Shown: piece after piece, positions 1-64,000 of the stretch
How positions within the stretch are numbered: the first letter of the stretch is position 1
Layout of the letters: every line of letters starts with the position of its first letter
NCBI GenBank assembly: GCA_000146465.1
Contig: CP001951.1
DNA length: 64,000 nucleotides
Direction: 5' to 3' (one strand)
Made by a program: the position numbers and the translations under genes
The notes under the pieces: model-generated
The model's database searches: none
What the model saw: the letters and a program-made list of their open reading frames with translations, nothing else
What the model was told of the DNA's origin: nothing

Positions 1-1187
1 AGTCTTTCGTAAATCTCCCGGTCAGGTTCTCCCCAGAAACCCTCGTTTAGTAAACGGAGTCCCTGAATAAGATCAACCTTATGGATACACTGTGGCTTCT
101 GCACAGCCTTCCCTGACTCAATCATCACAAGATCAATTGTAAATTCCTTATCAAACCTATTCTCTGGCAAAAAGCACTCCACATCGTCAAGAGCAAACCT
201 GTACAAGCCCTGGCGATAGAAAAGAGTGTTGATTCTCAGAAGAACCATTCTTTTTTCTTCCTCTTCAAGGTAGTAGTACAGAAAAACCTGTATGTCTTCG
301 GATATGTCGCAGTCCACCCCACTAAACACTGCATAATCCTTGTCTCGATAGACCCTATCATCATCTCCCTCCTTGATTGCACACAATTCTTCCCCTTTTT
401 TCATTATCTTCATTCCAATTAGGAAACTCTTAGTAGACGCTGAGGGAATGGTGGTTACTATCAGCTGCCTCAAGATAACAGTGTGAGCCAATTCTCCCTT
501 TAGAGTGCTTGCCGAGTCAAAATACTTGATGTATCTTTTAACCGTATTGATGTTGGATAGAGATGATGCAAAAGCACCTTCAAGACATTTCTCCCAGATC
601 AGCTCCGTTCGGTCTGCAAGCTCACAATACCTTAAAACACATCCTACCAGAAACCTTAGTTTGTCTTCATCTCCATTTTGAGTCTCAAATGCAGCTATGT
701 TGTTTGGATTAAATTCCAACCAGCATCTTACAGCACACGATATTCTGTAGGCAAGTCCAAGATCGAAGTCAAGAGACGGTATCTTCTGGACATTAGGGTA
801 TTTCTTGAGGCTTTCTCCAAGACTCCAAACCATGAATCTGTCTTTGTAATTGGTGTTAAGAAATTCAATAAGCTCTCCGGTGTTGTTTCTTCGTGTTATG
901 CTCTCTGTGGAGTTATCCCAGCACTGTCCAAACACCAGCACACGATGGCTGATCCTCCAGACGTTAAGGTTGGCTCCTTGTCTCCGATCCCCTCTCTCTT
1001 TCTTGATATATACTTCCTTGCTCCCATTGGACAAACTTGTAGAACCCACGCATCTGAAATCTCCCCCTTCGCTATTCTTCACAAGAGCCTGAATCTTCTC
1101 AAGAATCCTAGAGTTGATCCTTGCTCCGTTCATAAGAGTCTCTCCTTCCATTCCTGGCAGACTTGAGCTTGATGTTATAAAAAACAT
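1..1187 (-). CDS. hypothetical protein, 5' part only (N-terminal about 395 aa; continues past window start)
   Basis: Hand-checked on minus strand: ATG at 1187-1185, then no TAA/TAG/TGA in frame through position 1. A stop lies just upstream at 1197-1199. Not in the ORF track because it has no in-window stop. No family recognised (starts MFFITSSSSLPGMEGETLMNGARINSRILEKIQ...). Plus-strand ORFs 678..1166, 850..1092 and 1223..1552 are antisense shadows. Confidence 0.5.
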   Translation of the reverse strand, partial: MFFITSSSSLPGMEGETLMNGARINSRILEKIQALVKNSEGGDFRCVGSTSLSNGSKEVYIKKERGDRRQGANLNVWRISHRVLVFGQCWDNSTESITRRNNTGELIEFLNTNYKDRFMVWSLGESLKKYPNVQKIPSLDFDLGLAYRISCAVRCWLEFNPNNIAAFETQNGDEDKLRFLVGCVLRYCELADRTELIWEKCLEGAFASSLSNINTVKRYIKYFDSASTLKGELAHTVILRQLIVTTIPSASTKSFLIGMKIMKKGEELCAIKEGDDDRVYRDKDYAVFSGVDCDISEDIQVFLYYYLEEEEKRMVLLRINTLFYRQGLYRFALDDVECFLPENRFDKEFTIDLVMIESGKAVQKPQCIHKVDLIQGLRLLNEGFWGEPDREIYER

Positions 1188-1269
1188 GAAACAGGTCTAA
1201 CGGATAGGTTCTCTTCCGTTTCATGGCAAAACAAGACTGGAAAAGACAGGATAGCTTCCAAAAACCTCT

Positions 1270-2331
1270 TTATTTTGAAAAAAGTCTTACAATCCATCCT
1301 ATTAACAGCCCCAAATTAAGAGTAAACATTATATGGAAGAAAGGGCCCCATGGAGAAGAGAGCTCTATCTCCATGTCTCTATACTCCTCATTCGGGTCGC
1401 TCAACAAGTTTGCAATCATGCTGAATTCCTCTATTCTCGTCACACACTTCTCTCCATTCTTTTCCTTGAATCTGGATATCATTTTCTCCTTCTTCTCAAA
1501 CTGCTTTAGCAAAAAACTATCCTCGTCCATACTGTTGTTATTGGGAATATAGTCCAAAAAGAACATAAAATTCACCTTTTGTGACTTGTTCACTATCACA
1601 TCCCAGTAAGAAAAGGTGTCGTTGGGATACTTCACATAAGGGTTTCCCATCATTGTGATGTCTATAATCCCCTCCATGTCATCCCGTATGTTCTCTCTCA
1701 ATATCTTGAACCCTGTAGTCCTGGGGATCAAAACCTCCTCAGGATCAAAGCTCCTTCCATCAATCTCTACATCTGCCTCAGACGACCACTTATGAGATTT
1801 AGGATGGGACAACTTGTCTATGTAGGTCCCCTCTGGGAAAATAAGAAGATCATACTTCCCTTCGCTCCTAAGCCTCGAAGTTCCAGATATGATTAGCTCC
1901 TTGTCCTTGCTTATCTTTCTGTTCAAAAAGATAAATTGAAAAAACTTCATTCCACGTCCTAGTAGTGGAATGTCCTTCAAGGACATCTTAAGAACAATGC
2001 ATATATCCTTGAACCTTCCAAAACAATGCAGCACACAGCAAACAAATAGCCAGTCATATTCCGTCAAGTGATTTGAAATAATAACATTTCTGCTTCTCTT
2101 GAGAATGGCTGGATTGTACCTGATAAACACTTTTTTGGGGAAGTATCCTGAAAATACTGCCCGTGTAAGATGAAGCCACGTAATCTTTGCCGATCTTCTA
2201 AGAGCACGTTTGGCAACCTTCCCATAGCACACAAGCCATACCACAGATACAAAGGCAAGCCCGACAATTATATATGAAAAATATACTATCATTGCTACCA
2301 GAAAGAATATGGCATTCCAAGCCCTTTTCAT
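1270..2331 (-). CDS. lysophospholipid acyltransferase (AGPAT/LCLAT-like, PlsC family)
   Basis: Acyltransferase motif NHLTEYDW (HxxxxD) and FPEGT motif, with N-terminal TM helices. Track start 2334 is GTG; first ATG is the next codon at 2331. Confidence 0.7.
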   Translation of the reverse strand: MKRAWNAIFFLVAMIVYFSYIIVGLAFVSVVWLVCYGKVAKRALRRSAKITWLHLTRAVFSGYFPKKVFIRYNPAILKRSRNVIISNHLTEYDWLFVCCVLHCFGRFKDICIVLKMSLKDIPLLGRGMKFFQFIFLNRKISKDKELIISGTSRLRSEGKYDLLIFPEGTYIDKLSHPKSHKWSSEADVEIDGRSFDPEEVLIPRTTGFKILRENIRDDMEGIIDITMMGNPYVKYPNDTFSYWDVIVNKSQKVNFMFFLDYIPNNNSMDEDSFLLKQFEKKEKMISRFKEKNGEKCVTRIEEFSMIANLLSDPNEEYRDMEIELSSPWGPFFHIMFTLNLGLLIGWIVRLFSK

Positions 2332-2414
2332 CACTCTAATCGTGCAATTTACTCTAAATATTTTTTTCTAAACATGTTTGAATCATGACGCCTCAATCCA
2401 GCTTTCAAAAGATC

Positions 2415-3062
2415 TCAAAAAGGGGTCTGATGGATACTCCCAAACATACCATCTTCGTGAATCTCTCTTAGGAATTTCATGATCTTGAGGAGGGAATCGT
2501 CATCCTTTTCTCCTGTATATGGAGGAATATGAATCCCATTGTGGGGCTGGAACTCATATGAATGGGGGCTGTCGTCAACCAGAATCACCTCATTCAAGGG
2601 CTTTCCAAGCTTACACAGATCCTTAACATATTTTCCGTTAACAAGTGTACATGAGTCTCTGTATAGAGAATAGGCTATTCTCTTATTCGCATCGATAATG
2701 CCGATGACTTTCTCGGCATATTCCTTCTTCGCTGCTGTGAAGATAATCACCTCGTATATAGCCCCAACAATGCTTATAAACTCGACAGCATGGGGCCTGA
2801 CCTTCACATAGATCTGTAGATTCTTTTTCCCAGGGACTTCCAGACAAAAGTCATAAAGTCTGGGCTTCTTAAAAGTTGAGTACACCAGAGTATTGTCGAG
2901 ATCTAGAACCACTGTTCTCCCCAAGTCGTTTTTCTGAGGGGAAACAAGTTGCATAAACTTCTTTTCTTTGGATTCTCGTCTTGCTTTCTCACTGCCTACC
3001 ATGGACATCTCTTTCCTGTTGCAACGACAAAAATTTCTTAGAGTCCTAAGAAGCCAGGACAT
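2415..3062 (-). CDS. NIF/FCP1-homology HAD phosphatase (CTD small phosphatase / Nem1-Dullard-like)
   Basis: VVLDLDNTLVYS (DxDx(T/V) HAD motif I) followed by a typical NIF-domain layout. ATG confirmed at 3062. Confidence 0.65.
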   Translation of the reverse strand: MSWLLRTLRNFCRCNRKEMSMVGSEKARRESKEKKFMQLVSPQKNDLGRTVVLDLDNTLVYSTFKKPRLYDFCLEVPGKKNLQIYVKVRPHAVEFISIVGAIYEVIIFTAAKKEYAEKVIGIIDANKRIAYSLYRDSCTLVNGKYVKDLCKLGKPLNEVILVDDSPHSYEFQPHNGIHIPPYTGEKDDDSLLKIMKFLREIHEDGMFGSIHQTPF

Positions 3063-3104
3063 TGATGTGGCGAGGGGTATAAGTCGCTTTCCAATTCCTC
3101 CCCG

Positions 3105-4013
3105 ATGACTGAAAACCCTCTCGATGTAAAGTACCAGTCCATGCTTGAAAATATCCGGGACTCGCTCCTTCCTTCAAGAGAAGATGTTCTAGTATTGGTG
3201 GAAGAAGTTCGCAAGATATTGGAGTCTGAGCCAAACGTCCTGTATATAGACACACCAGTCAATGTTGTTGGAGATGTCCATGGCCAGTTTTACGATGTAC
3301 TAAATATGATGAGCCTAATGGAAGATCCATCCGAAAAACCATATCTGTTCCTTGGAGACTATGTTGATAGAGGATACAATTCCGTAGATCTTATCCTTCT
3401 CTTGTTTGTATACAAAAGGCTTTATAGAAATACCTTACATCTTTTGAGGGGGAACCATGAAACACGGATGCTTTCCTCGGTTTACGGATTCAAGGAAGAA
3501 TGTGTGCGCAGATACGATCTTGTGGTGTACTGGAGAATCTGTGAAGCCTTCCAATACCTTCCCATTGCTGCAGTGGTCTTGGGAAAATACTTCTGTGTTC
3601 ATGGCGGGCTGGTTCCTGGAATGTCTCTGGACTTTCTAATGAAACATGACAGGATAGGGGAGATTACAGAGATAAACGATATTCTCTGGAGCGATCCAGA
3701 TGAAACCCTTGGGTTTCGGAAAAGCCAAAGAGGGGCAGGATATTTATTTGGAGAGGATGTTCTAAGAAACTTCCTTGATGAACATGGTCTGTTCCATTTT
3801 GTTCGGTCTCACCAACTGGTTAATGATGGTTATAAAGTATATTTTGATGGGAAGTTGTACACTGTGTGGGGAGCCCCGAACTACTGTTATTCTTCTGGTA
3901 ACATTGCCTGCGTTATGGCTATTGATGAGAACGGCCATGATTTTAGATTATTTGATAGATGCGAAGAACAATTTAAAGAAATCCCGGTGAGATGTGATTT
4001 TTTTGGAAGTTAA
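3105..4013 (+). CDS. Ser/Thr protein phosphatase catalytic subunit, PPP family (PP2A/PP4/PP6 subfamily)
   Basis: GDVHGQF, GDYVDRG, LRGNHE, HGG, SAPNYC-like motifs; 302 aa. Confidence 0.85.
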   Translation: MTENPLDVKYQSMLENIRDSLLPSREDVLVLVEEVRKILESEPNVLYIDTPVNVVGDVHGQFYDVLNMMSLMEDPSEKPYLFLGDYVDRGYNSVDLILLLFVYKRLYRNTLHLLRGNHETRMLSSVYGFKEECVRRYDLVVYWRICEAFQYLPIAAVVLGKYFCVHGGLVPGMSLDFLMKHDRIGEITEINDILWSDPDETLGFRKSQRGAGYLFGEDVLRNFLDEHGLFHFVRSHQLVNDGYKVYFDGKLYTVWGAPNYCYSSGNIACVMAIDENGHDFRLFDRCEEQFKEIPVRCDFFGS

Positions 4014-4020
4014 AAAGGTG

Positions 4021-4524
4021 TTACTTGGGCATATCCAGTAGCTCACCATGTCTAGGCAGGCATTCCTTCATAAGGTCAAGCAAAGTCTCGTTCTCCATTG
4101 CAGCAAGGACTCTATCTTTGTCATCTAACTGCTTGTTAAGTGCCTTGAAGTTTATATGTCCGTCGTTTACTATGTGGACTTGAATAAAATGATTTTCTAT
4201 GTATTGGTTTATCTGTGCCTTTATGCACAGCCCTATTATTGCTGCCATAGAGCAGTGCGGTATGGTTGGCTTGAACATTACTTTTATATACTTAATTGGG
4301 AGTCCGGCACTAGGTGCAATTCCATCGGAATCAATGAGTCCAATGGTTATTCCCTCTCTTGACACCACTCCAAGCTGTTCCAAGGTATAAGAATGTTCGG
4401 GATCTCTTATGTCCCTGATAAGCTCGAACACACTGTATTGTGTAATCTCTTGGAGTATTCCATCGGATATATCAATGGGATACCTTCTCTCGAGTGAGCT
4501 TGAAACAAACGGAGACTTGTTCAT
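4021..4524 (-). CDS. cytosolic Fe-S assembly factor CIA2/MIP18 (DUF59)
   Basis: IRDIRDPEHSYTLEQLGVV core of the MIP18/FAM96 family; 167 aa. Confidence 0.7.
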   Translation of the reverse strand: MNKSPFVSSSLERRYPIDISDGILQEITQYSVFELIRDIRDPEHSYTLEQLGVVSREGITIGLIDSDGIAPSAGLPIKYIKVMFKPTIPHCSMAAIIGLCIKAQINQYIENHFIQVHIVNDGHINFKALNKQLDDKDRVLAAMENETLLDLMKECLPRHGELLDMPK

Positions 4525-4578
4525 GGCAGGGGTTTCTAATCGCTCAAAATGCGTTAGAAAAAAACTTCAAAAGAAACT

Positions 4579-4893
4579 TTAATAAACCAATGCTTCTCCC
4601 TTTGTTTTCTTCTCTCCGCCAAATATCACGTGCTTGGCCCTCTTCAGAGGCTTTTGGTGGGAAAACTTGCACTTGGTACACTCCAACTTCAAAACAAGCT
4701 TCTTGGTGACTTTGGCCTTTCTTCGGAGAATCGGCTTTGTCTGACCACCATAACCCCGTTGCTTCCTAGCATATCTCCTATTTCCCTGGGCTCTAGGATT
4801 GTCTTTGGACTTCTTGGCCTGAGAAACCTTGTGTGGAGAGTAGCCGCTACACTTCTTACAAAATGTATTTCTTGTCTTCGGAATATTCACCAT
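4579..4893 (-). CDS. 60S ribosomal protein eL42 (L44e/L36a)
   Basis: [15 protein letters not shown]...[21 protein letters not shown]...LEC..C near full-length match to eL42; intronless; ATG confirmed. Confidence 0.9.
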
Positions 4894-5042
4894 CTTTCCA
4901 AGGGCAGGCTCAACGAAAGCAATTTTTTCATAGAGTGCAAGTCTTAGAAACGAGGTATAAGAGAATTATTTCAAAGCCAACTAAGCATGCTTCGGACATG
5001 CGGCAAAGTATAGAAATATAAGCATCCGGCCGTGCCCATAAA

Positions 5043-5534
5043 ATGTCCACCCCGGCAAAGCGGAGACTGATGAAAGACTTAAAAAGAGTAAAGAAAAACT
5101 CATGTAAAACAATATTTGCAGAGCCATTGGAAGATGATCTGATGACATGGGCTGCTGTGATCTTTGGGCCCGAGTCGACTCCCTTTGAAGGGGGAACATT
5201 CAGTCTGGTCCTAGCATTTCCAGAAACGTATCCCCAGGATCCTCCAAACGTGAGATTTGTCTCAGATATGTTCCACCCAAACATTTATCCCAATGGAGAA
5301 CTCTGTTTGGACATCCTTAGTAACCGCTGGAGCCCAAGCTATGATGTGATGGGGATCCTTATATCAATCCAGTCTCTCCTGAATGATCCAAACACTGCAT
5401 CTCCTGCCAACACAGAGGCTGCAAACCTCTTCTCGATAGACCCACACTTGTATGCTGAAAAAGTGAGGAATTCCGTTATAAAAAGCTGGATGGATGTAGA
5501 AAACCTTAGAGATAAATACGGAAGTCCTCAGTAA
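5043..5534 (+). CDS. ubiquitin-conjugating enzyme E2, RAD6/UBC2 type
   Basis: [15 protein letters not shown]...[22 protein letters not shown] catalytic Cys context. Very close to the RAD6 family throughout. Confidence 0.9.
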
Positions 5535-5600
5535 GCTTCCATTTAACAAATTTACTATTAAATTAAAGATACTCAGATGATATCTCTGATATGCCACTGT

Positions 5601-8072
5601 CTATGCTTTGATGGGATCTGTGTCCTTGGTCTCCTTACAATACTTGGCCAGTGCAGAGATAAGATGGTTGATATGCTTCTGGATGTCGGAGTTTGTTCTC
5701 GACAGAAGGTAATAATCAAATTTGTACTCCGGTAACTTCAAGATGTCCTTTCGTATACATTCCACCCAGTTAGGATGATCAATGTATTTTCTGTAAAGAT
5801 CTATCAAGAGAGGGTTGTAATCCCCAAGTCTTGATCGAGTCTTCCCCAATTTCGCACTAATGCTATCGAAATCCCCTTCTATCATCTCCCTGATCTTAGA
5901 TCTCCTTTCCATTTTCTTCTGGCTTTTCTCAATGGAACTTATTATCTTCTCAGCATCTCGTAGCTCATTCACCCTCTCCCAAAAAACCTTATGATATGCC
6001 TCCACATCATTCTTATGCTTCATAAGCATGGCAATCTTAGAAACATCATCCTTTCCAACCTTCTCCATAGCCTTTACATACGATTGGAAGTCCTTCTTTG
6101 TCCAATCAAACCCCTGGGATTGAAGCTCCTTCTTCCTGGCTACCTCATCTGGAGAAAGGCTTTTTCCCTCCTCGTAGAGCTTAATCTCCTTTTCCTGGAT
6201 CTCCATAAGCTCCCGAGGATAAAATTGATATTCGGGATATTCAATAATCCGGGGCCTCGTGCGGAAGAGAACGCTTGTTCGTGAAGATCTCCCATAAGCA
6301 TCCTGATTGCTCTCAATAAAATTCTCGATCTTCTTGATGTTGTAGTCCTCTCCCTCCCAGGTGTAACAATCAATGTTTGTGTTCAACGTATCGCTTATCT
6401 TGAAATCACATAGCTTCATATTCATTTCCCGTGTCTTTTCCTCTCCTCTTCTAATCAAGTCTTCGATATTCTCGTCCTTCTCCTCATCTTCTGTAATTTC
6501 CATTCCATTTGCTAGTATGTCGATCAGCTCCGATTGACTAACCCCAGAGCTTTTGTAGCATCGTCCTTGAAGCAGAATATCATCCAGCTTGAGCTTCTGC
6601 AATGACCTATAGACAATTCTTTCCTCCACAGTGTTTTCACTTATCAGTCGGAAGACCACAACCTGCTTTTTCTGCCCTATTCTATGGGCCCTGTCCTGTG
6701 CTTGGAGGTCCATCTGTGGATTCCAGTCCGAGTCAAACAGAATCACCGTGTCTGCCGTCGACAGATTGATTCCAAGTCCTCCTGCTCTTGTAGTCAAGAG
6801 AAATATAAACTTCTCGCTTCCCTCTGCATTGAATGCATCTATCGCTTCTGTCCTGTCTTTGTACGACGTAGACCCGTCAATTCGACAGTATTCATACTCC
6901 TTGAACATGGCATAGTCCTCAAGTATGTCCAGCATCATCGACATCTGGCTAAAAATAAGAACCCGTGACCCTCTAGCCCGGAGGCTCTCCAGCAGCTTGT
7001 CAAGCACTATCATTTTTCCAGAATTCTCGATTATATGCTTGTCATTCGTATAGGGTTCTGGCTCTGCATCTGGAAACAGGTACGGGTGGTTGCAGCACTT
7101 CCGGAGCTGCATTACAACATTCATAAGCATCCCCTTCGGGTCTCTCGTGCTTCCAAGCGGCGACAAATCCCTCTTCAAAAGCATCTTATACCATTCCCGC
7201 TGCATAGGACTTAGCTTCGAATACAAGTTTATAATCTTCTTTGGAATTAATCCTTTTTCAACATCAATTTTCTCTCTTCTTAGGAAAAACAGCTGCAGAA
7301 CATTTCTGATCCTTTTAATGGCTTCCCCATCCTCTTCTTCTATGCTCATCACATAGTTTTCAAATTTCTCGGCATCGTTGAAGATTTCCGGAACTATAAA
7401 GTTTAGCAGTGCCCATAGCTCGTGCACATTATTCTGGAGAGGTGTTCCGGTAATAAGAAGACGATGGTCACAAGAGAAAATCCGTACTATCTTACTAAGA
7501 AGACTATGCTCGTTCTTTATCCTGTGTGCTTCATCGATAATTATATATGACCAGTTGACCTTGCTCAGAATGTTCTTTGCATTTATACACATCTCATACG
7601 TAGTCAAGCAAGCATCCCATTTCGAGGACATAATCTCTTCTGCCTCTCTCTTCATCTCTTTCCGAGAGGAGTAGAATATTCGGGCTTTGTAATTTGGCAT
7701 GAACTTCCGGAACTCCCTCTTCCAGTTTGCAAGTGTAGACTTTGGAAGCACAATTAAATGTCTCTTCCGTTCTTTCTTTACATATCGGATGTATCCTAGA
7801 AACGCTATTGTTTGAAGTGTCTTTCCCAAGCCCATCTCATCAGCTAGTATACAATTTATGGAATTTTCATGCATATTGATCAACCAATTCAATCCTTCAA
7901 TCTGATAATCTTTAAGTTCATGAATAATAAATTTAGGGCTACTAATAAATGTATACGGCTCAATAGGCTCGTCATCTCCCTTCATCACATCTTCATAGTT
8001 GGGTATAAACGCCCGGAAAAACTCATTGTCCCCGATAAAACTTTTATACTTCCTTAAGAGTTTTACATTCAT
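5601..8072 (-). CDS. ISWI-type SNF2 chromatin-remodelling ATPase
   Basis: DYQIEGLNWLINMHENSINCILADEMGLGKTLQTIAF, DEAH box, helicase C motifs, and a C-terminal HAND-SANT-SLIDE region (WTKKDFQSYVKAMEKVGKDD). Confidence 0.9.
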   Translation of the reverse strand: MNVKLLRKYKSFIGDNEFFRAFIPNYEDVMKGDDEPIEPYTFISSPKFIIHELKDYQIEGLNWLINMHENSINCILADEMGLGKTLQTIAFLGYIRYVKKERKRHLIVLPKSTLANWKREFRKFMPNYKARIFYSSRKEMKREAEEIMSSKWDACLTTYEMCINAKNILSKVNWSYIIIDEAHRIKNEHSLLSKIVRIFSCDHRLLITGTPLQNNVHELWALLNFIVPEIFNDAEKFENYVMSIEEEDGEAIKRIRNVLQLFFLRREKIDVEKGLIPKKIINLYSKLSPMQREWYKMLLKRDLSPLGSTRDPKGMLMNVVMQLRKCCNHPYLFPDAEPEPYTNDKHIIENSGKMIVLDKLLESLRARGSRVLIFSQMSMMLDILEDYAMFKEYEYCRIDGSTSYKDRTEAIDAFNAEGSEKFIFLLTTRAGGLGINLSTADTVILFDSDWNPQMDLQAQDRAHRIGQKKQVVVFRLISENTVEERIVYRSLQKLKLDDILLQGRCYKSSGVSQSELIDILANGMEITEDEEKDENIEDLIRRGEEKTREMNMKLCDFKISDTLNTNIDCYTWEGEDYNIKKIENFIESNQDAYGRSSRTSVLFRTRPRIIEYPEYQFYPRELMEIQEKEIKLYEEGKSLSPDEVARKKELQSQGFDWTKKDFQSYVKAMEKVGKDDVSKIAMLMKHKNDVEAYHKVFWERVNELRDAEKIISSIEKSQKKMERRSKIREMIEGDFDSISAKLGKTRSRLGDYNPLLIDLYRKYIDHPNWVECIRKDILKLPEYKFDYYLLSRTNSDIQKHINHLISALAKYCKETKDTDPIKA

Positions 8073-8130
8073 CTAAGGGTCTTTCTTTCTCATTTTTTTT
8101 GCTAAACTTCCATATAAGGAAATACTTCTC

Positions 8131-8742
8131 TTACTCAAATTGCATATTAAGGTATTTGATGATATCTTCGGATTTTGTCTTTCCCAGGCCCGGAATCTTT
8201 TCCATCTCCTCAGAAGACTTCCCGAAGAATCTCAGAAGCGTTCCATTGTATTTAAGTATCTGCTGGGCATTGCTCTTGTTCACTTTTGGAAAGGCTGTCA
8301 GAAATCCCTCTTCATCATGGCTTCCCCTTCTTATTGCTTCAATCGACCTCTTTCCTGCTTCATCAAATCCCCGGATATATCGAGAGCATTCGTCTATGCT
8401 GAACCCCAATACCATGGTTAGTGAGGTTGTATCGAAGAGCTCTTGAATAGTTTTGCTATAGTTGGGAATATCTACATGCACTAATAATACCTTCACCTTA
8501 TATGGCTTAAGCTTATTGATCCTCTTATGGATGTATTCGGGTTTGCAGCTATGAAACCGAAGAGATAGGAACAGTAAAGCGGTAGATCTGTTTATCTCGT
8601 AATCGGGCGTTATAGAATTGTCGTAGTGCCAGGATGCATTTGAAAGATAGTTCAGAACATTGTTTCCTTTCTGTAATGGAGAAACTTTTATCATCGATGG
8701 GATAAACTCTGTTCTTTCTATTATGAAAAAAGCTGTTGACAT
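8131..8742 (-). CDS. DNA excision repair protein ERCC1/Rad10
   Basis: YIHKRINKLKPYKVKVLLVHVDIPNYSKTIQEL...LTMVLGFSIDECSRYIRGF central domain and a C-terminal HhH (IPGLGKTKSEDI). Track start 8772 is TTG; first ATG is 8742, which also removes the overlap with Rrp4. Confidence 0.75.
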   Translation of the reverse strand: MSTAFFIIERTEFIPSMIKVSPLQKGNNVLNYLSNASWHYDNSITPDYEINRSTALLFLSLRFHSCKPEYIHKRINKLKPYKVKVLLVHVDIPNYSKTIQELFDTTSLTMVLGFSIDECSRYIRGFDEAGKRSIEAIRRGSHDEEGFLTAFPKVNKSNAQQILKYNGTLLRFFGKSSEEMEKIPGLGKTKSEDIIKYLNMQFE

Positions 8743-8755
8743 CAGGAGTTTAATG

Positions 8756-9457
8756 TTATGAATTTTTTTCAAGTAATTCTTCCATGTTTATGTATCTATT
8801 CTGGGACACCATTGTCTTTATCTTAGAAACAAGACTGGCTATCTCTATGAAAGCCATGGGATCTTCTCGGGTTTTTCCAACCCATATGTATCCGTTACAT
8901 CCCACAATAACCTTGATGTTACCATGAAGGAGGAACCTCGTTCTGAGGGGCTCAAGTAGAAAGTGGGGCGCAAACACCAAGAGACCTTGGCCCAACTTCC
9001 CATACATGTCATTTCTTGTATGTAATGCAATCGTACCGTTTCGGTTGACTTTCTGAACTTCCGATACAACTAGATCGTTGATGTCGAAAAAGTCCCTCAT
9101 GGACATCTCATCCGATTCTTGTTTCCGCCGTTGAACTGTCCCCGGAAGGTTGATGGCTGACAGCCCTAGATAAGCATCTCCTCTACTGCTCAACTCAACC
9201 TTCCACTTCTTGTTGTGGATCCCAATAACCCTCCCCACAACAACATTGCCAACCTCTGGATTGTACTTCATGGAAGAAATAGGATCGATGGAGACGAGCT
9301 TGTTTGTGATCTTCACCCTTCCAAAGTAGGTTGATGCTATATTGCTTCCTCTAAGCTGTGTTCCATGCCCTCTTATATACCCATCGGACTCTAGAACGTC
9401 TTCCCCGGGAAGAAACAAAGTCTTCATTAGGGTACCGTTTCTGCGGCAAAAAACCAT
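8756..9457 (-). CDS. exosome component Rrp4 (S1 + KH)
   Basis: GNVVVGRVIGIHNKKWKVELSS S1 domain; KH region GNIKVIVGCNGYIWVG; overall Rrp4-like. Confidence 0.8.
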   Translation of the reverse strand: MVFCRRNGTLMKTLFLPGEDVLESDGYIRGHGTQLRGSNIASTYFGRVKITNKLVSIDPISSMKYNPEVGNVVVGRVIGIHNKKWKVELSSRGDAYLGLSAINLPGTVQRRKQESDEMSMRDFFDINDLVVSEVQKVNRNGTIALHTRNDMYGKLGQGLLVFAPHFLLEPLRTRFLLHGNIKVIVGCNGYIWVGKTREDPMAFIEIASLVSKIKTMVSQNRYINMEELLEKNS

Positions 9458-9496
9458 TTAGATCGTCGGAAATACCGTATTTAGTCAGGCCCCAGG

Positions 9497-10987
9497 ATGA
9501 ATGTTGTTCCTCTTGGGGCTGGGCAAGACGTTGGCCGATCTTGCATCCTTGTCACTATCAACGGCAGGACAGTAATGTTCGACTGTGGAATGCACATGGG
9601 GTTTAACGACGAACGTAGATTTCCGGACTTTTCATATATTTCGAAGACAAAGAACTTCGACAAAGTAATAGACTGCATAATAATCTCCCACTTCCATCTA
9701 GATCACTGTGGAGCTCTCCCATACTTCACAGAGGTCTGTGGCTATAGCGGGCCGATTTACATGACCCTACCGACAAAGGAAGTATGTCCTGTTCTCCTGG
9801 ACGACTTCCGAAAAATAGTTGGCGGAAAGGGAGATAGCATCTTCTCATACCAAGATATAAGCAACTGTATGAAGAAAGTGGTTACCATCAGCATGAACGA
9901 GACATACAAGCATGACGAGAACTTCTACATCACTCCATACTATGCAGGACATGTTCTAGGGGCTGCAATGTTCCATGTTTCTGTTGGAGACCAGTCTGTG
10001 GTGTACACAGGTGATTATAGTACAACACCCGACAAGCATCTAGGGCCTGCTTCAATCAAGTGCATAAGACCAGACCTCCTGATCACCGAATCTACATATG
10101 GATCAATAACTAGAGACTGCAGAAGAGTAAAGGAAAGAGAATTTCTGAAGGCTGTTTCCGACTGCATAGCAAGAGGAGGTCGTGTCCTAATTCCTATATT
10201 TGCACTAGGAAGGGCTCAAGAGCTTTGCCTGCTTCTGGACGGATACTGGGAAAGGACAGGGCTTGAGATTCCGGTGTATTTCTCCAGTGGCTTGACTGAA
10301 AAAGCAAACGAGATATACAAGAAATTCATCGGTTACACAAATGAAACTGTTAAGAGGAAAATCTTCGAAAGAAATGTATTTGAGTACAAGCACATAAAAC
10401 CCTTCCAAAGGTACTACATGGATAACAAAGGCCCTATGGTCTTGTTTGCATCTCCTGGAATGCTTCATTCTGGAATGTCTCTCAGGATATTTAAAGAGTG
10501 GTGTGAGGACGAAAAGAATCTTGTGATAATACCTGGGTACTGTGTTAGAGGAACGATTGGAGAAAAGATTCTGAACGGGGCAAAGAGGTTGGAGATTCTT
10601 GGAGAGGAGAAGGATATAAAACTGGAAATCAAGAATTTAGGATTCAGTGCCCATGCAGATGCACAAGGGATTCTAAGTGTGATAGAGCAATGCGCCCCAA
10701 GGAATGTGATGCTTGTTCATGGAGAAAGGTCTCGGATGAAGCAACTCAAGAAAAGCGTTGAGGAGAGGTTTGGGATCCCGACATTTCTCCCACCAAACGG
10801 AACACTTATAAACATTCCATCGAAAAACATCGTCAACCTGAAAATAAGGAAAGGGCATCTCTCCAGTCATTTCAAGCCAAATTTATCGAAGGGGAAGATT
10901 TCTTTAAGAATGAGTCTCTCCTCAAAAAAAGAAGAAAACCATATTGATGTTGTAGATTGCGAAGATTACATAGAGGATGATGGCTAG
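9497..10987 (+). CDS. metallo-beta-lactamase/beta-CASP endonuclease of the CPSF73 family (INTS11/CPSF3L-like signature)
   Basis: VPLGAGQDVGRSCIL, IISHFHLDHCGALPYFTE, YAGHVLGAAMF, LIPIFALGRAQELC, SAHAD, LVHGE. Contains only the MBL + beta-CASP core (496 aa). Confidence 0.85.
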   Translation: MNVVPLGAGQDVGRSCILVTINGRTVMFDCGMHMGFNDERRFPDFSYISKTKNFDKVIDCIIISHFHLDHCGALPYFTEVCGYSGPIYMTLPTKEVCPVLLDDFRKIVGGKGDSIFSYQDISNCMKKVVTISMNETYKHDENFYITPYYAGHVLGAAMFHVSVGDQSVVYTGDYSTTPDKHLGPASIKCIRPDLLITESTYGSITRDCRRVKEREFLKAVSDCIARGGRVLIPIFALGRAQELCLLLDGYWERTGLEIPVYFSSGLTEKANEIYKKFIGYTNETVKRKIFERNVFEYKHIKPFQRYYMDNKGPMVLFASPGMLHSGMSLRIFKEWCEDEKNLVIIPGYCVRGTIGEKILNGAKRLEILGEEKDIKLEIKNLGFSAHADAQGILSVIEQCAPRNVMLVHGERSRMKQLKKSVEERFGIPTFLPPNGTLINIPSKNIVNLKIRKGHLSSHFKPNLSKGKISLRMSLSSKKEENHIDVVDCEDYIEDDG

Positions 10988-11111
10988 GCAACTGGTATTT
11001 AGGAGTTTTAGTGGTTTGCCAGTTGTTGGGGCTCGGGAGGGATCTAAAACACTTGGTTTGAAAGTGGTTTGAAACAGAAAGTCATATAAGTTGTGAAGAC
11101 GGTGGATACTA

Positions 11112-12761
11112 ATGGAAAAAGAAGATTTTAGATGGTTTGAAGGAGATGGAGAAACAGAGGCAGAAGAATTTGTCCCCGCTCCAAATAGGGTTTCCTCTGT
11201 AAGTTATGTGATAGATGCAATAGGAGGGATATTCTATTCTATTTTTGTTCTCTCCTTGGTTGCAAGGGTTACTACATATGTCTTTGGCCTCAAACTGCTT
11301 GTGTTTTCTGTTGACCTCAATGTTGTGTTCCTGAGCATAACTGTCGTATCTTTACTGTTCATAGTTCTTGCAATAGCACGGGAGACAATGACTTTCATGG
11401 CCTTGACTCTCGGAATGGTTGAGAACTCGGATGCCTGTGCAAAGCTGCAAAGGCTTGTGATGGTTTCGGTCTGGTTTGGATTGAGTGCATACTGGATTAA
11501 GTATGTAGGAACGGCCTACGGACACAATTTTTATATCATAAAGAAAGTGTTTATGTCCGGGATGATAACGTCTGCAGCATACTCTATTGTAACAATTGCA
11601 ATGGCGTACTTCGAGAGTTTTTTCCTAAAGAAGACTCTCAAAAGGAAGTTAGATGATGTTCAAAAGACTGAAAGAATAGTATATGCAATGAAAAACTACA
11701 GGTATGATATTTCCGAATCAGGAGGAGGGCCGACCCCAGAGTGTACGTGCAGGGATCTCTTTTGTTTTAGAACTGCAGCCACGGTTGGAAGTAGGGAAAC
11801 AGGACGAAACGGCGGAGAAGAAGGATTCCATATGTTTACCGGGGGGCTTCTGATTAATGCGCCTGAAATCCGTGGAATCATGGATGCCAAGACCCTTGCA
11901 AGGGATGTTTTCTTCAAGGCTAGTGGAGGAAAGGATGTTCTTTCATATGAAGACTTCAGTGCAATATTCCCAGGGGCACAGGATGCCCAAAATGCATTCT
12001 CTTTCTTTGATTCGAACCATAGCAAGGTGATTTCAAAGAAAGAGTTCCATGACACAACTATATACTTCTACATGGAAAGAGTGAATCTCGAGAAGGCCAT
12101 AATGAGAGCAGAAGATTTCATTGGAATAATTCTAGGTACTCTTAATGTGATTACGGGAGTAGTTCTCTGCTTTGTCTATCTTATGATCTTTGGGGTTCCG
12201 CTTCAAGAGCTATTTGCACTGATACTTAGTGGATCTCTTGCCTTTAGCTTTATTGCAAGTGGAATAGCCACTGATATGTATCACAATTTCATGATGCTTG
12301 CCAGCCATCCGTTTGATATAGGCGATGACGTTATAATTGATGGAGCCGACTATAGAATCTATGAGTTTGGACTTACAAGCACGTCCCTTATTGGAGAGAA
12401 CGGAGGGAAAGTTAAGCTTCTGAACAGCGATCTCCGGAAAAAGAACCTTGTCAACATGACAAGAGCACCTGAAAAGATTATTGTATTCAACTTTGATCTG
12501 AATCCAGACATAAGGCCTGAGGAGTTTAAAAGGTTCAAGAGCATAATACATGAGTTTATAAAACAAAAGCCGTTTGACTATGACAACGAATTTTCCCTCC
12601 AAGCTTCCACAGAAAACTTTGTAAGCATTGATGTTCTAAGCTGTACAATGATCCTGAAGTGCAAGAGCTATAAGAATAAGTCAAAAAAGTTTCTTCTCCG
12701 AGTTGAGATGACTTCGTTTCTAAGGTCGCTAATAGCAGAGATGGGTATTGGAGTGAAATAA
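11112..12761 (+). CDS. MscS-like mechanosensitive channel with EF-hand-like region
   Basis: N-terminal TM helices; EF-hand-like DSNHSKVISKKEF; MscS core LASHPFDIGDDVIIDG..YEFGLTSTSLIGENGGKVKLLNSDL. Confidence 0.75.
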   Translation: MEKEDFRWFEGDGETEAEEFVPAPNRVSSVSYVIDAIGGIFYSIFVLSLVARVTTYVFGLKLLVFSVDLNVVFLSITVVSLLFIVLAIARETMTFMALTLGMVENSDACAKLQRLVMVSVWFGLSAYWIKYVGTAYGHNFYIIKKVFMSGMITSAAYSIVTIAMAYFESFFLKKTLKRKLDDVQKTERIVYAMKNYRYDISESGGGPTPECTCRDLFCFRTAATVGSRETGRNGGEEGFHMFTGGLLINAPEIRGIMDAKTLARDVFFKASGGKDVLSYEDFSAIFPGAQDAQNAFSFFDSNHSKVISKKEFHDTTIYFYMERVNLEKAIMRAEDFIGIILGTLNVITGVVLCFVYLMIFGVPLQELFALILSGSLAFSFIASGIATDMYHNFMMLASHPFDIGDDVIIDGADYRIYEFGLTSTSLIGENGGKVKLLNSDLRKKNLVNMTRAPEKIIVFNFDLNPDIRPEEFKRFKSIIHEFIKQKPFDYDNEFSLQASTENFVSIDVLSCTMILKCKSYKNKSKKFLLRVEMTSFLRSLIAEMGIGVK

Positions 12762-12825
12762 GTTCGGAATGCGAGGTGGTAATAAATTATCATGGTATTT
12801 ATTTTAAGAGCCTTGTTTTGAGAAT

Positions 12826-13791
12826 ATGCTTGTCACTGTTTTTTCATGGAATGTAAACAACAGAGAAGGTGTTGCAGATGCTATTCCCGAAATTCTTGGG
12901 GATCAGAAGTCTGACATGATACTTATATCCCTACAAGAACACTTCGACTCCCAGAGTACTGTGGCGAAGTCTATTCAGAAGATGTATCCATCCTACAGAA
13001 TGATCTCGGTTGACAGGATGTTTGGGCTGTTGTCAATAGTATTATCTAAGGAGAGACACACAGTGGAGAGAATAAAGATGGGGTTTGGGATTCTAGGTTT
13101 CATTAACAAGGGAGTATGTGTGACTAAAATATCGAATGGGATAATGTTCATAAGCTGTCATCTATCTGCGCATCAGGAGAACAACAAAAAGAGATTGAAA
13201 GAAATTAGAAGAATATTTGAGTGTGTTTGTGACTCGGAGTCGGTGAGAAATGTCAAAACTGTTATTTTGGCTGGGGACATGAACTTCAGGATTGCAGGAG
13301 GTTCAAGAAGTCTCGACTACCTCAAGTCTGGAAAAGACGATCAATGCAACGAGTTTAAGAGAGCCTATCCGATGTTCCTAGAGGGAATGATAGATTTCAA
13401 GCCAACTTACAAATATATTGCAGGAACCGACGAACTGTGTAAAAAGAGACATCCATCGTGGTGTGATAGAGTATTTGTCTCGTCCTCATATGTAAAGTTT
13501 AATACATACGACTCTGCTTATGAAGTGAAGATAAGTGATCACAAGCCTATTCTCTGTGCACTGGAAGTGAGTGATAAGAAGACAAGCCGTGCTGCCATTC
13601 CAATGATCGGATATAGTGGGCACCATGTCATACGTGGGCTTACAAGATTTTATTGCATTGTGCACGAGTATCGCAATGCAGTTTCTGCACTTCTCTTGAT
13701 AATAATGCTGTATTTGATGCTTTCCAGATTTAAAACCATTTCGAGGCTCAGAAATCCATTCCGGGTCTTTTATCCGGAGGCAGATTGTTGA
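12826..13791 (+). CDS. inositol polyphosphate 5-phosphatase (EEP fold), tail-anchored (INP54-like)
   Basis: WNVN start, GDMNFRI and SDHKPI 5-phosphatase motifs, and a C-terminal hydrophobic anchor LLLIIMLYLML. Confidence 0.7.
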   Translation: MLVTVFSWNVNNREGVADAIPEILGDQKSDMILISLQEHFDSQSTVAKSIQKMYPSYRMISVDRMFGLLSIVLSKERHTVERIKMGFGILGFINKGVCVTKISNGIMFISCHLSAHQENNKKRLKEIRRIFECVCDSESVRNVKTVILAGDMNFRIAGGSRSLDYLKSGKDDQCNEFKRAYPMFLEGMIDFKPTYKYIAGTDELCKKRHPSWCDRVFVSSSYVKFNTYDSAYEVKISDHKPILCALEVSDKKTSRAAIPMIGYSGHHVIRGLTRFYCIVHEYRNAVSALLLIIMLYLMLSRFKTISRLRNPFRVFYPEADC

Positions 13792-13831
13792 TAAAGGTGT
13801 TCTTGTATTTTCGATTCTTCAAAAGCCCCCA

Positions 13832-16800
13832 ATGGAGGAAAGATTTGAGTGGAGATGGATGGGATCCCCTCTTGAGGAAAAGCTGCATGAATATATCCGG
13901 AGCATGGTTGAAGAGGAAGACCTTGACTGTCTTGCTAAGAAGATCACTGCCTACTTTGACATATGGCCATTCAAAGAATTTTCCCTTAGATGCTGGAGAA
14001 TACTCAGCGACAAACTCATTGATATCATTTCCTCACTGGAGAAGAAATACTTTTCCGAGGGAATACAAATGTTCAAAATGTCTGAGGAAGATAAAAGCCT
14101 TCTTATTGGAATTTTCAAGCTCTTTCAAAGGATATTTGGGTATTCAAGACAAAGACATCCTCTCGATGTTTCTACACAAGTTATGAAGTTCATATATGCA
14201 ATGGATCTAGATGTTGTGATTGAAGCACATAAGATGCTTGTGTTCTGCCTTAATTATTCGATTGGGCTGGATGAGTTTTCTGATGACCATGACATTCTGT
14301 TCAAATGCCTAGGAATCAACTCGGAGTTAAATGGAGAGAAGATCCTTAGTCTCTCGGAGAAGGCCTTTGTGAGTATACCCAAGGATCTAGAAGGAGAAGA
14401 TGTGTTTTGGACTCTTAAGAAGAATGTAGATGAGTATGGAAGAGGGAATCTTGTGTTTGAACTTCGGCAAAGAATAAATAATGAAAACAGAGATGGCCTG
14501 AATGTGTTGAAGGTCCTTGGAACATGTATATTTCTGATCCTTGCAAAGGGAGAAGGAGCTTTTGATGAAATTGTGGAAAAAATAGACTTTGGAGAAATTT
14601 GGAGATTTGCAGGCGAGGAATTATCCGAAAACATGGAATTTGCCATCATGAACCTTCTGGACATATTGATCTATGACGAATTTGACTTTGGAAGGATCTC
14701 ACGAATCCTTGAACTAAGCAACACCAAAGGATTTTTCTACAAAAGATTTGTAAATGGATTTGATGAGTGGACGTTTGAAAGACACATGGTGTTTCTTATT
14801 TACAACACACTCGTGGGAAGCCAAAAAACGAAGTACCTCAAGATGAATGTCCTTATGGAAGTACTTCCGAAATTTCATGAATGCTCGCCAGATGTTCGAT
14901 ATCACTTTCTTCGTACAGTTAGAATGCATTGTAAGGAAACCAATTCCCGTGGAACTGCCGAGTTTATTTCCAGAAACGGCGTAGGGATTTTAACAGAATA
15001 CCTTAGACATGCAGAAAAATACGATGTAAATGAAAATGTAAATCTCAAATATTCGTTGAAGATACTAAGTGAGATCTACATGGACGAAAGGAACAGAGGA
15101 GTGGTGGGGAATTTCGAAGACAGTCCTTTTCTTGATGTAATTGTTGCAACTATCCAAAAGCTTTGCCTTTTTGATTCCCGTATTGTATCTGTTTGTATAG
15201 GAATACTATCTTCCTTCATGTTTGAAGAGCCGCTGAATCTGCCCATATTCATGGAAAGAGGAGTGAATGTAGTTCTGAAGACACAACTATCTGTTGAGCA
15301 TACTCTGGAATATGTTTCTGCATTTGTTTCTTATATTGATGCATTTTCCTTGAACCTCTCCTTTCAGAAGGAGATATCTCATGGGGAATATCTCTTTAAG
15401 CTTCTAGTACTATGCAGAGAGGAAGAGTTCCTTGGTTCAATGAGCAATACAAACAAGATGGTATCCCTTCTGAATGTCCTCATAATGCATCATCCGATAT
15501 TCAAGGAGGACATCTTAAAGTTCTACAGGTTTGAGATTGGGTATCTGAAAAATCTTTTTTCGGAGGAGTCAAGCAGTCTTCTTGTAGAAAAGGAGTACTG
15601 CATCGAAATCTTCAACAACTTTTTCAGTCTTGTGGAAAAAATGGAGGTTTATCCCGAAGAGAAAGACGCCGACGGATTCTTTAACAATGTATTTGATCTG
15701 GTTACCAATCCGGCGTATTCTTGCAACATGCAAAACTTCTTCAAGGGATCTTTTGGAGAGGTCTACCGAACGATCTATAGAGAATCCCGCACATCTCTTG
15801 ATAAGCCGTTTGAGCAGTTGATATCCGACACAATGAAGATCATAGAGCTTAGTAGAATGAGCGAAGAACAGGATACAAGAGATTGGAAAAAAGCCATGAA
15901 AATGGAGCAGTGGTGCGGGGCAGAGGCTGATGAACTGATATTTTCTTATGAAAGTCAGATTTCCTTGGCCTGCATTCTTTGCGAAGATTTTATGGAGCTA
16001 ATAGATAATGGGGTAAAGACAAGACTGTTTAAAGCAATGGCAGACCTGTATCTTATGCTCATCCGATTCTCGGGAGCCTTTATTTCGATCAGCAACTTTG
16101 AAGAGCACAGGTTTTTATCTACATACAGATCTATAAGACTCAAGCTTGAAGAAAGCACCACAAAGGAAAGCATCCGATTGCATTTGCTGCAGTCTGTGTA
16201 TCTTTGTAACCTGTTTCTACTCCAGAGAATGTACCTTTTGGAGATCAAGGATTCATTTGACAAGACTCTTGAACTTGTTGAGAGGCTGGTGGAAGTAATG
16301 GCTCTTGAAGGAGATGACTCGATTACCCTTGGACTAAGAGCGATAGAGAGGCTGAGCAAGAACTTTGGGAAAGAGCACTATGAAGCAATATCTAGAGAAT
16401 GGTTTATAAAGAGCTTGCTTAAACCCCACTCTAGAAGCGACAGGTTAATTGCAGTTATAAACTTCCTTTCGTCCCAATTATCATCCAAAATAAATAGCGA
16501 TCCGAAGCTAAGGAGTATGCTTCTGGAGTATCTGGAAGAAATAGACATCAGCGTCTCCTCGGATCTCCGTAAAGTTGAGCTAAGTAATATGGTCATTGAG
16601 GCCATTGGGAGAATATTTGGAGATGGAGGGTCGCTTTCAGATGACGAAATGGAAATGATTTTCAGAATTTATGAGAGGTTTTATATATCTCCATTGTGTT
16701 CGAGGCTGATGATTAAGAGAATGATAAGACTACCAAGATTTACAATGAGACTGGTTCGGATAAAAGCATTTCCGACATTCCAATATTTCCTTATGAAAGA

Positions 16801-19800
16801 TGAGAAAGTGTATGAGCATGCATGCTTTATTGTAAATAGATTCTTTGAGTATTCTGACGAATTCATTGAAATGGCTAGTAATGTTCTTCTGTTTGGAACG
16901 GTTGGGCGATGTCCTCATAGGATAGATATCAAAGAGATCGGAAAGAAGATTTCAGGACTTGTTATGTCTGAAGTTTCGTCGCCAAAGGTACTGTTTTTCC
17001 TAATTATGTACTTTCGGCTGCTTCATCGGTTGGGGATGCCCAGACATTGTGGATTTGATCTTGGAAAGTTGATTTCACGAGTTAAAACATGTGACGAGAT
17101 GACTTTGATGAGAATACTCATCAGCTACATAATAACCCCGGATATCGATAGTATTTTGGAAAGGTCTGGAATTCCCTCAAGAAGGATTAGGAGCAAGGAT
17201 AGAGAATTCTTAAAGTCCCATGATTTCCTTATATACAGAGACTATGATCTTTTTGTTGAGAAATGTCTAAAGAAGTCGGGTCTTGGACCTATAGATGGGA
17301 TCTGCTTCAAACATGGATGCAATAGGACTTTCTCTCTAAAGGGAGAAGAGATATCTGTATCGGACAAGGAAATCGACTGCAGCAAGACTTTCATTAGAAA
17401 GCTCGTTCTTTTGCTGGATACCCAAGAATATTTCGGAATGGTAATTCAGCTTCTCTGCGAAATGATGTTTAACCATCCATCTCTTTTGCACGATATATGT
17501 AGATATCAGGTTTTGGACATTGTGTATGAAAGATGCATTAGAAAAATGGATGTATCAAGCAAGCACAAGGTGACTGGAGAACTGCATTGGGGTATAATGC
17601 TGTTTGTCATTGGACTCTATTCGGAGGTTCTTTTGTCGAAGTCCAGCACAGGTTCTGAGAAGAAAAGCGAGACTGAGCAAGAAAACACAAGAAAGAGTCT
17701 TCCATCTGTATCTGACTTTCTCCTTGAAAAGATCAAAGATGGATCCAATGAGGACTTTCTGAACGTGTCGTTCATACTTGTTAGAAGCCTCACACCATTG
17801 TTTATTCTAAGGCACGAAGATGAAGAAGATACAACCATGGAGAGGTTCCGAGAGATTTCGATTTTTATGGGATCAGTAGGGATCTTTGAGAAGATTATCA
17901 AGAGAATAATTGCTGTTGATGAAAGCGACCCAAAATACATAACATGCATCCAATGTTCGCTGGACTATCTTGGAAGGGTTTTTAGGCATTGCTACGGCGA
18001 CATTCTTCAAGATCTGGACGACTATGGTGACGACGAATCCCGTGAGATTGAATACTATAGTCTCGTTTCCGAGGACCATGGATTTGAGGAAAGTATTTTT
18101 GACTCCGACGAGAGCTATTTTTTTGATGATCCACCATTCCATGAAATTGAAGAGGAGAGGGCCATGGAGTCTGATGAAGCGGAAAGCTCCTCACAATCGG
18201 AAAATACAGTGTTCATCAAAAGCATTGAAAACGATCATGAGATGCCAACGGAAATGTATCTGATTAGCTCCGAGTATTACAATATTTCTGCAGAAAGTAG
18301 AACCGAGATCGAGGCTCTTATGTGCAGAAAGCTCTACGTCGACTTAATTGATAGCAGCACAAGCTGCTATACCTGGATGGTTAATAATTTCCAAAAGAGT
18401 ATAGTTTGTGAGCTAAGGGAGCCGAGTGTTCATTGTAAGGAGCCTGAGAGGTCTTTGAATGAAGATGACAAGGATGAGGGCTATGTCACTGATGGTGAGG
18501 AAAAGATGATATGGAATTTCGAACCAACAAACGATGAAGATAATCTGGAAGATACAAATGAAGCCTTGGACACTTCAAATCCACCAGATAGAGAGGAGAT
18601 AGAAGAGGAGAATGAGGACGTTGGATCCTCGGAATCTGATGTCGGGTCTCAGAACGGAGAGATTCCGACTCTTGACCCTGATAATCTCAACAGAATGGAG
18701 GAAGACGAGCTAAACGAAGTTCTGAAAGCCTATTTCGACGAGAGACGATCCCTATCGCTGACTTATATACCTCTCCACACGGGTTTCTATGAAAGGCTTT
18801 CTTCCCGTGTAAGACCTATGTTTGAGGAGATGGAAAGAGTGTATAGAGAGAGTTTCTTCTACGACATTAGAACCGAGTCTACCAAGGAGAGTGACGAAGA
18901 AATCATGGAAACCAAAGAGAATCTCCTTGAGATGGATCTTTCAACATTTGAAGAATTCATCAAGAAATCTATCGTCGAAAAGGATTTCCCATTTGCCAAG
19001 AGCTGGAAGTTAGTTGATGCACTTTCCAAGGATACAAAAATGAAGAGTGTTGTCTTCAAAGTATCCAACAGCATGATCTCGTCAATTTCATCATCTCAGG
19101 AAGGAGACCTTAATAATTACGACGCAGTGAAATTCCGAAGAACTTTGTGCTTTCTTCTTAGCATCGTTAAAAGCTCAATAAGGTACTATGGCTATTTCCG
19201 AGAAAACCCTGAAATTGTAAGAAAAGTTTTTATTCTTCTTGGAAAGGTGAAATTAACCAATGATCTTTTGAGACTAGTGACTGACTTCAGTGTTATCTTT
19301 AGGAAGGACAAGGACTTTGTCTTTGGCCAAGACATCGATTTGGAAAATATTCTCGGTTGCTTTGGAAGAATGGTTGACTCTGAATGCTTCAACCTTCTTG
19401 AGGAGTTCATGGAGAACACCGCCGACCACTTTGGCCCGAGATTCCTAGATATTATTCTGGTAGAGATAAAGCAGCAATTTTCGATCCTCTCCAAAGACAT
19501 TGGAAAGGAGTTTCCTTCCGATGCATTTCTAGAAAGTCAAAAGATATTTTTGAGACTTTGGAAGATGATGACAAAAGTTATAGGAAGAAGCAATTTGTGT
19601 AGTGAGGAAAGAGACATTGCACTTCTGAGTCTGATGCTGAATCCTCTCTGGAATGTGTTTTTTGAAAATCAGAAGAACAAGGAATCGATTGAAGACCTCA
19701 TTAATGTATCGGATATCTACGAAGCTTTTTTTGTTGTTGGAAAGGTGTTTGAAAATAGGTTCGGGGAAACAGAGAATACAGGTTGCGCAGAGATGTGCAA

Positions 19801-21073
19801 CAAGTTCCAAACATTCTATAAAAAGATTATAGAGTTACGGGCCAAGCAGATTAACTTACTTGCCGATGAAAGACCAGAAAAGCTTTTCAGAAACTTCAAC
19901 AGCCTCATAAGTCATTCAATACTAACGTTCAGTAACAAAAAGAAATATCTGTCAAGAATGCTCTCTGTGGAAGGAGTGGATAAATCCTCGTCTTTCTACA
20001 GAGTTTATGTAGATAGGAACGATGTTCTGAGGAGTTCTTATTTTCAAGTGATGGCAAAAAGTCCTGAAGAATTCAGAACAAGAAGACTCGAGATAAAGCT
20101 AACTGGAGAAGAAGGCTTGGACTATGGAGGATTGACAAGAGAATGGCTGGTTCTTCTCTCAAAGGATTTTCTTGATCCTAACTTTGCTCTTTTTGAGTTT
20201 TCCACCGAGGACAAGACAGTAGCTGTTCCATGCAAGAACAGTTATGTTAATCCCGAGCACTTGTCTTACTTCAAGTTTGTCGGGCGTATCATGGCAAAGG
20301 TTATAATGGATGGAAACTTCATCAACTTGTATCTACCGAAGTTTATCTACAAGCATATCCTTGGGAAGAGTTGCGATCTACAGGACCTAGAATCTGCAGA
20401 CCCTGAATTCCACAAATCGCTTGTCTGGATAAGAGATAATTCTGTTGGGAAATCTCTAGGACTAACATTTTCGTTCGATGACGTGAGCTTTGGAGTTCAT
20501 AGAACTGTCGAATTAGTAAAAGGAGGAGCAAATATCTTTGTGGATGACTCGAACAAGGAAGAATATATAAAGTTGGCGACACAATACAGGCTATTTGATG
20601 GAGTCGAACTTCAATTATCTGCACTAAAGTCAGGACTGTTTGAAATACTTGGAAATAGAGCTCTTGAGATGTTTGACGAGAATGAACTTGAGCTTCTAAT
20701 CTGTGGAATTCCTGATATAGACATTGATGACTGGAAGAGTAATACCCTTTATTATGGATATACAGAGAGCTCAAAGACCGTTATTTGGTTTTGGAAAGCA
20801 GTTAAAAGCTTTGACTCTGTCAACAGGGCAAGACTTCTACAATTTGTGACTGGAACATCCACCTTGCCGTTTGAAGGGTTCTCGCATTTACAAGGAAACA
20901 ATGAGATCCAAAAGTTCTCGATCCATAAGATCTCTGACAGAACAGACAGCCTTCCCACTGCGCATACATGCTTTAACCAACTTGTACTTCCAGAGTATTC
21001 CTCCTATGAAAGCCTTCTGAAATATTTGATGTTGGCCATCAATGAATGCTCTACAGGATTTGGTTTTATCTAA
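13832..21073 (+). CDS. giant HECT-domain E3 ubiquitin ligase (TOM1/HUWE1-like architecture)
   Basis: 2413 aa. C-terminal HECT domain with a catalytic Cys (TAHTCFNQLVLPEYSSYESLLKYLMLAINECSTGFGFI). Long helical N-terminal region with acidic D/E stretches. Confidence 0.9.
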   Translation: MEERFEWRWMGSPLEEKLHEYIRSMVEEEDLDCLAKKITAYFDIWPFKEFSLRCWRILSDKLIDIISSLEKKYFSEGIQMFKMSEEDKSLLIGIFKLFQRIFGYSRQRHPLDVSTQVMKFIYAMDLDVVIEAHKMLVFCLNYSIGLDEFSDDHDILFKCLGINSELNGEKILSLSEKAFVSIPKDLEGEDVFWTLKKNVDEYGRGNLVFELRQRINNENRDGLNVLKVLGTCIFLILAKGEGAFDEIVEKIDFGEIWRFAGEELSENMEFAIMNLLDILIYDEFDFGRISRILELSNTKGFFYKRFVNGFDEWTFERHMVFLIYNTLVGSQKTKYLKMNVLMEVLPKFHECSPDVRYHFLRTVRMHCKETNSRGTAEFISRNGVGILTEYLRHAEKYDVNENVNLKYSLKILSEIYMDERNRGVVGNFEDSPFLDVIVATIQKLCLFDSRIVSVCIGILSSFMFEEPLNLPIFMERGVNVVLKTQLSVEHTLEYVSAFVSYIDAFSLNLSFQKEISHGEYLFKLLVLCREEEFLGSMSNTNKMVSLLNVLIMHHPIFKEDILKFYRFEIGYLKNLFSEESSSLLVEKEYCIEIFNNFFSLVEKMEVYPEEKDADGFFNNVFDLVTNPAYSCNMQNFFKGSFGEVYRTIYRESRTSLDKPFEQLISDTMKIIELSRMSEEQDTRDWKKAMKMEQWCGAEADELIFSYESQISLACILCEDFMELIDNGVKTRLFKAMADLYLMLIRFSGAFISISNFEEHRFLSTYRSIRLKLEESTTKESIRLHLLQSVYLCNLFLLQRMYLLEIKDSFDKTLELVERLVEVMALEGDDSITLGLRAIERLSKNFGKEHYEAISREWFIKSLLKPHSRSDRLIAVINFLSSQLSSKINSDPKLRSMLLEYLEEIDISVSSDLRKVELSNMVIEAIGRIFGDGGSLSDDEMEMIFRIYERFYISPLCSRLMIKRMIRLPRFTMRLVRIKAFPTFQYFLMKDEKVYEHACFIVNRFFEYSDEFIEMASNVLLFGTVGRCPHRIDIKEIGKKISGLVMSEVSSPKVLFFLIMYFRLLHRLGMPRHCGFDLGKLISRVKTCDEMTLMRILISYIITPDIDSILERSGIPSRRIRSKDREFLKSHDFLIYRDYDLFVEKCLKKSGLGPIDGICFKHGCNRTFSLKGEEISVSDKEIDCSKTFIRKLVLLLDTQEYFGMVIQLLCEMMFNHPSLLHDICRYQVLDIVYERCIRKMDVSSKHKVTGELHWGIMLFVIGLYSEVLLSKSSTGSEKKSETEQENTRKSLPSVSDFLLEKIKDGSNEDFLNVSFILVRSLTPLFILRHEDEEDTTMERFREISIFMGSVGIFEKIIKRIIAVDESDPKYITCIQCSLDYLGRVFRHCYGDILQDLDDYGDDESREIEYYSLVSEDHGFEESIFDSDESYFFDDPPFHEIEEERAMESDEAESSSQSENTVFIKSIENDHEMPTEMYLISSEYYNISAESRTEIEALMCRKLYVDLIDSSTSCYTWMVNNFQKSIVCELREPSVHCKEPERSLNEDDKDEGYVTDGEEKMIWNFEPTNDEDNLEDTNEALDTSNPPDREEIEEENEDVGSSESDVGSQNGEIPTLDPDNLNRMEEDELNEVLKAYFDERRSLSLTYIPLHTGFYERLSSRVRPMFEEMERVYRESFFYDIRTESTKESDEEIMETKENLLEMDLSTFEEFIKKSIVEKDFPFAKSWKLVDALSKDTKMKSVVFKVSNSMISSISSSQEGDLNNYDAVKFRRTLCFLLSIVKSSIRYYGYFRENPEIVRKVFILLGKVKLTNDLLRLVTDFSVIFRKDKDFVFGQDIDLENILGCFGRMVDSECFNLLEEFMENTADHFGPRFLDIILVEIKQQFSILSKDIGKEFPSDAFLESQKIFLRLWKMMTKVIGRSNLCSEERDIALLSLMLNPLWNVFFENQKNKESIEDLINVSDIYEAFFVVGKVFENRFGETENTGCAEMCNKFQTFYKKIIELRAKQINLLADERPEKLFRNFNSLISHSILTFSNKKKYLSRMLSVEGVDKSSSFYRVYVDRNDVLRSSYFQVMAKSPEEFRTRRLEIKLTGEEGLDYGGLTREWLVLLSKDFLDPNFALFEFSTEDKTVAVPCKNSYVNPEHLSYFKFVGRIMAKVIMDGNFINLYLPKFIYKHILGKSCDLQDLESADPEFHKSLVWIRDNSVGKSLGLTFSFDDVSFGVHRTVELVKGGANIFVDDSNKEEYIKLATQYRLFDGVELQLSALKSGLFEILGNRALEMFDENELELLICGIPDIDIDDWKSNTLYYGYTESSKTVIWFWKAVKSFDSVNRARLLQFVTGTSTLPFEGFSHLQGNNEIQKFSIHKISDRTDSLPTAHTCFNQLVLPEYSSYESLLKYLMLAINECSTGFGFI

Positions 21074-21094
21074 AGTAAAAATATTCGACATGGT

Positions 21095-22582
21095 TTATTT
21101 GGAGTCTTGATACAGCTTCGAGATACTTTCCTTCAGTTTCTCTGTATTTCCTGTGTATTTCTTATCTTTTAAGGCATCATTGACAAGATTTTGGATGTCG
21201 GCAGCTAGTTTTTCCCCAAGCTCTGTAGGAAGGCGATACCTGCTCTGATTTTCGATGTTTTTGTCAAGAAAGAAGGTGATGTCTTCTTCTGTTCTCTTGG
21301 ATATCTCCTTTTTCCACACATTTAAGATATCTTCGACGTTTATCTCGATCATCTTCTCTATGGGGATTCCCTCAAGACTTTTCAGGTAGTTCCGGAATAT
21401 ATAGATATTGTTTACAACGTATACAGACTTCGGAATCCCTCTTAGGGTTTCTGCCAGAAATAGGATTTTCTCCATGGTCTTGGTACTGAATTTTTCGAAA
21501 ATGTCCTGGACAGTTTCCAGTTCAAAATCCTTTCCATACTCAGATGCAAATACTTTTGAAACATCTTTGTTGTCGTAGAAGGCTTCTAGTGCTTTTTCCA
21601 TCTTCATACATAGCTCCTCAGTGTTACAGTACTTGTTTGGTTCCATTATCATGTCCAGGTCTTCAAAGTATTTTAGAATGCTATTACACATGATCTTGTG
21701 TATGCTGTCTTTAAACACAAAAAGTTCCTCTACTACTCGGATTCTCTTGTCCCCGGAATACTTGAGTTGGCTGTCCAGAATTATTAGAAGGCCGATGTTT
21801 GCAATGTCCTCTTCCTTCTCCATTTTCAGTAGATTGTCTGCAATTGCTCTTTTGAGCCCAATCACAAACATCTTCAGCAGTCCAATGTTTGTAATCTTGG
21901 AATTTTCCTTTCCAAGCACATTGTCATTCATTTCAATTACATCCAGCAGAAACTTATCCAGATGAGAAGTTCTCTCGATGAGAAGTTCAGTGTTCATTCC
22001 TATGTCATCAAACCCCAATGTAGAATAGACCGTGTCTGTATACTTGCTGATAAATCTTCTTTCGTTACCATTGGAAAGAAGAAAGGTTGCAAACACTCGG
22101 AACTCAGGCTTGTACTCAGGAACTCTTTTCAAAGAAACAAAGAAGGATTCTTCAATCCCGTCGATTGCTCTTTTGACAAAATCATCTAGAATATCAATCT
22201 CGGTGTCTACAATCTTAACACCCTTGTATTCCTTGAGTACCTCGCCCATGTCGATAAGCCTCCGTGTTGACTCTATTGCCTTCTTTTCTTGGAGCAGTTT
22301 CAAGTCCCTTGGAAGGAATCTTTTCTCGGATTCCCCAAAAACCTCGCCTAGCTTGGACTTTTCCTCCTCTATAATCTCCTTTGTCGACATAAATGAATCC
22401 AGAAATGTTAAGAGCCTACTAATGTTTTTCTTTGGGTTGATGTAAGGTCTAAATCCGTCCACAGCACTTAATTGGAGTCTTTCCATTAAAGAACTCAGTG
22501 TGTTTGCCTGAGACTCTATTTCTCTCGAAAGCTCAGCGCATTTCTTAAGCTTTGGCAGGATGCTTGGGATCTCCGGCATCAT
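21095..22582 (-). CDS. hypothetical helical protein (possibly tethering/exocyst-like)
   Basis: 495-aa uninterrupted ORF starting on a confirmed ATG. N-terminal coiled-coil followed by helical bundles; no diagnostic motif. Confidence 0.5.
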   Translation of the reverse strand: MMPEIPSILPKLKKCAELSREIESQANTLSSLMERLQLSAVDGFRPYINPKKNISRLLTFLDSFMSTKEIIEEEKSKLGEVFGESEKRFLPRDLKLLQEKKAIESTRRLIDMGEVLKEYKGVKIVDTEIDILDDFVKRAIDGIEESFFVSLKRVPEYKPEFRVFATFLLSNGNERRFISKYTDTVYSTLGFDDIGMNTELLIERTSHLDKFLLDVIEMNDNVLGKENSKITNIGLLKMFVIGLKRAIADNLLKMEKEEDIANIGLLIILDSQLKYSGDKRIRVVEELFVFKDSIHKIMCNSILKYFEDLDMIMEPNKYCNTEELCMKMEKALEAFYDNKDVSKVFASEYGKDFELETVQDIFEKFSTKTMEKILFLAETLRGIPKSVYVVNNIYIFRNYLKSLEGIPIEKMIEINVEDILNVWKKEISKRTEEDITFFLDKNIENQSRYRLPTELGEKLAADIQNLVNDALKDKKYTGNTEKLKESISKLYQDSK

Positions 22583-22702
22583 GGGGCTATTGGTCTAACA
22601 ATTCAGAAGTTTGACGTCCTTTAGAATGATTGGTGCTGGAGAGACAAGTGCCAATCACGGCATAGATTGCTTTATTATTACTTTGAGTTTCAATCCCCAA
22701 CA

Positions 22703-24388
22703 ATGGTTGACTTCGGTGCTTCCAAGAAGACATTGCTGACAGGATTCATATTGATGGCATATTCAGACATTCTGAATAATAGAACATATGACCTTGTTGG
22801 AGTAGATCAAGGATATACAACTTTCAAAGGTTACCACTACAATGCGGAAAAAGACATGTATGACGAAGTGTTCAGCCACAAACACAAGGAAAAGATCCAT
22901 CTAGTTATCCCTGCGGACTTTACTGGAACCGGAAATGTAAGCTACATTCTTGTCTCGAAGAAAGGCCCGGAAAAGTTTAATATTTACATTTACTTCCGAG
23001 ACTATGACGAATCCCGGTATCTCGGAGAATCTATTACAGTTCCGCTGCTTTACGCTTGCCCAGATGACTTACGCCCACAACTACTTGTACAGTATAGCGA
23101 CGGACTTAAGAAAATTAGAATTGACGAGAGCGGAAATATGATCAAAGAACCTGCCGACGAGTATGGAAAGCTTCATAAGGAACATACATCTGCATTTGTT
23201 GAGGTTGATGGGAGTATGAAAGCCTGTCTTTGCCTTGTTCTAGATGATGGCCATGGAGGAAGACTTCTGAGGATTCTGAGCAACAGAAATGGAGAGTTTA
23301 TAAATTACTTTGAGATGAAACTACCTGATGAGATCGGCCCTATAGTTTTTGGAGACTTCAATGGAAATGGGATGAATGACATGGCATTTGTTCAGAAGAA
23401 TGGAGAAAAATATCTCCTAAAGATTTACTTTAATACAACCTCTAGAGTTGGTGATGGAGACAAGAGACTTCTTGGAGGATTTCTCCCTCACCAGATTGAT
23501 AGCACCATATTTTCGGAAGGAAACATGAAAGTCATAGACCTAAGCGAAGAATTTCCAAACTGCACACCAGTAATAAGGTCTGAAGATCACTTCGAAGGCC
23601 TTCCCTACGGGATATTTAATGCAGATCTCAGGGCAAAGGGAAGGCAGGACTTCTTCATTATAATGAAAGACATAGACAGCAGCATCCGGATTGGAGTCCT
23701 CGAAAACAACTCGAATCCAGATGACATTCGGTTGGGAAAGGCAGAGTATAACGAAGATATCTTTGGCCTCAAAAACATCATCTCGATAAGTTGTTGCGAC
23801 TATAACAACAAGGGACGAGAGGCAGTGTTCTTAAATAGAGTTGTGGACAATAATGCTGTTGTGGAGGCATACAAAAATGATCTTTCAAAGGAAAACCTTA
23901 AACTCAGTCTATCAACCATTCATCCTGGACTACAGAAGTATGGATCTGTTGTCCCAGGGGTGTCGTATCTGGTATCCTATGGAGATGGAGAAAGAATTAT
24001 CATTTCGAATCAAACACCATACAGTACGTTTGTACATCTAAAGCACCAGGTGGCGTACATTGGACTGGGTACAATGAACCTTATAGTCGACAGTCTGATG
24101 ATAGGAACACCTGGAAAGAACGGGAGTCCATATGCAGGCCCATATGTGATAGATTCGATAGCCATTCCAAACACGGACCTAGTTGTATATTTGGAAGAAA
24201 ACGAGAAATACACTGTAGAGGCACATTTCATTGTTGGAGATCATTTCAAAACTATTATCGGGACATTGCTTATAGTTGCAGGAGTGAATCTTGCCTTTAT
24301 ACTCTTACTCCAATACAGAGACAGAAGAAGAATTATAAAAGCAAAGAATATGGACAAACTTCATCCACTTTTCTCTACGTTGCAATAG
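22703..24388 (+). CDS. FG-GAP repeat type I membrane protein (ITFG1/TIP-like)
   Basis: Signal-peptide-like N-terminus (KKTLLTGFILMAYS); Ca-binding FG-GAP loops ADFTGTGN, GDFNGNGMNDMAF, CCDYNNKGREAVF; single C-terminal TM (IIGTLLIVAGVNLAFILLL) followed by basic residues. Track start 22667 is ATT; first ATG is 22703. Confidence 0.5.
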   Translation: MVDFGASKKTLLTGFILMAYSDILNNRTYDLVGVDQGYTTFKGYHYNAEKDMYDEVFSHKHKEKIHLVIPADFTGTGNVSYILVSKKGPEKFNIYIYFRDYDESRYLGESITVPLLYACPDDLRPQLLVQYSDGLKKIRIDESGNMIKEPADEYGKLHKEHTSAFVEVDGSMKACLCLVLDDGHGGRLLRILSNRNGEFINYFEMKLPDEIGPIVFGDFNGNGMNDMAFVQKNGEKYLLKIYFNTTSRVGDGDKRLLGGFLPHQIDSTIFSEGNMKVIDLSEEFPNCTPVIRSEDHFEGLPYGIFNADLRAKGRQDFFIIMKDIDSSIRIGVLENNSNPDDIRLGKAEYNEDIFGLKNIISISCCDYNNKGREAVFLNRVVDNNAVVEAYKNDLSKENLKLSLSTIHPGLQKYGSVVPGVSYLVSYGDGERIIISNQTPYSTFVHLKHQVAYIGLGTMNLIVDSLMIGTPGKNGSPYAGPYVIDSIAIPNTDLVVYLEENEKYTVEAHFIVGDHFKTIIGTLLIVAGVNLAFILLLQYRDRRRIIKAKNMDKLHPLFSTLQ

Positions 24389-24458
24389 TGAATATATTAA
24401 AATCCAAAACCTTTATGTATTTTTAATGAAATATAAATATCTTTTCGAAATTTGGCTG

Positions 24459-26012
24459 TTATTCAGTCTCCATCTCCGTTAATGTTTTTCTATTCAGCCC
24501 TAGAGACTGCTTTTTGTTCAAGTAGAAAAGAAGCCCAACTAGAGAAAAGGCCAGCATTCCCACACTTAATATGTAAATCTCGACGTTGTCATAGGAGTAG
24601 TCCCCGGAGGCAAGGAATGCAACGGCAATTGGAGAAAATGTAAATGCCAGGTTCAGGATGCAATATATGGTGGCAAAGCCTGTTCCCAAGGACTCCTCTG
24701 ATACCAAAGATGGAATGCACGGCCAGTAGCATGCTATTAGCGGTCCAGAAAATCCTAAAAATGTAGCAGATGCATATGGAGATAGGAAGTTAAAGAATAT
24801 CCCTAGGTGCCCTAAGAGAAAAAGAATGCATCCAGCGCCAATCAGCCATAGCTTAAGTCCATATGCGTCTGTAATTGCACTTGTAAATGTAACCAATACT
24901 AGGGATATCCCTTCGATGATTGCCAGAACGTTTCCAGATGAGACAGGAGATAAACCGTATCTCTTTTGAAATAGCATTGGTGCTATTGTGTAGAATGGTG
25001 CCCATACCAAAGCAAACAAAAAGGACATCCCGACGAGTACATAGAAGGCTGAGTGATGAGTATTCTTTCCTTCAAGCCTCGGCTCGTAAAACAATATGCC
25101 TGACTCTTCAAAGAGTACTTTGGGCTTTCCCTTTTCAAGTCTACTTTTTATAGATGTGGTCTCTTTTCCATCTGCCTTCCAAGGAGAGAAGGGATTTTCA
25201 AAGAGAATTGGATCTGTTTGAAGAAGTTCCTTGGGCTTTGATTCTTTGTAATCATAGAAAAACGGGTTTTCCGGAATGCTTAGAGAGTTGGAAGCATCTC
25301 TGGGCGTGGGGTCGCTTGCTTTTAGAAGGAATCCCGAGTCCGACTCTTCAAGAAACCCTTCTCCAGGGTACATCTTTTCTTCTTGAACCTCATCCCCAAA
25401 TCCATTCTTTTGAAGTTCTATAAGCTTCTGCTTGAGTACCTTGTGAGATCTTTCCGAGTTATTTATTCTAAGACAGACCCAAAGTCCCAGAAGAGTCAGG
25501 AATATCCCAACCACACATGGAAACATCTTTCCAATATAATCTGCCAGGAAGGGAGTGACAAGGAAGTTTGCAACCGTGCCCATCCTGGCAATGCATGAAA
25601 AGATCCCCATTGCGAATCCTAACTCCTTCCCCTTGAATTCATAAGATATTAGTTTGTTCTGAATGACTGCAAAGCTCTCTCCTCCAATTCCAAAGAAAAA
25701 CCTCCCAATAAGCATGATCTTGAAGCTGTGGTTCCAAACTCCTATTGTGAAGATTAGATGTCCGAGAAAGACAAAAGCACATAGAAGCTTAGCCATGGTA
25801 GACTTCCTTACGTGGGTGATCCATCCAAAGAATACAGGGACAATTATGTTTGGTAGAGAGTACACCGAATAGAGTAAAGTTATTTTGTACTCTATGCCTG
25901 ATTCAGAGCCGAAGTCCATGTGATGGCTCAATGCAGACGGGATGTCATATACAAAATAAAATGAAAACAGTATTAATCCCGACAACAGAAGGATTCTATG
26001 TCTTTCTTTCAT
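24459..26012 (-). CDS. major facilitator superfamily transporter
   Basis: About 12 predicted TM helices in a 6+6 arrangement with a long central hydrophilic loop. Confidence 0.6.
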   Translation of the reverse strand: MKERHRILLLSGLILFSFYFVYDIPSALSHHMDFGSESGIEYKITLLYSVYSLPNIIVPVFFGWITHVRKSTMAKLLCAFVFLGHLIFTIGVWNHSFKIMLIGRFFFGIGGESFAVIQNKLISYEFKGKELGFAMGIFSCIARMGTVANFLVTPFLADYIGKMFPCVVGIFLTLLGLWVCLRINNSERSHKVLKQKLIELQKNGFGDEVQEEKMYPGEGFLEESDSGFLLKASDPTPRDASNSLSIPENPFFYDYKESKPKELLQTDPILFENPFSPWKADGKETTSIKSRLEKGKPKVLFEESGILFYEPRLEGKNTHHSAFYVLVGMSFLFALVWAPFYTIAPMLFQKRYGLSPVSSGNVLAIIEGISLVLVTFTSAITDAYGLKLWLIGAGCILFLLGHLGIFFNFLSPYASATFLGFSGPLIACYWPCIPSLVSEESLGTGFATIYCILNLAFTFSPIAVAFLASGDYSYDNVEIYILSVGMLAFSLVGLLFYLNKKQSLGLNRKTLTEMETE

Positions 26013-26136
26013 TGTTGTTAATGAATAGCTATACCTTTTATTTCAGATTCTGTTTCAAAACTATCCAATCAAGTATAAGTGTATGGAAGGTTCTGGATGG
26101 CTGATGGGATCGCAAAACTTAACAGAACAGCTTTAA

Positions 26137-27342
26137 TCATGTAAAGTATAGAAGCTTCGACTTTTTTCTACTGAGAACCTCCTGTATTCCATCCATGAAG
26201 TCATTTTGGGAGATTTCGGTCTTTTCCCTTCTAAGAGCTGCCATTCCTGCCTCCACACAGACTGCTTTGCATTGTGCCCCGTTAAATCCCTCGGTACTTC
26301 TTGCAAGCTCATCAAAGTTGACATCGTCTCTGACACTCATATTTCTTGCATGGATCTGGAGAATCCTTTTTCTTCCTAGTGCATTTGGAAGGGGAAATTC
26401 AATCTTTCTATCAAGTCTTCCGCTTCTTAACAATGCCGGATCTAAGATATCCACCCTATTGGTTGCAGCAATGATCTTTACCTCCTCGGTGGAGGAAAAA
26501 CCGTCAAGCTGGTTGAGAAGCTCCAACATGGTTCTCTGAACCTCTCTGTCTCCAGTCTGATCAGAGTCAGATCTCTTGGCTCCTATCGCGTCAATTTCAT
26601 CTATGAAGATAATTGTTGGCTTTTTCTCCTTTGCAAGAGCAAATGCATCCCTGACAAGCCTTGCTCCATCTCCAATATACATTTGTACAAGCTGAGGGCC
26701 TGCGAGCTTCAAAAATGTTGCATTCGTTTTGCTTGCGCATGCTCGTGCCATCAGTGTTTTCCCCGTACCAGGAGGACCGTACATCAAGACCCCCTTAGGA
26801 GGCTTTATGTTCAGCTTTTCAAATCTTTCTGGATGTGTGAGGGAAAGAACTATTGCCTCATTTAGCTCCTCTATCTGTCTTTCTAGCCCTCCAATGTCCT
26901 CGTAGGTTTCGTCGGGCTTTGCATCAGACTTCAAAACCATTCCCCCGACCTTCATGTCATAGTCGGGTGGAAGCTTCTCAAATACTATGTTTGTGTCCTT
27001 ATGTAAAGCTACAAGATCTCCAGGGCGAAGTTCGGAATTGGGAATAAGTCCTGTAATAGGAAGATATGAAGACATCCTTGTAGATGCATTGACAACAGCA
27101 CTTTGATTATCAAGAACCTCCACAACGTTCCCAACAAGGTATGGAAGCTGCTTGTTGAGTCTTATTCTTTCCATGTTTTCTGCAATCGACGCATTCTTTG
27201 TCGAAATATCATGCTTAATAGTATTCACCCGGCTCTGAAGAATCCTAGTCTCCGAATTCAGCATCCGGATCTTCTCCCGCACCTTTTCAAGAAACTCTTC
27301 GGGATTACTTTGATCCATCATTTCAAGCTCCTCCAGAGACAT
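26137..27342 (-). CDS. 26S proteasome regulatory ATPase subunit Rpt5 (PSMC3-type)
   Basis: [18 protein letters not shown] Walker A, DEIDAIG Walker B; AAA domain and C-terminus very close to Rpt5; N-terminal coiled coil. Confidence 0.9.
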
Positions 27343-27413
27343 CTTAGGGCCTCAGCCTCCAATTTTTTATCTTTCAAAACAATATCAAAAACAAGGCTTT
27401 TCTCCAAAACAAT

Positions 27414-28622
27414 TCAATTGATTTCTTTTTTTTTCGGAAGTTTGTCAACCACATGCTTGTAAAACTCAAGTCTTCTATTGAAATGGTTCAGGAGTTTTTG
27501 TGCACATTTATAATATTGTGTGTCTTTACCATTGTATGTAAAGCAATTATTCACCATTAAGTTCACGTCTTCAACAAACGCTTCAATGAATTTGTATTCA
27601 TTGTTTTTTAACTTAGATGACATCGTAGACAGATCCATAGGTTTGGATATACATTTGTAGTAGTTAGGGACTTCCTTAGGATCCACAGGCTTCAAAAATG
27701 GCCAGGCATATGCATTGATGCAAAGATCAGATATAAGATACGAAATAAACCTGTCCTGGCACCTCTGATCATTGGTCTCCTCTGCAGAATACCTTGCATT
27801 CAAGACTCCTGGAATATCGTTGACGTCTTTAATTTCCGAGTAGTCATCTATCTTCCGAATAATATGATATTCATTGACCTTCTTCATCTCTTCAAACAAC
27901 TTTCTTTTCCTATCTTGAATAATCTCCTGCTTTTTCAAATAGTTAATTTCCCAGAGTACACAGCACTCTACTATTGTGCCCCCTTCATAGTCCTTAATAA
28001 ACCCAATCCATCCTCCAAATCTTATCTCTGTTGTAAATCCTTGTTTCTTGAAGTACCCTATTGCAAAGTTGTCTGCATATGTTACCAAGTAGAGGGATGG
28101 GGCATTGCTTTCAGGAGTTCTGCATAGAAGCGGGGTGAGATCTTCTATAACCCTATTCTTCTGTTTAGGGCTCCCTGAAAGGCCATTTGATGGTTTCTCA
28201 AAATAGCTTCTTATCTCTTCCTTAATGACCTCCTTAAAGAGATCCATCATAAATCCTCCAATTCCTTTTACTTGGAAATCATAGTCTACAGCTAAGAACA
28301 CAATTTCTACAAAGTTTCTCTCAAAAAACGGTCTGTAACATATTCCGCCAACCACTTCTCCTACGGAGTTCAGCAGTACCAGGTTGGCATGCTTTGTGTC
28401 GAATACTTGTCTGAGAATGTATTCCCCAGGCATCTTGGAGAGCTGATTCTGGAAAAGATACTTGGTTCTCAGAAGAAGTATCTTGTCTACACATGGATCC
28501 GACGACGACACAACAACAGCCTTCAGCTCCCCATTCTTGAACTTCGCATACAACATTTCTTTTTCATTTCTCCATGTTTGGTTTCTTTCCAATCCAAAAA
28601 GATTCGTTTCAACACTATCCAT
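27414..28622 (-). CDS. histone acetyltransferase GCN5 with C-terminal bromodomain
   Basis: GNAT motif A (FLAVDYDFQVKGIGGFMMD) and bromodomain (PVDPKEVPNYYKCISKPMDLSTM). Track start 28739 is TTG and overlaps the PAP2 gene by 83 bp; first ATG at 28622 removes the overlap. Confidence 0.85.
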   Translation of the reverse strand: MDSVETNLFGLERNQTWRNEKEMLYAKFKNGELKAVVVSSSDPCVDKILLLRTKYLFQNQLSKMPGEYILRQVFDTKHANLVLLNSVGEVVGGICYRPFFERNFVEIVFLAVDYDFQVKGIGGFMMDLFKEVIKEEIRSYFEKPSNGLSGSPKQKNRVIEDLTPLLCRTPESNAPSLYLVTYADNFAIGYFKKQGFTTEIRFGGWIGFIKDYEGGTIVECCVLWEINYLKKQEIIQDRKRKLFEEMKKVNEYHIIRKIDDYSEIKDVNDIPGVLNARYSAEETNDQRCQDRFISYLISDLCINAYAWPFLKPVDPKEVPNYYKCISKPMDLSTMSSKLKNNEYKFIEAFVEDVNLMVNNCFTYNGKDTQYYKCAQKLLNHFNRRLEFYKHVVDKLPKKKEIN

Positions 28623-28656
28623 CCTTTCTGCCCTAGTTAATCTCCGGTTTATATCC

Positions 28657-29355
28657 TTACCCTTCGTTCCTCTTGTATCTTTCCGCCACAATTGTTGTTT
28701 CAAGGTGCTTGAGCCTTGCAATTCCTGCAAGAGCTCCAATAATTCCCCCTCCTACCACGTCAGAGGCAAAGTGCTTGTTATCTATCACACGGCTTGCTCC
28801 CACAGCAATAGGAACCATTAAAAATAGAGAGTAAAGCATAAAAACAATCCCCCGGTTCACCTTTGCTCTAAGTTCGGGAAGACTAAGCTCCTTGTATATG
28901 AAGAAAGCTAGAAACATAAACCCACATGCAGCAATCGAGGTGTGTCCAGACGGGAAACTCTTTCTTCCCTCCATCACAATAGAGGGATCTCCAGTACACT
29001 TTCCTCCAACAGGAATGCATCTGTCCAAAAAATCAGGTCTGAGTCTTCCAACAACATTCTTCATGTTCTCAACAATGGCGGATGTGAAGAGACAAGCCAC
29101 TAGAAATGACATATAAAAGTATATCTCATCAACTCTCTTTACTATGTTGATCCGAAAAGTTCCAAACATAATTCCAAGAGGTGCAAGAATAGATATGGCT
29201 GCAATCTCTACAAATGTTATTGTATCGTGGTATAAATACGACTTAGATATTGACCTGTCGTTTACATTAAAGGGCCGTTCATATGGCTCTACTGTACTTG
29301 AGAGAAATAAGAGGCCTATGGACACAATCGTGATGGCAAGCATTTCTCTTGTCAT
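28657..29355 (-). CDS. PAP2-family phosphatase (dolichyldiphosphatase / lipid phosphate phosphatase-like)
   Basis: All three PAP2 motifs present: KNVVGRLRPDF, SFPSGHTS, SRVIDNKHFASDV. Multi-TM; 232 aa. Confidence 0.75.
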   Translation of the reverse strand: MTREMLAITIVSIGLLFLSSTVEPYERPFNVNDRSISKSYLYHDTITFVEIAAISILAPLGIMFGTFRINIVKRVDEIYFYMSFLVACLFTSAIVENMKNVVGRLRPDFLDRCIPVGGKCTGDPSIVMEGRKSFPSGHTSIAACGFMFLAFFIYKELSLPELRAKVNRGIVFMLYSLFLMVPIAVGASRVIDNKHFASDVVGGGIIGALAGIARLKHLETTIVAERYKRNEG

Positions 29356-29429
29356 TGTTGATCGATCCCTTGCAATTATTTGTAGTTATAACAAATAAAG
29401 AAAAGCCCAAAAATCAACATAAACGGAGT

Positions 29430-30038
29430 TTATTGAAGCACTTTGTCTCCGGGATAGAAATATCTTTGGACCCCATTCCTAGAAATTGCAGACATTCTTA
29501 TGCATCCTCCAGAAGCATTGTCTCTGTTTATTGCACACGAAACTGCGTTTTTGATAAATCCAATTCCTTCCTCAAGACTCATCCCATTTTTCCAATTAAC
29601 ATCGCAATAGCCATATATAAACGCAGATCCAGAGCCTCCAATTGCCCAATCGCACTCCACAAGCGTCCCTCCGAGAGATATGTTGAAGATCCTTGGCTTA
29701 TCGTCGTATCCAGCAACTATGAGACCTGCCAAGAGGCTTGGATTCTCATATATGATCTTACTAGCCAGTGTTGCTGCTCTTTGAACCAAAGGAATAGAGC
29801 TTTCAAGATGTGAATACAGAGTAAGATACATCTTTAGGTACTCAGAAATCATTTGTGTATCTGCCGAGCTCCCTGACCTACAAACAAATATGTTATTTGT
29901 AATCGGTGTAAGCTTGTCAGTCACTCTGCTTGGGATATATGCTCCCATCGATGTTCTTGAGTCTGCTCCAATCAATACTCCATCATCATACTTTATTGCA
30001 ATAATGGTGGTGCCTGTCATCTCCTTCTTATTAAACAT
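29430..30038 (-). CDS. 20S proteasome catalytic subunit beta1 (PRE3/PSMB6-type)
   Basis: Propeptide then TTIIAIKYDDGVLIGADSRTS with Thr1; GSGS..YGY motif; close to beta1 throughout. Confidence 0.85.
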   Translation of the reverse strand: MFNKKEMTGTTIIAIKYDDGVLIGADSRTSMGAYIPSRVTDKLTPITNNIFVCRSGSSADTQMISEYLKMYLTLYSHLESSIPLVQRAATLASKIIYENPSLLAGLIVAGYDDKPRIFNISLGGTLVECDWAIGGSGSAFIYGYCDVNWKNGMSLEEGIGFIKNAVSCAINRDNASGGCIRMSAISRNGVQRYFYPGDKVLQ

Positions 30039-30110
30039 CTTCCAAGGGCAAGGCTATCTTTCTTTTGTTATCAAAGATACCAAAAACACCTCGATAGAAA
30101 TGTATCACTC

Positions 30111-32201
30111 CTAGACAATGTTCTTAAGAGGGAGTGTGAGATTAACAACAATGTTCTCTTCAGTTGTGTCTCTGTCCACACAGAAATACCCAATGCGTTG
30201 GAATTGGAATCTATCCTCGACACCGGCTTCACTAATTCTTTTGTCGCAAAGCCCGTGGACAATTTTTAGACTATCTTTGTTCATCTCCTCAAGATAGGTA
30301 GAGTCCTTTGGACTGAATGATGTCCAGAGTGGAGAATACATCCTCATCTCTACTCGGACACAGTCCGAACTAACCCAGTGGATGAACTTTTTAGGAATCC
30401 CATCCCATCTTTCTGCAAGGATCCCGTCTTCAGTTACCTTTACAACCCTTATTGGATAAAGCATGTACAACCCAACAGGCTGATCAAGTGTAAGTCTTAA
30501 AAAGTCTCCATCTCCCTTATCCATAAAGTCCGACTTCTCTATGTATATGACTGGAGTAAAGGGAACATTTCTGCTTACCTCTGATCCAGGGAAATCTGGA
30601 ATAGATACACTACAGGGCTCGGCGTTCATTATTGTTACCTTTAAAGGATCTCTTACACACATGATCCTTCTAGAAGTTCTGTTGAGATTGTCTCTAACAA
30701 AATTCTCGAGTTTCTTTACATCCACTATTGTTTCAGCAAAAGTAAGTCCAAGACTCTTACAGAACTCGTTGATGGCTTCAGGAGGGAATCCTCTCCTTCT
30801 CATGCCCTTTATTGTAAAAAGACGGGGATCGTCCAACTCTATCCCATACTTCTTCAGAGGGACCAGCTTCCTCTTGCTCAAAACCGTATTACTTATGTTC
30901 AGACGGCTAAACTCCCATTGGATTGGTTTGTAAATCTCGAGCTGGTCAAGCAGCCAATGATAGCTCTCCTGCCGTGTAAAGAACTCTCTCGTGCAGAAGG
31001 AGTGTGTTACATCTTCCAGGCTGTCAGACACGCAAAGAGCGAACTCATATGTTGGATACACGGTATATCTCACCTTTTTCATAGGATGCACTGCATTCAG
31101 TATTCGAATCCCTATCAAGTCAAGCATTAGAGGATTCTTTGTATTCGTATCCATTTTGAATCGAAGACATGCTGTTCCTTCTTCCCACTTACCATCAACC
31201 ATCTCCTGAAAGATTCTTAAATTCTCCTCGACCGACCTGTTTCTGTATTGGCTTAGATGTGATCTTTCATTCATGTTGTCTGATGTGTATTGTCTTCTTC
31301 TCTCACATATTTCCTCCTGGCTTAAGTGGCAGACATATGCTTTTCCCTTTTTTATAAGCTGAAATCCAAACTCAACCATCTTGTCGAAGTAATCGCTTGA
31401 TGCAGTAACCTTATAGGGCTCAAACCCAAGCCATCGAACGTCCTCATAAATCGAATCAAAGTACTCCACTTCTTCGTTCTTTGGATTTGTATCATCATAT
31501 CTCAAATAAGTATATCCTCCAAATTTCTTGGCATATTCAAAGCTCAAATTTATTGCCTTTGCATGCCCAATATGGAGAATCCCGTTAGGTTCAGGAGGAA
31601 ATCTGGTAACCACTCTCCCTCCTGTTCTCTTTAAGTGCGCTTGCCTTATCTCTTCACTGACCTGTGGGGTTTCCCCAGGTTTTGGAAGTTTCCTGATCTC
31701 TCCTTCTTCCAGCCAGTCTCCTCCTTCTAGGTTTTCCTCATGCTCTTCCACATCATCGGGGATCTTATTTATTTCTTCCATCACAATTCTGAAATCCGCG
31801 CAAGGCATGGTATTTCTTGCTTTGCTAAGCATATCTTTCTTTGATAATCCCTCTCTCCTCATCTTAGCAATGTTATTCTTTATACTCTCCTCGTCAACTT
31901 CATTGGACTTTACAAAGGAAACCATTTCCTCGGCCGAAACCTCTTTTTTCCCCATATGTTTTAAGCACTCCTTCAGCATACTCTCGTTCTTTATGGTTCC
32001 AGACTCAATGAGATTGGCTAGCAACTCAACATTGGCATTTCTTGAAGCTGTGCAGGCAAGAGTATATAAAAGTCTGTTGGAGAAGGATCTTCCAGAAAAA
32101 ATCTTCTCCATATTCTTCACAACCTGTTCCTTTTTCATCACTTCATGTCTCTTTTCAGAGGAAATCTCTAACTTCTCAAAAACCTCTTCAAGATTTAGCA
32201 T
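30111..32201 (-). CDS. glutaminyl-tRNA synthetase
   Basis: RFPPEPNGILHIGHAKAIN (class I HIGH) and VLSKRKL (KMSKS). N-terminal appended domain. Track start 32216 is TTG; first ATG is 32201. Confidence 0.85.
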   Translation of the reverse strand: MLNLEEVFEKLEISSEKRHEVMKKEQVVKNMEKIFSGRSFSNRLLYTLACTASRNANVELLANLIESGTIKNESMLKECLKHMGKKEVSAEEMVSFVKSNEVDEESIKNNIAKMRREGLSKKDMLSKARNTMPCADFRIVMEEINKIPDDVEEHEENLEGGDWLEEGEIRKLPKPGETPQVSEEIRQAHLKRTGGRVVTRFPPEPNGILHIGHAKAINLSFEYAKKFGGYTYLRYDDTNPKNEEVEYFDSIYEDVRWLGFEPYKVTASSDYFDKMVEFGFQLIKKGKAYVCHLSQEEICERRRQYTSDNMNERSHLSQYRNRSVEENLRIFQEMVDGKWEEGTACLRFKMDTNTKNPLMLDLIGIRILNAVHPMKKVRYTVYPTYEFALCVSDSLEDVTHSFCTREFFTRQESYHWLLDQLEIYKPIQWEFSRLNISNTVLSKRKLVPLKKYGIELDDPRLFTIKGMRRRGFPPEAINEFCKSLGLTFAETIVDVKKLENFVRDNLNRTSRRIMCVRDPLKVTIMNAEPCSVSIPDFPGSEVSRNVPFTPVIYIEKSDFMDKGDGDFLRLTLDQPVGLYMLYPIRVVKVTEDGILAERWDGIPKKFIHWVSSDCVRVEMRMYSPLWTSFSPKDSTYLEEMNKDSLKIVHGLCDKRISEAGVEDRFQFQRIGYFCVDRDTTEENIVVNLTLPLKNIV

Positions 32202-32770
32202 AGAGGGTAAACACAAATTTTTATTAAATGGTCTCTAGATCTCTCTAATCATGGCGGGTAAGTCTCTTTTTCCTCTGTTCCAACTCCTTCAGATATTCAT
32301 CCACAGCCCTTATTTCATCGATTATTGCTTTTCTTCTTTTCTCAGCTCTTCTCAAAAGAATATTGACAATCTCTAATATTCTCTTAATCTTCTTGTTATT
32401 GTCATACATCTCGCAGGGATTCTTCAAAACGGTTTCTTCTCCTAAGATCTCACTTCATAGTAGGAGGGATTGTTAGCGCTCAACCAGGGGCTGGGAAATA
32501 GATAATCATTCAAGACTTCAAACCACTCCGGCCCGTCACTTTCCAAAACTTCATGCATCTAAACTAAATAATAAATTAATTATTCCATAGCAATGAATCG
32601 GCCTGCTTCATCAATTCATAGTATTTGACAGATCGAGCGATGAGTATTCAGATTTATCCATAAACATGATATGATAAATTCATCTTATGATATATGGGAG
32701 ATTCCTTTTATGGAAATGACATTTATGGAGAGGATAGGGCTTCTAATTGTGTCTATAGTTGCTTTAAGGT

Positions 32771-33262
32771 ATGGGATATAATTTGGCAATGACCCCAGCT
32801 TTGTTCATGTCAAGGTTGCCCAATCTTGCCTCCTCTCGTATGAATGAAATAAGAAAAGTCTACATAGAAGCCAACAATAGAATTGTTGAGGAAATAGATG
32901 CAGTAACAGAAAAGTTCTCAAAAGAAGTTGAGACCATTCCTAACATCTCGGCCAGCGTAAGGATATATCTTGAAGAAAAAATCAGATCTATACGTGAGTT
33001 TGTTGTCGATAGTATTGGATTTTCAATAGGCGAGTTTAGAGCCTTATACAATCCCGATGGAAATGAAAGCATAAAAACGAGAAGATTTCCAAAGTTCATA
33101 ACCGAGGCACTAGAAAGGAGCTTTGAGATTGACCAATATCCGTCCGAAGCCGAAAAGTCAAGACTTGCAAAAATATGTAAACTTTCGACAAAGCAAATAA
33201 ACAACTGGTTTACGAACAAAAGAAATAGAAGCAAAAGCCATGATGGGGGTAGGCAGTACTAG
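32771..33262 (+). CDS. homeobox protein, typical (non-TALE) 60-aa homeodomain
   Basis: RRFPKFITEALERSFEIDQYPSEAEKSRLAKICKLSTKQINNWFTNKRNR. Helix1-loop spacing matches a classical homeodomain with no 3-aa insertion. ATG confirmed. Confidence 0.8.
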   Translation: MGYNLAMTPALFMSRLPNLASSRMNEIRKVYIEANNRIVEEIDAVTEKFSKEVETIPNISASVRIYLEEKIRSIREFVVDSIGFSIGEFRALYNPDGNESIKTRRFPKFITEALERSFEIDQYPSEAEKSRLAKICKLSTKQINNWFTNKRNRSKSHDGGRQY

Positions 33263-33798
33263 GCTGTGAATGGGAGGCGCATATGATTTTAATATAATCC
33301 ATGTATGTATTTCTTTGAAGTAAAGTAAGAGACTAAATTAGTATAACTCTTCTTAAAGCCCCAATGGCAAGTAATATAAGTTATTCTTGATACGAAGATC
33401 AATCTCACCTCGATTCTCTATTTTAGGAAAGGTGAAATTTTCGTGGTAGGAAGATCTTTGACGACCTAAATTTCGTAGGAGAAAGATACGACAGAATCGA
33501 CCGAGTGTGAATGAGATAACATAGTATTTTAATTGTTAATTTAAACAATTAGTTTTCGATGTAATATACAAAACCACCGATGTGTAGAGGAAATTGGTTC
33601 CAAGACAGAACACTAGAAAAGGATGTTACAAGACAACATGAGACTGTAGACTTCTATGCGCGCTTGGATAGGCCAGATTCTATTTATTTCTGTCATATTG
33701 ACACAATTGAAATATTAAATTATAAAACCTCTATCAAACAAGATTAATTAAGCTATCGCGAGACAATTAGATAAAACAGAGTGAATGGAGCGGTAGCC

Positions 33799-34368
33799 AT
33801 GAACATGATAATGGATATATTGAATCAAGTTATGTATGCTGAAGAATGCTATTTCTCCAACAGAGTTAGCAGAGAGAAATTAATGGAAGACATAAGACGT
33901 CTTCGGAGTGAATACGAGATTGGAATAATGAGAGACTCTGGAAGAGAAGGAATAAAATTCAAAATGGCATTGCTATTTATTCTTAGAAGAGTGAGACACA
34001 AGATTATACTTGAAGACAGACTCATGGAGATGATTGATTCCGAGGTTGCTTTCGTTAGAGGATGTGTAAGCAGTATCATCTCTGAGCCCTTCGGAGTCAA
34101 GCCTGTAGAAACCATGAGGCCTACACAACAAGAAGCAGAGACCAGGTGTGCCAAACCAAGGACAAGGGCCAACTTCCCTATGGACACTTCACAGCTTCTG
34201 AGATCTTGGCTTAAAGAGAATATGGATAACCCATATCCATCGGATGCCGAAAAGGCATATCTTTGCCAGAAGACTGGCCTTGGTCCTGCACAGATTAATA
34301 ATTGGTTTATAAATGCTAGGAGAAGAATCTTACCTTTCATGAAAGGAAAGCGTGCGAGTTTCAAATAA
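33799..34368 (+). CDS. homeobox protein, TALE class
   Basis: TRANFPMDTSQLLRSWLKENMDNPYPSDAEKAYLCQKTGLGPAQINNWFINARRR has the PYP three-residue insertion and the WFINARRR helix 3. Track start 33781 is GTG; first ATG is 33799. Confidence 0.85.
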   Translation: MNMIMDILNQVMYAEECYFSNRVSREKLMEDIRRLRSEYEIGIMRDSGREGIKFKMALLFILRRVRHKIILEDRLMEMIDSEVAFVRGCVSSIISEPFGVKPVETMRPTQQEAETRCAKPRTRANFPMDTSQLLRSWLKENMDNPYPSDAEKAYLCQKTGLGPAQINNWFINARRRILPFMKGKRASFK

Positions 34369-34689
34369 ATTTATATGGGAGTTTATTGGTTAATTATCTT
34401 ATCCATCGGTAGCCACACATTTAGAACTCCAAATAAAGGCTCGAAAGATTCTGAACAACTGTATTAGAGTCTGGTTCGGATGTGTCTAGAAGCCAACTAC
34501 TGCCCACCCCGAGATAACTAGTAAAAATGGAAAATCCATATGAAATAAAATTATGGGTAGCTATTAATTAAAATAAGTTTAAATTTCATAGATATAAAAC
34601 GACCTTATTGCTTTTAATGGATTATTGTGAGCATTTATTTCTTCTATAAGATCATCATGCAAAAAGTTTGAAAAAGAAGGCTGCTCATG

Positions 34690-35838
34690 TCAGCTACTTT
34701 CCTTAAGCTCAAACTTTATTCCCTTTGATGATAGTCTCGGGATGATGTCTGTATTGTACAACACACAGGCCGGTGTTATAACCCCTCCCCGGAAAAGAGT
34801 TACGCCTGTCCCTCTTTCTTTCTGATTAAGGCTTCTCAAAAATGTAACTGCCGTCTGAGTCAAGCATACCGAAGTCACTATATATGCAGGGTCTGGGCCG
34901 GTTATTGTGAGCAATTTCCCAACTATCTCATTCCCCTTTTCCCCTCTGGCTCTTATTTCAATTGTAAAGTCTGCATTTCTGATCTCTTCGAAGGAAGGCC
35001 TCCTTTTAATGGTTCGGAAAGCAAACATCTTGGCTAGACTCGTGATAATCCATCTTCCAAATGAAAATCCAGAGAAAAGCCATATTACCCAAGCAAGGAT
35101 TCGATATTTTATCATCTCAATCCGCCCCCCGACATCTAGATATGCAGAGTACTTCGCCCCATTGATCCCTATAGACTCCATTAGCTCCTGGCTTCTTCTC
35201 ACAACAGAATAGTCTATTCCCCGAAAGATCACCTGGTAGGAATTTTTCTTTACAACCCGGAGAGATCGCCTTTTCTTTCCCTGACCGTATCTCTTCTCTC
35301 TGAGGGCGTTCATCTCTCTGAAATTTGCAACCGATGCAAGAAGAGATTCCCAAGTGGTCAAGTTCACAACAACATTACTGACCTTGAGAACACTCTCTAT
35401 CTCTACATAGTACTCAAACATATCTCGGAGATACATAACTCCAATGTCTGAAGGGACAGATTCAAAGCCGCAGCAGTTGATGATGTATACACCCTTCCTC
35501 ACGGCTTCGTCATGGTATTTGTTGATGATAAGTTCAAAGAAATATACCTCTCCAGATATGTCCATGTAATGTGTTCCATTTCTTATACATGACTTGACAA
35601 TGCATTCTCCATGGATGGAATAAGGTCCAACACAGTTTATTAGAACCTTTGTCATGGATGCAATTTCATCAATATTATCTATCTTGCATTCGTAAACAGG
35701 AAATGCCTTATCCTTTATTTTGCTTATGTTTCTTGATGCCAAGGCCAACCTAACGTTTTCGGCCTTGAAGGCTTCTATGATGTATCTTGCAGCATATCCC
35801 GAGGCACCGTAGATTATGAAGTCAAACTCTCTTTCCAT
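34690..35838 (-). CDS. saccharopine dehydrogenase-like oxidoreductase (SCCPDH family)
   Basis: N-terminal Rossmann fold FDFIIYGASGYAARY; an internal TM segment, as in the SCCPDH family. Confidence 0.6.
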   Translation of the reverse strand: MEREFDFIIYGASGYAARYIIEAFKAENVRLALASRNISKIKDKAFPVYECKIDNIDEIASMTKVLINCVGPYSIHGECIVKSCIRNGTHYMDISGEVYFFELIINKYHDEAVRKGVYIINCCGFESVPSDIGVMYLRDMFEYYVEIESVLKVSNVVVNLTTWESLLASVANFREMNALREKRYGQGKKRRSLRVVKKNSYQVIFRGIDYSVVRRSQELMESIGINGAKYSAYLDVGGRIEMIKYRILAWVIWLFSGFSFGRWIITSLAKMFAFRTIKRRPSFEEIRNADFTIEIRARGEKGNEIVGKLLTITGPDPAYIVTSVCLTQTAVTFLRSLNQKERGTGVTLFRGGVITPACVLYNTDIIPRLSSKGIKFELKESS

Positions 35839-35929
35839 GTATGGGCACTTTAAAAAACATTATTTATCATTGAAAAGGGGGTAGTGGAATTTCTAAGGTT
35901 CCATAGACGAAAATTCTTCTCCAAGGCTC

Positions 35930-37474
35930 ATGTGCTTGGTGATTGGACATTCCCATACCAACGGCACAAAATGGACCAATAGAACTGGTGCAAGTCAAGG
36001 CAATTGGTTTCGAGGAATGTATGAATTAAGTACATATATGAAGGTAGGAAGAATCTTGGGAATGGATGGACTGTCTGGCAAGGACAAGGATAAGATGTCC
36101 GGAAAGAAAGAAAAGGAAGTTGGGACTCCCATATCAGCCGAGGGATCTAATGGAGAGGGAGAGGAATCTTTTGAATCTGATGTTATGAAGCATGTAATTG
36201 GGGCAGCATGTATGCTAAGCCATAAGTCTTCTGATGAAGATGTGACTGAGTGTAGCGAAGAGAAAATCTCTACGTTTGATGTTTATATAGTTAATGAAGA
36301 TGGGAAAGTTAACGGATATGAACTTAAGCACATAGGTCCTGCTGGGGGAGTTGAGTGTTCCAACTCTCCTCAAAGCTCTCCTTCAAACGAAATGATAAGG
36401 TCAAGATCTTTCCATTTTGATCGCAAAAACAAGGGACTTCCACCCCAAGAATTCTACAGAAGAAAAAAGTCTAGCGAGCAACTTCCTTGGAAGATCAATG
36501 GGAATTGTAGCAATGGATCCAAGGAAAAGTGTGAACCCATAATTCTTGAGATATCCGAAATTTCCGATGGATATAGTGTTGACGGGACGGATGAACATCA
36601 AGATATCAACGCTAGTGTCTGTAGCCAAGATACGGGCTCGAGCAAAATTTCGTTGAAGTGTGAAAATGAAACGTCAAACACCTTTGTTGATTTGAATTTT
36701 TCTAACAGACAAGAAACTTCAGAGAAGTCAGATTGCAGGGGTCTCCAATCGGACAAAGGCTCCCAAGACGAGATTTTGCTGCCATTTCCTTCACAAGACA
36801 AGGATTATACCTCCTCTGGATCGGCTTCTCCAGAGTCCAGAAATGGACCATCAAGAAATTCTGACCTTGAAAAGATAGCACTGTCTATTGTTAAGATAAC
36901 AGAGCCTGGGGAATCTGGGAAGGAGAAAGAACACGAATCTGATGCTCCTAAGGCCATGGGAAACATCATAAAAGCTATTCAAGCACAAGAGTCTGAAGAT
37001 AAGCTTGTCATAAACCAGAAGATTGGATTAAATAGCCCCTGTCCAATTAACGAAGAGAAATGTCTTGGGGAAGATGCAATGATGACCTCTGAGGATCTTT
37101 CTAGGGAGTTGAAGACTGCTCTGCTTGCAGCATTCATTCCTTCCATGGAGACGTCTGAAATGTCGGAAACATCGGAAAAGTCGTTCGTAGAAACCAGCAT
37201 CACTCGAAACATCGGTGGAAAGCCGGATTCAACAGAAGAGGTTGAAAAGTTTAGGACCGTTCTTAATATTGGCGATAGTGTTCCTCCTCTTTTGGATGTA
37301 AAAGATTTGGCCGGGAAAAAAGGTAAGGATGATGAAATGATAATCTTTGTTGAAGCCGAAGACATTGGGAAGAAAAGGAATGTGGCCACAAGAAATAATA
37401 GGGTTGGAAGATTGGTTAAATTCTTTGAAAGCTTAGAGGAAAGAAATAAGGAAAGAGATCCAAAAGAAGAATGA
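35930..37474 (+). CDS. hypothetical Ser/Glu/Asp-rich low-complexity protein
   Basis: 514-aa ORF from a confirmed ATG with no recognisable domain. Acidic, S/E/K-rich; the true start may be an internal Met. Confidence 0.45.
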   Translation: MCLVIGHSHTNGTKWTNRTGASQGNWFRGMYELSTYMKVGRILGMDGLSGKDKDKMSGKKEKEVGTPISAEGSNGEGEESFESDVMKHVIGAACMLSHKSSDEDVTECSEEKISTFDVYIVNEDGKVNGYELKHIGPAGGVECSNSPQSSPSNEMIRSRSFHFDRKNKGLPPQEFYRRKKSSEQLPWKINGNCSNGSKEKCEPIILEISEISDGYSVDGTDEHQDINASVCSQDTGSSKISLKCENETSNTFVDLNFSNRQETSEKSDCRGLQSDKGSQDEILLPFPSQDKDYTSSGSASPESRNGPSRNSDLEKIALSIVKITEPGESGKEKEHESDAPKAMGNIIKAIQAQESEDKLVINQKIGLNSPCPINEEKCLGEDAMMTSEDLSRELKTALLAAFIPSMETSEMSETSEKSFVETSITRNIGGKPDSTEEVEKFRTVLNIGDSVPPLLDVKDLAGKKGKDDEMIIFVEAEDIGKKRNVATRNNRVGRLVKFFESLEERNKERDPKEE

Positions 37475-37553
37475 ATGAATTAAATTTAAAATTTGTTTAT
37501 CAACAGTTGATTAAAATTGTCTTCTGGCGTCTGAGGAGAGGAGGAAAATATTT

Positions 37554-37910
37554 TTAGAGCAAAGTAGACTTAAAAAACGAAGTAGATTCTTCTTGCTTCT
37601 CACTAATAATTTCTTCCATTTCCTTATCGGTTGGAGGTTCATGAGAAAAAGGACAATCCTTCCTTGTGCAGTTTCCCTTTATGTGAAATGCTTTACATGG
37701 AAACTTGCTTGTATCATGCGAATATGTACAGTTATCCCCATGCTTACAGGAATTCATCAGAAAAAACTTACAAAGTATGGTACGATAGTTAGAAGCCGAT
37801 CTTTCGACTTCCCGAGGTTTTGGGGTGGTCTTTGGGACGATCTTGTGTACTCGGTATTCTAACAGATAGCTCTTATTAAGACGGGTAGGAACATTTAGTT
37901 TCGGAAGCAT
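37554..37910 (-). CDS. tandem CCCH zinc-finger protein
   Basis: Two fingers: C-x7-C-x5-C-x3-H (CKFFLMNSCKHGDNCTYSH) and C-x8-C-x4-C-x3-H (CKAFHIKGNCTRKDCPFSH). Confidence 0.6.
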   Translation of the reverse strand: MLPKLNVPTRLNKSYLLEYRVHKIVPKTTPKPREVERSASNYRTILCKFFLMNSCKHGDNCTYSHDTSKFPCKAFHIKGNCTRKDCPFSHEPPTDKEMEEIISEKQEESTSFFKSTLL

Positions 37911-37985
37911 TTTGATGGGTTACATAAAAATCCTTTTCTTTGTTAGAAACTAAGATGGGTATATAGAAAGAGAACCCCTTAATAA

Positions 37986-39044
37986 ATGGATCCAAAGATA
38001 GAGTTCAGGGTACCTGGGAAGGTAATTGTGAATGGGTCATATATAGTATTGGAAGGAGAAACATGCAGAGCCATAGCTCTTAAGGAATACATGATATCGG
38101 AGGCGATTAGGATGGAGTCTAGCAAACAGAAGATAGTAGTGGAGGTAGAAGGACAAGAAAAGATTACATACTACCATAACCGTAGCGATTTGCCAGAAGA
38201 CAAAGGCAAATCTTCATATTACTTACTCAAAGTTGTCGATTCCTTCTTTGAGGTTACGGGAATCATACCTAAAAACCAAATACAAATCAGAATGAAGGCT
38301 GGGAATGGATTCTTTGTCAATGGGCCTACAAGTGAGAAGACGGGGATTGGGTCATCAGTTTGTATCCTTGTATCCATAGTATATGCTCTCTTGAAATTCC
38401 ATCAGGAAGACCTCAACCAAATAATTTCTCTCAAGGGCTTTGAAAGATGGGGACGATCTCCCGTCTTCCGAGGGAATTTAGAGTCACATCTAGGCCATCT
38501 TTCTCTTTCCAAAGAAATTCTGAATCACCTTTTGTCTATAACATATCAGGTGCATCAGAAAACCAATCAAGGTGGATCTGGGTCTGATGCAATGTGTTGT
38601 CTCTTAGGGTCCATATACTCCAATCGAGAAGCATGCATTCCAATAGAAAAAGTTCCTCGGTATTTGATTCTTGGATCCTTTGGAAAGAGCACTTCGACAA
38701 GAGAAATGCTTAAGAAAATCGACCTTTCCGACTCCAAATGGAAATCTCTTAAAGATATGAATTCCAGAATTAACAAAGAAAGGAGAAATCCAAAGAAACT
38801 CTATATAGAATATCTGAACATTATAAGAAATATTAGTACAGCAATAGTCCCTGAAAAACAATATGAAATACTTATAAAAACCAATGAGTATGACATTTGG
38901 GGATGTGGAATTTCTGGTGCAGGGGGAGATGATTGTGTGTGGGTTCTTACGGATGATTATAAGAGTGTATATGAATATTGGCAGAAGGCCTTCGCCTTTA
39001 CATTTATAACAGAAGTATCCTACAAAGGAATTTGTTTATTGTAA
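37986..39044 (+). CDS. GHMP kinase, phosphomevalonate kinase (ERG8-like)
   Basis: VPGKVIVNGSYIVLEG (PGKxxLxGGYLVL of ERG8), KTGIGSSVCILVSIVYAL (GHMP ATP motif), and C-terminal GCGISGAGGDD. Confidence 0.65.
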   Translation: MDPKIEFRVPGKVIVNGSYIVLEGETCRAIALKEYMISEAIRMESSKQKIVVEVEGQEKITYYHNRSDLPEDKGKSSYYLLKVVDSFFEVTGIIPKNQIQIRMKAGNGFFVNGPTSEKTGIGSSVCILVSIVYALLKFHQEDLNQIISLKGFERWGRSPVFRGNLESHLGHLSLSKEILNHLLSITYQVHQKTNQGGSGSDAMCCLLGSIYSNREACIPIEKVPRYLILGSFGKSTSTREMLKKIDLSDSKWKSLKDMNSRINKERRNPKKLYIEYLNIIRNISTAIVPEKQYEILIKTNEYDIWGCGISGAGGDDCVWVLTDDYKSVYEYWQKAFAFTFITEVSYKGICLL

Positions 39045-39129
39045 AGTATTTCTTAGTGTGGAGTTCTCTAGCATCTCGGAAACCTATGCTTAATTGAATT
39101 ATTAAAGTCAGGAGATAAAGGAGAGATTT

Positions 39130-41223
39130 ATGTCGTTTATAGTTGATTTGGAAATTGAAAGTTATTATATGTTACATAGTAAACAGCCCATGGAAATGCA
39201 AGAAAAAGACCTCGGACCCATAGTAGGATATAATCTTGAACTCAAAGATATTTTTCTTGAGGCTCCCAACAAAGATTTATCCTCAAGCACCAAGTATGTT
39301 AGGCTGATAAACGGCATATCTACAACTTTTGAATCAGGGAAATTGTCAGTTATCATGGGACCTAGTGGAAGTAGTAAAACAACATTGATAAATTTGATTG
39401 TAGGAATAATTCAAGAAAACTCGAAGGTCTCGGGAAATGTGCTTCTTCGTGGGAAATCAAGAAACCCAAAGACATGGTTAACCCAGGTTGCCTATCTAAA
39501 TCAGGATGACTGCATAGTTCCCTACATAACTATCCACGAATATATTTACTTTTGTGTGAGTTGCAGAACAACGAAAAAACAAAGAGGAGGAAGAAGTATT
39601 AATGAGATCATCAATAAGGTGATGAAAAAACTTCATATCGAGGATCTTAAGGACGTAGTTATGACGGCGATTTCAGGAGGGGAGAGGAAAAGGGTAATGA
39701 TAGCTGTTGAGTTTGCAGTTTCTCCAGAAGTATTGATTCTAGATGAGCCAACAAGTGGATTGGATTCACATCTTGCATTTGAATTAATTCAAATGATCAA
39801 GGAATATGCTGTTGAAAACAACAAGATTGTGATCACAACAGTCCATCAGCCAGGTCCGGGATTGTTTGATATGTTTGATTATCTCCTGTTTCTTAATAAG
39901 GGATCTTTGGTGTATTCGGGGTCTGCTGATCAATGCGAAAGATTTTTTGATTCTAAAGGAATTCATAGAGTCGGAAATCTGTCTGTGAGTGAATTTTTAT
40001 TTGAGCTTTTTTCTGGACAGTCGTATATCTCTGGAATTGAGGAGTATAGAGAGGCCATCAACAAAATGATAGAGTCTGCCGTCCAAGAGGGAGACTTGAA
40101 AATCGAAAACAAAACAATGAGCCAGATCTCTGGCTCTGTAGTTAAGCTTCCATTTAGTTTCTCAAAGGCACTCAAGATAGCTAAAAGAAAATGGATTATG
40201 GAATGGAGATCTTGGAGGATGATGAGGAATTGGATTTTCGAGATCGTTTTTCTTTTTGTCTATGTCTATTTCTTGTATCCAATGATCTTTTCTATAGAAT
40301 TTTTGAATTTTAAAAATCTCCTAAATCTAAACATAAACGAACGTGATGAAACAGAATCAGTTTTTCGTTGGCTTATAGGCTCCTTAAAATCCATGATTGA
40401 TGAATCTCTAGTGGGCAATGTAGATGAGGCAATCAAGTGGGAGATATGTTCATTTCTACTAATTACACTTTCCCTTTTCGGTTCGACAGACATACTTGAT
40501 GGCTTAAATTATGTCCACAGAGAAACATCCAAGGCAACATATGGCATATCCACACTTTACTTCTCGACATGGATTGCCGAAACACCTATAACCATTCTAA
40601 AATGCTTTGTATTTCTGGGGATTTCATCATCCATAGGAATTCATGGGGGAAATACGTTTGAACTAATCACTTACATAATTGTAGGAAGTCTTTTAATACT
40701 GGCATTTGATATTATGATGAGAAGCATTACATCTTCTAGTGCGTTTAGAAAGTTTCTCTCGATGATCACTTTCATATTTCTGACATCTCTTACTCCGGAG
40801 ATTTCATATACATTTACAAAAATACTCTCGGTTCCTTCGGCCGGAAATCTCAGACTTCTGAAACTTTTAAAGTATCCCTCTATACTTCTTTGGCCTCAAA
40901 TCTTCTTTCAAGGATTCATGAGGCTGTCTTTCTTTGAAAGGGTGATGTTCCCTAAGGAACCAAACGAGAAGTTTACTTTTATATACAAGGCCATTATGGG
41001 TTCAATAGTGACTCCACGTCTTTATGACCTACATCTTAGTGATGAAGAAAACAGAGAAAAGCTCCTCAATCCTCAGACCAGGTTTCTAGTAGATCAAAAC
41101 TACTCTAAATATATTCTATTGCCTCTTGGAGCTACTTCTCTCATAATAGTTATCCTTTTAAGTAATTACTTTCTTGTGAGAAGATTTTCTCCTCGCTTAC
41201 AGCTTAACCTATCCAATAAATAA
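39130..41223 (+). CDS. ABC transporter, ABCG-type half transporter (NBD-TMD order)
   Basis: Walker A GPSGSSKTTL, signature ISGGERKRV, Walker B LILDEPTSGLDS, followed by a 6-TM domain. Confidence 0.85.
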   Translation: MSFIVDLEIESYYMLHSKQPMEMQEKDLGPIVGYNLELKDIFLEAPNKDLSSSTKYVRLINGISTTFESGKLSVIMGPSGSSKTTLINLIVGIIQENSKVSGNVLLRGKSRNPKTWLTQVAYLNQDDCIVPYITIHEYIYFCVSCRTTKKQRGGRSINEIINKVMKKLHIEDLKDVVMTAISGGERKRVMIAVEFAVSPEVLILDEPTSGLDSHLAFELIQMIKEYAVENNKIVITTVHQPGPGLFDMFDYLLFLNKGSLVYSGSADQCERFFDSKGIHRVGNLSVSEFLFELFSGQSYISGIEEYREAINKMIESAVQEGDLKIENKTMSQISGSVVKLPFSFSKALKIAKRKWIMEWRSWRMMRNWIFEIVFLFVYVYFLYPMIFSIEFLNFKNLLNLNINERDETESVFRWLIGSLKSMIDESLVGNVDEAIKWEICSFLLITLSLFGSTDILDGLNYVHRETSKATYGISTLYFSTWIAETPITILKCFVFLGISSSIGIHGGNTFELITYIIVGSLLILAFDIMMRSITSSSAFRKFLSMITFIFLTSLTPEISYTFTKILSVPSAGNLRLLKLLKYPSILLWPQIFFQGFMRLSFFERVMFPKEPNEKFTFIYKAIMGSIVTPRLYDLHLSDEENREKLLNPQTRFLVDQNYSKYILLPLGATSLIIVILLSNYFLVRRFSPRLQLNLSNK

Positions 41224-41260
41224 AGGTACTTTAATTTTAAGCCTTGGATTTTTTCCCTGA

Positions 41261-41593
41261 ATGGAGTCTTTGATTCTTTGGGATGGAAGAAGCATCTGTG
41301 GGCTTAAAAAGATTCCAAAGACAATACTAATAGTTGATGAATACAACACAATAACACCCGAGAAAAAAAGTAAGATAAAAGACTCCGTGGCTGAAATGGA
41401 CATAGACTTTGAAGAGGAGGCAACACGTTATTCTCTTGTGATCCTTTGCAACACTGTCTTGAGGTTTAACCTAAAGAACCCACTCGTCTTGGCAGAATGT
41501 GAGATTTGGTTTACTAGAAAGACCTTTTCCTCAAAAGTATTTGAAGATGCTCTTATTCACTATTCGGAATGTGAAATAAGAAATGGAGTGTAA
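41261..41593 (+). CDS. hypothetical small protein (110 aa)
   Basis: ATG-initiated ORF filling the gap between the ABC and UBC12 genes. No family recognised. Its last 11 nt overlap the UBC12 ATG unless UBC12 starts at Met7. Confidence 0.3.
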   Translation: MESLILWDGRSICGLKKIPKTILIVDEYNTITPEKKSKIKDSVAEMDIDFEEEATRYSLVILCNTVLRFNLKNPLVLAECEIWFTRKTFSSKVFEDALIHYSECEIRNGV

Positions 41594-42062
41594 ACAACCC
41601 ATGAACCCCCGAGAAGATTCCTCGTTTGCAGCTTTCCGGTTAAAGACCGAGATTGAATCTATCCAACTTCTCCCAGGATCACTGTTGAATGTGGATAGGT
41701 CTTCTGAGGATAAATACGCTATGGAAATAAAATATTCCATGATGATCACAGAAGGAATATATAAAAATCGCTTGTTTCGATTCAAGATAAAGATACCGCA
41801 TGCCTATCCATTTAAGCCTCCAAAGCTTTTGTGTCTGGATAAAGTGTTCCATCCAAATATTGATGATGATGGAAATGTTTGCATGGAGATTTTGAGGCTA
41901 GGGTGGAGGCCTAGCCATGGGTTGGAGAGCATACTTGTTAATCTTTATGTTATATTTGTTGAAATCACAGGAGAAGATGCATTAAACACACAGGCAGGAG
42001 ATTTATTCAAGCTAGACTATGAAAGGTTTGTAAGAATTGCAAGGGGCCAGGAAAGAATCTAA
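41583..42062 (+). CDS. NEDD8-conjugating enzyme UBC12-like E2
   Basis: YPFKPPKLLCLDKVFHPNIDDDGNVCMEILRLGWRPSHGLESI; N-terminal extension typical of UBC12. Confidence 0.8.
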   Translation: MECKQPMNPREDSSFAAFRLKTEIESIQLLPGSLLNVDRSSEDKYAMEIKYSMMITEGIYKNRLFRFKIKIPHAYPFKPPKLLCLDKVFHPNIDDDGNVCMEILRLGWRPSHGLESILVNLYVIFVEITGEDALNTQAGDLFKLDYERFVRIARGQERI

Positions 42063-42077
42063 GACTTTCAACAGGAT

Positions 42078-42380
42078 CTAGCGTTTGTGTATTATTGCTG
42101 CATATTCTTCTTTTGCATCTTCAGACACCTCTTTTAGAACAAAATCAAAAGGTAGAGAAGCCTTATGTCCATCCACCACAATAAAATCCAAGTTCTTTAG
42201 AATTTTCTTATTTAGGGTTTTTTCAACGAACTGGTATGAGGATTTCGGATCAAGTAGTACAACTCCGATATTATTCGGAGAGATTAATACTCTCAAAGGT
42301 CCATGGACTTCCTCTTTAAATATCCTATTCAAAGTTCCTTTTAGGGAAGAATTCTTCCAGAGGTTTATGGATGCCTCCAT
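42078..42380 (-). CDS. hypothetical protein (100 aa)
   Basis: ATG-initiated ORF with no recognised family. Its start codon shares bases with the opposite-strand ORF 42371. Confidence 0.35.
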   Translation of the reverse strand: MEASINLWKNSSLKGTLNRIFKEEVHGPLRVLISPNNIGVVLLDPKSSYQFVEKTLNKKILKNLDFIVVDGHKASLPFDFVLKEVSEDAKEEYAAIIHKR

Positions 42381-42688
42381 CTCAAGGATTCATATTGAAG
42401 AATTTTTCTATCCATGATATGGATCTCTCGGGAATGAATAGACTATTTGAAGTTCTCGATAAAATCAAAAATAAAGTAGAAAAGGAGGAAAGGCCACCCA
42501 ACCCAAAGGAAGCGTTGGAAAGAGAGCTTCACAAGTTATATCTATGCATATCCTTAGAAATATGCAAGCAAAAGCTTCAAGGATCTGTTGGTAAGGAAGT
42601 TCTTGACAAGGTGAAGGAAATTAAACAATATTTCAAGCACATAGAGAACATCCGGGGTAAAGATCGAAATGATCCTGTACAAAAATAA
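42371..42688 (+). CDS. hypothetical protein (105 aa; may start at internal Met MDLSGMNRL)
   Basis: ATG-initiated ORF, K/E-rich and helical, with no recognised family. Confidence 0.3.
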   Translation: MPPSQGFILKNFSIHDMDLSGMNRLFEVLDKIKNKVEKEERPPNPKEALERELHKLYLCISLEICKQKLQGSVGKEVLDKVKEIKQYFKHIENIRGKDRNDPVQK

Positions 42689-42696
42689 GATGATAC

Positions 42697-43122
42697 TTAT
42701 TTATTCTTTTTCTCTGCCTTCTTCATTGCTCTCTTGATAGTACCAAAGATCTTATAGCGCTTCTTCCTTTCGTCCTTTCTTACCCTTCTAGGTGTTATTT
42801 GAAGCTCCTTTCCAGTGATCTTTGCTACAACATGCTTCTTCTCAACTGAAGAAAGAACTTCAGCATTTGAATAAATCTTTGCTCTGAGTGTGGTTCTGTG
42901 TGTTCCATACCTATTCTTAAGATTTCCAACTACAATGTTCTTCTTGCTTGTTTGATAGAGCTCAGATATCTTGTCTGTTATTTCCTCTCTGCTGGGAATA
43001 GGCATTCCAGGATGGTATGCAACCACATCCAATTCTTTCCTGGAAAGCAGTTTGTTCTCCTTAAGGCCAGAAATCTCAAGTTCCAAACTCTATAAGTTAG
43101 CTTCAAATACCTCACTTACCAT
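42697..43122 (-). CDS. 40S ribosomal protein eS24, two exons: join(43122..43120, 43089..42697)
   Basis: The track ORF (43086) starts on TTG. On the minus strand an ATG at 43122 is followed directly by GTAAGT...GCTAAC..TATAG, a 30-nt intron at 43119..43090. The spliced product begins MSLELEISGLKENKLLSRKELDVVAYHPG... and is eS24 throughout; unspliced, the ORF stops after 10 codons. Confidence 0.8.
43090..43119 (-). other. spliceosomal micro-intron (30 nt) of the eS24 gene
   Basis: GTAAGT donor immediately after the ATG, CTAAC branch-like motif, and TATAG acceptor. Confidence 0.7.
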
Positions 43123-43210
43123 TTCGTGAGGGATAAAATTTTCGGAAATATCTGTCTTTCAGGCCTCTCGACCTTCGAAAATATTTTCCTTAACAGAAAG
43201 GCCCTTTGAA

Positions 43211-43426
43211 ATGGTAAGTGGAACTTCGGAGTCCTGGAAATAACTTTAGGCAACTATTACAATCAACAAAGCTGGAAAGGTTAGGAATCAAACACCAAAG
43301 GATCCTGTTGTCGAAAAGGAAAGGAAGAAGTGCGGGCGCTGCAGACAACGCTTGAAGTTTGAGAAGAGAAACGAGATGGGATATTTTGATGTGATGGGAA
43401 AGATGAAGCTGAATCCTCAGTCATGA
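43211..43426 (+). CDS. 40S ribosomal protein eS30, two exons: join(43211..43213, 43250..43426)
   Basis: Absent from the ORF track. ATG at 43211 is followed by GTAAGT...AATAACTTTAG (36-nt intron, 43214..43249). The spliced 59-aa product is [59 protein letters not shown], with the eS30 AGKVRxQTPK and basic tail. Unspliced, the ORF stops after 10 codons. Confidence 0.8.
43214..43249 (+). other. spliceosomal micro-intron (36 nt) of the eS30 gene
   Basis: GTAAGT donor immediately after the ATG, ATAAC branch-like motif, TTTAG acceptor; exon 2 stays in frame through a TGA at 43424-43426. Confidence 0.7.
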
Positions 43427-43594
43427 AAGATAAAATAAAATCTTATTAGCCTCTATGGCCGAATTTTCCGTTATAAAACATATCTAATGGATTACCCTTG
43501 CTATTTTCGAAGCTTTCTTGGTTTTTACCAAGGATGTCAAAGAGTAGCAGATAGAAAGCTGCAGGCACCAAGGGTGCTAGGCACACATTTTAAT

Positions 43595-44005
43595 TTAGAC
43601 TTTACTATTAGTTTGACACTCCTCCTGTGTCAAATCTGTGTTTTTCTTCTCGTCATTCTCCATACTATTTTTTTCCGGCTCTTCGGCCTCAGCTCCTACT
43701 GCAACAAGTATAACGGTGTCTCCCCTGATAAAGACATTTCCAAGCTTTCTAGAAAACTCGCTACCCTGCCTTTTCTTTCTTCCCTTATTTCTACCTCGCG
43801 CAGTCCCAAACTCCCTAGCTTCTCTTACCAATAAGTTATAATGCCGATCATATGCTACCACTTTTCCTGTGACCTTTCTGTTGTTTCGTAAAGAAATCAA
43901 CACAGGAATCATCTTAACCATGGCCCGGCGAACAAGTGAAAGAGGCCCTTTCATTTCCATCGACTCCTTCTCCCCAGGATTATCTGGATTGTTCGGAAGA
44001 AACAT
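43595..44005 (-). CDS. small nuclear ribonucleoprotein Sm D2
   Basis: Sm fold ISLRNNRKVTGKVVAYDRHYNLLV...GNVFIRGDTVILV with the SmD2-type basic insertion GRKKRQGS, plus an acidic C-terminal tail. Confidence 0.75.
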   Translation of the reverse strand: MFLPNNPDNPGEKESMEMKGPLSLVRRAMVKMIPVLISLRNNRKVTGKVVAYDRHYNLLVREAREFGTARGRNKGRKKRQGSEFSRKLGNVFIRGDTVILVAVGAEAEEPEKNSMENDEKKNTDLTQEECQTNSKV

Positions 44006-44062
44006 CTATGGGCCCATCCAAACATTAAAATAACCAAATATTTATTACATGTCTTAAGACAA

Positions 44063-44899
44063 TTATTCATTCTTTCTCTTAAGCTTCACAAACTCCACTA
44101 GGCGATCAATAAACCTGCCAGAAGTCTTTCCATGGTAAAAGTTTTCTATAAATCCAGAAATAATCTCGTTGGACACTCTTTCCCAGTACCTCATTGCAAT
44201 TCTTATTTCTCGCCTTATGTCTTCAATCTCTCTTTGAATGTCAACATTCTTGATCATCTCATTCATTTTCTTACTCATCTTTATTCTCTTCATATGAAGG
44301 AACGATATATTCAGGTCCTTTGCAGAAACTCCTCTCTCAAGGTTTCTTCGGACATATACATCATAGTTCCTCACTATGTCTGTTATTATTCCACTAGTAC
44401 TAATTCCCTTTGTTCTTTTGATCGGTATAAACATCCCCATGTCTTTTACAAACTTGTAGATATCGTCCTTATTCTCTCCCTTGTACGGAATGTCATCATG
44501 CGCAACAAAATCTATTCTATGCTTTTGAAGGAATTCCGATGTTAACTCCCATGGTGCACTTGTTATAACTTCATCAACATATCTGCAATGGATTAGTCCT
44601 TCAGCTCTTTCTTTTTCGTTCATGACAAGATTTCCCTTAAGTCTTATAGTTATGTCGTCATCTGTAACCCCAACCAGCAAGTAGACATTTGGAAAAAGAT
44701 TCTTTGCTTGTTTCAAACTTCGGGCATGTCCATAATGAAATAGATCGTACACCCCATCGCAGTATATTCTAACAGGCCTATTCACAGGGACCTTATACAT
44801 CCCAACTTCAGAGGTCATCTCTTCATACTCGAAGGTATTTCTGTCGGGATATGTGGGAGCCATCATCTTGTATTTCTCTGTGTCGTTTCTCTTCATCAT
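44063..44899 (-). CDS. choline-phosphate cytidylyltransferase (CCT/PCT1)
   Basis: [23 protein letters not shown] (HxGH), [26 protein letters not shown], and a C-terminal amphipathic helix region. Near full-length match to CCT. Confidence 0.9.
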
Positions 44900-45018
44900 G
44901 GGCTAGGTTTGCAGAACGAAAAATAAAACCAAACAAATTCTCTGTCTGTGTAAGGTTTCTTCACAGTAATCAGAAACAATCAAAGTTACTAAATCTTTGC
45001 CTTTGTTTATTAGAATTA

Positions 45019-45630
45019 TCATTGGATATAGTCCAAGTCCTGAGGAATCCCAAAGCTACTGTTAAACTCTGACTTTTCCATTGCAAACTTGTTACAGATA
45101 TAATCTTGTATAACAAAAATGTTGTCAACAATCTTATTATACTCGTCGATTACTTTCTTTCTATCTCCGATAAGCTTGTCATAGACTATAGGATCTGTTT
45201 CTTCGAACTTCTTTAGCTCTTTTTTTTGTTCTTCCTCCATCTTCTCTAGGGAATTCAGCCTTTCTTCCAGCCTGCTTCTCTCTTCCGTGTAGTTCTTGGA
45301 CTTTCTTTCGTCTTCTAAGTGTTTTCTCTTGTTAGAAATGTCTTCAGACATTCTTTTACATTCGTCCATAAGCTCTTTACACTTCAACTTCTTCTTTTGG
45401 ACTCCTTCAGATGCAAACGACCAATACAGATTGGAGGTTCCAACCTTCTCGACAGTGACAAGACCTTCGTCAACAAGCTGTTGTAGAATTTCTTTGATCG
45501 TATTTACCACTATCCCCTTCTTCGAGCCCAGAGTTTCCAATTCCTGTAACTTGAAGAATGACTTACTTGTTCTTATTATCTCCAATAGAATGCTTTTCTT
45601 CTGGTCTGCTTTCATCTTGACTGTTGCCAT
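45019..45630 (-). CDS. meiotic recombination protein Mnd1
   Basis: FKLQELETLGSKKGI...VKEILQQLVDEGLV..EKVGTSNLYWSFAS...coiled coil...TDNIFVIQDYICNKFAMEKSEFNSSFGIPQDLDYIQ is collinear with Mnd1 end to end. Track start 45780 is TTG; homology supports ATG 45630 (an alternative ATG lies at 45702). Confidence 0.8.
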   Translation of the reverse strand: MATVKMKADQKKSILLEIIRTSKSFFKLQELETLGSKKGIVVNTIKEILQQLVDEGLVTVEKVGTSNLYWSFASEGVQKKKLKCKELMDECKRMSEDISNKRKHLEDERKSKNYTEERSRLEERLNSLEKMEEEQKKELKKFEETDPIVYDKLIGDRKKVIDEYNKIVDNIFVIQDYICNKFAMEKSEFNSSFGIPQDLDYIQ

Positions 45631-45700
45631 GACTACAGGGCTCCTCTCGAAGTAGCTTATTAGTGTTTCCAATACTTTATTTCCATAGGATCTATACCCC

Positions 45701-46966
45701 ATGATGTCGTTAGAGCTGACCAAAGAGAATATCAATGCAGTTTCTCTTGAGCTTGTGAAGAACAAAAAGATGTTTGACAAGAACGTGAATTATGTAATGG
45801 GTTTCATGCTTAAATCTTTTCCCGAGAAAAACGAGCTTCTTAGTAGAATCAAAGTCCTCAATATTAAATCAAGATCAGCAAAGAAGATAGACCCCGAGTC
45901 CGATGTTATGGAACAGATAGCTATGAATGTCTTTGCCATAAAGAATCTTGACGAAGGAAGTTTCACCAAGAACATGCTAGCCCTCTTCAGGGACCCAAGT
46001 TCCTTTTCTCAAGCATTCCTTACCTACTTCTATTCTAACTTAAATCTTAGCACTACGAAGACAGATGAGATCTTGAACGGGCTCGTAGAATTACTCTTAT
46101 CTGAGTCCAAACTCAAAAAAAGCTTCATGAATTTTATGAATTCGATTGAACTCTCGGAGGATTCTGAATCTATTTCCCTGGAGGAGGCCAAAAGTCTACA
46201 CAAAGCCTCAGATGATCACACCTTTGAAAAGATAATAAATAAGGAAAGTTATGATGAGTCATCAAGCACAGTGATGTCTCTAGTCTCCCTGGACGACTCT
46301 GAAGAAATCAAAAGAATCGATACATCTATTTCCCTGCTGTTTGAAGGAAAGAGAGAAAAGATGTCTATGCTGTCGATACTAGTGTGCACTAGAGTATTGA
46401 ACATTATAAGGATCATACTGGAAAACAACTACCCAAGAGATGTAGATGTTATTCCTGTTCTTATGTACATCGCAGAGATAGACCAGACAATTTTCAAGAA
46501 ATCAATGTCTGCTATCAAGATAATATTAAGGAAAACAGATTATAGAGACAAAGAAAAGCTGTTTGAAATGTTCTGTGCTCTACTCGAACGAAACCCAGGC
46601 ATTATAAGAATGGCAATGCTTTTTGTGGATACTTGTGGAAAACACTTCAACTGGCCGAGATTCCTTGAAATTATAGATGGGAACGAAGAGATTGATCTGG
46701 ATGTCGTGGATAGGTCTTACATTCCAAATTCTTCCTTCTATGAATTTATATTGTTTGCCGAGGATCCAAGGAGATACATGAAGACAATCAAAAGCATGAT
46801 TAGAAACGAGTTAGACTCTTCTCTTCTTAGAGATTTAAAAGAAAAGATTAATGGAAGACCTGATCTAAAAGATATAAAGCCGATCAAAGATGCTATAAGC
46901 TCCCGTCTTAAGCTATTAAGCCAAAAAAAGTGTTCTAAAAAGGAAAGGAAAGATAACAGTAACTAA
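45701..46966 (+). CDS. hypothetical helical protein (421 aa)
   Basis: Clean ORF from ATG 45701, K/E-rich, with no diagnostic motif. Its ATG overlaps the alternative ATG 45702 of Mnd1 on the other strand. Confidence 0.45.
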   Translation: MMSLELTKENINAVSLELVKNKKMFDKNVNYVMGFMLKSFPEKNELLSRIKVLNIKSRSAKKIDPESDVMEQIAMNVFAIKNLDEGSFTKNMLALFRDPSSFSQAFLTYFYSNLNLSTTKTDEILNGLVELLLSESKLKKSFMNFMNSIELSEDSESISLEEAKSLHKASDDHTFEKIINKESYDESSSTVMSLVSLDDSEEIKRIDTSISLLFEGKREKMSMLSILVCTRVLNIIRIILENNYPRDVDVIPVLMYIAEIDQTIFKKSMSAIKIILRKTDYRDKEKLFEMFCALLERNPGIIRMAMLFVDTCGKHFNWPRFLEIIDGNEEIDLDVVDRSYIPNSSFYEFILFAEDPRRYMKTIKSMIRNELDSSLLRDLKEKINGRPDLKDIKPIKDAISSRLKLLSQKKCSKKERKDNSN

Positions 46967-47015
46967 AGAACATATTTAATTCTATCCATTTGTGTTTGGC
47001 TGCTGTTTTGAGAAT

Positions 47016-47930
47016 CTATGAAACACATTTTCGATGGCAAAAACTCGTTCTCCCTCCCTTTTCAAGAGAAACAGCATCCTTTAGTATCCATCTGTCTTCC
47101 TGATCATCCCATTCAACTTCTATTCTGCTACGGCAAACATCACAAAGTGCTGGGCCTCCGGAATGGACAATCTTCTCGACTTTTTCAACCTCTAGCCTGA
47201 GTTTAATCTTCTCGATGTTTTTTGTCCATGCTTCTAGAGTTGGAAAGAATTCTCTGCTTATACAATCCTTTTCTCCTAGAACCCTTGCTTTTCTTCGATG
47301 CTCGTCGATGTGAACTCCCATTTGCTCATCGCCTTCTGGAGTATCTTTATACCTCAGACCGCATAGTTTGCATTGGTTTGGATAGTATAGAATAGAGGGA
47401 TCCATCTCAGTCTTCAAGTACTCGTTATTCAAAATATCCGATTCCTGCTCTTTTTTATCCCATAGGTTTTTTGTTCTTGCCTCCTCAAGCACACTTCTGC
47501 TTGTTTTTTTACTGGCCACTTCCTTTGGTTTGGAATCAGTTTCTCCCTCCTCATCAATGAGTGTATTTCTTTCATTAATGCTGGCCTTGATCATATCCTC
47601 CGAGCTGGAAGAACTTTCTTCGTCTATTCTAGGTCTTTTGGGTTTTTCCTCCTGGCTTTCTCCAGATAAAAGTTTGAATATCTTGTGATTTCTATTAAAT
47701 TCATCTTTGTACTTTTCAAAAAGACTCAGATACCTAGTATCCTTGCTACAAAGTAGAAAAAGAAAATCCAAAACCGCCTCTTTTCCAAGCAGGCTTCTAT
47801 GATTCTTGATCAATGCATCACTCACAGCTTCTTCATTGTATCGAAAGCTTTCAGAAATCATAAGCAAAACATTCTGTGTAATCTTGTCGTTCTTTTTGAG
47901 GGCCTTCAGGAGGGAAACAAACTCATCCAT
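47016..47930 (-). CDS. putative mRNA 3'-end processing factor (Pcf11-like: CID-like N-terminus plus C-terminal zinc fingers)
   Basis: N-terminal helical region resembling a CID/RPR domain. C-terminal C-x2-C-x13-H-x4-H (CKLCGLRYKDTPEGDEQMGVHIDEH) and a second Cys cluster CDVC...CHRKC. Track start 47969 is TTG; first ATG is 47930. Confidence 0.45.
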   Translation of the reverse strand: MDEFVSLLKALKKNDKITQNVLLMISESFRYNEEAVSDALIKNHRSLLGKEAVLDFLFLLCSKDTRYLSLFEKYKDEFNRNHKIFKLLSGESQEEKPKRPRIDEESSSSSEDMIKASINERNTLIDEEGETDSKPKEVASKKTSRSVLEEARTKNLWDKKEQESDILNNEYLKTEMDPSILYYPNQCKLCGLRYKDTPEGDEQMGVHIDEHRRKARVLGEKDCISREFFPTLEAWTKNIEKIKLRLEVEKVEKIVHSGGPALCDVCRSRIEVEWDDQEDRWILKDAVSLEKGGRTSFCHRKCVS

Positions 47931-47993
47931 GAGGGTCTGCCAGATTGGCTTTTTATCGCTTGTCTGCAATCATACATCAAGTGGATATTTATA

Positions 47994-49163
47994 CTAGAAA
48001 CCCCCAAGGTTTTTTTCGGAATATTTGATTTTCTTCTTGGGCATCGATTTGACACTTTCGTCTTCTTTTTCTGTGATTTGTTTGATAATTTCATAGAGAG
48101 TAGAAACCACTTTTCCAGGCCTAAAAACCCCCTTTGGTGTCTGTCTTGTTTCATACACCTCCTTAAGCATCTCGAGGTTGTCGGGGAATTTTACAAGATA
48201 ATTTCTATTCTTCTCCAAGCCTATCTTGATCTCCTTTACACATCCTTTGTTCCACATCACAAATTTCTCTTTAAAGAAGAAATAGCTCTTTTCTTCAACA
48301 AAGAAGAAACCTATAAGGTTCTCAACCTCGTATACAACGGTTTTGGAGTTGATTAGATCAAATCGGTCGCAGAATAAAAACTCTCCACCTCTCTTGTATA
48401 GCGCCAGCATTGATTTCCCTACAGAAATTTTCATGAAGTCCTCCAAAAAGATAGACTCTGCAGTCCTATCTTCTATGTTCAGAGATGTAACCCTGAAACC
48501 CTTGCTGGTCCCCTCCTGTATGTAAAGCCGATCCTTTAAAATAGTTAACTGTATTCTCAAGGGAGTTGAGTATATAGTGCTTACCTTGAGGTTATTGAGA
48601 TTCAAATGGAACACTTGCTTCACTCCCACAACTATCAGTTCCCGGAACAGATAGAAGTGTATGAAATTGACTCGGCCAGTATATGGAAATACTTTTTTGA
48701 TCCCGTCCTCGTCAAACAACAGAATCTCCTTGGAAGTCAGAACAAATACCTCTCCAAAAGAGGATGTGGACAAATCTATGGCGCTAATGGAAAACATGCT
48801 TACTTTCTTCTTCTCGTAAATATACATGTGTTTTTCTGTAAGAATAAATGCCTTTTGGTGCCCAGTCACTAGTCTTTTGCAAGTATCCTCTATTCGGAAG
48901 CTATACTTATACTTTCCAAGAACGTTAAAGAAATGGCCGTCACTCGAATATATCACGCTATCGTTATCTATTTTCTCCATGAAAGCTACTTGCGGTGGGC
49001 TCTTTGATTTAACGGCAGTCTTTCTAAATGGAAATGCTAAAGGAATATCCAACTCCTTCCTGCTAAAGTCGAACTTGCCATTATATTTTGGAGCTCCAAG
49101 CATCTTAAGCGCAAACGAATCGTTCAAGTACTTGGTTGGTTTCTCCTCAGGAAAAATTATCAT
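47994..49163 (-). CDS. hypothetical protein (389 aa, beta-rich, possibly propeller-like)
   Basis: Clean ORF from ATG 49163 with no P-loop or other diagnostic motif. Confidence 0.45.
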   Translation of the reverse strand: MIIFPEEKPTKYLNDSFALKMLGAPKYNGKFDFSRKELDIPLAFPFRKTAVKSKSPPQVAFMEKIDNDSVIYSSDGHFFNVLGKYKYSFRIEDTCKRLVTGHQKAFILTEKHMYIYEKKKVSMFSISAIDLSTSSFGEVFVLTSKEILLFDEDGIKKVFPYTGRVNFIHFYLFRELIVVGVKQVFHLNLNNLKVSTIYSTPLRIQLTILKDRLYIQEGTSKGFRVTSLNIEDRTAESIFLEDFMKISVGKSMLALYKRGGEFLFCDRFDLINSKTVVYEVENLIGFFFVEEKSYFFFKEKFVMWNKGCVKEIKIGLEKNRNYLVKFPDNLEMLKEVYETRQTPKGVFRPGKVVSTLYEIIKQITEKEDESVKSMPKKKIKYSEKNLGGF

Positions 49164-49294
49164 GGGTGTCTAGTGGAGTAAGGAAATGAGTTGGACGGTA
49201 GTGCTCGATATCAAGAGGTTATAGATCTGCTTTATAGTGCATTGGATATTTTGTACGAGATCTTCTAGAAGAGGATAGGAAGAGACCCCAGGAA

Positions 49295-51634
49295 ATGAAA
49301 TGCCAATACTGCGAAGTGGAGGAACTGCTCATAGAGTGTGTGGGGTGTGGAAAGCATTTCTGTAACTCGCGTAGTGCTTCATCGATATCTCATATAGTAT
49401 TTCATCTTGTAAAGGCAAAGCATAAGTCAATCCGAATTGGTGGAGACATCAAGTGCAGAAAGTGCGGAGAAGATAATTTGTTCAAACTCCTTGAGAACAA
49501 TGGGAAGATTTTCTGCAATGGATGCAGCTCGGGTAGAATGGTGGTTGAAGAGAGATGTCTCACTATAATCAAAAGCCCTGAAGTACAAGGAAAAAGATTG
49601 ACGAAGCAACAGATGGCAGAGATGGAAGAGAAGAGTATGGCGTCTCTTCCCTATGTTAAATCAAGGTTTGAAGCCAAGGAGTATGTTGAAGTGTTTTCTT
49701 CGCTAATTGAAGCTGAGTGCAAGAAGGAAAGAGAGATAAAGGAATCGATGAGGCAAGAGAATGTATTTGTTCGATGGGAGAAACTAAAGTACTGCTATTT
49801 TTACTTTCAGAATGGAGATAGTGAGCTGAAGATCAACATTGGAGATGAAATTAGATTGACACATAAGAGTGGATTTGTCCTACACGGATTTGTCAGTGGG
49901 GAGACTTTTAGCGAGGAGCTGAAAGTGGAGATAGAAACACCTGGAGACTATCCAAGAAGTGGATATACTGTGGAGTATCTCTGGAGAGGAATATGCTACG
50001 AGAGAATGGAATGGGCCTTAAGAAAGTTATACAATACATATAAGAAGGAGACAGACAAAATCAAAAGAAATAAGAATAAGAATGACGAAAGAAAGCCATG
50101 CGACAAAGGAATAGATGTCTGTAGGGATTTGAGTGTACAAAGACCAACGAATAGAGGCGATATCGGGGCTATGGGGGATGAAGGAAAGATGCAGAAAGGA
50201 AGGAAAAGTCTTAATGAAGGCCCATCGATATTTGAATATATCTTAAAAGGATATAAGGAAGGGATTGGGAATTCGGGGCATATTTTTCCGGTGCCGGATC
50301 TTCCCAGACTTAATGCTTCTCAAGAAATAGCTGTAAGAGCAGCTCTTGGAAGGAAGGTGACTCTGATACAGGGGCCTCCGGGGACAGGAAAGACCTTGGT
50401 CTCGTCTGCTATTGTTTATAACCTAGTAAAACACTACGGGGGAAAGGTTCTTGTTGTTGCTCCCAGCAACACTGCTGTAGATCAACTTACCTTAAAGATA
50501 CATAAGACGGGACTAAGAGTTCTGCGAGTGATGAGTAGGAGAAGGGAATGCGGGCAATCGGATGTGAACTTTCTTTCTCTTCATGAAAACTTGAAGGAGC
50601 TGCAAGAGGGAAGAAAGAAAAAAGATGAGTGCTATGGAGACCATAATAGATACAACAGCATTTACAACGATGAAACCAACGAGTCATTGAAAAAACACCT
50701 TTTGAATCAAGCAGAAGTTATCACTTGCACGTGTGTAACATCTGGCCAAAAGATGTTCAATAAGTTCCGATTCCACTATGTATTGATTGACGAAGCAGTC
50801 CAATCGACAGAGCCCTTGAGCCTTATCCCATTAGTGTATGGGTGTAAAAAGCTTGTGCTTGTTGGAGACCACAAGCAGCTGGGGCCCACTATTCTTTGCA
50901 AGAAGGTAGCACAAGCGGGATTCAAGCAAAGCTTGTTTGAAAGACTGATTTCAATTGGTGTGGTTCCCTATGTACTATCGGTTCAGTACAGGATGGATGC
51001 GGATCTTTGCGAATGGCCTTCTGAGATGTTTTACAACGGAGAACTTCTTACTGGAGGAAAGAACTTCTGCAGATTTGATCTTGGGATTCCAACGAACTTC
51101 TTCTATGTATGTTATGGAAGAGAAGAAGTCAGCCCAAGCGGAACCTCGTTTGTTAATCAGGCCGAAGCCTTGCATTGTGAAAGCATAATAAGACATCTGT
51201 TCAAGTGTGGTGTTACAGAGAATCAAATAGGAGTGATAACACCATATGAGGGACAAAGATCTTATATTCTAAATAGAATATTTGGAGCCGAGCCTGGAAA
51301 TCTTGAGATAAGCAATGTCGATGGTTTTCAGGGAAGAGAAAAGGACTTTATAATTGTTAGTCTTGTCCGAAGTAACCTATACCAGGGAATAGGGTTTGTT
51401 GGTGACAAGAGAAGAATGAATGTGATGCTGACAAGAGCAAAGCATGGGTTGGTAATAATAGGAAATCCAATGACTTTGATGAGACACGATATGTGGAGTA
51501 ATCTCTTGTCCTTCTATGATAGGAAAGGCCTTGTGATGGAGGGCCCTTTACACAATCTCAGACGAGTTGTTATAAAGCCCCCCAAGCTCTTCGACTTTAG
51601 AGAGATAAGCAGATCTCTTATGAATCAAATATAA
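49295..51634 (+). CDS. RNA helicase UPF1 (nonsense-mediated decay)
   Basis: N-terminal CH zinc-knuckle domain (CQYCE...CVGCGKHFC...H..KCRKCG...CNGC) and SF1 helicase motifs [48 protein letters not shown]. Confidence 0.85.
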   Translation: MKCQYCEVEELLIECVGCGKHFCNSRSASSISHIVFHLVKAKHKSIRIGGDIKCRKCGEDNLFKLLENNGKIFCNGCSSGRMVVEERCLTIIKSPEVQGKRLTKQQMAEMEEKSMASLPYVKSRFEAKEYVEVFSSLIEAECKKEREIKESMRQENVFVRWEKLKYCYFYFQNGDSELKINIGDEIRLTHKSGFVLHGFVSGETFSEELKVEIETPGDYPRSGYTVEYLWRGICYERMEWALRKLYNTYKKETDKIKRNKNKNDERKPCDKGIDVCRDLSVQRPTNRGDIGAMGDEGKMQKGRKSLNEGPSIFEYILKGYKEGIGNSGHIFPVPDLPRLNASQEIAVRAALGRKVTLIQGPPGTGKTLVSSAIVYNLVKHYGGKVLVVAPSNTAVDQLTLKIHKTGLRVLRVMSRRRECGQSDVNFLSLHENLKELQEGRKKKDECYGDHNRYNSIYNDETNESLKKHLLNQAEVITCTCVTSGQKMFNKFRFHYVLIDEAVQSTEPLSLIPLVYGCKKLVLVGDHKQLGPTILCKKVAQAGFKQSLFERLISIGVVPYVLSVQYRMDADLCEWPSEMFYNGELLTGGKNFCRFDLGIPTNFFYVCYGREEVSPSGTSFVNQAEALHCESIIRHLFKCGVTENQIGVITPYEGQRSYILNRIFGAEPGNLEISNVDGFQGREKDFIIVSLVRSNLYQGIGFVGDKRRMNVMLTRAKHGLVIIGNPMTLMRHDMWSNLLSFYDRKGLVMEGPLHNLRRVVIKPPKLFDFREISRSLMNQI

Positions 51635-51736
51635 AGGGATTTCCAATCAGAGGAGGGAAAGAACTACTGTTTGGAATTACTAAGAAATAAAAATTCTTGA
51701 ATTATTTTTATGTTCTTCTTTATGCTTTAAGAGGTT

Positions 51737-53671
51737 TTACAAGGTCTCTTTCTTAGGTATTTTGCTTTCACTGCCTACATCAATCTCTTCCTTTATGTCC
51801 AAAGCAGTCCTTCTGACTATAAACACAGGATCCTTTGTAAAGCTGTCAATGTTTAAGATCTCTCCAAAAAACTTAGGCCATTCTCTATACGAATGGAGTA
51901 GTGCTCTTCGATACCTCCAGTCATTCTCATAGTTCGTGCACAGAGTCTTGGATATTTTCAATAGGAATTCGTTATCTGGGAAGTGGTCTAGAACCCTGAT
52001 CTGAGAAAGAAAAGCCTTCCTGTAGCGTTTGCATACCTCAAGAACGATTCTTTCCAATTCTTGCTCTATACAAAACTCGGGGGAATTAAGCCGCTTGGCG
52101 TTCTTAAACGTCTTTTCGTCGCCCAGCATAGACATCTTCTCTTCATCCTTCGAGAGTTTGTTATTCTCCTCTGTGCTGTTAAATAAATTAAGAAGGATTT
52201 TGACTATCTCTTCCAGATCTTCGGCAATGTGTGCATAGACAGCATCCGAGACTCTTTCGATCTTGCTTTCGCATATCTCCTCAAGGATAAGGAACATTTT
52301 CTTGTGGGGAAAAGACCGGAGAAACTTGATGTACAGCTTGCTTATGTTGGAATAGTCGTTGACAGACGAAATAGATATCGATCCAAAAGTGTCTGCACAC
52401 CATTCGATGTAAAGCCCGAAAGTTGTGTCTGTTACAGGTAGATTATCAGACTTCAGCATCTCTCTTTTTGAATTCCTCATTCTCCCAATCATAGCCTCCA
52501 AGACTCCAGAATCTATTGCTTTTAACTTGAATATGTGGGAGGCACATACAGGTTCGTACTCTGTGCCTATATACTTCTCAAACAAATCTAGAAGTTCCTT
52601 GTCAAAAGACAAGCTAAGATATAAGGCAACATTCTCAAGGAAAAACCTCGGAGAAACAGACTCAATGTCCAGCAGATACTTCTTAGCCTCCTTCAGACAT
52701 CGGCTTTCATCCGAGGGCTTATAGGAAGCACACAGACAAGTCTTGTCTTCCGATTCTTCAACTCTACATCTACAAACTCCATCATGACATTCCTCTTCAT
52801 ATGGTCTTTGGTGAGGTCGGCACTCAAGAGTGTCCCCTTCCAACTTGTTTTTAGCTTCCTCCCGATCTTTACTGTTATTTGATGGCGAAGTAGTAGATTC
52901 AAAAAATGGCTTGTCTTGGCTAAAACTTAGTTCCTCAGGGAGTCCCTCCATTCCATCTTCTCTTCTGCCTCCCCCCGCACTATCAATCGAATAGAAATCC
53001 GTTTTCTTTTCGCATTCTACTCCTTTATCGTCCCCAAGCTCCCCTACCGAGGATATTTTCATGTTTTTGATCCACTCTTCCATTTCCAAACTGCTCATTT
53101 CCCTGGCGTCCTTGCATCGCCCACACTTATACTTCAAGCTTCTTTCCCTCATAAGCCTGACCTTCAAGAGATACAGCTCCACAAGAAAATCCTTTTTCTT
53201 CTCAAACATTTCAAACAGCTCGTCAAACTCCGCCCTGCTTGTTCTGGTAAATAGGAAGGCTACAATATCAACCACCTGTTTTGTGCATATTCTGGCAAAC
53301 GGAAGAATAAGCTTGTAAAGGTAGTCTATGTATCCTGTAGAGACTTTATTTTCCCCACTGCTGATTGAAAGACCGCATTTACTGGCAACAAAACTTATTT
53401 CTTCATCTTCTTTTTGTTTTTCAAAATGGTCTTGTAAAGCATTTCCAACCATCTCCAACACAATCAGACTTGTGTTAAAATCCAATAGCTTGGTCCCCAT
53501 CATAATCTTGACCATCTTCTCAAAATCTACTGCCGAGTGGCTATACACCTGCTGAATATTTCTGTATGCCCACACAACATTCTCCGGGTCGTTCATATTC
53601 AAGCTGTCGATCCGGAAAGAAAAGTCCTGGATGTCTGTACAGCCAGCTCCCTTGATCTTGCTGTCCCCCAT
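51737..53671 (-). CDS. hypothetical protein with Cys-rich segments
   Basis: About 645 aa, no family recognised. Cys clusters CGRCKDARE and CHDGVCRCRVEESEDKTCLCASYKPSDESRC. Track start 53683 is TTG; first ATG is 53671. Confidence 0.5.
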   Translation of the reverse strand: MGDSKIKGAGCTDIQDFSFRIDSLNMNDPENVVWAYRNIQQVYSHSAVDFEKMVKIMMGTKLLDFNTSLIVLEMVGNALQDHFEKQKEDEEISFVASKCGLSISSGENKVSTGYIDYLYKLILPFARICTKQVVDIVAFLFTRTSRAEFDELFEMFEKKKDFLVELYLLKVRLMRERSLKYKCGRCKDAREMSSLEMEEWIKNMKISSVGELGDDKGVECEKKTDFYSIDSAGGGRREDGMEGLPEELSFSQDKPFFESTTSPSNNSKDREEAKNKLEGDTLECRPHQRPYEEECHDGVCRCRVEESEDKTCLCASYKPSDESRCLKEAKKYLLDIESVSPRFFLENVALYLSLSFDKELLDLFEKYIGTEYEPVCASHIFKLKAIDSGVLEAMIGRMRNSKREMLKSDNLPVTDTTFGLYIEWCADTFGSISISSVNDYSNISKLYIKFLRSFPHKKMFLILEEICESKIERVSDAVYAHIAEDLEEIVKILLNLFNSTEENNKLSKDEEKMSMLGDEKTFKNAKRLNSPEFCIEQELERIVLEVCKRYRKAFLSQIRVLDHFPDNEFLLKISKTLCTNYENDWRYRRALLHSYREWPKFFGEILNIDSFTKDPVFIVRRTALDIKEEIDVGSESKIPKKETL

Positions 53672-53975
53672 CAATGGGGTCAAAAATCAACATTTATTTC
53701 GAGATCTGCCGCTCACCAGATTTAAAATTATGTATATCTTTATACCTTTTCATTACCATCATGGTCTTAAGATACTCCAATTAATACTCCATTAATCTAC
53801 TGTATGATAAATTCTATTGATTTTGGATATGTCATAAGGAACTTTTCATCACATGATTTTACACTCAGACTACAAAGGATATATAATAGACTCTAGTAGT
53901 ATCAGATTAATTACGAATATTTCCAAAACAAGAAAAAGAACACGTCTCTAGAACATATTCTTTGTAGTTTAAATG

Positions 53976-53983
53976 TATAAATA
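53976..53983 (+). promoter_or_regulatory. TATA-like element (TATAAATA) about 26 bp upstream of the SWP1-like ATG
   Basis: Seen directly; lies in a 326-bp AT-rich spacer that is unusually long for this window. Confidence 0.25.
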
Positions 53984-54008
53984 GAATGCAATAGGAAGGA
54001 AATTAAAG

Positions 54009-55175
54009 ATGATAAAGCTCTCACTTCTCCTAAGTCTAGCGAGCTTCACTGCAGTTCTTGCAAACCAAAGGCCTCGCTGCCAAAGATGCCCAGTGAGCAG
54101 CAGTAAGTACTTCCAACAAAATAATCTTCTTGGAAGCAGGTTCCAAAACGAGGTACAGAGACTTTGCGCCCGCCGTGTGCGAGAAGAAAGTTCTTCTGAA
54201 TCATCCTCTTCCTCTAGCTCTGAAGACTGCTCCCGAAGAAGGAGAAGACCCCACAGAGAATGGGAGGACAGCTGTTCATCATCATATTCTTCTTGCAGTA
54301 GCACAGATAGCTGCTCTTCAAGCGCCCCCTGCCCACCTCCAGTGGCTCAAAGGTGTGATATCGAACTCAAGACTCCTATAATCCTGATGGGAGAAAGGAT
54401 CTACGAATTCCTCAAGAACTACGAGGACCAGTACAAGAAGGCTGTTCTTCTTTTCTTGACCAATATCCTTTCGCAGATCTCAGGATTCAACCCAGTCTTC
54501 CCTGGTGGAGACTACGATGCTCTGATTGAACAACTCAAGACACTTGGAGTCACTGTCCCAGCAAACACTGCTGCCGAGCTTGCCGCCATAGATGCTGCTG
54601 AGTCGTCAGCCCTCACAAGGGCCATTCAGGCCAATGCACAGAAGGTAATTAGCGATCTACTTACCAGGGTCAGTGCCATGTGCTACTTGGACATCATGAG
54701 CCTTGTCAACAGTGGTCTTCTAGCCAGCCAAGTCTCAAGTGTTTTCAACAACATCCAGCCAATAATCACCATTGCCGGAAATGATTTGTTTGCCAAACAG
54801 ATGGCAGTGTTCCAGAAGATACCAGGAACTCTGCCCTCCGCTGCCATCACAGCTATCACCAATGCTCTCCAAGGCAACAGGACCAACTTTGTCACATTCT
54901 TTACAACTCAGACAAGCAATCTGCAAACAAGCGTCCAGAACTCTCTTACAACCCTGATTTCTGAGCTTGAGAAGCTGGCCACCGACACGGAGACTGCCTT
55001 CACAGCTTTTGCAAATGCAGAAATTTCAGCACTTATAAGCAGAATCTTCCCAACATCCACCACATCTTCGGGATCCGGAGACTCTACAGGGTCTGGAAGC
55101 ACGGGAGATGCAGGAGATGCGGGAGATACAGGAGAGGACGGCGGAGATGATGAGGGTACAGAAGGAACTGGTTAG
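54009..55175 (+). CDS. secreted Cys-rich spore wall protein, SWP1-like
   Basis: Signal peptide [18 protein letters not shown]; exactly 10 Cys, all in the N-terminal two-thirds; Ser-rich acidic stretch; C-terminal Gly/Ser/Thr/Asp repeats ([30 protein letters not shown]). The gene is visibly GC-richer than its neighbours. Length and Cys count fit published descriptions of Encephalitozoon SWP1. Confidence 0.6.
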
Positions 55176-55370
55176 AACTACCTATCCTAATGTCTGAGTC
55201 CGGAATCGGCTGTTATAAAGCATAGCAAAATATCAGCCAGGACTCAAATGGCCTCGTGGTTAGAATATGCCCATATACTATCTTCGCTGATATCAAGGCT
55301 TTTCACAAGGCTGTAAATAAAACTGATTTCCAAACTAGTGTATTTTAACGATGTGTGGTTGGGAAGACCC

Positions 55371-56723
55371 ATGAAGTTTGAGGATTTGAAAATCGACCAA
55401 AGAATTGAGAAAGGATTAAGAGAAAGTGGATTTGTAGATATGAAAGAAATTCAGCAGAAGGTTATTCCAATGGCACTGGAAGGACATGACATAATTGGAT
55501 CTTCGCAGACCGGAACGGGAAAAACGCTTGCTTTTCTTGTTCCCATTTTGCAGAAGTTAACCGATCTCCAATGGAGCGGAGGAGATGGTCTTGGATGCGT
55601 GATAATCACTCCAACACGTGAACTGGCCTTACAGATATTCGACGTCCTCAGTAAAGTTGGAAAATACACTGTATTGAGCACAGGATTGATTATGGGGGGA
55701 CTTGAGACAGAAAACGAATCTTTAAGATTGAGCAATATGAACATTCTAGTATGCACACCGGGGAGGTTTCTCCAGCATCTGCAGGAGAATCCTTATCTAA
55801 ATACCGGGGGGATCCAGATACTGGTTCTTGATGAGGCCGACAAGATGATAGAGATGGGGTTCAAAGAGACTTTGGAAGATATACTTGGGTACATTCCTTC
55901 TAAGAAGCAGACCTTGCTGTTTTCTGCAACACCCAAAGCCTCAACGGCTAGAATCCTAAGGTTAGAAGATCCCAAGATCGTTTCTATGTATAAGGAAGAG
56001 GGATTTCCATCTCAACTACACCAATATTTCTATATGATGAGGATGGAAGACAAGGTCAATTATCTACATACGTTTATTGGAAGTAATCCTGGAGTTAAAG
56101 GAATTGTATTCTTTAGTACTTGCAAAGAAGTTAAGTTTCATTATCTTTTGTTTGAAAAGCTTAAGCTTCGCAATAGAATCTTTTGTCTCAGCGGTGGTAT
56201 GTCGCAAAAGCAAAGAATAGATACGTTCAAAAAGTTTGTGAGAGAGAAAAACGGAATTCTGTTCTGCACGGATCTGGGCTCCAGAGGACTGGATTTTCCT
56301 AAAGTTGATGTGGTTATACAATATGATTGCCCATGCAATATTGAAACGTACGTCCATCGTGTGGGAAGAACAGCCCGAAATAATGAGGGTGGAGAGTCCT
56401 ATGTGTATCTTGTTTATGGAGAGGAAAAACTTCTTGGGGATATTCAGAAGAAAGGATGGATTAAAAAACAAGAAACTGAAAGTAAAGATGAAGAAGACAG
56501 AGGTAGCTCTGAAGAAATTGTAGAGGGGCCAAATATCCGTATCAAGTCCATTGATAGGATGATTAAAGGCCTTATAAAGTCAAACAAGGAACTTAATGAG
56601 TATTGTAGGAAGTATCTTACTACATACGAGAAGTTCCTTACATTCAGTAGTAAAAGATATTCCGAGAGCATAATAAGAAAGATCTCAATCCTATACGAAT
56701 ATTTTGGGATTTCAAAAGATTAG
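55371..56723 (+). CDS. DEAD-box ATP-dependent RNA helicase (Dbp4/DDX10-like)
   Basis: Q motif region; GSSQTGTGKT, PTRELALQ, ILVCTPGRFLQHL, VLDEADKM, SAT, HRVGRTAR. Track start 55338 is GTG; first ATG is 55371. Confidence 0.85.
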   Translation: MKFEDLKIDQRIEKGLRESGFVDMKEIQQKVIPMALEGHDIIGSSQTGTGKTLAFLVPILQKLTDLQWSGGDGLGCVIITPTRELALQIFDVLSKVGKYTVLSTGLIMGGLETENESLRLSNMNILVCTPGRFLQHLQENPYLNTGGIQILVLDEADKMIEMGFKETLEDILGYIPSKKQTLLFSATPKASTARILRLEDPKIVSMYKEEGFPSQLHQYFYMMRMEDKVNYLHTFIGSNPGVKGIVFFSTCKEVKFHYLLFEKLKLRNRIFCLSGGMSQKQRIDTFKKFVREKNGILFCTDLGSRGLDFPKVDVVIQYDCPCNIETYVHRVGRTARNNEGGESYVYLVYGEEKLLGDIQKKGWIKKQETESKDEEDRGSSEEIVEGPNIRIKSIDRMIKGLIKSNKELNEYCRKYLTTYEKFLTFSSKRYSESIIRKISILYEYFGISKD

Positions 56724-56777
56724 AGACCTGTTTATTTATTAAACAAACATCAGCATTTTGTATTTTTAGCAGTAGAG

Positions 56778-58016
56778 CTAATACTCGTTTAATCTCAAGA
56801 GCTGATTATATTTGCTAACTCTTTCTCCCCGACAGGGTGCACCTGACTTTATGTATTCTGCCCCAACACCCACCGAGAGATCGCTTATAAAATGATCCTC
56901 TGTTTCTCCGCTCCTATGAGAAACCATGATTTTCATTCCATGTCTTCGAGCCACCTTTATTGCATTTATTGTTTCGCTAACTGTTCCTATCTGGTTAGGT
57001 TTTACTAAGAGTGTATTGCACATTTTTCTTATTCCTGCATTCTCGACAAGTTGCGGATTGGTGACAGTCAAGTCATCCCCAACAATATTGATTTTGTTTC
57101 CAACCTCGGAGTTTATCCATGTCCATCCATCATAATCCTCTTCAGAGAATGGATCCTCGAGACTATATATCTGAGGATATTCCCTAAGAATTCTCATGTA
57201 TTTTTCTCCTAGATCTCTTGTTGTATAAACTTCACCATCGAGATGGTATTTCCCGTCTCTTAGGAATTCGTTGGCTGCAAAATCAATGGCAATTTTCATT
57301 TCTGTTCTTTTGCATCTTCTGGATGCCTCTAACACCAGCTCCAATCCTTCTTCTAGCTTCTCGATTGGCGGTGCAAACCCCCCTTCATCTCCCACCGAGG
57401 TATATAAGGCACCGTACCTTTCAGATATTGTTTTCTTTAGAGATTCGTAAAACACGCATCCGGACTCTATATTTTTCTCTAAGTCATCGTATTGATATAC
57501 AACCATTATTTCCTGGACATCCATTTTATTTCCAGAATGAATCCCTCCATTTAAAACATTGAAGTGAGGAATGGGAATCTTTCTTTTGAACATTCCTATG
57601 TCCGAAAGGAATTCGTCAACTCGTCTATTTGAATATGCTGCACCCATTTTGCAGAATGCAGTGGAAAGTGCGATTATTCCATTTCCTCCAATTCTCGACT
57701 TGTCTTTTGTCCCATCCAGCTTCAATAAGCAATCGTCTATCCCTTGCAGATCATCAACAGGACACTCCAGCTCAAATATACTTTTTGTTGCAACCTCATT
57801 AATATTGTTTATTACAGTCTTAACTCCTCTTCCATTATAGGACTTCCCTCCGTCAGAAACCACCACGGCTTCTTTGGAGCCTCGAGAAGCACCTGACGGA
57901 CAAGAAGACCTATAAACACCTTTTGATGTTATCAAATCAACCTCAATTGTTGGATGCCCTCGGCTTGTTAGTATCATTCTTGGCTTGATTTCTTCTAAAG
58001 CATCTTTGACTTTCAT
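56778..58016 (-). CDS. enolase
   Basis: C-terminus SHRSGETEDHFISDLSVGVGAEYIKSGAPCRGERVSKYNQLLRL; N-terminal SRGHPTIEVDL. Track start 58067 is TTG; first ATG is 58016. Confidence 0.9.
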   Translation of the reverse strand: MKVKDALEEIKPRMILTSRGHPTIEVDLITSKGVYRSSCPSGASRGSKEAVVVSDGGKSYNGRGVKTVINNINEVATKSIFELECPVDDLQGIDDCLLKLDGTKDKSRIGGNGIIALSTAFCKMGAAYSNRRVDEFLSDIGMFKRKIPIPHFNVLNGGIHSGNKMDVQEIMVVYQYDDLEKNIESGCVFYESLKKTISERYGALYTSVGDEGGFAPPIEKLEEGLELVLEASRRCKRTEMKIAIDFAANEFLRDGKYHLDGEVYTTRDLGEKYMRILREYPQIYSLEDPFSEEDYDGWTWINSEVGNKINIVGDDLTVTNPQLVENAGIRKMCNTLLVKPNQIGTVSETINAIKVARRHGMKIMVSHRSGETEDHFISDLSVGVGAEYIKSGAPCRGERVSKYNQLLRLNEY

Positions 58017-58083
58017 CTTGGTTTTGTTTTTAGATCTTGGATTGAGTCTATAAATGGTATTATCCAATTCCCTTTGACAGGAA

Positions 58084-58374
58084 ATGAAGAAAGACTTTTC
58101 AAAACACTTGAAGTATCTTTATATTACGGCACTCAATATGATTGGAATTCCATCATTACATAGAAGAAAAACCAAGAAAATGAAAATGATATCCAACAAA
58201 TACCAGGTAAGACTGTCCCGAGAAATAAAGAGGACATTATGTTCTACTTGTCTCTCGATTCTTGTTCCAGGATTCAATTGCACATCAAGAATAGTGAGGA
58301 AAGAGAACGGTCTATGTCTTAAAACTGTATGTGGATGTGGAAGTGAGAAAATCTTTGTGGCCCAAGGAAGATAA
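58084..58374 (+). CDS. RNase P protein subunit Rpr2/Rpp21
   Basis: KRTLCSTCLSILVPGFNCTSR...C.C.C zinc ribbon, collinear with the Rpp21 family; 96 aa. Confidence 0.7.
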   Translation: MKKDFSKHLKYLYITALNMIGIPSLHRRKTKKMKMISNKYQVRLSREIKRTLCSTCLSILVPGFNCTSRIVRKENGLCLKTVCGCGSEKIFVAQGR

Positions 58375-58420
58375 TTCCAAGGTCTTCTATCTGACAATAG
58401 ATCAATTATGAAACACGGCC

Positions 58421-60358
58421 ATGTTTCATAACTTAGATATAAAGATTTGGGCTTCACAGCGTATGGCAGTCATGGACCTGTTGATAGAAAAGATAAATGA
58501 CCTCCAGGACATATGTACAGAAAACAACATATCAAATAGAATCGAGCTTCCGCAAATAGTAGTTGTCGGTAGCCAAAGCTCTGGAAAAAGTAGCGTGCTT
58601 GAAAACATAGTGGGAAGAGACATTCTTCCGAGAGGAACAGGGATCGTCACCCGAAGGCCATTGATATTGCAGCTTATTTACAGCAAAACAGAAGACTATG
58701 CTGTCTTCAATCACCTTCCAGAAACAAAATTTACAAACTTCGAGGAAGTAAAGAAGGAAATCATCAAGGAAACAAACAGAATCCTAAAATCAAAGAATGA
58801 CGTTTCCCCACTTCCGATCACACTTAAGTACTATTCCTCAAAAGTTCTCACGCTTACACTGGTCGATCTTCCAGGATTGGTAAGGGTTCCAACAAACGAT
58901 CAGCCTAAGGATATATGTACCAAGATAACAGAGATATGTAGAAAGTACGTATCGAATAGGAATGCACTAATCCTTGCAGTATCTTCCGCAAATACAGACA
59001 TATCGAATTCGGATGCCTTACAGCTTGCAAGGGAAGTGGATCATAATTATGAAAGAACAATCGGAGTTCTTACCAAGGTAGATCTGATGGATTCGGGAAC
59101 AGATGTTGTAGACATACTAGCTGGAAGAATCATATGCTTAAGACTAGGGTTTGTTCCTGTTGTAAATAGGAGCCAGCAGGATATCGAAAGAAATAAAAGC
59201 ATACAACAAGCATTAAAGGACGAGGAGGTGTTTTTCCTATCTCATGAGTCTTACAAGAGGAACAGAGCGTACTGTGGAACAGGATATTTGATAACAAAGC
59301 TTCATAACATTCTTCACGAACACATAAAACAATGCTTACCAGAACTTCAAGAAAGAATCAACAGTGGAATGATTGATGCTCAAAACAACCTTCGAGATCT
59401 TGGAAACATATGCTTGAGCCCGAAAGAAAATGTAATGCGAATCATCAACACTGTTTCCAAAAGATTCAGCGATATTCTCTCAGGAAACATCGAGTCTAAG
59501 GGAAACGAGCTGATGGGGGGAGCAAGGCTGAACTATGCATTCAATCACCACTTTTCAAAGTTCATAAATAGGCTTGGTGCTCTTGACAACATTCATGACG
59601 AGCAAATAAGGGCACTACTGTATAACTCTAGTGGATCGTCATCTGTACTGCTATTTGGACATGTAGCCTTTGAAAAGCTAGCAAGGGTTTCTGTGGAATC
59701 CTTCAAGTTGCATAGCTTAAAGCTTGTGAGCATAGTATTTTCCGAGCTGGTTAGAATGATTAAGCACATTGTAGATGTTTCCACAGCAAGTAGGTATCCT
59801 GTACTTGGAGAAAGGATTATAGCCTGTGCGATCGGAATGTTTAAGGAAAGATGTGATGCAACACATAAACTGGTTGAGTCATTCGTTGACTGGAATACAG
59901 GATACATCAGTACCAGGCACCCCGACTTTATACGATGGAATGAAATGTTATCAAGGGAAATGGAGGATTCTGTACTTGAAAGAAAGGCAGAAAAGATAGA
60001 CTTCTACAAGGGAATGGAAAGCAAAGCCACTCTTGATTCCATTCCTAATACGTTAAGGATTCGCGATGGGCTTTCCGAGCAAGAGGTTATAGAGATAAAC
60101 ATGATTAAGTCCATGGTTGAGTCTTATTTCGAAATAACCAAGAAGATAATTGTTGATCAAGTTCCAAAAGCAATAATGTGTGAGTTAGTCAAAAAGGCCG
60201 AAAACTCACTTCAGGAGACACTATTCATGGAGATATACAACAGGGAAGACCTGGATTCAATAGCGTCAGAGTCGGAAGAAGTGAAGTTAGAAAGAAGTAG
60301 AATAGAATCCATGTTAAAGGCCTTGAAGCAAGCCTATGATATAATATGCTCTTTATGA
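58421..60358 (+). CDS. dynamin-family GTPase (Vps1/Dnm1-like)
   Basis: LPQIVVVGSQSSGKSSVLENIVGRDILPRGTGIVTRRPLILQL (G1), LTLVDLPG (G3), TKVD (G4), middle domain and C-terminal GED. The true start may be an internal Met at 58463 or 58472. Confidence 0.9.
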   Translation: MFHNLDIKIWASQRMAVMDLLIEKINDLQDICTENNISNRIELPQIVVVGSQSSGKSSVLENIVGRDILPRGTGIVTRRPLILQLIYSKTEDYAVFNHLPETKFTNFEEVKKEIIKETNRILKSKNDVSPLPITLKYYSSKVLTLTLVDLPGLVRVPTNDQPKDICTKITEICRKYVSNRNALILAVSSANTDISNSDALQLAREVDHNYERTIGVLTKVDLMDSGTDVVDILAGRIICLRLGFVPVVNRSQQDIERNKSIQQALKDEEVFFLSHESYKRNRAYCGTGYLITKLHNILHEHIKQCLPELQERINSGMIDAQNNLRDLGNICLSPKENVMRIINTVSKRFSDILSGNIESKGNELMGGARLNYAFNHHFSKFINRLGALDNIHDEQIRALLYNSSGSSSVLLFGHVAFEKLARVSVESFKLHSLKLVSIVFSELVRMIKHIVDVSTASRYPVLGERIIACAIGMFKERCDATHKLVESFVDWNTGYISTRHPDFIRWNEMLSREMEDSVLERKAEKIDFYKGMESKATLDSIPNTLRIRDGLSEQEVIEINMIKSMVESYFEITKKIIVDQVPKAIMCELVKKAENSLQETLFMEIYNREDLDSIASESEEVKLERSRIESMLKALKQAYDIICSL

Positions 60359-60379
60359 GATTAAATATCCTTATCTTAT

Positions 60380-61171
60380 TTAATTAGCTTCTTTCAACAA
60401 TACAAACATATCTTTCTTGTAATAGTTCGAATTCATATGCAGGTTGTGGATGACATCGTGTAATGGGATGGCCCTTATGGAGGAAACCGTTCCCTCATGA
60501 GCTATTTTTATATTTATGATATGAATGTGAAGTCTAAGATATGTTGGCCTATAGTGGAAGAACATAAATACATGCTTAGGATCCAAAGCAAACTTTGTTG
60601 CCAAGATGGTGTTTGCGTTTTCCTGGGCTCTTATCAGAAGATTGTGAGAATTTATGTCTCTTATTGTTTTGAGGGCAGGATCTTTGAATATCACCAAAAG
60701 GTGGAGATGGTCTATCAATTGCTTATTCCACTTATAGTCTGGAATAATCATTATCTCTTGGTCCTCATACAAGATTTCCTCATTTACATTTCTTTTACTT
60801 GGATCGATGATATTATCCATCCAACTAGTACTTATGTGGCCGTAGTTTTTTAGAAAATCCAAGTATTCCTCGTAAGTTTCTCTGATGTAAATGGGACTCG
60901 AAGAGTATTTCCTGATGTGCTCTTCTGTTGCCGGATATATGAGTCTAAAACTGATGGGCATATTCCCTAAGACTTTATAGGTATAGTACACATCGTTTGA
61001 CTGAATTCTTTCCATTGGAAGAGATAGGAACTGGGAAAAGGTGTCTTGTGGAACGGGTTGATTTGGAAATATCAATATAGCCTTTTGGCCTTCAACCTTG
61101 CCTATGTAAAGATGTCCCTCGGAGCTTGTAAGACTTTCCTCTAGAATGAATTTCTTGATTACATTTTCCAT
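60380..61171 (-). CDS. scavenger mRNA decapping enzyme DcpS/Dcs1 (HIT family)
   Basis: ILYEDQEIMIIPDYKWN (the DcpS ILYED..PD.KWN block) and HYRPTYLRLHIHIINI (His-x-His-x-His HIT triad in DcpS context). Confidence 0.8.
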   Translation of the reverse strand: MENVIKKFILEESLTSSEGHLYIGKVEGQKAILIFPNQPVPQDTFSQFLSLPMERIQSNDVYYTYKVLGNMPISFRLIYPATEEHIRKYSSSPIYIRETYEEYLDFLKNYGHISTSWMDNIIDPSKRNVNEEILYEDQEIMIIPDYKWNKQLIDHLHLLVIFKDPALKTIRDINSHNLLIRAQENANTILATKFALDPKHVFMFFHYRPTYLRLHIHIINIKIAHEGTVSSIRAIPLHDVIHNLHMNSNYYKKDMFVLLKEAN

Positions 61172-61210
61172 AGCAGGGTTTAGATTTTTACGTGTAATGT
61201 CTAATCCCTA

Positions 61211-62398
61211 ATGAAAGATTCTAACCAAAAAGCCAACGAAAAAGCAAAAGAGTTACTAAAAAAGATGGAAGAGTGCATGGGTATAAAGATTGAGGGAATT
61301 TGTTCACAAGAGGATTATTCTGACGTCATAAACAGATGCTGCGAAAATCTGATTGGTTATAAAAAGGTACCCTTAGGGGTTTCAAATAGAGGGGTATTAA
61401 TAAACAACCGCATGTTCTTTATTCCAATAGCAACGACAGAAGGTGCATTGGTTGCATCAATGTGCCGTGGAATCAAACTTATAAATGCATGCGGAGGAGT
61501 TGAAGGGTATGCAGAAAACGTCGGGATTACAAGAGGATTTACTATGAGGTTTGAAAGTTTTAGGGAGGCCATGAGGTTCTACCAGTGGATAAAAATGGAA
61601 AAGTCAATTGCAAATCTCAAAAGAATTGGAAATGAAGGAAGCAGGTATATGAGAATCAGTAAGATTGAATCCAAGCATGTTATAGGGGAAGATGTATACA
61701 TTAAGGTACATGGGTACTCGGGAGATGCCATGGGAATGAATATGATAACAAAGTCATGTGTTCAAATATCTAATGAAATAGTTCGTTTATTTCCAAACTC
61801 TAGTCTTGTGTGCATAAGCTCTAACACATGCACTGACAAAAAGTGGTCTGCAGAAAACTATTGTAATGGAAGAGGAAGAAAGATATTTATGAATCTGAGA
61901 GTAGACAATCGAAACTGTGAAGAGATACTTGGAGTTAACATAGATAGAATTCTAGATGTATATCATGCGAAAGTTGTGGTTGGGGGATCTCTTGTGCTAG
62001 GGGGATTTAATTGCCAAGCAGCCAACTACGTTGCAGGGATATTTCTAGCTCTAGGACAGGATCTAGGACAAATTATTGAAAGTAGCAATTGTATATTGAG
62101 CATGAAAAAACTTGAAAGTGAAGTTCTGAGTGTTTCTTTGTTTATGCCTTCGGTTACAGTGGGTGTGGTTGGTGGGGGTACACACCTGGAACCTTCCAAA
62201 AGCTTTTTAAGGCAATTTAGCAATGTGAATGATGAATACATAATAACGAATAAAGATGAAGACAAGTCGGTGGCACCTGGATACTTGGGACTAGCTCTAG
62301 GAGCAGCAGTACTTGGAGGAGAGCTATCTCTTTTGGGATCTCTTGCGGATAACACATTAATGGAAAGTCACTTGAGATTGAATAGAAGACAAGGGTAG
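61211..62398 (+). CDS. HMG-CoA reductase, soluble catalytic domain only
   Basis: ENLIGYKKVPLGV, ATTEGALVAS, DAMGMNMITK, VGVVGGGT; no N-terminal sterol-sensing membrane domain; 395 aa. Confidence 0.9.
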   Translation: MKDSNQKANEKAKELLKKMEECMGIKIEGICSQEDYSDVINRCCENLIGYKKVPLGVSNRGVLINNRMFFIPIATTEGALVASMCRGIKLINACGGVEGYAENVGITRGFTMRFESFREAMRFYQWIKMEKSIANLKRIGNEGSRYMRISKIESKHVIGEDVYIKVHGYSGDAMGMNMITKSCVQISNEIVRLFPNSSLVCISSNTCTDKKWSAENYCNGRGRKIFMNLRVDNRNCEEILGVNIDRILDVYHAKVVVGGSLVLGGFNCQAANYVAGIFLALGQDLGQIIESSNCILSMKKLESEVLSVSLFMPSVTVGVVGGGTHLEPSKSFLRQFSNVNDEYIITNKDEDKSVAPGYLGLALGAAVLGGELSLLGSLADNTLMESHLRLNRRQG

Positions 62399-62527
62399 GA
62401 TTGAAATGATGGTTTAGGGGCTTGTATTAACATGCCCTGGAGCCAATAGTTTATAATGGTCTCCTTTTGATCTATCAATGATTTTTCTTGTATCAAAAGA
62501 ATAAAAATAAAGGCCCATCATATTCGG

Positions 62528-63355
62528 ATGTCAATTAGGCTGACGATAAGATACCGAACAGATTCCATAGAAGCAAGTGTAATGATGACGGATACTCTAG
62601 AATCCTTGAAACTAAGAATTCAGGAAATTACAGGAGTGCCAGTGGATTCTCAGGTGCTTCTGTTCAATGACAGAGTCCTTAACGACAACAACAAGGAACT
62701 GAAGGAGCTTGGAATAGAGAACGACTCCACTTTGTATCTTAAAAAAAGATCTGGAGCTCGGAAGGAAGGAAAGCGACAAGATTTTACTGCTTCCATGATG
62801 AAAAACCCTTTAGTTAAGAATTTTCTGAAGAATCCAGATGCCATGAAGAGCATTGTTGAGATGTTCCCTGGGCTCAAGGAAGAAATGAGCAATAATCCAG
62901 AACTACGAATGATGATGAATAGCTCAAATCTCCAAGAAGAACTCGAAATGTTTTCCATGAATCCGGAATACATGAACACCCAGCTTAAAAACCTGGACAT
63001 AACAATGTCCAAGCTAGAGAACATCCCTGGCGGCCTCAATATGATAAATAGCATGATTAAGGACGTTCAAGATCCTCTGTCGTCAGCATTGAAAGAAGGA
63101 ATGGGAAGAGGATATAGAGTGAAGGAGGGAAGAAAGATAGACAAGCCCATTAATGAAGCAATTCCAGGTGCCCGTAAAGAAGAGAGTCAATTGGTGAAAT
63201 ATAGAGATAAACTGGCAGAGCTTAAGCAGATTGGATTCAGTAATACTAGAAAAAACTTCACGGCTCTTATCGCATGTAACGGGGATTTAGAGAGATCAAT
63301 AATGTATTTACGAGAGCTGGACAGTAAATCATCCCCGACACAGAGGGCAAAATAA
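62528..63355 (+). CDS. ubiquilin/Dsk2-like UBL-UBA shuttle protein
   Basis: N-terminal ubiquitin-like fold; Met-rich Sti1-like middle; C-terminal UBA (ELKQIGFSNTRKNFTALIACNGDLERSIMYL). Confidence 0.7.
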   Translation: MSIRLTIRYRTDSIEASVMMTDTLESLKLRIQEITGVPVDSQVLLFNDRVLNDNNKELKELGIENDSTLYLKKRSGARKEGKRQDFTASMMKNPLVKNFLKNPDAMKSIVEMFPGLKEEMSNNPELRMMMNSSNLQEELEMFSMNPEYMNTQLKNLDITMSKLENIPGGLNMINSMIKDVQDPLSSALKEGMGRGYRVKEGRKIDKPINEAIPGARKEESQLVKYRDKLAELKQIGFSNTRKNFTALIACNGDLERSIMYLRELDSKSSPTQRAK

Positions 63356-63448
63356 AAATAAAGGCGAGGCCTTACTGCATTCTTCTTTCCCTAGGGTTGT
63401 TGTGTCTGTTAGAAGCCATTTCGAAATTGTTTTTAATAGCAAGGTACA

Positions 63449-64000
63449 CTAAACTTCGCTCCCAATATACTTAGAATTCACGAGGTCAATAAATCTACAT
63501 ACGCTAAACGAGCATATCCCTGCTATGTCACAGATGTTGTTTCCATTCTTCCTTAGCTTAAGAAGATCATCAAACCTGAACGAGACAGGATGGGAAACCA
63601 AAATATTCTGGACATAAATCTCCACGCTAAAGAGAAGAGGAGTGTCGGAGAGAAATAGGAAGAATATCTCGGAGATATCGGGAGAGTCATATATTTGGAC
63701 CAATACTCCCATGTTCATTAACTTCTCAGCACTGTACTTATGAGTCCCATATTTAGAATCCCTAATGATATCGTCAACACCGTTAAATCCAAACAAGGAC
63801 CTCCTCTTGATAGCCAATTTTGCAGCGAAAGAGTTGAGATAGTTCTGATAAAGCTCTATCTTTCCTGATAGGTAATCATCTTTGTAGCATAGATTGTCGT
63901 AACTTATCTCATTTATCCTGAGCTCTTTGCTTCTTTCTTCAGACATGAATCTCAGAATGACTATATCTTGAGCTAGCATAAAGAGGAGTTCTGAATACAG
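63449..64000 (-). CDS. hypothetical protein, possibly 5'-truncated by window end
   Basis: An ATG sits at 63979, but the frame stays open upstream to position 64000 (…LYSELLF before the Met), so the gene may start outside the window. No family recognised. Confidence 0.4.
   Translation of the reverse strand: MYSELLFMLAQDIVILRFMSEERSKELRINEISYDNLCYKDDYLSGKIELYQNYLNSFAAKLAIKRRSLFGFNGVDDIIRDSKYGTHKYSAEKLMNMGVLVQIYDSPDISEIFFLFLSDTPLLFSVEIYVQNILVSHPVSFRFDDLLKLRKNGNNICDIAGICSFSVCRFIDLVNSKYIGSEV

Follow-up and report, generated by a model that had tools for sequence, protein, structure and literature searches.

Homeodomain genes at the locus

The window analysed here, a stretch of 64,000 nucleotides of contig CP001951.1 (GenBank assembly GCA_000146465.1), comes from Encephalitozoon intestinalis ATCC 50506 and carries two adjacent homeobox genes, HD-1 and HD-2, together with a small flanking gene, long spacers and conserved non-coding elements (Table 1). 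The first-pass annotation had described the two genes as encoding one typical and one TALE homeodomain, and Pfam (PF00046 and PF05920) and alignment confirmed this. Its coordinates for HD-2 were borne out, while the start that it gave for HD-1, 32771, was not: the real start is 32807, in agreement with the 151 aa annotated in GenBank. The upstream ATGs at 32771 and 32789 were rejected because their frame is not conserved, being broken in E. hellem and unconserved in E. cuniculi. Both proteins are already in GenBank, with 100% identity to ADM12467.2 (HD-1) and ADM12468.1 (HD-2). The gene order is GCN5-PAP2-proteasome-GlnRS-(small ORF)-HD1-HD2-SDH-like and is identical on E. cuniculi chromosome X (AL590449), where the syntenic orthologues are ECU10_1470 (EcHD-1) and ECU10_1480 (EcHD-2). 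Amino acid identities of 79% for HD-1 and 75% for HD-2, together with the conserved flanking genes, place the pair in the orthologue group of EcHD-1/EcHD-2.

Table 1. Positions of the genes, spacers and conserved elements of the homeodomain locus within the window
Feature	Position	Strand	Basis or conservation
Small conserved gene, 54 aa, coiled-coil-like, orthologue of ECU10_1465; bounds the upstream spacer	32245..32409	-	Protein alignment
Upstream spacer of HD-1, 397 bp, GC 0.375, mostly unconserved	32410..32806	.	17% of columns invariant, 5 species
Conserved non-coding element 1, TTCCTTTTATGGAAATGACATTTATGGA	32702..32729	+	17-bp run 32707-32723 invariant in 5 species
HD-1, typical (non-TALE) homeodomain protein, 151 aa	32807..33262	+	Pfam PF00046, GenBank identity, AlphaFold
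Inter-HD spacer, 536 bp, GC 0.34	33263..33798	.	536-563 bp in four Encephalitozoon species
Conserved segment just past the HD-1 stop codon, …GTATTTCTTTGAAGTAAAGTAAGAG.TTAAATTA	33302..33339	+	Invariant columns 48-85, alignment A2
Conserved element A, ATTTTAATTGTTAATTTAAACAATTAGTT	33521..33556	+	Alignment A2
Conserved element B, about 100 bp, near-identical in 5 species; ends 15 bp before the HD-2 ATG	33683..33784	+	Locus alignment
HD-2, TALE homeodomain protein, 189 aa	33799..34368	+	Pfam PF05920, GenBank identity, AlphaFold, PDB
Downstream spacer, 321 bp, GC 0.32; separates HD-2 from the saccharopine-dehydrogenase-like gene, whose 3' end converges on that of HD-2	34369..34689	.	10% of columns invariant

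The HD-1 ORF (32771-33262) matched the Pfam Homeodomain profile with an E value of 2.8e-13 (49.9 bits against a cut-off of 22.9). Counted back from W48/F49, the residues L16, F20 and Y25-P26 fall in register, as do N51 and R53; HD-1 has no loop insertion in this register and is therefore a typical 60-aa homeodomain. An N-terminal helical hairpin (aa 4-81) precedes the homeodomain (aa about 92-148), and the AlphaFold model (pLDDT 77) is confidently helical in the N-terminal domain. In the PDB, this model matched generic typical homeodomains (Hox, BARHL2, NKX2-5), and generic homeodomains also dominated the HD-1 profile search, in which the family had about 45 full-length representatives.

HD-2 covered the full Pfam Homeobox_KN profile (PF05920, E 3.7e-21). 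Three extra residues stand before PYP in its loop (WL-KENMDNP-YP), giving seven residues compared with four in HD-1, and the hhalign profile alignment of the two proteins placed a gap of 3 residues exactly at this TALE loop. HD-2 thus shows both the three-amino-acid loop extension and the recognition helix (I50, WFINARRR) of the TALE class, and NNWFINARRR is invariant in 17 homologues. The N-terminal domain of HD-2 (aa 3-94) consists of three helices, and a disordered linker (99-123) connects it to the TALE homeodomain (about 120-182), which is TGIF/MEIS-like; the AlphaFold model of the protein (pLDDT 81) is also confidently helical in the N-terminal domain, and the best PDB matches were TGIF1 (56% identity) and MEIS1. 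No MEINOX or PBC domain was recognised in the N-terminal 114 aa, which had no Pfam match even at E<=10. The N-terminal domains of HD-1 and HD-2 showed no similarity to each other and matched no Pfam family, and in PDB fold searches with both proteins the matches were confined to the homeodomains.

Linkage of the pair in other microsporidia

Linkage of HD-1 and HD-2 extends beyond Encephalitozoon, with a change of neighbours. In Encephalitozoon the pair is flanked by GlnRS and a saccharopine-dehydrogenase-like gene; it remains linked in L011, L009 and Hepatospora, where the flanking genes are others, namely a nucleoporin and MVD-porin in L011 and L009 (and likewise in L007) and different genes again in Hepatospora. 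In every Encephalitozoon species, as well as in L006 and L011, the two genes share the + strand; a divergent orientation occurs only in L009. In L007/L008, only the N-terminal domain of HD-1, devoid of a homeodomain, is found directly upstream of HD-2, while in Hepatospora the cluster is expanded to two, possibly three, HD-1-like and two HD-2-like genes. The linkage is not universal: in L039, a very AT-rich species, HD-1 is present and no HD-2 was detectable at the syntenic site.

These data bear on the explanation that HD-1 and HD-2 are two independent homeobox factors, adjacent by descent only, which form no dimer and share no regulation, the long spacers reflecting the larger promoters that regulatory genes need. 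The generally high synteny of Encephalitozoon genomes would account for their adjacency within this genus, and the unrelated N-terminal domains, the solitary HD-1 of L039 and the existence of other homeobox gene clusters in E. cuniculi (Lee et al. 2010) all fit such independence. It is harder to reconcile with a pair that stays linked as its flanks change from Encephalitozoon to L011/L009/L007 and to Hepatospora, with the survival of a homeodomain-less HD-1 domain directly beside HD-2 in L007, and with the parallel expression changes of the two genes described below. We regard independence as unlikely.

Spacers around the pair

According to the first-pass annotation, the pair lies between the three largest spacers of the window, of 344, 536 and 322 bp, which are AT-rich and free of ORFs. 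The middle length was correct, and the outer two are corrected to 397 and 321 bp. The spacers are indeed unusually long, the median in the window being 68.5 bp, but they rank only among the five longest, alongside those at 43123-43594 (472 bp) and 53672-54008 (337 bp). They are only moderately AT-rich, because their GC content of 0.32-0.375 compares with about 0.40 window-wide. The middle spacer does contain an ORF of 55 aa (33580-33747), but this ORF is unconserved; it was ruled out as a gene, since its overlap with a conserved block is limited to the 3' part and the remainder is not conserved. A tRNA search with ARAGORN found none. A scan for bacterial promoters and terminators is irrelevant for a eukaryote, and its match count equalled the shuffled expectation.

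In the protein alignment, the small gene on the upstream side is 65-76% identical to its counterparts in E. cuniculi, E. hellem and L006, with a conserved start at M7. It is annotated in L003, L004 and L006 and uncalled in L001, the E. intestinalis gene set; its orthologue ECU10_1465 is expressed in E. cuniculi at an FPKM of about 34-41.

Conserved non-coding elements

When the locus is aligned across 5 species, the four longest runs of invariant columns all fall in the spacers, with a dS between these species of 0.9 to more than 3. Element 1, which is not retained in L007, L011 or L009, has a TGACA core that is invariant and lies about 90 bp ahead of the HD-1 start codon. The segment past the HD-1 stop codon is possibly a 3'-end/polyadenylation region or a further regulatory element. 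In element A, an inverted repeat with TAAT-type homeodomain cores, TAATTG-N10-CAATTA (33530-33551), occurs once in the window, against 0.00 occurrences expected by chance. The downstream spacer is poorly conserved; the exceptions are about 14 bp at its start and a short CATTTATT motif.

The invariant runs of element B, at 27, 23 and 17 bp, are the longest anywhere in the locus, and invariance reaches 94% in the best 50-bp window of the element, compared with 43% overall. The motifs of element B are, in order, the palindrome TGTCA-TAT-TGACA (33691-33703), CAATTG, TTAATTAA and CAATTAG. The palindrome TGTCA-N3-TGACA, for which 0.09 occurrences are expected by chance in the window, lies at a fixed offset of -108 to -96 in the Encephalitozoon species, L006 and L007/L008, and L011 also keeps it upstream of HD-2. 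Its central 3 nt are variable and its half-sites constant, the half-sites being kept even where HD-2 is only 52-58% identical. Across the 5-species alignment, 3 of the 17 TGACA/TGTCA cores are invariant, all 3 of them in spacers. In the palindromes described for MEIS and TGIF, the orientation and spacing of the half-sites are different. A metagenome-wide scan with TGTCANNNTGACACNNNNGNNANATNAAA returned 26 loci, which were considered chance matches because none encodes a relative of HD-1 or HD-2.

Conserved blocks of this kind could be parts of an RNA rather than binding sites, and we weighed the explanation that they come from a long structured 5' UTR of HD-2 or from an unannotated non-coding RNA. 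Near-perfect conservation over about 100 bp that ends 15 bp before an ATG is unusual for a promoter. The spacers matched no RNA family in Rfam, either at the gathering threshold for the whole window or at E<=1 for the locus, although the coverage of microsporidian RNAs in Rfam is poor. The blocks are moreover AT-rich, their motifs match homeodomain cores, and the retention of the half-sites with a changed centre in distant species fits a dimeric protein-binding site, so that an RNA origin of the blocks appears quite improbable.

Variation, selective constraint and expression

Idiomorphic alleles or elevated polymorphism, which would be expected of a mating-type locus, were sought and not found. 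First, two E. intestinalis assemblies showed 0 differences over 12,570 bp at the locus, and identical E. intestinalis HD proteins were found on 5 contigs, the sole variant differing by one amino acid. Second, the assemblies of E. cuniculi genotypes I and III differ by S44A in HD-1 and by no amino acid in HD-2, with about 38 SNPs per 12.5 kb spread evenly. Third, a search of 5.8 billion proteins revealed no second divergent E. intestinalis allele. Lee et al. 2010 likewise found E. cuniculi isolates to be without idiomorphs, at this and at two other homeodomain clusters. The sample of isolates is small: each species is represented here by two assemblies, and that study covered a handful.

For HD-1 and HD-2 as a whole, dN/dS was 0.07-0.10, and for their N-terminal domains it was 0.08-0.12; neighbouring genes gave similar values. 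HD-1 and HD-2 are under purifying selection. In one published time series of infected culture, the FPKM of E. cuniculi at 24, 48 and 72 h was 32, 48 and 57 for HD-1 and 37.5, 63 and 66 for HD-2, a rise of only about 1.75-fold. This rise does not establish stage-specific expression, which the first-pass annotation had named as possible support for a mating-type role; the series does show joint transcription of the two genes within one culture. Two of the three findings by which that annotation would have given up the mating-type reading, near-identical alleles and joint transcription, were made here.

The mating-type hypothesis

The homeobox pair and the idea that it determines mating type are already known, the idea dating from 2003 and its negative test from 2010. 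As cited in PMC2866331, Bürglin 2003 (PMID 12590353) proposed EcHD-1/EcHD-2 as a putative mating-type locus; the earlier microsporidian proposal to which the first-pass annotation alluded therefore concerns this very pair, through its orthologues ECU10_1470/1480. The contrast that it drew between a tandem arrangement here and the known candidate falls, because the E. cuniculi pair is equally tandem, with a 540-bp spacer. In the literature searched, ECU10_1470/1480 were not mentioned besides Lee et al. 2010.

In a true mating-type locus, alleles or idiomorphs would set compatibility and only non-self HD-1/HD-2 combinations would dimerise, as in the basidiomycete b/A loci. The pairing of an HD1-class (TALE) with an adjacent HD2-class (typical) gene, on which the claim of a MAT-like locus was built, is real; its linkage is kept in several microsporidia, the expanded Hepatospora cluster resembles multi-paralogue A loci, and meiosis genes such as Mnd1 are retained. 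Mnd1, which had been offered as support for sexual or developmental identity control, was confirmed at 45019-45702 (-), 11 kb away and unrelated to the locus. Against these points stand the near-identical alleles in both species, the published lack of idiomorphs in three homeodomain clusters, the single allele in the protein search, the purifying selection on the N-terminal domains, where specificity would be expected to reside, and the joint transcription. The genes are not transcribed divergently from a shared intergenic region, and neither variable N-termini nor at least two divergent alleles or idiomorphs were seen among the few isolates sampled. With a single allele per species, the cassette does not qualify as a mating-type locus of the self/non-self kind. 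Isolate comparisons, both the published ones and ours, already largely refute the mating-type reading, which we consider highly improbable. To our knowledge, no sexual cycle is known for Encephalitozoon and nothing links this pair to mating. A role of the pair in developmental identity control is plausible.

A candidate regulatory cassette

The reading that we favour, and to which we give about an even chance, is that the locus is a non-polymorphic, probably heterodimeric and autoregulated cassette of developmental transcription factors that does not serve partner recognition. The cassette would consist of two small transcription factors, each with its own conserved, lineage-specific helical N-terminal domain, that act jointly, probably as a heterodimer formed through these helices. 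From the recognition helices and homology, HD-2 is predicted to bind TGACA-type sites and HD-1 TAAT-type sites. The conservation within the long spacers is observed directly; the spacers may be the cassette's own promoters, and their elements carry putative TGACA/TAAT sites, above all TGTCA-N3-TGACA about 100 bp before HD-2. Such an arrangement would bring about auto- or cross-regulation, and its likely output is a switch in development during the intracellular life cycle.

A broader version is tentative and, in our judgement, somewhat doubtful: the cassette may be a self-contained, autoregulated heterodimeric switch, a relic of an ancient eukaryotic TALE/non-TALE zygote programme that is used without mating types and has been kept and moved as a unit, HD-1 having become a homeodomain-less cofactor in some lineages. 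If this were true, the spacer elements, which carry TGTCA-N3-TGACA and TAAT-type cores, would represent the first defined cis-regulatory module in the extremely compact genomes of microsporidia. The spacer cores are more conserved than any nearby coding sequence and carry candidate binding motifs for the proteins of the adjacent genes. Spacers of 300-540 bp where intergenic regions measure about 70 bp are a by-product that may interest microsporidia specialists, and the locus may give an entry point to the transcriptional control of microsporidian development, an almost unexplored field.

Comparison with known systems

The pair shows no essential difference from EcHD-1/EcHD-2 of E. cuniculi, with which it shares order, strand, a spacer of about 540 bp and the flanking GlnRS, small ORF and saccharopine-dehydrogenase-like gene; it is the E. 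intestinalis copy of that pair. With the basidiomycete HD1/HD2 loci (Ustilago bE/bW, Coprinopsis A) and yeast a1/alpha2 it has in common a TALE and a typical homeodomain gene side by side and, in each protein, a helical region N-terminal to the homeodomain. In contrast to these systems, the E. intestinalis genes are in tandem rather than divergent, they have neither allelic or idiomorphic variation nor hypervariable N-termini, and their N-terminal domains have no detectable homology to those proteins beyond the homeodomain.

Compared with animal TGIF/MEIS/PREP and plant KNOX proteins, HD-2 is much smaller (189 aa) and has, in place of a MEINOX, PBC or other known domain at its N-terminus, a microsporidia-specific three-helix domain. 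It nevertheless possesses their 3-residue loop extension and WFINARRR helix. The homeodomain of TGIF1 binds TGACA (PMC6158717), and TGACA would be the expected core site for HD-2, as for TGIF/MEIS-type TALE homeodomains.

Identity and gene models of the homeobox pair

The two homeobox genes lie on the same strand, as ORFs at 32771-33262 (HD-1, the typical homeodomain gene) and 33799-34368 (HD-2, the TALE homeodomain gene). A Pfam search matched Homeodomain to the HD-1 ORF (E 2.8e-13), and the TALE-specific profile Homeobox_KN covered HD-2 at full profile length (E 3.7e-21). Direct reading of the sequences revealed typical homeodomain spacing in HD-1 (L16, F20, Y25-P26, W48-F49) and three extra residues ahead of PYP, with a helix NNWFINARRR, in HD-2. 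When the two families were compared by profile-profile alignment, only the homeodomains aligned, with a gap of exactly the three TALE residues. Because these lines of evidence agree, the first-pass annotation was right in describing a typical and a TALE homeodomain gene, and the observation of the pair is confirmed with minor corrections. One of these concerns the HD-1 start, which had been placed at 32771: neither that ATG nor the one at 32789 keeps its frame across species, as E. hellem has lost 1 nt between them and the conserved ATG, and the start is therefore 32807.

The HD locus, comprising the pair and its three spacers, is already known and annotated. HD-1 is 100% identical to ADM12467.2 ("homeobox domain-containing transcription factor", 151 aa) and HD-2 to ADM12468.1 ("TALE/PBX transcription factor"), both of E. 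intestinalis ATCC 50506; the E. cuniculi counterparts are ECU10_1470 (HD-1/EcHD-1, Q8SUB7) and ECU10_1480 (Homeobox protein HD-2/EcHD-2, Q8SR09). A profile search recovered some 45 representatives of the HD-1 type at full length, each of around 150 aa. In AlphaFold models, HD-1 consists of a long helical hairpin (aa 4-81) followed by the homeodomain; the homeodomain of HD-2 is preceded by a disordered linker and, at the N-terminus, by a confidently modelled domain of three helices (aa 3-94, pLDDT above 90). Each N-terminal domain is conserved across its whole family; neither found a match in Pfam, nor did the two match each other.

Arrangement in Encephalitozoon and other microsporidia

E. cuniculi carries the pair on chromosome X (AL590449), with order and strand unchanged, a spacer of 540 bp and matching neighbours (GCN5-like, PAP2, proteasome subunit, GlnRS, small ORF, HD-1, HD-2, saccharopine-dehydrogenase-like). 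This layout is common to E. hellem, E. romaleae and a relative (L006). Gene calls for E. cuniculi, E. hellem and L006 include the small conserved gene beside the pair; those for the E. intestinalis assembly examined lack it. According to Lee et al. 2010 (PMC2866331), Bürglin 2003 (PMID 12590353) proposed ECU10_1470/1480 as a putative mating-type locus. Since this published pair is likewise tandem, the contrast previously drawn between a tandem pair here and a divergent one was mistaken.

Coordinates of features in the window and in the Hepatospora eriocheir contig (L010)
Feature	Position	Strand	Remarks
Invariant run, 17 bp	32707-32723		five-species alignment
Invariant run, 27 bp	33697-33723		five-species alignment
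Invariant run, 23 bp	33729-33751		five-species alignment
Invariant run, 17 bp	33764-33780		five-species alignment
Element A	33521-33556		inverted repeat TAATTG-N10-CAATTA
Element B	33683-33784		palindrome TGTCA-TAT-TGACA, then CAATTG, TTAATTAA, CAATTAG
Small conserved gene, 54 aa, coiled-coil-like	32245-32409	-	ECU10_1465 orthologue, 65-76% identity
Gap, 472 bp	43123-43594		length after placing the intron-containing RPS24 start
Gap, 337 bp	53672-54008
HD-1-like genes, H. eriocheir	L010 3217-3681; 5850-6284
Possible third HD-1-like copy, H. eriocheir	L010 6899-7483		translation broken by unresolved bases (shown as a run of X)
TALE HD-2-like genes, H. eriocheir	L010 8001-8600; 9323-9916

Among contigs of other microsporidia, L011 carries a tandem pair with an 874-bp spacer, flanked by a nucleoporin gene and MVD-porin, while L009 has the same MVD-porin genes alongside an inverted HD-1 2 kb from HD-2. 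Hepatospora eriocheir (LVKB01000015.1, L010:3196-9916) possesses a same-strand cluster of up to five homeobox genes; PAP2 genes lie nearby, as in Encephalitozoon. Directly upstream of HD-2 in L007 and L008 (SRR29713748/9) lies a gene (L007:5567-5854, L008:1404-1691) that encodes the HD-1 N-terminal domain alone: its 95-aa product is 42% identical over aa 1-81 and ends at the expected homeodomain start, so that this domain can survive without its homeodomain. This same 95-aa form is also present among the representative sequences (P0119). In L039 (448-3770, 16% GC), about 2.8 kb in which no genes were detectable separates HD-1 from MVD-porin, and HD-2 was not detectable at the position it holds in L007, L009 and L011. 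The linkage in L011, L009, L007/L008 and Hepatospora thus indicates that the cassette usually stays together while its flanks change. Retained linkage and the homeodomain-less HD-1 fit a predicted partner or cofactor relationship with HD-2.

Spacers of the HD locus and other gaps

The HD-locus spacers measure 397, 536 and 321 bp, against a median intergenic distance in the window of 68.5 bp (crude ATG-ORF gene calls). They had been taken as the three largest, AT-rich spacers; their GC is indeed lower (0.32-0.375 vs about 0.40 for the window), but all three belong to the five longest without being the top three, as the 472-bp and 337-bp gaps lie elsewhere.

The 472-bp gap, second-longest in the window, has no gene call and a GC of about 0.40, and is not AT-rich. 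Its sole match was weak, sub-threshold and SNORA16-like (E 0.1); given this match, the gap may be the location of an unannotated RNA gene. The adjoining ribosomal protein S24 gene (-) has its ATG at 43122-43120 and immediately afterwards a 30-nt intron (43119-43090; gtaagt…ctaac…tatag), and because of this intron the ORF list gives only a TTG-start ORF. The 337-bp gap is AT-rich (GC 0.29), has a length similar to that of the HD-locus spacers and is bordered by divergent genes; an Rfam search of it gave no significant match.

Conserved elements within the spacers

About 10.6 kb of the HD locus was aligned among five species, whose dS of 0.9 to >3 indicates saturated synonymous sites. Although the HD spacers are less conserved overall (21.5% invariant vs 45.9% in the rest of the locus), they contain all four of the longest invariant runs, and the top 50-bp window is 94% invariant vs 43% overall; these blocks thus form strongly constrained islands. 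Between HD-1 and HD-2 we noted two conserved elements, A and B, of which neither the inverted repeat nor the palindrome is expected by chance in the window. The aligned locus has 17 TGACA/TGTCA pentamers; only 3 are invariant, and each of these falls within a spacer. In L006 and all Encephalitozoon species, the TGTCA-N3-TGACA palindrome occupies -108 to -96 relative to the HD-2 ATG; it keeps this offset in L007/L008 (HD-2 52% identical) and is kept upstream of HD-2 in L011 (58%), the half-sites being retained and the central three bases altered in these contigs. Constant half-sites around a variable centre fit a predicted binding site for a dimeric protein. The HD-2 homeodomain is nearest to those of TGIF1 (56% identity) and MEIS1, and TGACA is bound by the TGIF1 homeodomain (PMC6158717). 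We infer that the pair may be auto- or cross-regulated through these motifs. Directly 3' of the HD-1 stop, a segment (33302-33339, …GAAGTAAAGTAAGAG.TTAAATTA) is also invariant in five species and could act as a 3'-end signal or as another regulatory element. No description of the HD-spacer elements was found in the literature searched, and they are the sole part of the HD locus that deserves follow-up.

Alleles, selection and expression

The pair had been read in the first-pass annotation as a mating-type (MAT)-like locus; of the three refuting outcomes it named, those concerning alleles and expression were checked. A second E. intestinalis assembly (GCA_051312795.1) was identical to the window across 12,570 bp. 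Identical HD proteins occurred on 5 contigs, and the sole variant in the protein collection differed by one residue. Per 12.5 kb, E. cuniculi GB-M1 and EcunIII-L differed by about 38 evenly distributed SNPs together with a few indels; HD-1 has two SNPs (one an S44A change) and HD-2 none. Isolates with identical or near-identical HD proteins go against the claim of MAT alleles. Between species, both genes are under purifying selection (dN/dS 0.07-0.10 overall, 0.08-0.12 in the N-terminal domains), with values resembling those of neighbouring genes. Expression also went against the MAT reading: according to the time course that Grisdale et al. 2013 (Additional file 1) give for E. cuniculi, HD-1 and HD-2 were transcribed together, at low levels rising in parallel (FPKM at 24/48/72 h: HD-1, 32/48/57; HD-2, 37.5/63/66). 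Mnd1, cited in support of this reading, is present at 45019-45702 (-) (HTH domain E 1e-24, leucine zipper with capping helix), but lies 11 kb from the pair with no evident connection.

The allele, selection and expression results therefore do not support a mating-type function of the self/non-self kind. The best-supported reading, to which we give an even chance, is a candidate developmental transcription-factor cassette, non-polymorphic and probably heterodimeric and autoregulated. The mating-type interpretation had previously been published; Lee et al. 2010 (PMC2866331) then put it to the test and found no idiomorphs in E. cuniculi isolates, and the present comparisons concur with this negative outcome.

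Follow-up and report, generated by a model that had tools for sequence, protein, structure and literature searches.

The eS24/eS30 locus

The window (the whole 64-kb stretch of DNA that was analysed) belongs to Encephalitozoon intestinalis. Inspection of positions 42500..43600, with all coordinates rederived by script, shows two ribosomal protein (RP) genes placed head to head: eS24 on the minus strand and eS30 on the plus strand, separated by a short spacer (Table 1). In each gene the first exon is the ATG codon alone, and a GT-AG intron starts at the next base, reading GTAAGT...CTAAC-TTATAG in eS24 and GTAAGT...ATAAC-TTTAG in eS30, with TAAC a few nucleotides from the 3′ AG. The modelled exon junctions join ATG to AGTTTGGAAC in eS24 (minus strand) and to GCAACTATTAC in eS30 (plus strand), which gives the codons ATG + AGT TTG GAA (MSLELE...) and ATG + GCA ACT ATT (MATITI...), respectively; the N-terminus of the spliced eS24 product is MSLELEISGLKENKLL.

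Table 1. Features of the eS24/eS30 locus, in window coordinates
Feature	Position	Strand	Description
eS24 exon 2	42697..43089	-	Stop 42697..42699 included; spliced product 131 aa
eS24 intron, 30 nt, GTAAGTGAGGTATTTGAAGCTAACTTATAG	43119..43090	-	GTAAGT 43119..43114; branch-like CTAAC 43100..43096; 3′ TATAG ends at 43090
eS24 exon 1	43120..43122	-	ATG codon alone; directly 3′ of the CCC-like motif; layout shared by the orthologues of five species
Divergent intergenic spacer, 88 nt	43123..43210	.	A conserved promoter-proximal block on either side of a variable middle (~43155..43175); five-species alignment
eS24 core-promoter module (putative)	43130..43151	-	ATATTTCC at -29..-22; AAAATTTT at -20..-13; CCC at -10..-8
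Palindrome GAAAATATTTTC, 12 nt, perfect	43177..43188	+	Putative AAATTT-like (TATA-like) box of eS30, -34..-23 from its ATG
eS30 CCC-like motif	43202..43204	+	-9..-7, within the conserved ATG-adjoining block CCCTTTGAA; matches the CCC-like signal of PMC2803860
eS30 exon 1	43211..43213	+	ATG codon alone; sequence read, five-species comparison
eS30 intron, 36 nt, GTAAGTGGAACTTCGGAGTCCTGGAAATAACTTTAG	43214..43249	+	GTAAGT 43214..43219; branch-like ATAAC 43240..43244; 3′ TTTAG ends at 43249
eS30 exon 2	43250..43426	+	Stop 43424..43426 included; spliced product 59 aa

An earlier sequence-only reading had proposed these coordinates, intron lengths, 3-nt first exons and splice signals, and the rederivation found them correct to the base. 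It had also held that each unspliced frame stops within 10 codons; if the intron is kept, both genes run for 10 codons and then stop, unspliced eS24 reading MVSEVFEANL before the stop. The same reading had warned that plain ORF finding gives eS24 a false TTG start and loses eS30, and this too is what we see. In a mechanical ORF scan, eS24 appears only with a TTG start, as a 129-aa ORF (42697..43086), and all that shows of eS30 is a 24-aa piece of its tail (43352..43426). Prokaryote-style gene calls on a Logan contig that covers this locus give the 129-aa eS24 and no eS30.

Search for further introns. The pattern ATG + GTA[AG]GT...TAA[CT]...AG occurs twice in the 64-kb window, at eS24 and at eS30. 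The mean expected by chance, from 300 mononucleotide shuffles, is 0.12 per window, falling to 0.01 once ≥50 open codons are required as well. This strict scan covered the whole window and brought up no other introns of the eS24/eS30 type. Three other ATG-proximal GTAAGT/GTAGGT sites in the window were considered as introns and rejected, being inside ordinary ORFs and having neither branch nor acceptor signals. Searching the whole window against Rfam with gathering thresholds gave no hits, and thus no known RNA family lies at or near the locus.

Identity of the products

The spliced products were compared with Pfam profiles, the check by which their identity had been proposed to be settled, and both scored well above the cut-offs: eS24 matches PF01282 (Ribosomal_S24e) over residues 9-95 with 87 bits (cut-off 24.5; E = 9e-25), and eS30 matches PF04758 (Ribosomal_S30) over residues 4-58 of 59 with 62.7 bits (cut-off 27; E = 3.6e-17). 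Against solved structures, residues 1-131 of eS24 are collinear with residues 1-131 of E. cuniculi eS24 (7QEP chain D4, E = 1.2e-66), whose deposited sequence begins MSLELEI, like our spliced model, and the match to eS24 of the Vairimorpha necatrix ribosome (6RM3) has E = 9e-36. The best solved relative of eS30 is eS30 in the V. necatrix ribosome 6RM3; the S. lophii and P. locustae eS30 chains are also among the closest.

Both products are exactly those already in GenBank for E. intestinalis ATCC 50506, under the consecutive accessions ADM12478.1 (S24) and ADM12479.1 (S30). The annotation of GCA_051312795.1 places genes at window positions 42697..43122 (131 aa) and 43211..43426 (59 aa); from these spans and protein lengths, 30 and 36 nt must be removed. 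In E. cuniculi a 59-aa S30 is annotated as CAD25878.1 / NP_586274.1.

Truncated or mis-spliced eS24 models are found in three public records, namely those of E. romaleae (122 aa), of one assembly of Ordospora colligata (123 aa, 'hypothetical protein') and of one E. cuniculi assembly (126 aa).

Orthologous loci and conservation of the introns

We compared the locus with its orthologues in E. hellem (L003-L006), E. romaleae (L007), O. colligata (L008, L009) and E. cuniculi (L010). The head-to-head pair is present in all of them, with a spacer of 73-92 bp and with the same flanking genes: LSM, cytidylyltransferase and Mnd1 to one side, and UQ_con, DUF5099 and ABC to the other. Protein identity is 80-95% within Encephalitozoon and ~61-79% against O. 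colligata. For eS24 the pairwise dN/dS comes to 0.04-0.09 and for eS30 to 0.03-0.06; dS spans 0.5-1.7 (0.5-1.0 for eS30).

The introns of both genes hold the identical position, right after the ATG, in all five species, and retention leads to a stop codon in every one. The 5′ end GTA[AG]GTG and the stretch from branch to acceptor, [ACT]TAAC then T(N)TAG, are invariant across the five, and every eS30 intron ends in TAACTTTAG. The interiors have diverged, and lengths are 29 or 30 nt in eS24 and 35, 36 or 45 nt in eS30, differences that are not multiples of three. The codons just past the acceptor (SLELE in eS24, ATITINKAG in eS30) vary synonymously only, by CTT/CTG/TTA and GAA/GAG in the former and by AAA/AAG, GCT/GCA and GGA/GGT in the latter.

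Three loci on contigs assembled from public sequencing runs of two relatives show the genes in other states. In L015 (run DRR353006) eS30 has no intron and reads MASMIPINKAGKV, a residue-for-residue match to the spliced product; in L016 (run SRR21023573) it is eS24 that lacks the intron, reading MNLELEVES and again matching the spliced product residue for residue; and in L017, on the same contig as L015, eS24 retains a 34-nt intron after the ATG. In V. necatrix, eS24 has no intron and is unlinked to eS30. Since eS24 is not beside eS30 there, the pairing is not general to microsporidia; V. necatrix does not tell the direction of change.

Splicing and the choice of acceptor

That splicing does not occur at all, with eS24 translated from the TTG at 43086 and the eS30 frame a decaying remnant, is scarcely credible to us. 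It would account for the plain ORF scan, which returns a 129-aa TTG-start eS24 and misses eS30, and it would agree with the report that eS30 is absent from E. cuniculi ribosomes (PMC8807834), but a remnant should not have a dN/dS of 0.03-0.06 at dS 0.5-1.0, nor an intact frame with promoter and splice signals conserved through five species. The E. cuniculi gene for S30 (ECU10_1575) is expressed at 1220/692/669 FPKM, ATG-GTA[AG]GT directly follows the conserved CCC-containing block in all five species, and the annotated introns of E. cuniculi have been shown by RNA-seq to be spliced (PMC3629993). A more specific doubt concerns the eS24 acceptor, which might instead lie 15 nt downstream and in frame (after ..CTTGAG, before ATT), making a 45-nt intron and a 126-aa protein beginning M-ISGLKEN. 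Such a 126-aa S24 (M-IADLRDN...) is what GCA_027571585.1 annotates in E. cuniculi, and an AG is present at the distal site in all species, as it ends a GAG codon. We nevertheless consider this distal site very improbable: the intervening 15 nt encode SLELE in all five species with synonymous differences only, orthologues without the intron hold NLELE (L016) or CELE (V. necatrix) at that place, the proximal acceptor is the first AG past the branch motif, and the E. cuniculi eS24 of 7QEP starts MSLELEI.

Of splicing through the proximal acceptors there can be little doubt, taken with the rest of the following reading: the pair is almost certainly the E. intestinalis orthologue of E. cuniculi ECU10_1570 (S24) / ECU10_1575 (S30), with two core promoters and with post-ATG introns that are removed by the spliceosome. 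That the present junctions are actually spliced in E. intestinalis we infer from orthology and conservation. A scan of metagenome contigs for cDNA-like evidence gave no match to the spliced eS30 junction.

Putative promoter elements in the spacer

Microsporidian RP genes carry AAATTT-like and CCC-like signals and have very short 5′ UTRs (Peyretaillade 2009, PMC2803860). In 50 genes taken from the window, hexamers of A/T only are most frequent at -30..-21 (about half of the genes have one there) and CCC is most frequent at -10..-1, in line with a TATA-like box, a CCC motif and a very short 5′ UTR as the general layout. On the eS30 side of the spacer, GAAAATATTTTCC lies at -34..-22, containing the A/T box AAAATATTTT (-33..-24), and is followed by CCC at -9..-7. 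The palindrome is identical in four Encephalitozoon species, and the eS24 module is 100% conserved within the genus, save 1-2 bases in E. cuniculi. The supplements of PMC2803860 list the E. cuniculi signals as 'AAAAATTTATCCCTCGCGAA (intron)' for S24 (ECU10_1570) and 'AAAATATTTTCCTTGAAAGAAAGGCCCTTTGAA (intron)' for S30 (ECU10_1575), strings that are orthologous to window 43123..43142 (minus strand) and 43178..43210, respectively. The published ECU10_1570 signal aaaaatttatccctcgcgaa is the orthologue of the eS24 module, and aaaatattttccttgaaagaaaggccctttgaa is the counterpart of the eS30 palindrome in the ECU10_1575 listing. Of the three RP genes in the window, two have a strict AAATTT-like motif, as against 3 among the 47 others (Fisher p = 0.023); in the remaining RP gene, eL42 (4579..4893), and likewise in its E. 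cuniculi orthologue, the motif is the looser AAAAAATT.

The sequence-only reading had seen here one bidirectional promoter shared by both genes and containing the palindrome. The 88-nt gap between the ATGs and the perfect palindrome at 43177..43188 stand, but the sharing finds no support, each gene having a module of its own. A single promoter with GAAAATATTTTC as the common element is suggested by the perfect symmetry of the palindrome and by its identity in four Encephalitozoon species, and PMC2803860 has suggested that, with a spacer of only 35 bp as in S16/L13, both divergent units could be served by one palindromic AAATTT signal. Against this, eS24 has its own AAAATTTT and ATATTTCC at -13..-29 plus CCC, and the palindrome falls in the A/T-hexamer peak of the 50 window genes for eS30 only: from the eS24 ATG it is at -55..-66, outside -30..-21. 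The E. cuniculi S24 and S30 signals are likewise separate in the published tables (PMC2803860 supplements). One element needed by both genes would be expected to keep them inseparable, and they are found apart: upstream of the intronless, unpaired eS30 of L015 there is still AAAAATATTTTC...CCCC, and eS24 still has AAAAATTTTATCCCT before it in L016 and L017, loci in which its neighbour is not eS30. We regard a shared promoter as unlikely. Because each gene has its own module, and because the modules stay with the genes where the pair is split (L015, L016, L017), the sequence is better read as two back-to-back core promoters than as one shared element.

A repeated GGAAATA had also been put forward as a motif of this promoter, and that proposal fails. 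GGAAATA is common in the window (29 copies, 14 expected); besides the spacer copy at 43144 it occurs at 43236, within the eS30 intron, where it is not conserved in other species and is a chance match. The intergenic copy, the only conserved one, is the reverse complement of the eS24 ATATTTCC (-29..-22), mirroring the eS30 ATATTTTCC (-30..-22).

Proposed expression of the pair

On the reading with two core promoters, eS24 and eS30 would be transcribed divergently out of the 88-bp spacer, each from a core promoter of its own, in which an AAATTT/TATA-like A/T box lies ~20-30 nt before the ATG and a CCC-like motif 7-10 nt before it. Each pre-mRNA would start a few bases 5′ of the ATG, judging from RACE in E. 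cuniculi, where 5′ UTRs are <7 nt; for E. intestinalis we infer both the transcription starts and the function of the promoter elements. Immediately after the ATG, each pre-mRNA would carry a U2-type spliceosomal intron (30 or 36 nt), which the reduced microsporidian spliceosome is predicted to excise by means of GTAAGT, the TAAC branch motif and the first downstream AG. Transcripts left unspliced would stop after 10 codons and yield no protein. Splicing may also limit the output of eS24 and eS30, since E. cuniculi introns of this class are on average inefficiently spliced: at 81% of junctions splicing is <50% (PMC3629993).

eS30 in the gene set and in the ribosome

The cryo-structure literature seems at odds with the gene. 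[quoted passage not shown] The ribosome models of V. necatrix, S. lophii and P. locustae include eS30. In published expression data for E. cuniculi, ECU10_1575 (S30) reaches 1220/692/669 FPKM at 24/48/72 h, ~ten-fold above its neighbours; the table has a row for S30 (ECU10_1575) and none for S24 (ECU10_1570). The fall after 24 h matches the trend described for RP genes in PMC3629993.

Loss of the gene is opposed by the annotated E. cuniculi S30, by the intact and constrained gene in five species and by the expression of ECU10_1575. We lean towards the view that Encephalitozoon has not lost eS30 and that the 59-aa product, under selection and highly transcribed, is a protein of the small subunit, its absence from 7QEP being due to an absence limited to a life stage, to weak binding with loss during purification, or to unmodelled density. 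If so, the statement that the genome has no eS30 homologue probably follows from the near-invisibility of the gene to ORF-based searches. We found no discussion of this discrepancy in the literature searched. An intact, constrained and highly transcribed eS30 in a genus whose ribosome is described without eS30 bears on the limits of eukaryotic ribosome reduction, and it is the sole part of the analysis that may surprise a specialist.

GenBank and the literature already cover the genes, the class of intron and the signal that contains the palindrome, and the finding itself changes little. It is useful as a test case for annotation, in that prokaryote-style ORF calling loses eS30 entirely.

Comparison with known systems

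Short, 5′-biased spliceosomal introns in Encephalitozoon RP genes have been described before (Katinka 2001; Lee 2010; PMC3629993; PMC6349667). RP introns of the genus usually begin straight after the initiator ATG (Whelan 2019, PMC6349667), and the one-codon first exon that the sequence-only reading had likened to this published architecture does conform to it. In E. cuniculi, splicing of all annotated introns was confirmed by RNA-seq; they are 22-76 nt long, with strict 5′ and branch motifs (Grisdale 2013, PMC3629993). The eS24 and eS30 introns share with the published class the GT-AG ends, the strict GTAAGT, the TAAC near the 3′ AG, a length within 22-76 nt and the stop on retention, and we found no difference from it.

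An intron after the start codon, and so a one-codon first exon, is likewise seen in yeast RP genes such as RPS24A/B of Saccharomyces cerevisiae, where the introns are hundreds of nucleotides long and efficiently spliced. Should the yeast and Encephalitozoon intron positions be homologous, the intron would be ancient; we offer this only as a lead.

With the promoter signals of PMC2803860, eS24 and eS30 have in common an A(n)T(n) box followed by CCC 7-10 nt before the ATG. The box of eS30 is the AAAATATTTT variant, and 13 nt separate it from CCC, against 1-3 nt in most RP genes. The closest known systems are the pairs of E. cuniculi (ECU10_1570/ECU10_1575), E. hellem, E. romaleae and O. colligata, which are like the present one in gene order, neighbours, post-ATG introns and promoter blocks. 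Compared with these, the eS30 intron of E. intestinalis, at 36 nt, falls 9 nt short of the 45 nt seen in E. hellem and E. cuniculi, its branch motif reads ATAAC against CTAAC in the four other species, and the middle of the spacer is different; none of this amounts to a difference in kind.

The eS30 gene and its reported loss

A 2022 cryo-EM structure of the Encephalitozoon cuniculi ribosome (PMC8807834; PDB 7QEP) describes eS30 as completely lost, its gene being apparently absent. An E. cuniculi eS30 gene is nonetheless present in annotation, as CAD25878.1, and an intact eS30 gene was found in five species, with dN/dS values of 0.03-0.06. The E. cuniculi orthologue, ECU10_1575, stands at ~1,200 FPKM.

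eS24 annotation in orthologues

Public annotations of eS24 orthologues are inconsistent with one another, as the three calls collected in the table show. A single model, an ATG followed by an intron of 29-30 nt, gives an eS24 of 131-132 aa when applied to the DNA of E. romaleae, E. cuniculi and Ordospora colligata OC4 (locus L009).

Features of the window and of related genomes (window coordinates unless a locus or protein, L or P, is named)
Feature	Source	Coordinates	Details
eS30 gene	E. intestinalis	43211..43426	
eS30 orthologue	E. cuniculi	L010 2689..2913	
eS24 call	E. romaleae	L007 2483..2851	122 aa; intronless; start at internal MRDNKLL
eS24 call	O. colligata, one assembly	protein P0012	123 aa; 'hypothetical protein OCOL_000063'
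eS24 call	E. cuniculi, GCA_027571585.1	L010 3001..3425	126 aa; acceptor 15 nt too far downstream
Intronless eS30	relative, run DRR353006	L015 3001..3183	
eS24 with intron	relative, run DRR353006	L017 about 2856..3285	34-nt intron; branch CTAAT
Intronless eS24	relative, run SRR21023573	L016 3001..3396	
Homeobox gene, TALE-type, first of tandem pair	E. intestinalis	32807..33262	Pfam Homeobox_KN; region 32202..34689
Homeobox gene, TALE-type, second of tandem pair	E. intestinalis	33799..34368	Pfam Homeobox_KN; region 32202..34689

Pairing and intron loss

Among the genomes examined, the head-to-head eS24/eS30 pairing occurs only in Encephalitozoon and Ordospora, and it is absent from both of the relatives represented by runs DRR353006 and SRR21023573. 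Since the former has an intronless eS30 but keeps an intron in eS24, while eS24 of the latter is intronless, the two introns were lost independently among close relatives.

Promoters, splice signals and gene spacing

A survey of the 80 nt upstream of 50 genes (window 1..64000) showed that promoters clearly follow a general layout. Counted from the ATG, A/T-only hexamers are most frequent at -30..-21, in about half of the genes, and CCC triplets peak at -10..-1, with roughly three quarters of the genes having one.

The intron pattern GTA[AG]GT..TAA[CT]..YAG, searched with no ATG required, has two copies in the whole window, the real introns of eS24 and eS30, versus ~8 in mononucleotide shuffles, a crude control. 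These counts hint that cryptic splice signals are depleted in the window.

Within 42686..42699, only 8 nt separate the eS24 stop codon (minus strand, 42697..42699) from that of an 89-aa hypothetical gene on the plus strand, ending at 42688, so the 3′ ends of these convergent transcripts must overlap or abut. The longest spacers in the window, of about 605, 536 and 321 nt, flank the homeobox genes; elsewhere spacers are typically 40-150 nt.

Comparison of the eS30 intron with its orthologues

The eS30 intron of E. intestinalis (43214..43249) is 9 nt shorter than those of E. hellem, E. cuniculi and O. colligata, and its branch motif is ATAAC (43240..43244), whereas CTAAC is found in these three species and in E. 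romaleae.

Follow-up and report, generated by a model that had tools for sequence, protein, structure and literature searches.

The Mnd1 gene of Encephalitozoon intestinalis: start codon, domain architecture and possible roles in recombination

The Mnd1 locus and its reading frames

The stretch of DNA that we analysed (64 kb, hereafter the window) belongs to the genome of the microsporidian Encephalitozoon intestinalis. The ORF list of the window contained a 253-aa open reading frame at 45019-45780 on the minus strand, which opens on a TTG codon and of which the first 27 codons overlap the gene at 45701-46966 on the plus strand. In-frame ATG codons are found within it at 45702 (codon 27), 45630 (codon 51) and 45615 (codon 56). 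When read from ATG 45630, the product consists of 203 aa and ends in FGIPQDLDYIQ. The following features were distinguished:

45019-45630, minus strand: Mnd1 coding sequence, 203 codons plus the TGA stop (45021-45019), equal to the annotated protein of E. intestinalis ATCC 50506
45778-45780, minus strand: TTG "start" of the 253-aa open reading frame, antisense within the neighbouring coding sequence at 45701-46966 (plus strand)
45700-45702, minus strand: upstream in-frame ATG, a non-start; the CATG around the start codon of the neighbour, read in reverse
45006-45011, minus strand: polyadenylation-type signal AATAAA, read from the sequence, beginning 8 nt past the Mnd1 stop codon
45701-46966, plus strand: divergent neighbour gene of 421 aa, annotated; its start reads CCCC (45697-45700) followed by ATGATG

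Bases 45701 and 45702 belong both to the minus-strand ATG (45702-45700) and to the plus-strand ATG (45701-45703); the minus-strand ATG is present because the start codon of the divergent neighbour lies in a CATG palindrome. The coordinates given in an initial annotation of this DNA were all correct, including this sharing of bases, the TTG at 45780 and the 203-aa product. Downstream of the gene, the AATAAA at 45006-45011 is a putative polyadenylation signal of Mnd1, and AAUAAA is in use as such a signal in Encephalitozoon (PMC2803860).

The 203-aa product was 100% identical to a protein listed in GenBank as "putative meiotic recombination protein" of E. intestinalis ATCC 50506. MND1 of this species has been assigned to Eint_101570 (PMC4435813 Suppl. 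Data 5), which is the same gene: 203 of the 203 residues are identical, the start and stop are equal, and no difference was found. The Mnd1 proteins of E. cuniculi (ECU10_1600), E. hellem, E. romaleae and Ordospora pajunii also have 203 aa and share 62-80% identity with it. These relatives have the same gene order as E. intestinalis, consisting of a 304-aa gene, the divergent 421-aa gene, Mnd1, a cytidylyltransferase gene and an LSM gene. The 421-aa neighbour had no Pfam match.

The window as a whole is gene-dense in a way typical of microsporidia. It contains genes for ISWI, ERCC1, Rrp4, a HECT ligase, proteasome subunits and others, among which are GlnRS, enolase, dynamin and HMG-CoA reductase. 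A homeobox pair is present as well. A tRNA scan of the window found no tRNA genes.

Identity, predicted fold and selection

Both ends of the product were recognized by Pfam models. The Mnd1 HTH model PF03962 scored 86.7 bits (cut-off 23.5) over profile positions 1-60 of 60, and the LZ3wCH model PF18517 scored 51.6 bits (cut-off 26.1) over profile positions 5-55 of 55. When the PDB was searched with phmmer, residues 7-203 of the product aligned with residues 7-203 of the 203-aa Mnd1 chain of Giardia lamblia (4y66_A; E = 1.9e-23), and only Mnd1 was matched among the 4Y66 chains. The match to the Pfam models and the Giardia chain is far beyond chance. The initial annotation had described the product as collinear with Mnd1 from the winged helix to its C-terminal end, which is borne out by these matches and by the identical annotated protein. 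It had also named a PF03962 profile search as a check on this identity, and the score obtained gives no reassignment to another coiled-coil family. Mnd1 of Saccharomyces cerevisiae (YGL183C) and human MND1 belong to the same family, and presumably have the same role as the E. intestinalis protein, as a partner of Hop2 that stimulates recombinase-mediated strand invasion.

The following domains were assigned to the product:

45412-45588, minus strand: N-terminal winged-helix DNA-binding domain, residues 15-73 (PF03962)
45202-45408, minus strand: central coiled-coil with LZ1 and LZ2, residues about 75-143; AF2 helices 75-110 and 112-143
45025-45177, minus strand: C-terminal LZ3wCH, residues 152-202 (PF18517); AF2 helices 147-182 and 186-193

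We built an AF2 monomer model on nine orthologues, which had moderate confidence (pLDDT 74.7, pTM 0.34). The winged helix was predicted as three helices (8-21, 28-37 and 42-55) and a beta hairpin (59-70). In the model it is followed by three consecutive leucine-zipper helices (75-110, 112-143 and 147-182), which are collinear with LZ1-3 of Giardia Mnd1, and by a predicted capping helix at 186-193. Conservation among the nine orthologues differed along the protein. The winged-helix end had 41 invariant residues in the 74 N-terminal positions, and the LZ3wCH end, which binds the recombinase filament in the Giardia structure (PMC10136221), had 21 in 57. The central zippers were the least conserved part (16 of 72 positions invariant).

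A Foldseek search with the model returned the Mnd1 chain 4y66_C as the best match (E = 1e-9), whereas the Hop2 chains were matched at E of about 1e-3 and 14% identity. The Giardia Mnd1 in this structure (PDB 4Y66) has the same length of 203 aa; its WHD, LZ1, LZ2 and LZ3wCH all aligned with the product, at 31% identity in the structural alignment. Mnd1 is part of an extended heterodimeric rod, and its monomer model bends in a different way; the TM-score to 4Y66 was low for this reason (0.33, with an rmsd of 20 Å), and the Foldseek results were judged by ranking and identity rather than by TM-score.

Comparison of the coding sequences across Encephalitozoon and Ordospora revealed no indels in Mnd1. 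Within Encephalitozoon, pN ranged from 0.07 to 0.11 and pS from 0.60 to 0.86. The dN/dS ratio was 0.063 and 0.070 in the two species pairs that could be corrected; synonymous sites were saturated in the other pairs, for which we therefore compared pN with pS. Hence, Mnd1 is under strong purifying selection and is no relic.

Two other identities were weighed against these results. The open reading frame might be a decaying relic, or it might belong to another coiled-coil or winged-helix family such as Hop2/TBPIP. Hop2 has the same architecture as Mnd1, and weak sub-threshold Pfam matches to Penicillinase_R and ATG14 were also obtained. However, a relic does not fit a dN/dS of about 0.06-0.07 and a length of 203 aa that is kept across genera. 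Another family does not fit an Mnd1-specific Pfam score that far exceeds its cut-off. With respect to Hop2, the product had no Pfam match to Hop2/TBPIP at E <= 0.01, and the sequence and fold searches both favoured the Mnd1 chain over the Hop2 chain. We therefore regard a relic or another family as extremely improbable, and a pseudogene and a Hop2 identity were dropped as ruled out by the Pfam, PDB, dN/dS and Foldseek results.

Start codon and upstream signals

The initial annotation had preferred ATG 45630 as the start of Mnd1 over TTG 45780 and ATG 45702. Orthologue lengths, upstream stop codons and a CCC signal agree with this choice, and the comparative and motif evidence together indicate that ATG 45630 is the correct start. 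Its further statement that the annotated start matters is moot, because the chosen start is exactly that of the existing public annotation, a 203-aa protein from ATG 45630.

A length of 203 aa was found in nine of the ten orthologues, and the equivalent ATG opens the gene calls in E. intestinalis, E. cuniculi, E. hellem, E. romaleae and Ordospora. Among the six aligned loci, this ATG is kept in five, whereas one locus (L007) has ATA at Met1. The reading frame upstream of ATG 45630 is open for 53 codons in E. intestinalis, whereas in most of these relatives it contains stops. E. cuniculi has an in-frame stop at -27, E. romaleae and Ordospora each have one at -45, and the upstream in-frame extension in E. 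hellem contains no ATG. The open upstream frame of E. intestinalis is a species-specific chance event, antisense to the first 27 codons of the neighbour. Eukaryotic translation does not use TTG as a standard initiator, and the TTG start at 45780 is an artefact of a bacterial-code ORF listing.

Two features lie between the divergent start codons:

45631-45700: divergent intergenic region from Mnd1 to the 421-aa gene, 70 bp, poorly conserved except at both ends
45636-45643, minus strand: conserved GAGCCCTG element, with CCC at 45640-45638, which is -10 to -8 from ATG 45630

The alignment of this region showed a near-total lack of conservation outside the GAGCCCTG element and the CATGGGG of the neighbour. 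The CCCT core of the element was invariant in all six loci. A CCC element before the Mnd1 ATG is common to E. intestinalis and the four relatives named above, whereas the rest of their intergenic sequence is unconserved. The CATGGGG of the neighbour was conserved in the five loci of which the aligned stretch covers that site. The aligned stretch of Ordospora is too short to do so, but CATGGG was seen in its upstream sequence.

Studies by Cornman and by Peyretaillade, both of 2009, reportedly place CCC (or GGG) no more than about 15-20 nt ahead of the true AUG in microsporidia. In our window, CCC was found at most 20 nt upstream of 25 of the 43 first ATGs, as compared to 12.9% of all ATGs (binomial p = 3e-12). 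Of the ATGs in the Mnd1 frame, ATG 45630 is preceded by CCC, whereas ATG 45702 and ATG 45615 are not. The GAGCCCTG element is hence a start-proximal signal of the microsporidian CCC-like type. RACE in E. cuniculi has revealed 5' UTRs of less than 7 nt together with the CCC rule, and this rule was used to correct 364 start codons of that species (PMC2803860). Transcription of Mnd1 would most likely begin only a few bases before ATG 45630, immediately 3' of the CCC element in the 70-bp divergent promoter region.

Translation could alternatively begin at the second conserved methionine, Met6 (ATG 45615), which would yield a protein of 198 aa. This methionine is invariant in all nine orthologues, the homology with Giardia Mnd1 does not start before residue 7, and locus L007, with its ATA at Met1, may need Met6 or an upstream ATG. 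Against a start at Met6, ATG 45630 is the first AUG past the CCC element and is conserved as described above, the 20 nt upstream of ATG 45615 lack a CCC, and every public annotation begins at Met1. Scanning, moreover, normally uses the AUG that comes first, except where the 5' UTR is too short. We consider a start at Met6 improbable.

A longer N-terminus, starting at ATG 45702 (227 aa) or further upstream, would create a head-to-head overlap with the divergent gene. The 53 open codons of E. intestinalis, with an ATG at 45702, would permit it. However, stops close the extension in three species and E. hellem offers no ATG, neither CCC nor GGG occurs in the 20 nt upstream of ATG 45702, and the extension is not covered by any of the Pfam models or structural homologues that were matched. 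In E. cuniculi, 120 of the 129 overlapping CDS pairs in its first annotation were removed by start correction (PMC2803860). The longer form was dropped as contradicted by the comparative data, and we judge it highly improbable.

The 203-aa form from ATG 45630 also illustrates a more general point. Bacterial-code ORF tracks make microsporidian genes too long, so that these run antisense into their divergent neighbours, and the CCC motif combined with cross-species stop codons offers a cheap way to the true start.

Recombination partners and a possible meiotic role

Apart from Mnd1, a published inventory lists HOP2 (Eint_010870), SPO11 (Eint_041090), HOP1 (Eint_020840) and RAD51 (Eint_110690) for E. 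intestinalis, and gives DMC1, MSH4, MSH5 and REC8 as absent in both E. intestinalis and E. cuniculi (PMC4435813 Suppl. Data 5). An earlier inventory by Malik 2008 likewise found Dmc1, Msh4 and Msh5 missing in Encephalitozoon, but reported Rec8 as present (PMC2488364). The two published inventories thus disagree on Rec8. The published HOP2 partner gene lies outside the 64-kb window, and a Pfam search of the 43 gene-like ORFs in the window found none of the other meiotic genes that we looked for (Hop2/TBPIP, Spo11/TP6A, Rad51/Dmc1 and Msh4/5).

Structural and biochemical studies of Hop2-Mnd1 have revealed that the zippers of the two proteins pair, the winged helices bind duplex DNA and LZ3wCH contacts the presynaptic filament (PMC10136221). 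Judging from the homologous complexes of Giardia, yeast and mammals, Mnd1 of E. intestinalis would form a parallel coiled-coil heterodimer with Hop2 via the three zippers. The paired winged helices of Mnd1 and Hop2 would then capture duplex DNA, while the LZ3wCH end would bind and stabilise the presynaptic filament of a RecA-family recombinase and thereby promote strand invasion.

The recombinase concerned is where Encephalitozoon departs from the better known systems. Giardia is a distant lineage, and Encephalitozoon lacks Dmc1, the usual client of Hop2-Mnd1. Yeast Mnd1 is tied genetically to Dmc1 (PMC10136221), whereas Encephalitozoon has Rad51 only. This situation is similar to the roles of human MND1 in somatic cells and ALT, which are linked to Rad51 (PMC10136221, PMC10323883). 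Because Dmc1 is absent, we infer that Rad51 (Eint_110690) must be the client recombinase of Hop2-Mnd1 in Encephalitozoon. Taken as a whole, the locus is very probably best explained as a single-exon Mnd1 gene that encodes 203 aa from ATG 45630, with a product that would act with Hop2 on Rad51.

The initial annotation had called Mnd1 meiosis-specific and had taken its retention in a reduced genome as support for a cryptic meiotic cycle. Strict specificity does not hold, since roles in somatic homologous recombination and at ALT telomeres have been described in human cells, and a role in the response to DNA damage in Arabidopsis (PMC10136221, PMC10323883). The suggestion of cryptic meiosis stands in part: Spo11 and Hop1 are retained, but the toolkit is incomplete and Mnd1 has non-meiotic roles. 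This suggestion has a history, as the argument for cryptic sex from such genes goes back to Ramesh et al. 2005, Gill & Fast 2007 and Malik et al. 2008 (PMC2488364, PMC1851970). The Mnd1 gene and its 203-aa model became public between 2005 and 2015, as did the argument from this gene for possible sex in Encephalitozoon, and all three are hence already known.

Hop2-Mnd1 may have been kept only as an accessory of Rad51 for mitotic double-strand-break repair or gene conversion, in which case its presence would be uninformative on meiosis. This would be consistent with the absence of Dmc1, Msh4 and Msh5 in both inventories, to which the first adds Rec8 (absent in PMC4435813, present in PMC2488364). 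Furthermore, NHEJ is missing in E. cuniculi, as is a large part of the homologous-recombination repair pathway, and the recombination factors that remain may be indispensable for this reason (PMC1851970). Expression of MND1 and HOP2 has been found at all stages of E. aedis and V. culicis, including spores, and the authors proposed extra roles (PMC4435813). In other eukaryotes, MND1 aids somatic homologous recombination and ALT in human cells, and mnd1 mutants of Arabidopsis are sensitive to gamma rays (PMC10323883, PMC10136221). In contrast, Spo11 and Hop1, of which the known roles are meiotic, have been retained too (PMC2488364, PMC4435813). Encephalitozoon species, including E. intestinalis, are diploid with extremely low heterozygosity, which fits selfing or a meiosis-like process (PMC10845963), and cytological meiosis has been documented in other microsporidia (PMC2488364, PMC10845963). 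A function in repair only is a serious possibility, which in our assessment falls somewhat short of an even chance.

The retained genes might also form a module of Spo11, Hop1, Hop2-Mnd1 and Rad51, devoid of Dmc1 and Msh4/5, that drives a cryptic and crossover-poor form of selfing or gene conversion and leads to near-complete homozygosity. Hop2-Mnd1 would then act solely via Rad51, and the LZ3wCH end would be strongly conserved for that purpose. We put this forward tentatively and consider it rather unlikely.

Because the published toolkit of E. intestinalis is incomplete, we give roughly equal odds to a part of its Mnd1 in a Spo11-initiated meiosis-like process and to one in ordinary double-strand-break repair. 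If the minimal recombination module is real, Encephalitozoon would provide a natural case of a stripped-down meiosis-like programme.

Start codons across the window

The CCC signal, a start-proximal triplet that lies upstream of true start codons in microsporidia (PMC2803860), was found within 20 nt upstream of the first ATG in 25 of the 43 gene-like ORFs, compared with 12.9% of all ATGs in a window-wide count. Several ORFs without CCC at their first ATG have it before an in-frame ATG further downstream, as in the following examples.

8131-8742, minus strand, CCC only at a downstream ATG
8756-9457, minus strand, CCC only at a downstream ATG
39130-41223, plus strand, CCC only at a downstream ATG
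41583-42062, plus strand, CCC only at a downstream ATG

The downstream ATGs preceded by CCC include Met17 of Rad10/ERCC1, Met11 of Rrp4, Met21/23 of an ABC protein and Met7 of a UBC. The longest-ORF starts of such ORFs are probably also too long.

One ORF lies inside a local GC peak (window positions 54001-56000; 0.461 versus ~0.40).

54009-55175, plus strand, 388-aa ORF

It had no Pfam match, and neither CCC nor GGG precedes its first ATG.

The Mnd1 start was also compared in a relative resembling Encephalitozoon and Ordospora.

2918-3580, Mnd1 of locus L007, on a Logan SRR21023573 contig

Here, ATA replaces the otherwise conserved Mnd1 start codon. The gene call begins at an ATG 51 nt upstream, preceded by GGGG of the neighbouring gene, and yields 220 aa; alternatively, translation may start at the conserved Met6. 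This looks like a natural start-codon shift.

Gene neighbourhood of Mnd1

Mnd1 is flanked by the following genes.

44063-44899, minus strand, choline-phosphate cytidylyltransferase-like gene (PF01467), adjoining Mnd1
45701-46966, plus strand, divergent 421-aa neighbour
47016-47930, minus strand, gene beyond this neighbour, annotated from the CCC-preceded ATG 47930

All Encephalitozoon and Ordospora loci carry the cytidylyltransferase-like gene directly downstream of Mnd1. Since Vavraia culicis, a distantly related microsporidian, shows the same adjacency (VCUG_01233/VCUG_01234; supplementary expression table of PMC4435813), this microsynteny is old. An AATAAA signal at 45006-45011 (minus strand) begins 8 nt past the Mnd1 stop codon. 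This fits published observations that Encephalitozoon uses AAUAAA and has very short 3' UTRs (PMC2803860).

On the upstream side, a Pfam search of the 421-aa neighbour gave no match, and its size is maintained at 416-447 aa across all related loci. The annotated product of the gene beyond it has 304 aa, versus 317 aa for the ORF starting on TTG; its sole Pfam-search match was a weak PCFS4-type zinc finger (E = 0.0026).

A tandem homeobox pair

Fungal HD mating-type loci combine a typical homeodomain gene with a TALE homeodomain gene. Only ~11 kb from Mnd1, where the GC content of the window is lowest (0.359), two homeobox genes lie ~540 bp apart on the same strand.

32771-33262, plus strand, typical homeodomain, sequence ...QINNWFTNKRNR
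33799-34368, plus strand, TALE/KN homeodomain, sequence ...NPYPS...QINNWFINARRR

In E. cuniculi, a typical-plus-TALE homeobox pair was proposed as a putative mating locus (Bürglin 2003, as cited in PMC1851970). Both pairs are of the typical-plus-TALE type, and the pair described here may be the counterpart of the E. cuniculi pair.

Follow-up and report, generated by a model that had tools for sequence, protein, structure and literature searches.

The spore wall protein 1 gene (swp1) of Encephalitozoon intestinalis and its conserved upstream spacer

The open reading frame at 54009..55175 (+) was identified as swp1, the spore wall protein 1 gene of Encephalitozoon intestinalis, a microsporidian that infects humans; together with the protein and promoter mechanism proposed below, this reading is given a probability of about 97%. 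The window that was analysed is a stretch of DNA of 64,000 nucleotides. Gene and protein are already known: swp1 was cloned and its product localised in 2001, it is annotated in the genome, and nothing new is added here on the SWP1 protein. The sole fresh point is the spacer upstream of the gene (53672..54008), which shows the same degree of interspecies conservation as coding sequence.

The frame runs from ATG to TAG over 1167 nt, encodes 388 aa and is the single long ORF at this position. In an exact comparison, its product proved identical to ADM12488.1, which GenBank lists for strain ATCC 50506 of E. intestinalis under the name spore wall protein 1. The product shares 387 of 388 residues with the cDNA-derived SWP1 (Q95WA3/AAL27283.1), the single change being A256T. 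A search of approx. 5.8 billion proteins gave seven matches, all of them Encephalitozoon SWP1 proteins or a relative. The best match was UniProt SWP1_ENCIN, and the SWP1 proteins of E. cuniculi and E. hellem were found with 61-67% identity and E-values down to 1e-142. Over 51008-58175, the window matches a contig from a second E. intestinalis assembly with 99.92% identity. The gene order at the locus is UPF1-type helicase, 644-aa gene (-), SWP1 (+), DEAD helicase (+), enolase (-), Rpr2 and dynamin. All seven genes are kept in this order in E. cuniculi, E. hellem, a fourth species (SRR23946965) and the second E. intestinalis assembly, and the locus is syntenic with the neighbourhood of ECU10_1660 on E. 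cuniculi chromosome X. Because of the protein identity and the conserved gene order, the gene can be addressed as SWP1 itself and not just as SWP1-like, which was the wording of the first-pass annotation. No result spoke against this assignment.

The computed properties of the product are 41.50 kDa, a pI of 4.89 and one NRT N-glycosylation sequon. Table 1 of PMC5697631 lists EiSWP1 (GenBank AF355750) with 1167 nt, 388 aa, 41.5 kDa, an 18-aa signal peptide, one N-glycosylation site and a pI of 4.78. According to Table 1 of PMC7040029 and to PMC5697631, both of which cite Hayman et al. 2001, EiSWP1 is located in the external wall (exospore). A polar tube protein had rightly been rejected before, as the composition of the product (Pro 3.9%, Gly 5.9%, Lys 2.8%) rules out the Pro/Gly-rich PTP1 as well as the Lys-rich PTP2.

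The signal peptide proposed earlier was recovered by a heuristic at residues 1-18 (54009..54062, +). Residues 4-18 form a hydrophobic core with a mean Kyte-Doolittle value of 2.14, V at -3 and A at -1 give a V-x-A before the cut, and NQ follows it. The length agrees with the published 18 aa (PMC5697631 Table 1), and the region is kept in the SWP1 orthologues. This peptide would direct SWP1 into the secretory pathway. The following basic, Cys/Ser-rich N-region comprises residues 19-116 (54063..54356, +) with nine Cys, 28% Ser and a pI of 9.0; an Arg cluster, RRRRR, occupies residues 76-80, and the region is predicted to be disordered (pLDDT <50). Disulfide bonds are probable in this region, and glycosylation or phosphorylation is possible. 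Ten Cys had been counted correctly in the first-pass annotation, but they are not confined to the N-terminal part: nine are found within residues 24-116 (24, 27, 53, 74, 89, 96, 102, 108 and 116) and the tenth at 225. C225, which belongs to the central domain, is kept by every orthologue. Across seven sequences, five Cys are invariant, namely C27, C53, C74, C116 and C225.

An Arg/Lys cluster within the Cys/Ser-rich N-region occurs family-wide and corresponds to 54234-54260 (residues 76-84) in SWP1. In E. intestinalis SWP1, this cluster fits the heparin-binding consensus XBBBXXBX, and ARRVRE at 54-59 fits XBBXBX. R77 and R78 are the only residues of the Arg cluster that are invariant among the Encephalitozoon orthologues. 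The published tables (PMC5697631, PMC7040029) give no heparin-binding motif for EiSWP1.

The conserved central all-alpha domain, residues 117-346 (54357..55046, +), contains most of the invariant columns, is predicted to be helical and has 14 representative homologues. In the AlphaFold2 prediction, residues 116-346 form an all-helical bundle of mostly high confidence, with mean pLDDT values of 72-96 per 10-residue block over 121-340, and residues 1-115 and 349-388 remain below 50. The input alignment consisted of seven sequences, and two of the five models were poor (mean pLDDT 38.5 and 31.4). This conserved bundle of 230 residues is probably a self-assembling scaffold of the outer spore coat. 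The C-terminal tail, residues 347-388 (55047..55172, +), is acidic as described before. It consists to 90% of Gly, Ser, Thr, Asp and Glu and has a net charge of -10; part of it is encoded by a 9/18-bp tandem repeat (55102-55137). From species to species, the tail differs in length and sequence. Strongly acidic and predicted to be disordered, it would be exposed and would evolve fast.

Pfam assigned no family above threshold to SWP1 and gave only weak matches to Baculo_PEP_C, NPHP3_N and ApoLp-III. Membership in the exchangeable apolipoproteins (apoA-IV, apoLp-III) or kinship with the C-terminus of the baculovirus polyhedron envelope protein was rejected, as every match stayed below the family threshold (16.4 bits compared to a cut-off of 38 bits). 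The sequence identity to apoA-IV is 6%, the rmsd of the top matches was mostly high with values of up to 18.5 Å, and de novo designed bundles scored equally well. The likeness to these proteins is a resemblance in fold class only. A HMMER search with residues 110-350 against 1.84 billion cluster representatives yielded 14 relatives with 26-71% identity. Among them are a hypothetical protein from Ordospora pajunii, with 40% identity, and two paralogues that one genome carries on a single 52.9-kb Logan contig. The full-length distant relatives have a signal peptide, a Cys/Ser-rich region with an Arg/Lys cluster and, after it, the helical domain, but end in a Pro-rich tail where that of SWP1 is Gly/Ser/Asp-rich. 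On the strength of these comparisons, the predicted central helical domain defines a small family that reaches beyond Encephalitozoon and is not covered by any Pfam model. The tail is the fast-evolving module and differs completely between the Encephalitozoon species as well.

The coding sequence had been described as GC-richer than its neighbours, with abundant GCC, CTG and GCT codons, and this had been taken as a sign of high expression. Among the 49 ATG ORFs of the window that do not overlap and have at least 100 aa, swp1 has indeed the highest GC content (0.491 vs 0.402 ± 0.022 in the other 48, z = 4). However, its GC3, the measure proposed by the first-pass annotation as a check, is 0.487-0.488 and therewith no outlier (rank 5 of 49, z = 1.4), while GC2 amounts to 0.496 vs about 0.33 in the other ORFs. 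SWP1 is rich in Ser (14.2% vs 7.9%), Ala (9.3% vs 3.8%) and Thr (8.5% vs 4.1%) and poor in Lys (2.8% vs 8.1%). When recoded with the pooled synonymous codon usage of the other 48 ORFs, swp1 already ranked first of 49 with an expected GC of 0.458. Since 0.491 was observed, the amino-acid composition accounts for 0.056 of the GC excess of 0.089 (about 63%). The GC-richness is thus mostly a by-product of the Ser/Ala/Thr-rich, Lys-poor composition, to which C-ending codons add a smaller part.

It is doubtful that the GC-richness stems from selection for preferred, GC-rich codons in a structural gene with very high expression, although the codon usage itself is biased. The C3 of swp1 is the highest of the 49 ORFs (0.32 vs 0.19 ± 0.03, z = 4) and its G3 of 0.168 the lowest; TTC, TAC, ATC, GTC, GCC and AAG are favoured and GGG, CCG, TCG and TTA avoided. 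The observed minus expected GC3 is +0.084 (rank 2 of 49), and C3 exceeds G3 in all four SWP1 orthologues. The departure of swp1 at synonymous sites does not recur consistently among these orthologues. As to the codons named before, GCC is enriched (0.42 vs 0.24 of the Ala codons) and GCT slightly so (0.28 vs 0.22), but CTG is not (0.17 vs 0.15 of the Leu codons, among which CTT is the main one). Against such selection stand, besides the unremarkable GC3 and the share predicted from composition alone, the orthologues, in which GC2 is always 0.47-0.53 and GC3 does not exceed that of the neighbours (E. cuniculi, E. hellem), and enolase, a usually abundant protein whose gene is without such a bias (C3 0.16). 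High expression would account for a minor share of the GC-richness at most, and by the GC3 criterion of the first-pass annotation this explanation fails. As the GC-richness is mostly an amino-acid effect, the result cautions against reading raw GC as codon adaptation.

The divergent intergenic spacer at 53672..54008 lies between the 644-aa neighbour (-) and swp1 (+) and is the presumed SWP1 promoter region. With 337 bp, counted from the ATG of the neighbour (53671), it is long compared to the window median of 70.5 bp, as had been noticed before; the length of 326 bp given then was counted from a TTG-extended ORF. The spacer is AT-rich (GC 0.28) and measures 335-355 bp in four species. In the four-species alignment, 47% of its columns are invariant and the mean pairwise identity is 66%. 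The flanking coding sequences reached very similar values with 46% and 66% for swp1 and 47% and 68% for the 644-aa gene. Invariant columns and pairwise identity were lower in convergent spacers (13-19% and 41-46%) and in the tandem spacer downstream of swp1 (35% and 58%).

This conservation is blocky and concentrated in two blocks, B1 and B2, in TATAAATA and in AAATTAAAG next to the ATG. Block B1, CCATTAATCTACTGTATGATAAATTCTATTGATTTT (53789..53824, +), is nearly invariant in the four species and contains the motifs ATTAAT and TGATAA. Block B2, CAGATTAATTACGAATATTTCCAAAACAAGAAAAAGAACA (53903..53942, +), is also nearly invariant and contains ATTAAT; the other species have in it an inverted repeat that resembles TTTCC(N7)GGAAA. 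Neither B1 nor the long part of B2 (23-mer, 53903-53925) has a second copy within the window at up to 3 mismatches, whereas the short A-rich part of B2, AAGRAAAAGAACA (53930-53942), recurs there in degenerate form.

TATA boxes in general lie about 25-35 nt upstream of the transcription start. The TATA-box-like element TATAAATA (53976..53983, +) had been recognised before; it is invariant in the four species and matches the consensus TATAWAW, but ends 25 nt before the ATG and not 26 bp. Its placement is unusual, as TATAWA occurs within 60 nt of the ATG in only four of the 49 ORFs; the octamer as such is not over-represented in the window (4 found, 3.1 expected). The ATG is immediately preceded by GAAATTAAAG (53999..54008, +), an A-rich signal that resembles AAATT(T). 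Both AAATTAAAGATG before the ATG and the junction of AAATTAAAG with the ATG are invariant in the four-species alignment. There is no CCC or GGG triplet within 15 nt of the swp1 ATG, whereas 27 of the 49 ORFs have CCC at this distance. For E. cuniculi, a CCC signal and 5' leaders of <7 nt have been described, as well as AAATTT-like or A-rich signals upstream of genes for abundant proteins (PMC2803860). With a leader of <7 nt as in E. cuniculi, TATAAATA would be at the canonical distance from the predicted start site. Transcription of swp1 would probably proceed from a core promoter of the TATA type, about 30 nt before a leader of very short length, and its start signal would be unlike the CCC-type of most neighbouring genes. 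SWP1 reportedly appears during sporogony, and the conserved upstream blocks may provide the gene with stage specificity.

As two divergent genes share the spacer and palindromic motifs such as ATTAAT could act both ways, the conserved sequence might instead serve the 644-aa gene. This is very unlikely, as the 644-aa gene is equipped with the compact kind of signal that is usual here (a run of A/T, then GACCCC 5 nt before its ATG) and that suffices for most of the neighbours with spacers of 40-120 bp, and as the best-conserved blocks, TATAAATA and AAATTAAAG occupy those two thirds of the spacer that are nearer to swp1. Less credible still is a small gene or non-coding RNA, missed by the annotation, in place of regulatory DNA: the conservation does equal that of coding sequence, small CDSs have been overlooked in these genomes (PMC4589312) and a short ORF, MIN(S/A)IDF..., the sole one common to the four spacers, starts inside B1, but its similarity is lost after 7-8 codons and it ends after 18-30 codons at differing points, indel lengths between the blocks are not divisible by three, no codon position varies within the blocks, and Rfam gave no match at E<=1 on 53400-55500. 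The hidden ORF was therefore rejected. Given the unique B1 and B2 long part, the lack of an Rfam family and the diverging shared ORF, regulatory DNA is the best reading of the spacer.

The palindrome ATTAAT with its TAAT core is a homeodomain-type site. Six intergenic copies are present in the window; three are located in the SWP1 upstream spacer (53780, 53791 and 53906) and three in the three spacers of a homeobox gene pair (32575, 33743 and 34563). The SWP1 spacer thereby holds 3 copies vs 0.67 expected (shuffle P = 0.028), two of which are invariant in the four species; the copy at 53780 is kept in three of four. The 10-mer AGATTAATTA is common to 33741-33750 and 53904-53913. The pair consists of a typical homeodomain gene (32771-33262, +; PF00046, E = 2.8e-13) and an adjacent one of the TALE/KN class (33799-34368, +; PF05920, E = 3.7e-21), lies 20 kb from the SWP1 spacer and has unusually long spacers of 569 bp (32202-32770), 536 bp (33263-33798) and 321 bp (34369-34689). 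The longest spacer of the window (43006-43594, 589 bp) contains neither an ORF of at least 50 aa nor ATTAAT. The pair seems to correspond to the ECU10_1470/1480 cluster of E. cuniculi, which was once proposed as a mating-type locus (PMC2866331). It is conceivable that the SWP1 spacer is a sporogony-specific module, consisting of the TATA element and the 36- and 40-bp ATTAAT blocks, and that a homeodomain factor activates spore-coat genes as well as itself. Such a link between the SWP1 promoter and the homeobox pair is unlikely. If true, one of the few homeodomain factors of Encephalitozoon would switch on spore-coat genes and regulate itself in a genome that is among the smallest of eukaryotes.

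On the other side of the gene, 195 bp (55176-55370) separate the SWP1 stop from the DEAD-box helicase gene. Conserved blocks are found near 55186-55205, with CCTAATG..GAGTCC just after the stop, and near 55305-55335. In the whole interval from the stop to the helicase gene there is a single canonical polyadenylation hexamer, AATAAA at 55316..55321 (+), which sits in the conserved block CTGTAAATAAAACTGATTTC; CACWAGGCTGTAAATAAAACTGATTTC holds this only copy of the spacer. The spacer ends in GACCC before the ATG of the helicase gene. The downstream blocks may be 3'-end signals of SWP1, the helicase promoter or both, and we infer that the AATAAA belongs to SWP1 rather than to the DEAD-helicase promoter. 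A tRNA scan of a tRNA-like stretch near 55250 found nothing. Concerning the neighbours, the 644-aa gene (51737-53671, -) is kept in four species with 68% mean DNA identity and is without a Pfam domain. What looks like a 404-bp spacer between the enolase and dynamin genes is taken up by an ORF of 96 aa (58084-58374, +), below the gene cut-off of 100 aa, which corresponds to the gene identified as Rpr2 (PF04032) at the orthologous loci.

To our knowledge, stage-specific transcription in microsporidia is poorly understood. The SWP1 promoter combines conservation at the level of coding sequence with separate footprint blocks and a TATA element, while its neighbours have compact signals of the CCC type, and it would be suited as a test case. 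The conserved promoter with its ATTAAT motifs and the possible homeobox link is the one lead worth keeping, and it is testable.

As to the other named spore wall protein of the species, SWP2, its N-terminal domain is reportedly close to that of SWP1. An identity with SWP2 was rejected, as the ORF described here has 388 aa and SWP2 1002 aa. No SWP2-like paralogue was found within the 64-kb window by tblastn with SWP1, and no 1002-aa E. intestinalis relative was among the seven matches of the protein search. PMC7040029 lists SWP2 (AF355749) as a second protein of the E. intestinalis exospore. The SWP1 entries of E. intestinalis (Q95WA3/AAL27283.1 with AF355750, and ADM12488.1) represent the same gene, with the strain difference A256T as the only departure from the cDNA entry. 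SWP1 of E. cuniculi (ECU10_1660, Q9XZV1) and SWP1a/SWP1b of E. hellem are syntenic orthologues with 61-67% identity, which have the signal peptide, the five invariant Cys, the helical domain and the promoter blocks in common with it. They differ in their tails: E. cuniculi SWP1 has longer Gly/Ser repeats and varies between 387 and 450 aa among strains, E. hellem SWP1 carries a long Lys/Glu/Thr-rich repeat extension (506-533 aa), and the tail of E. intestinalis is the shortest of the three. The fourth, Encephalitozoon-like species (Logan SRR23946965, 63-kb contig, locus GC 0.39) shares the gene order and has an orthologue of 411 aa with 62% identity, which ends in a Gly/Ser/Asn-rich sequence of its own.
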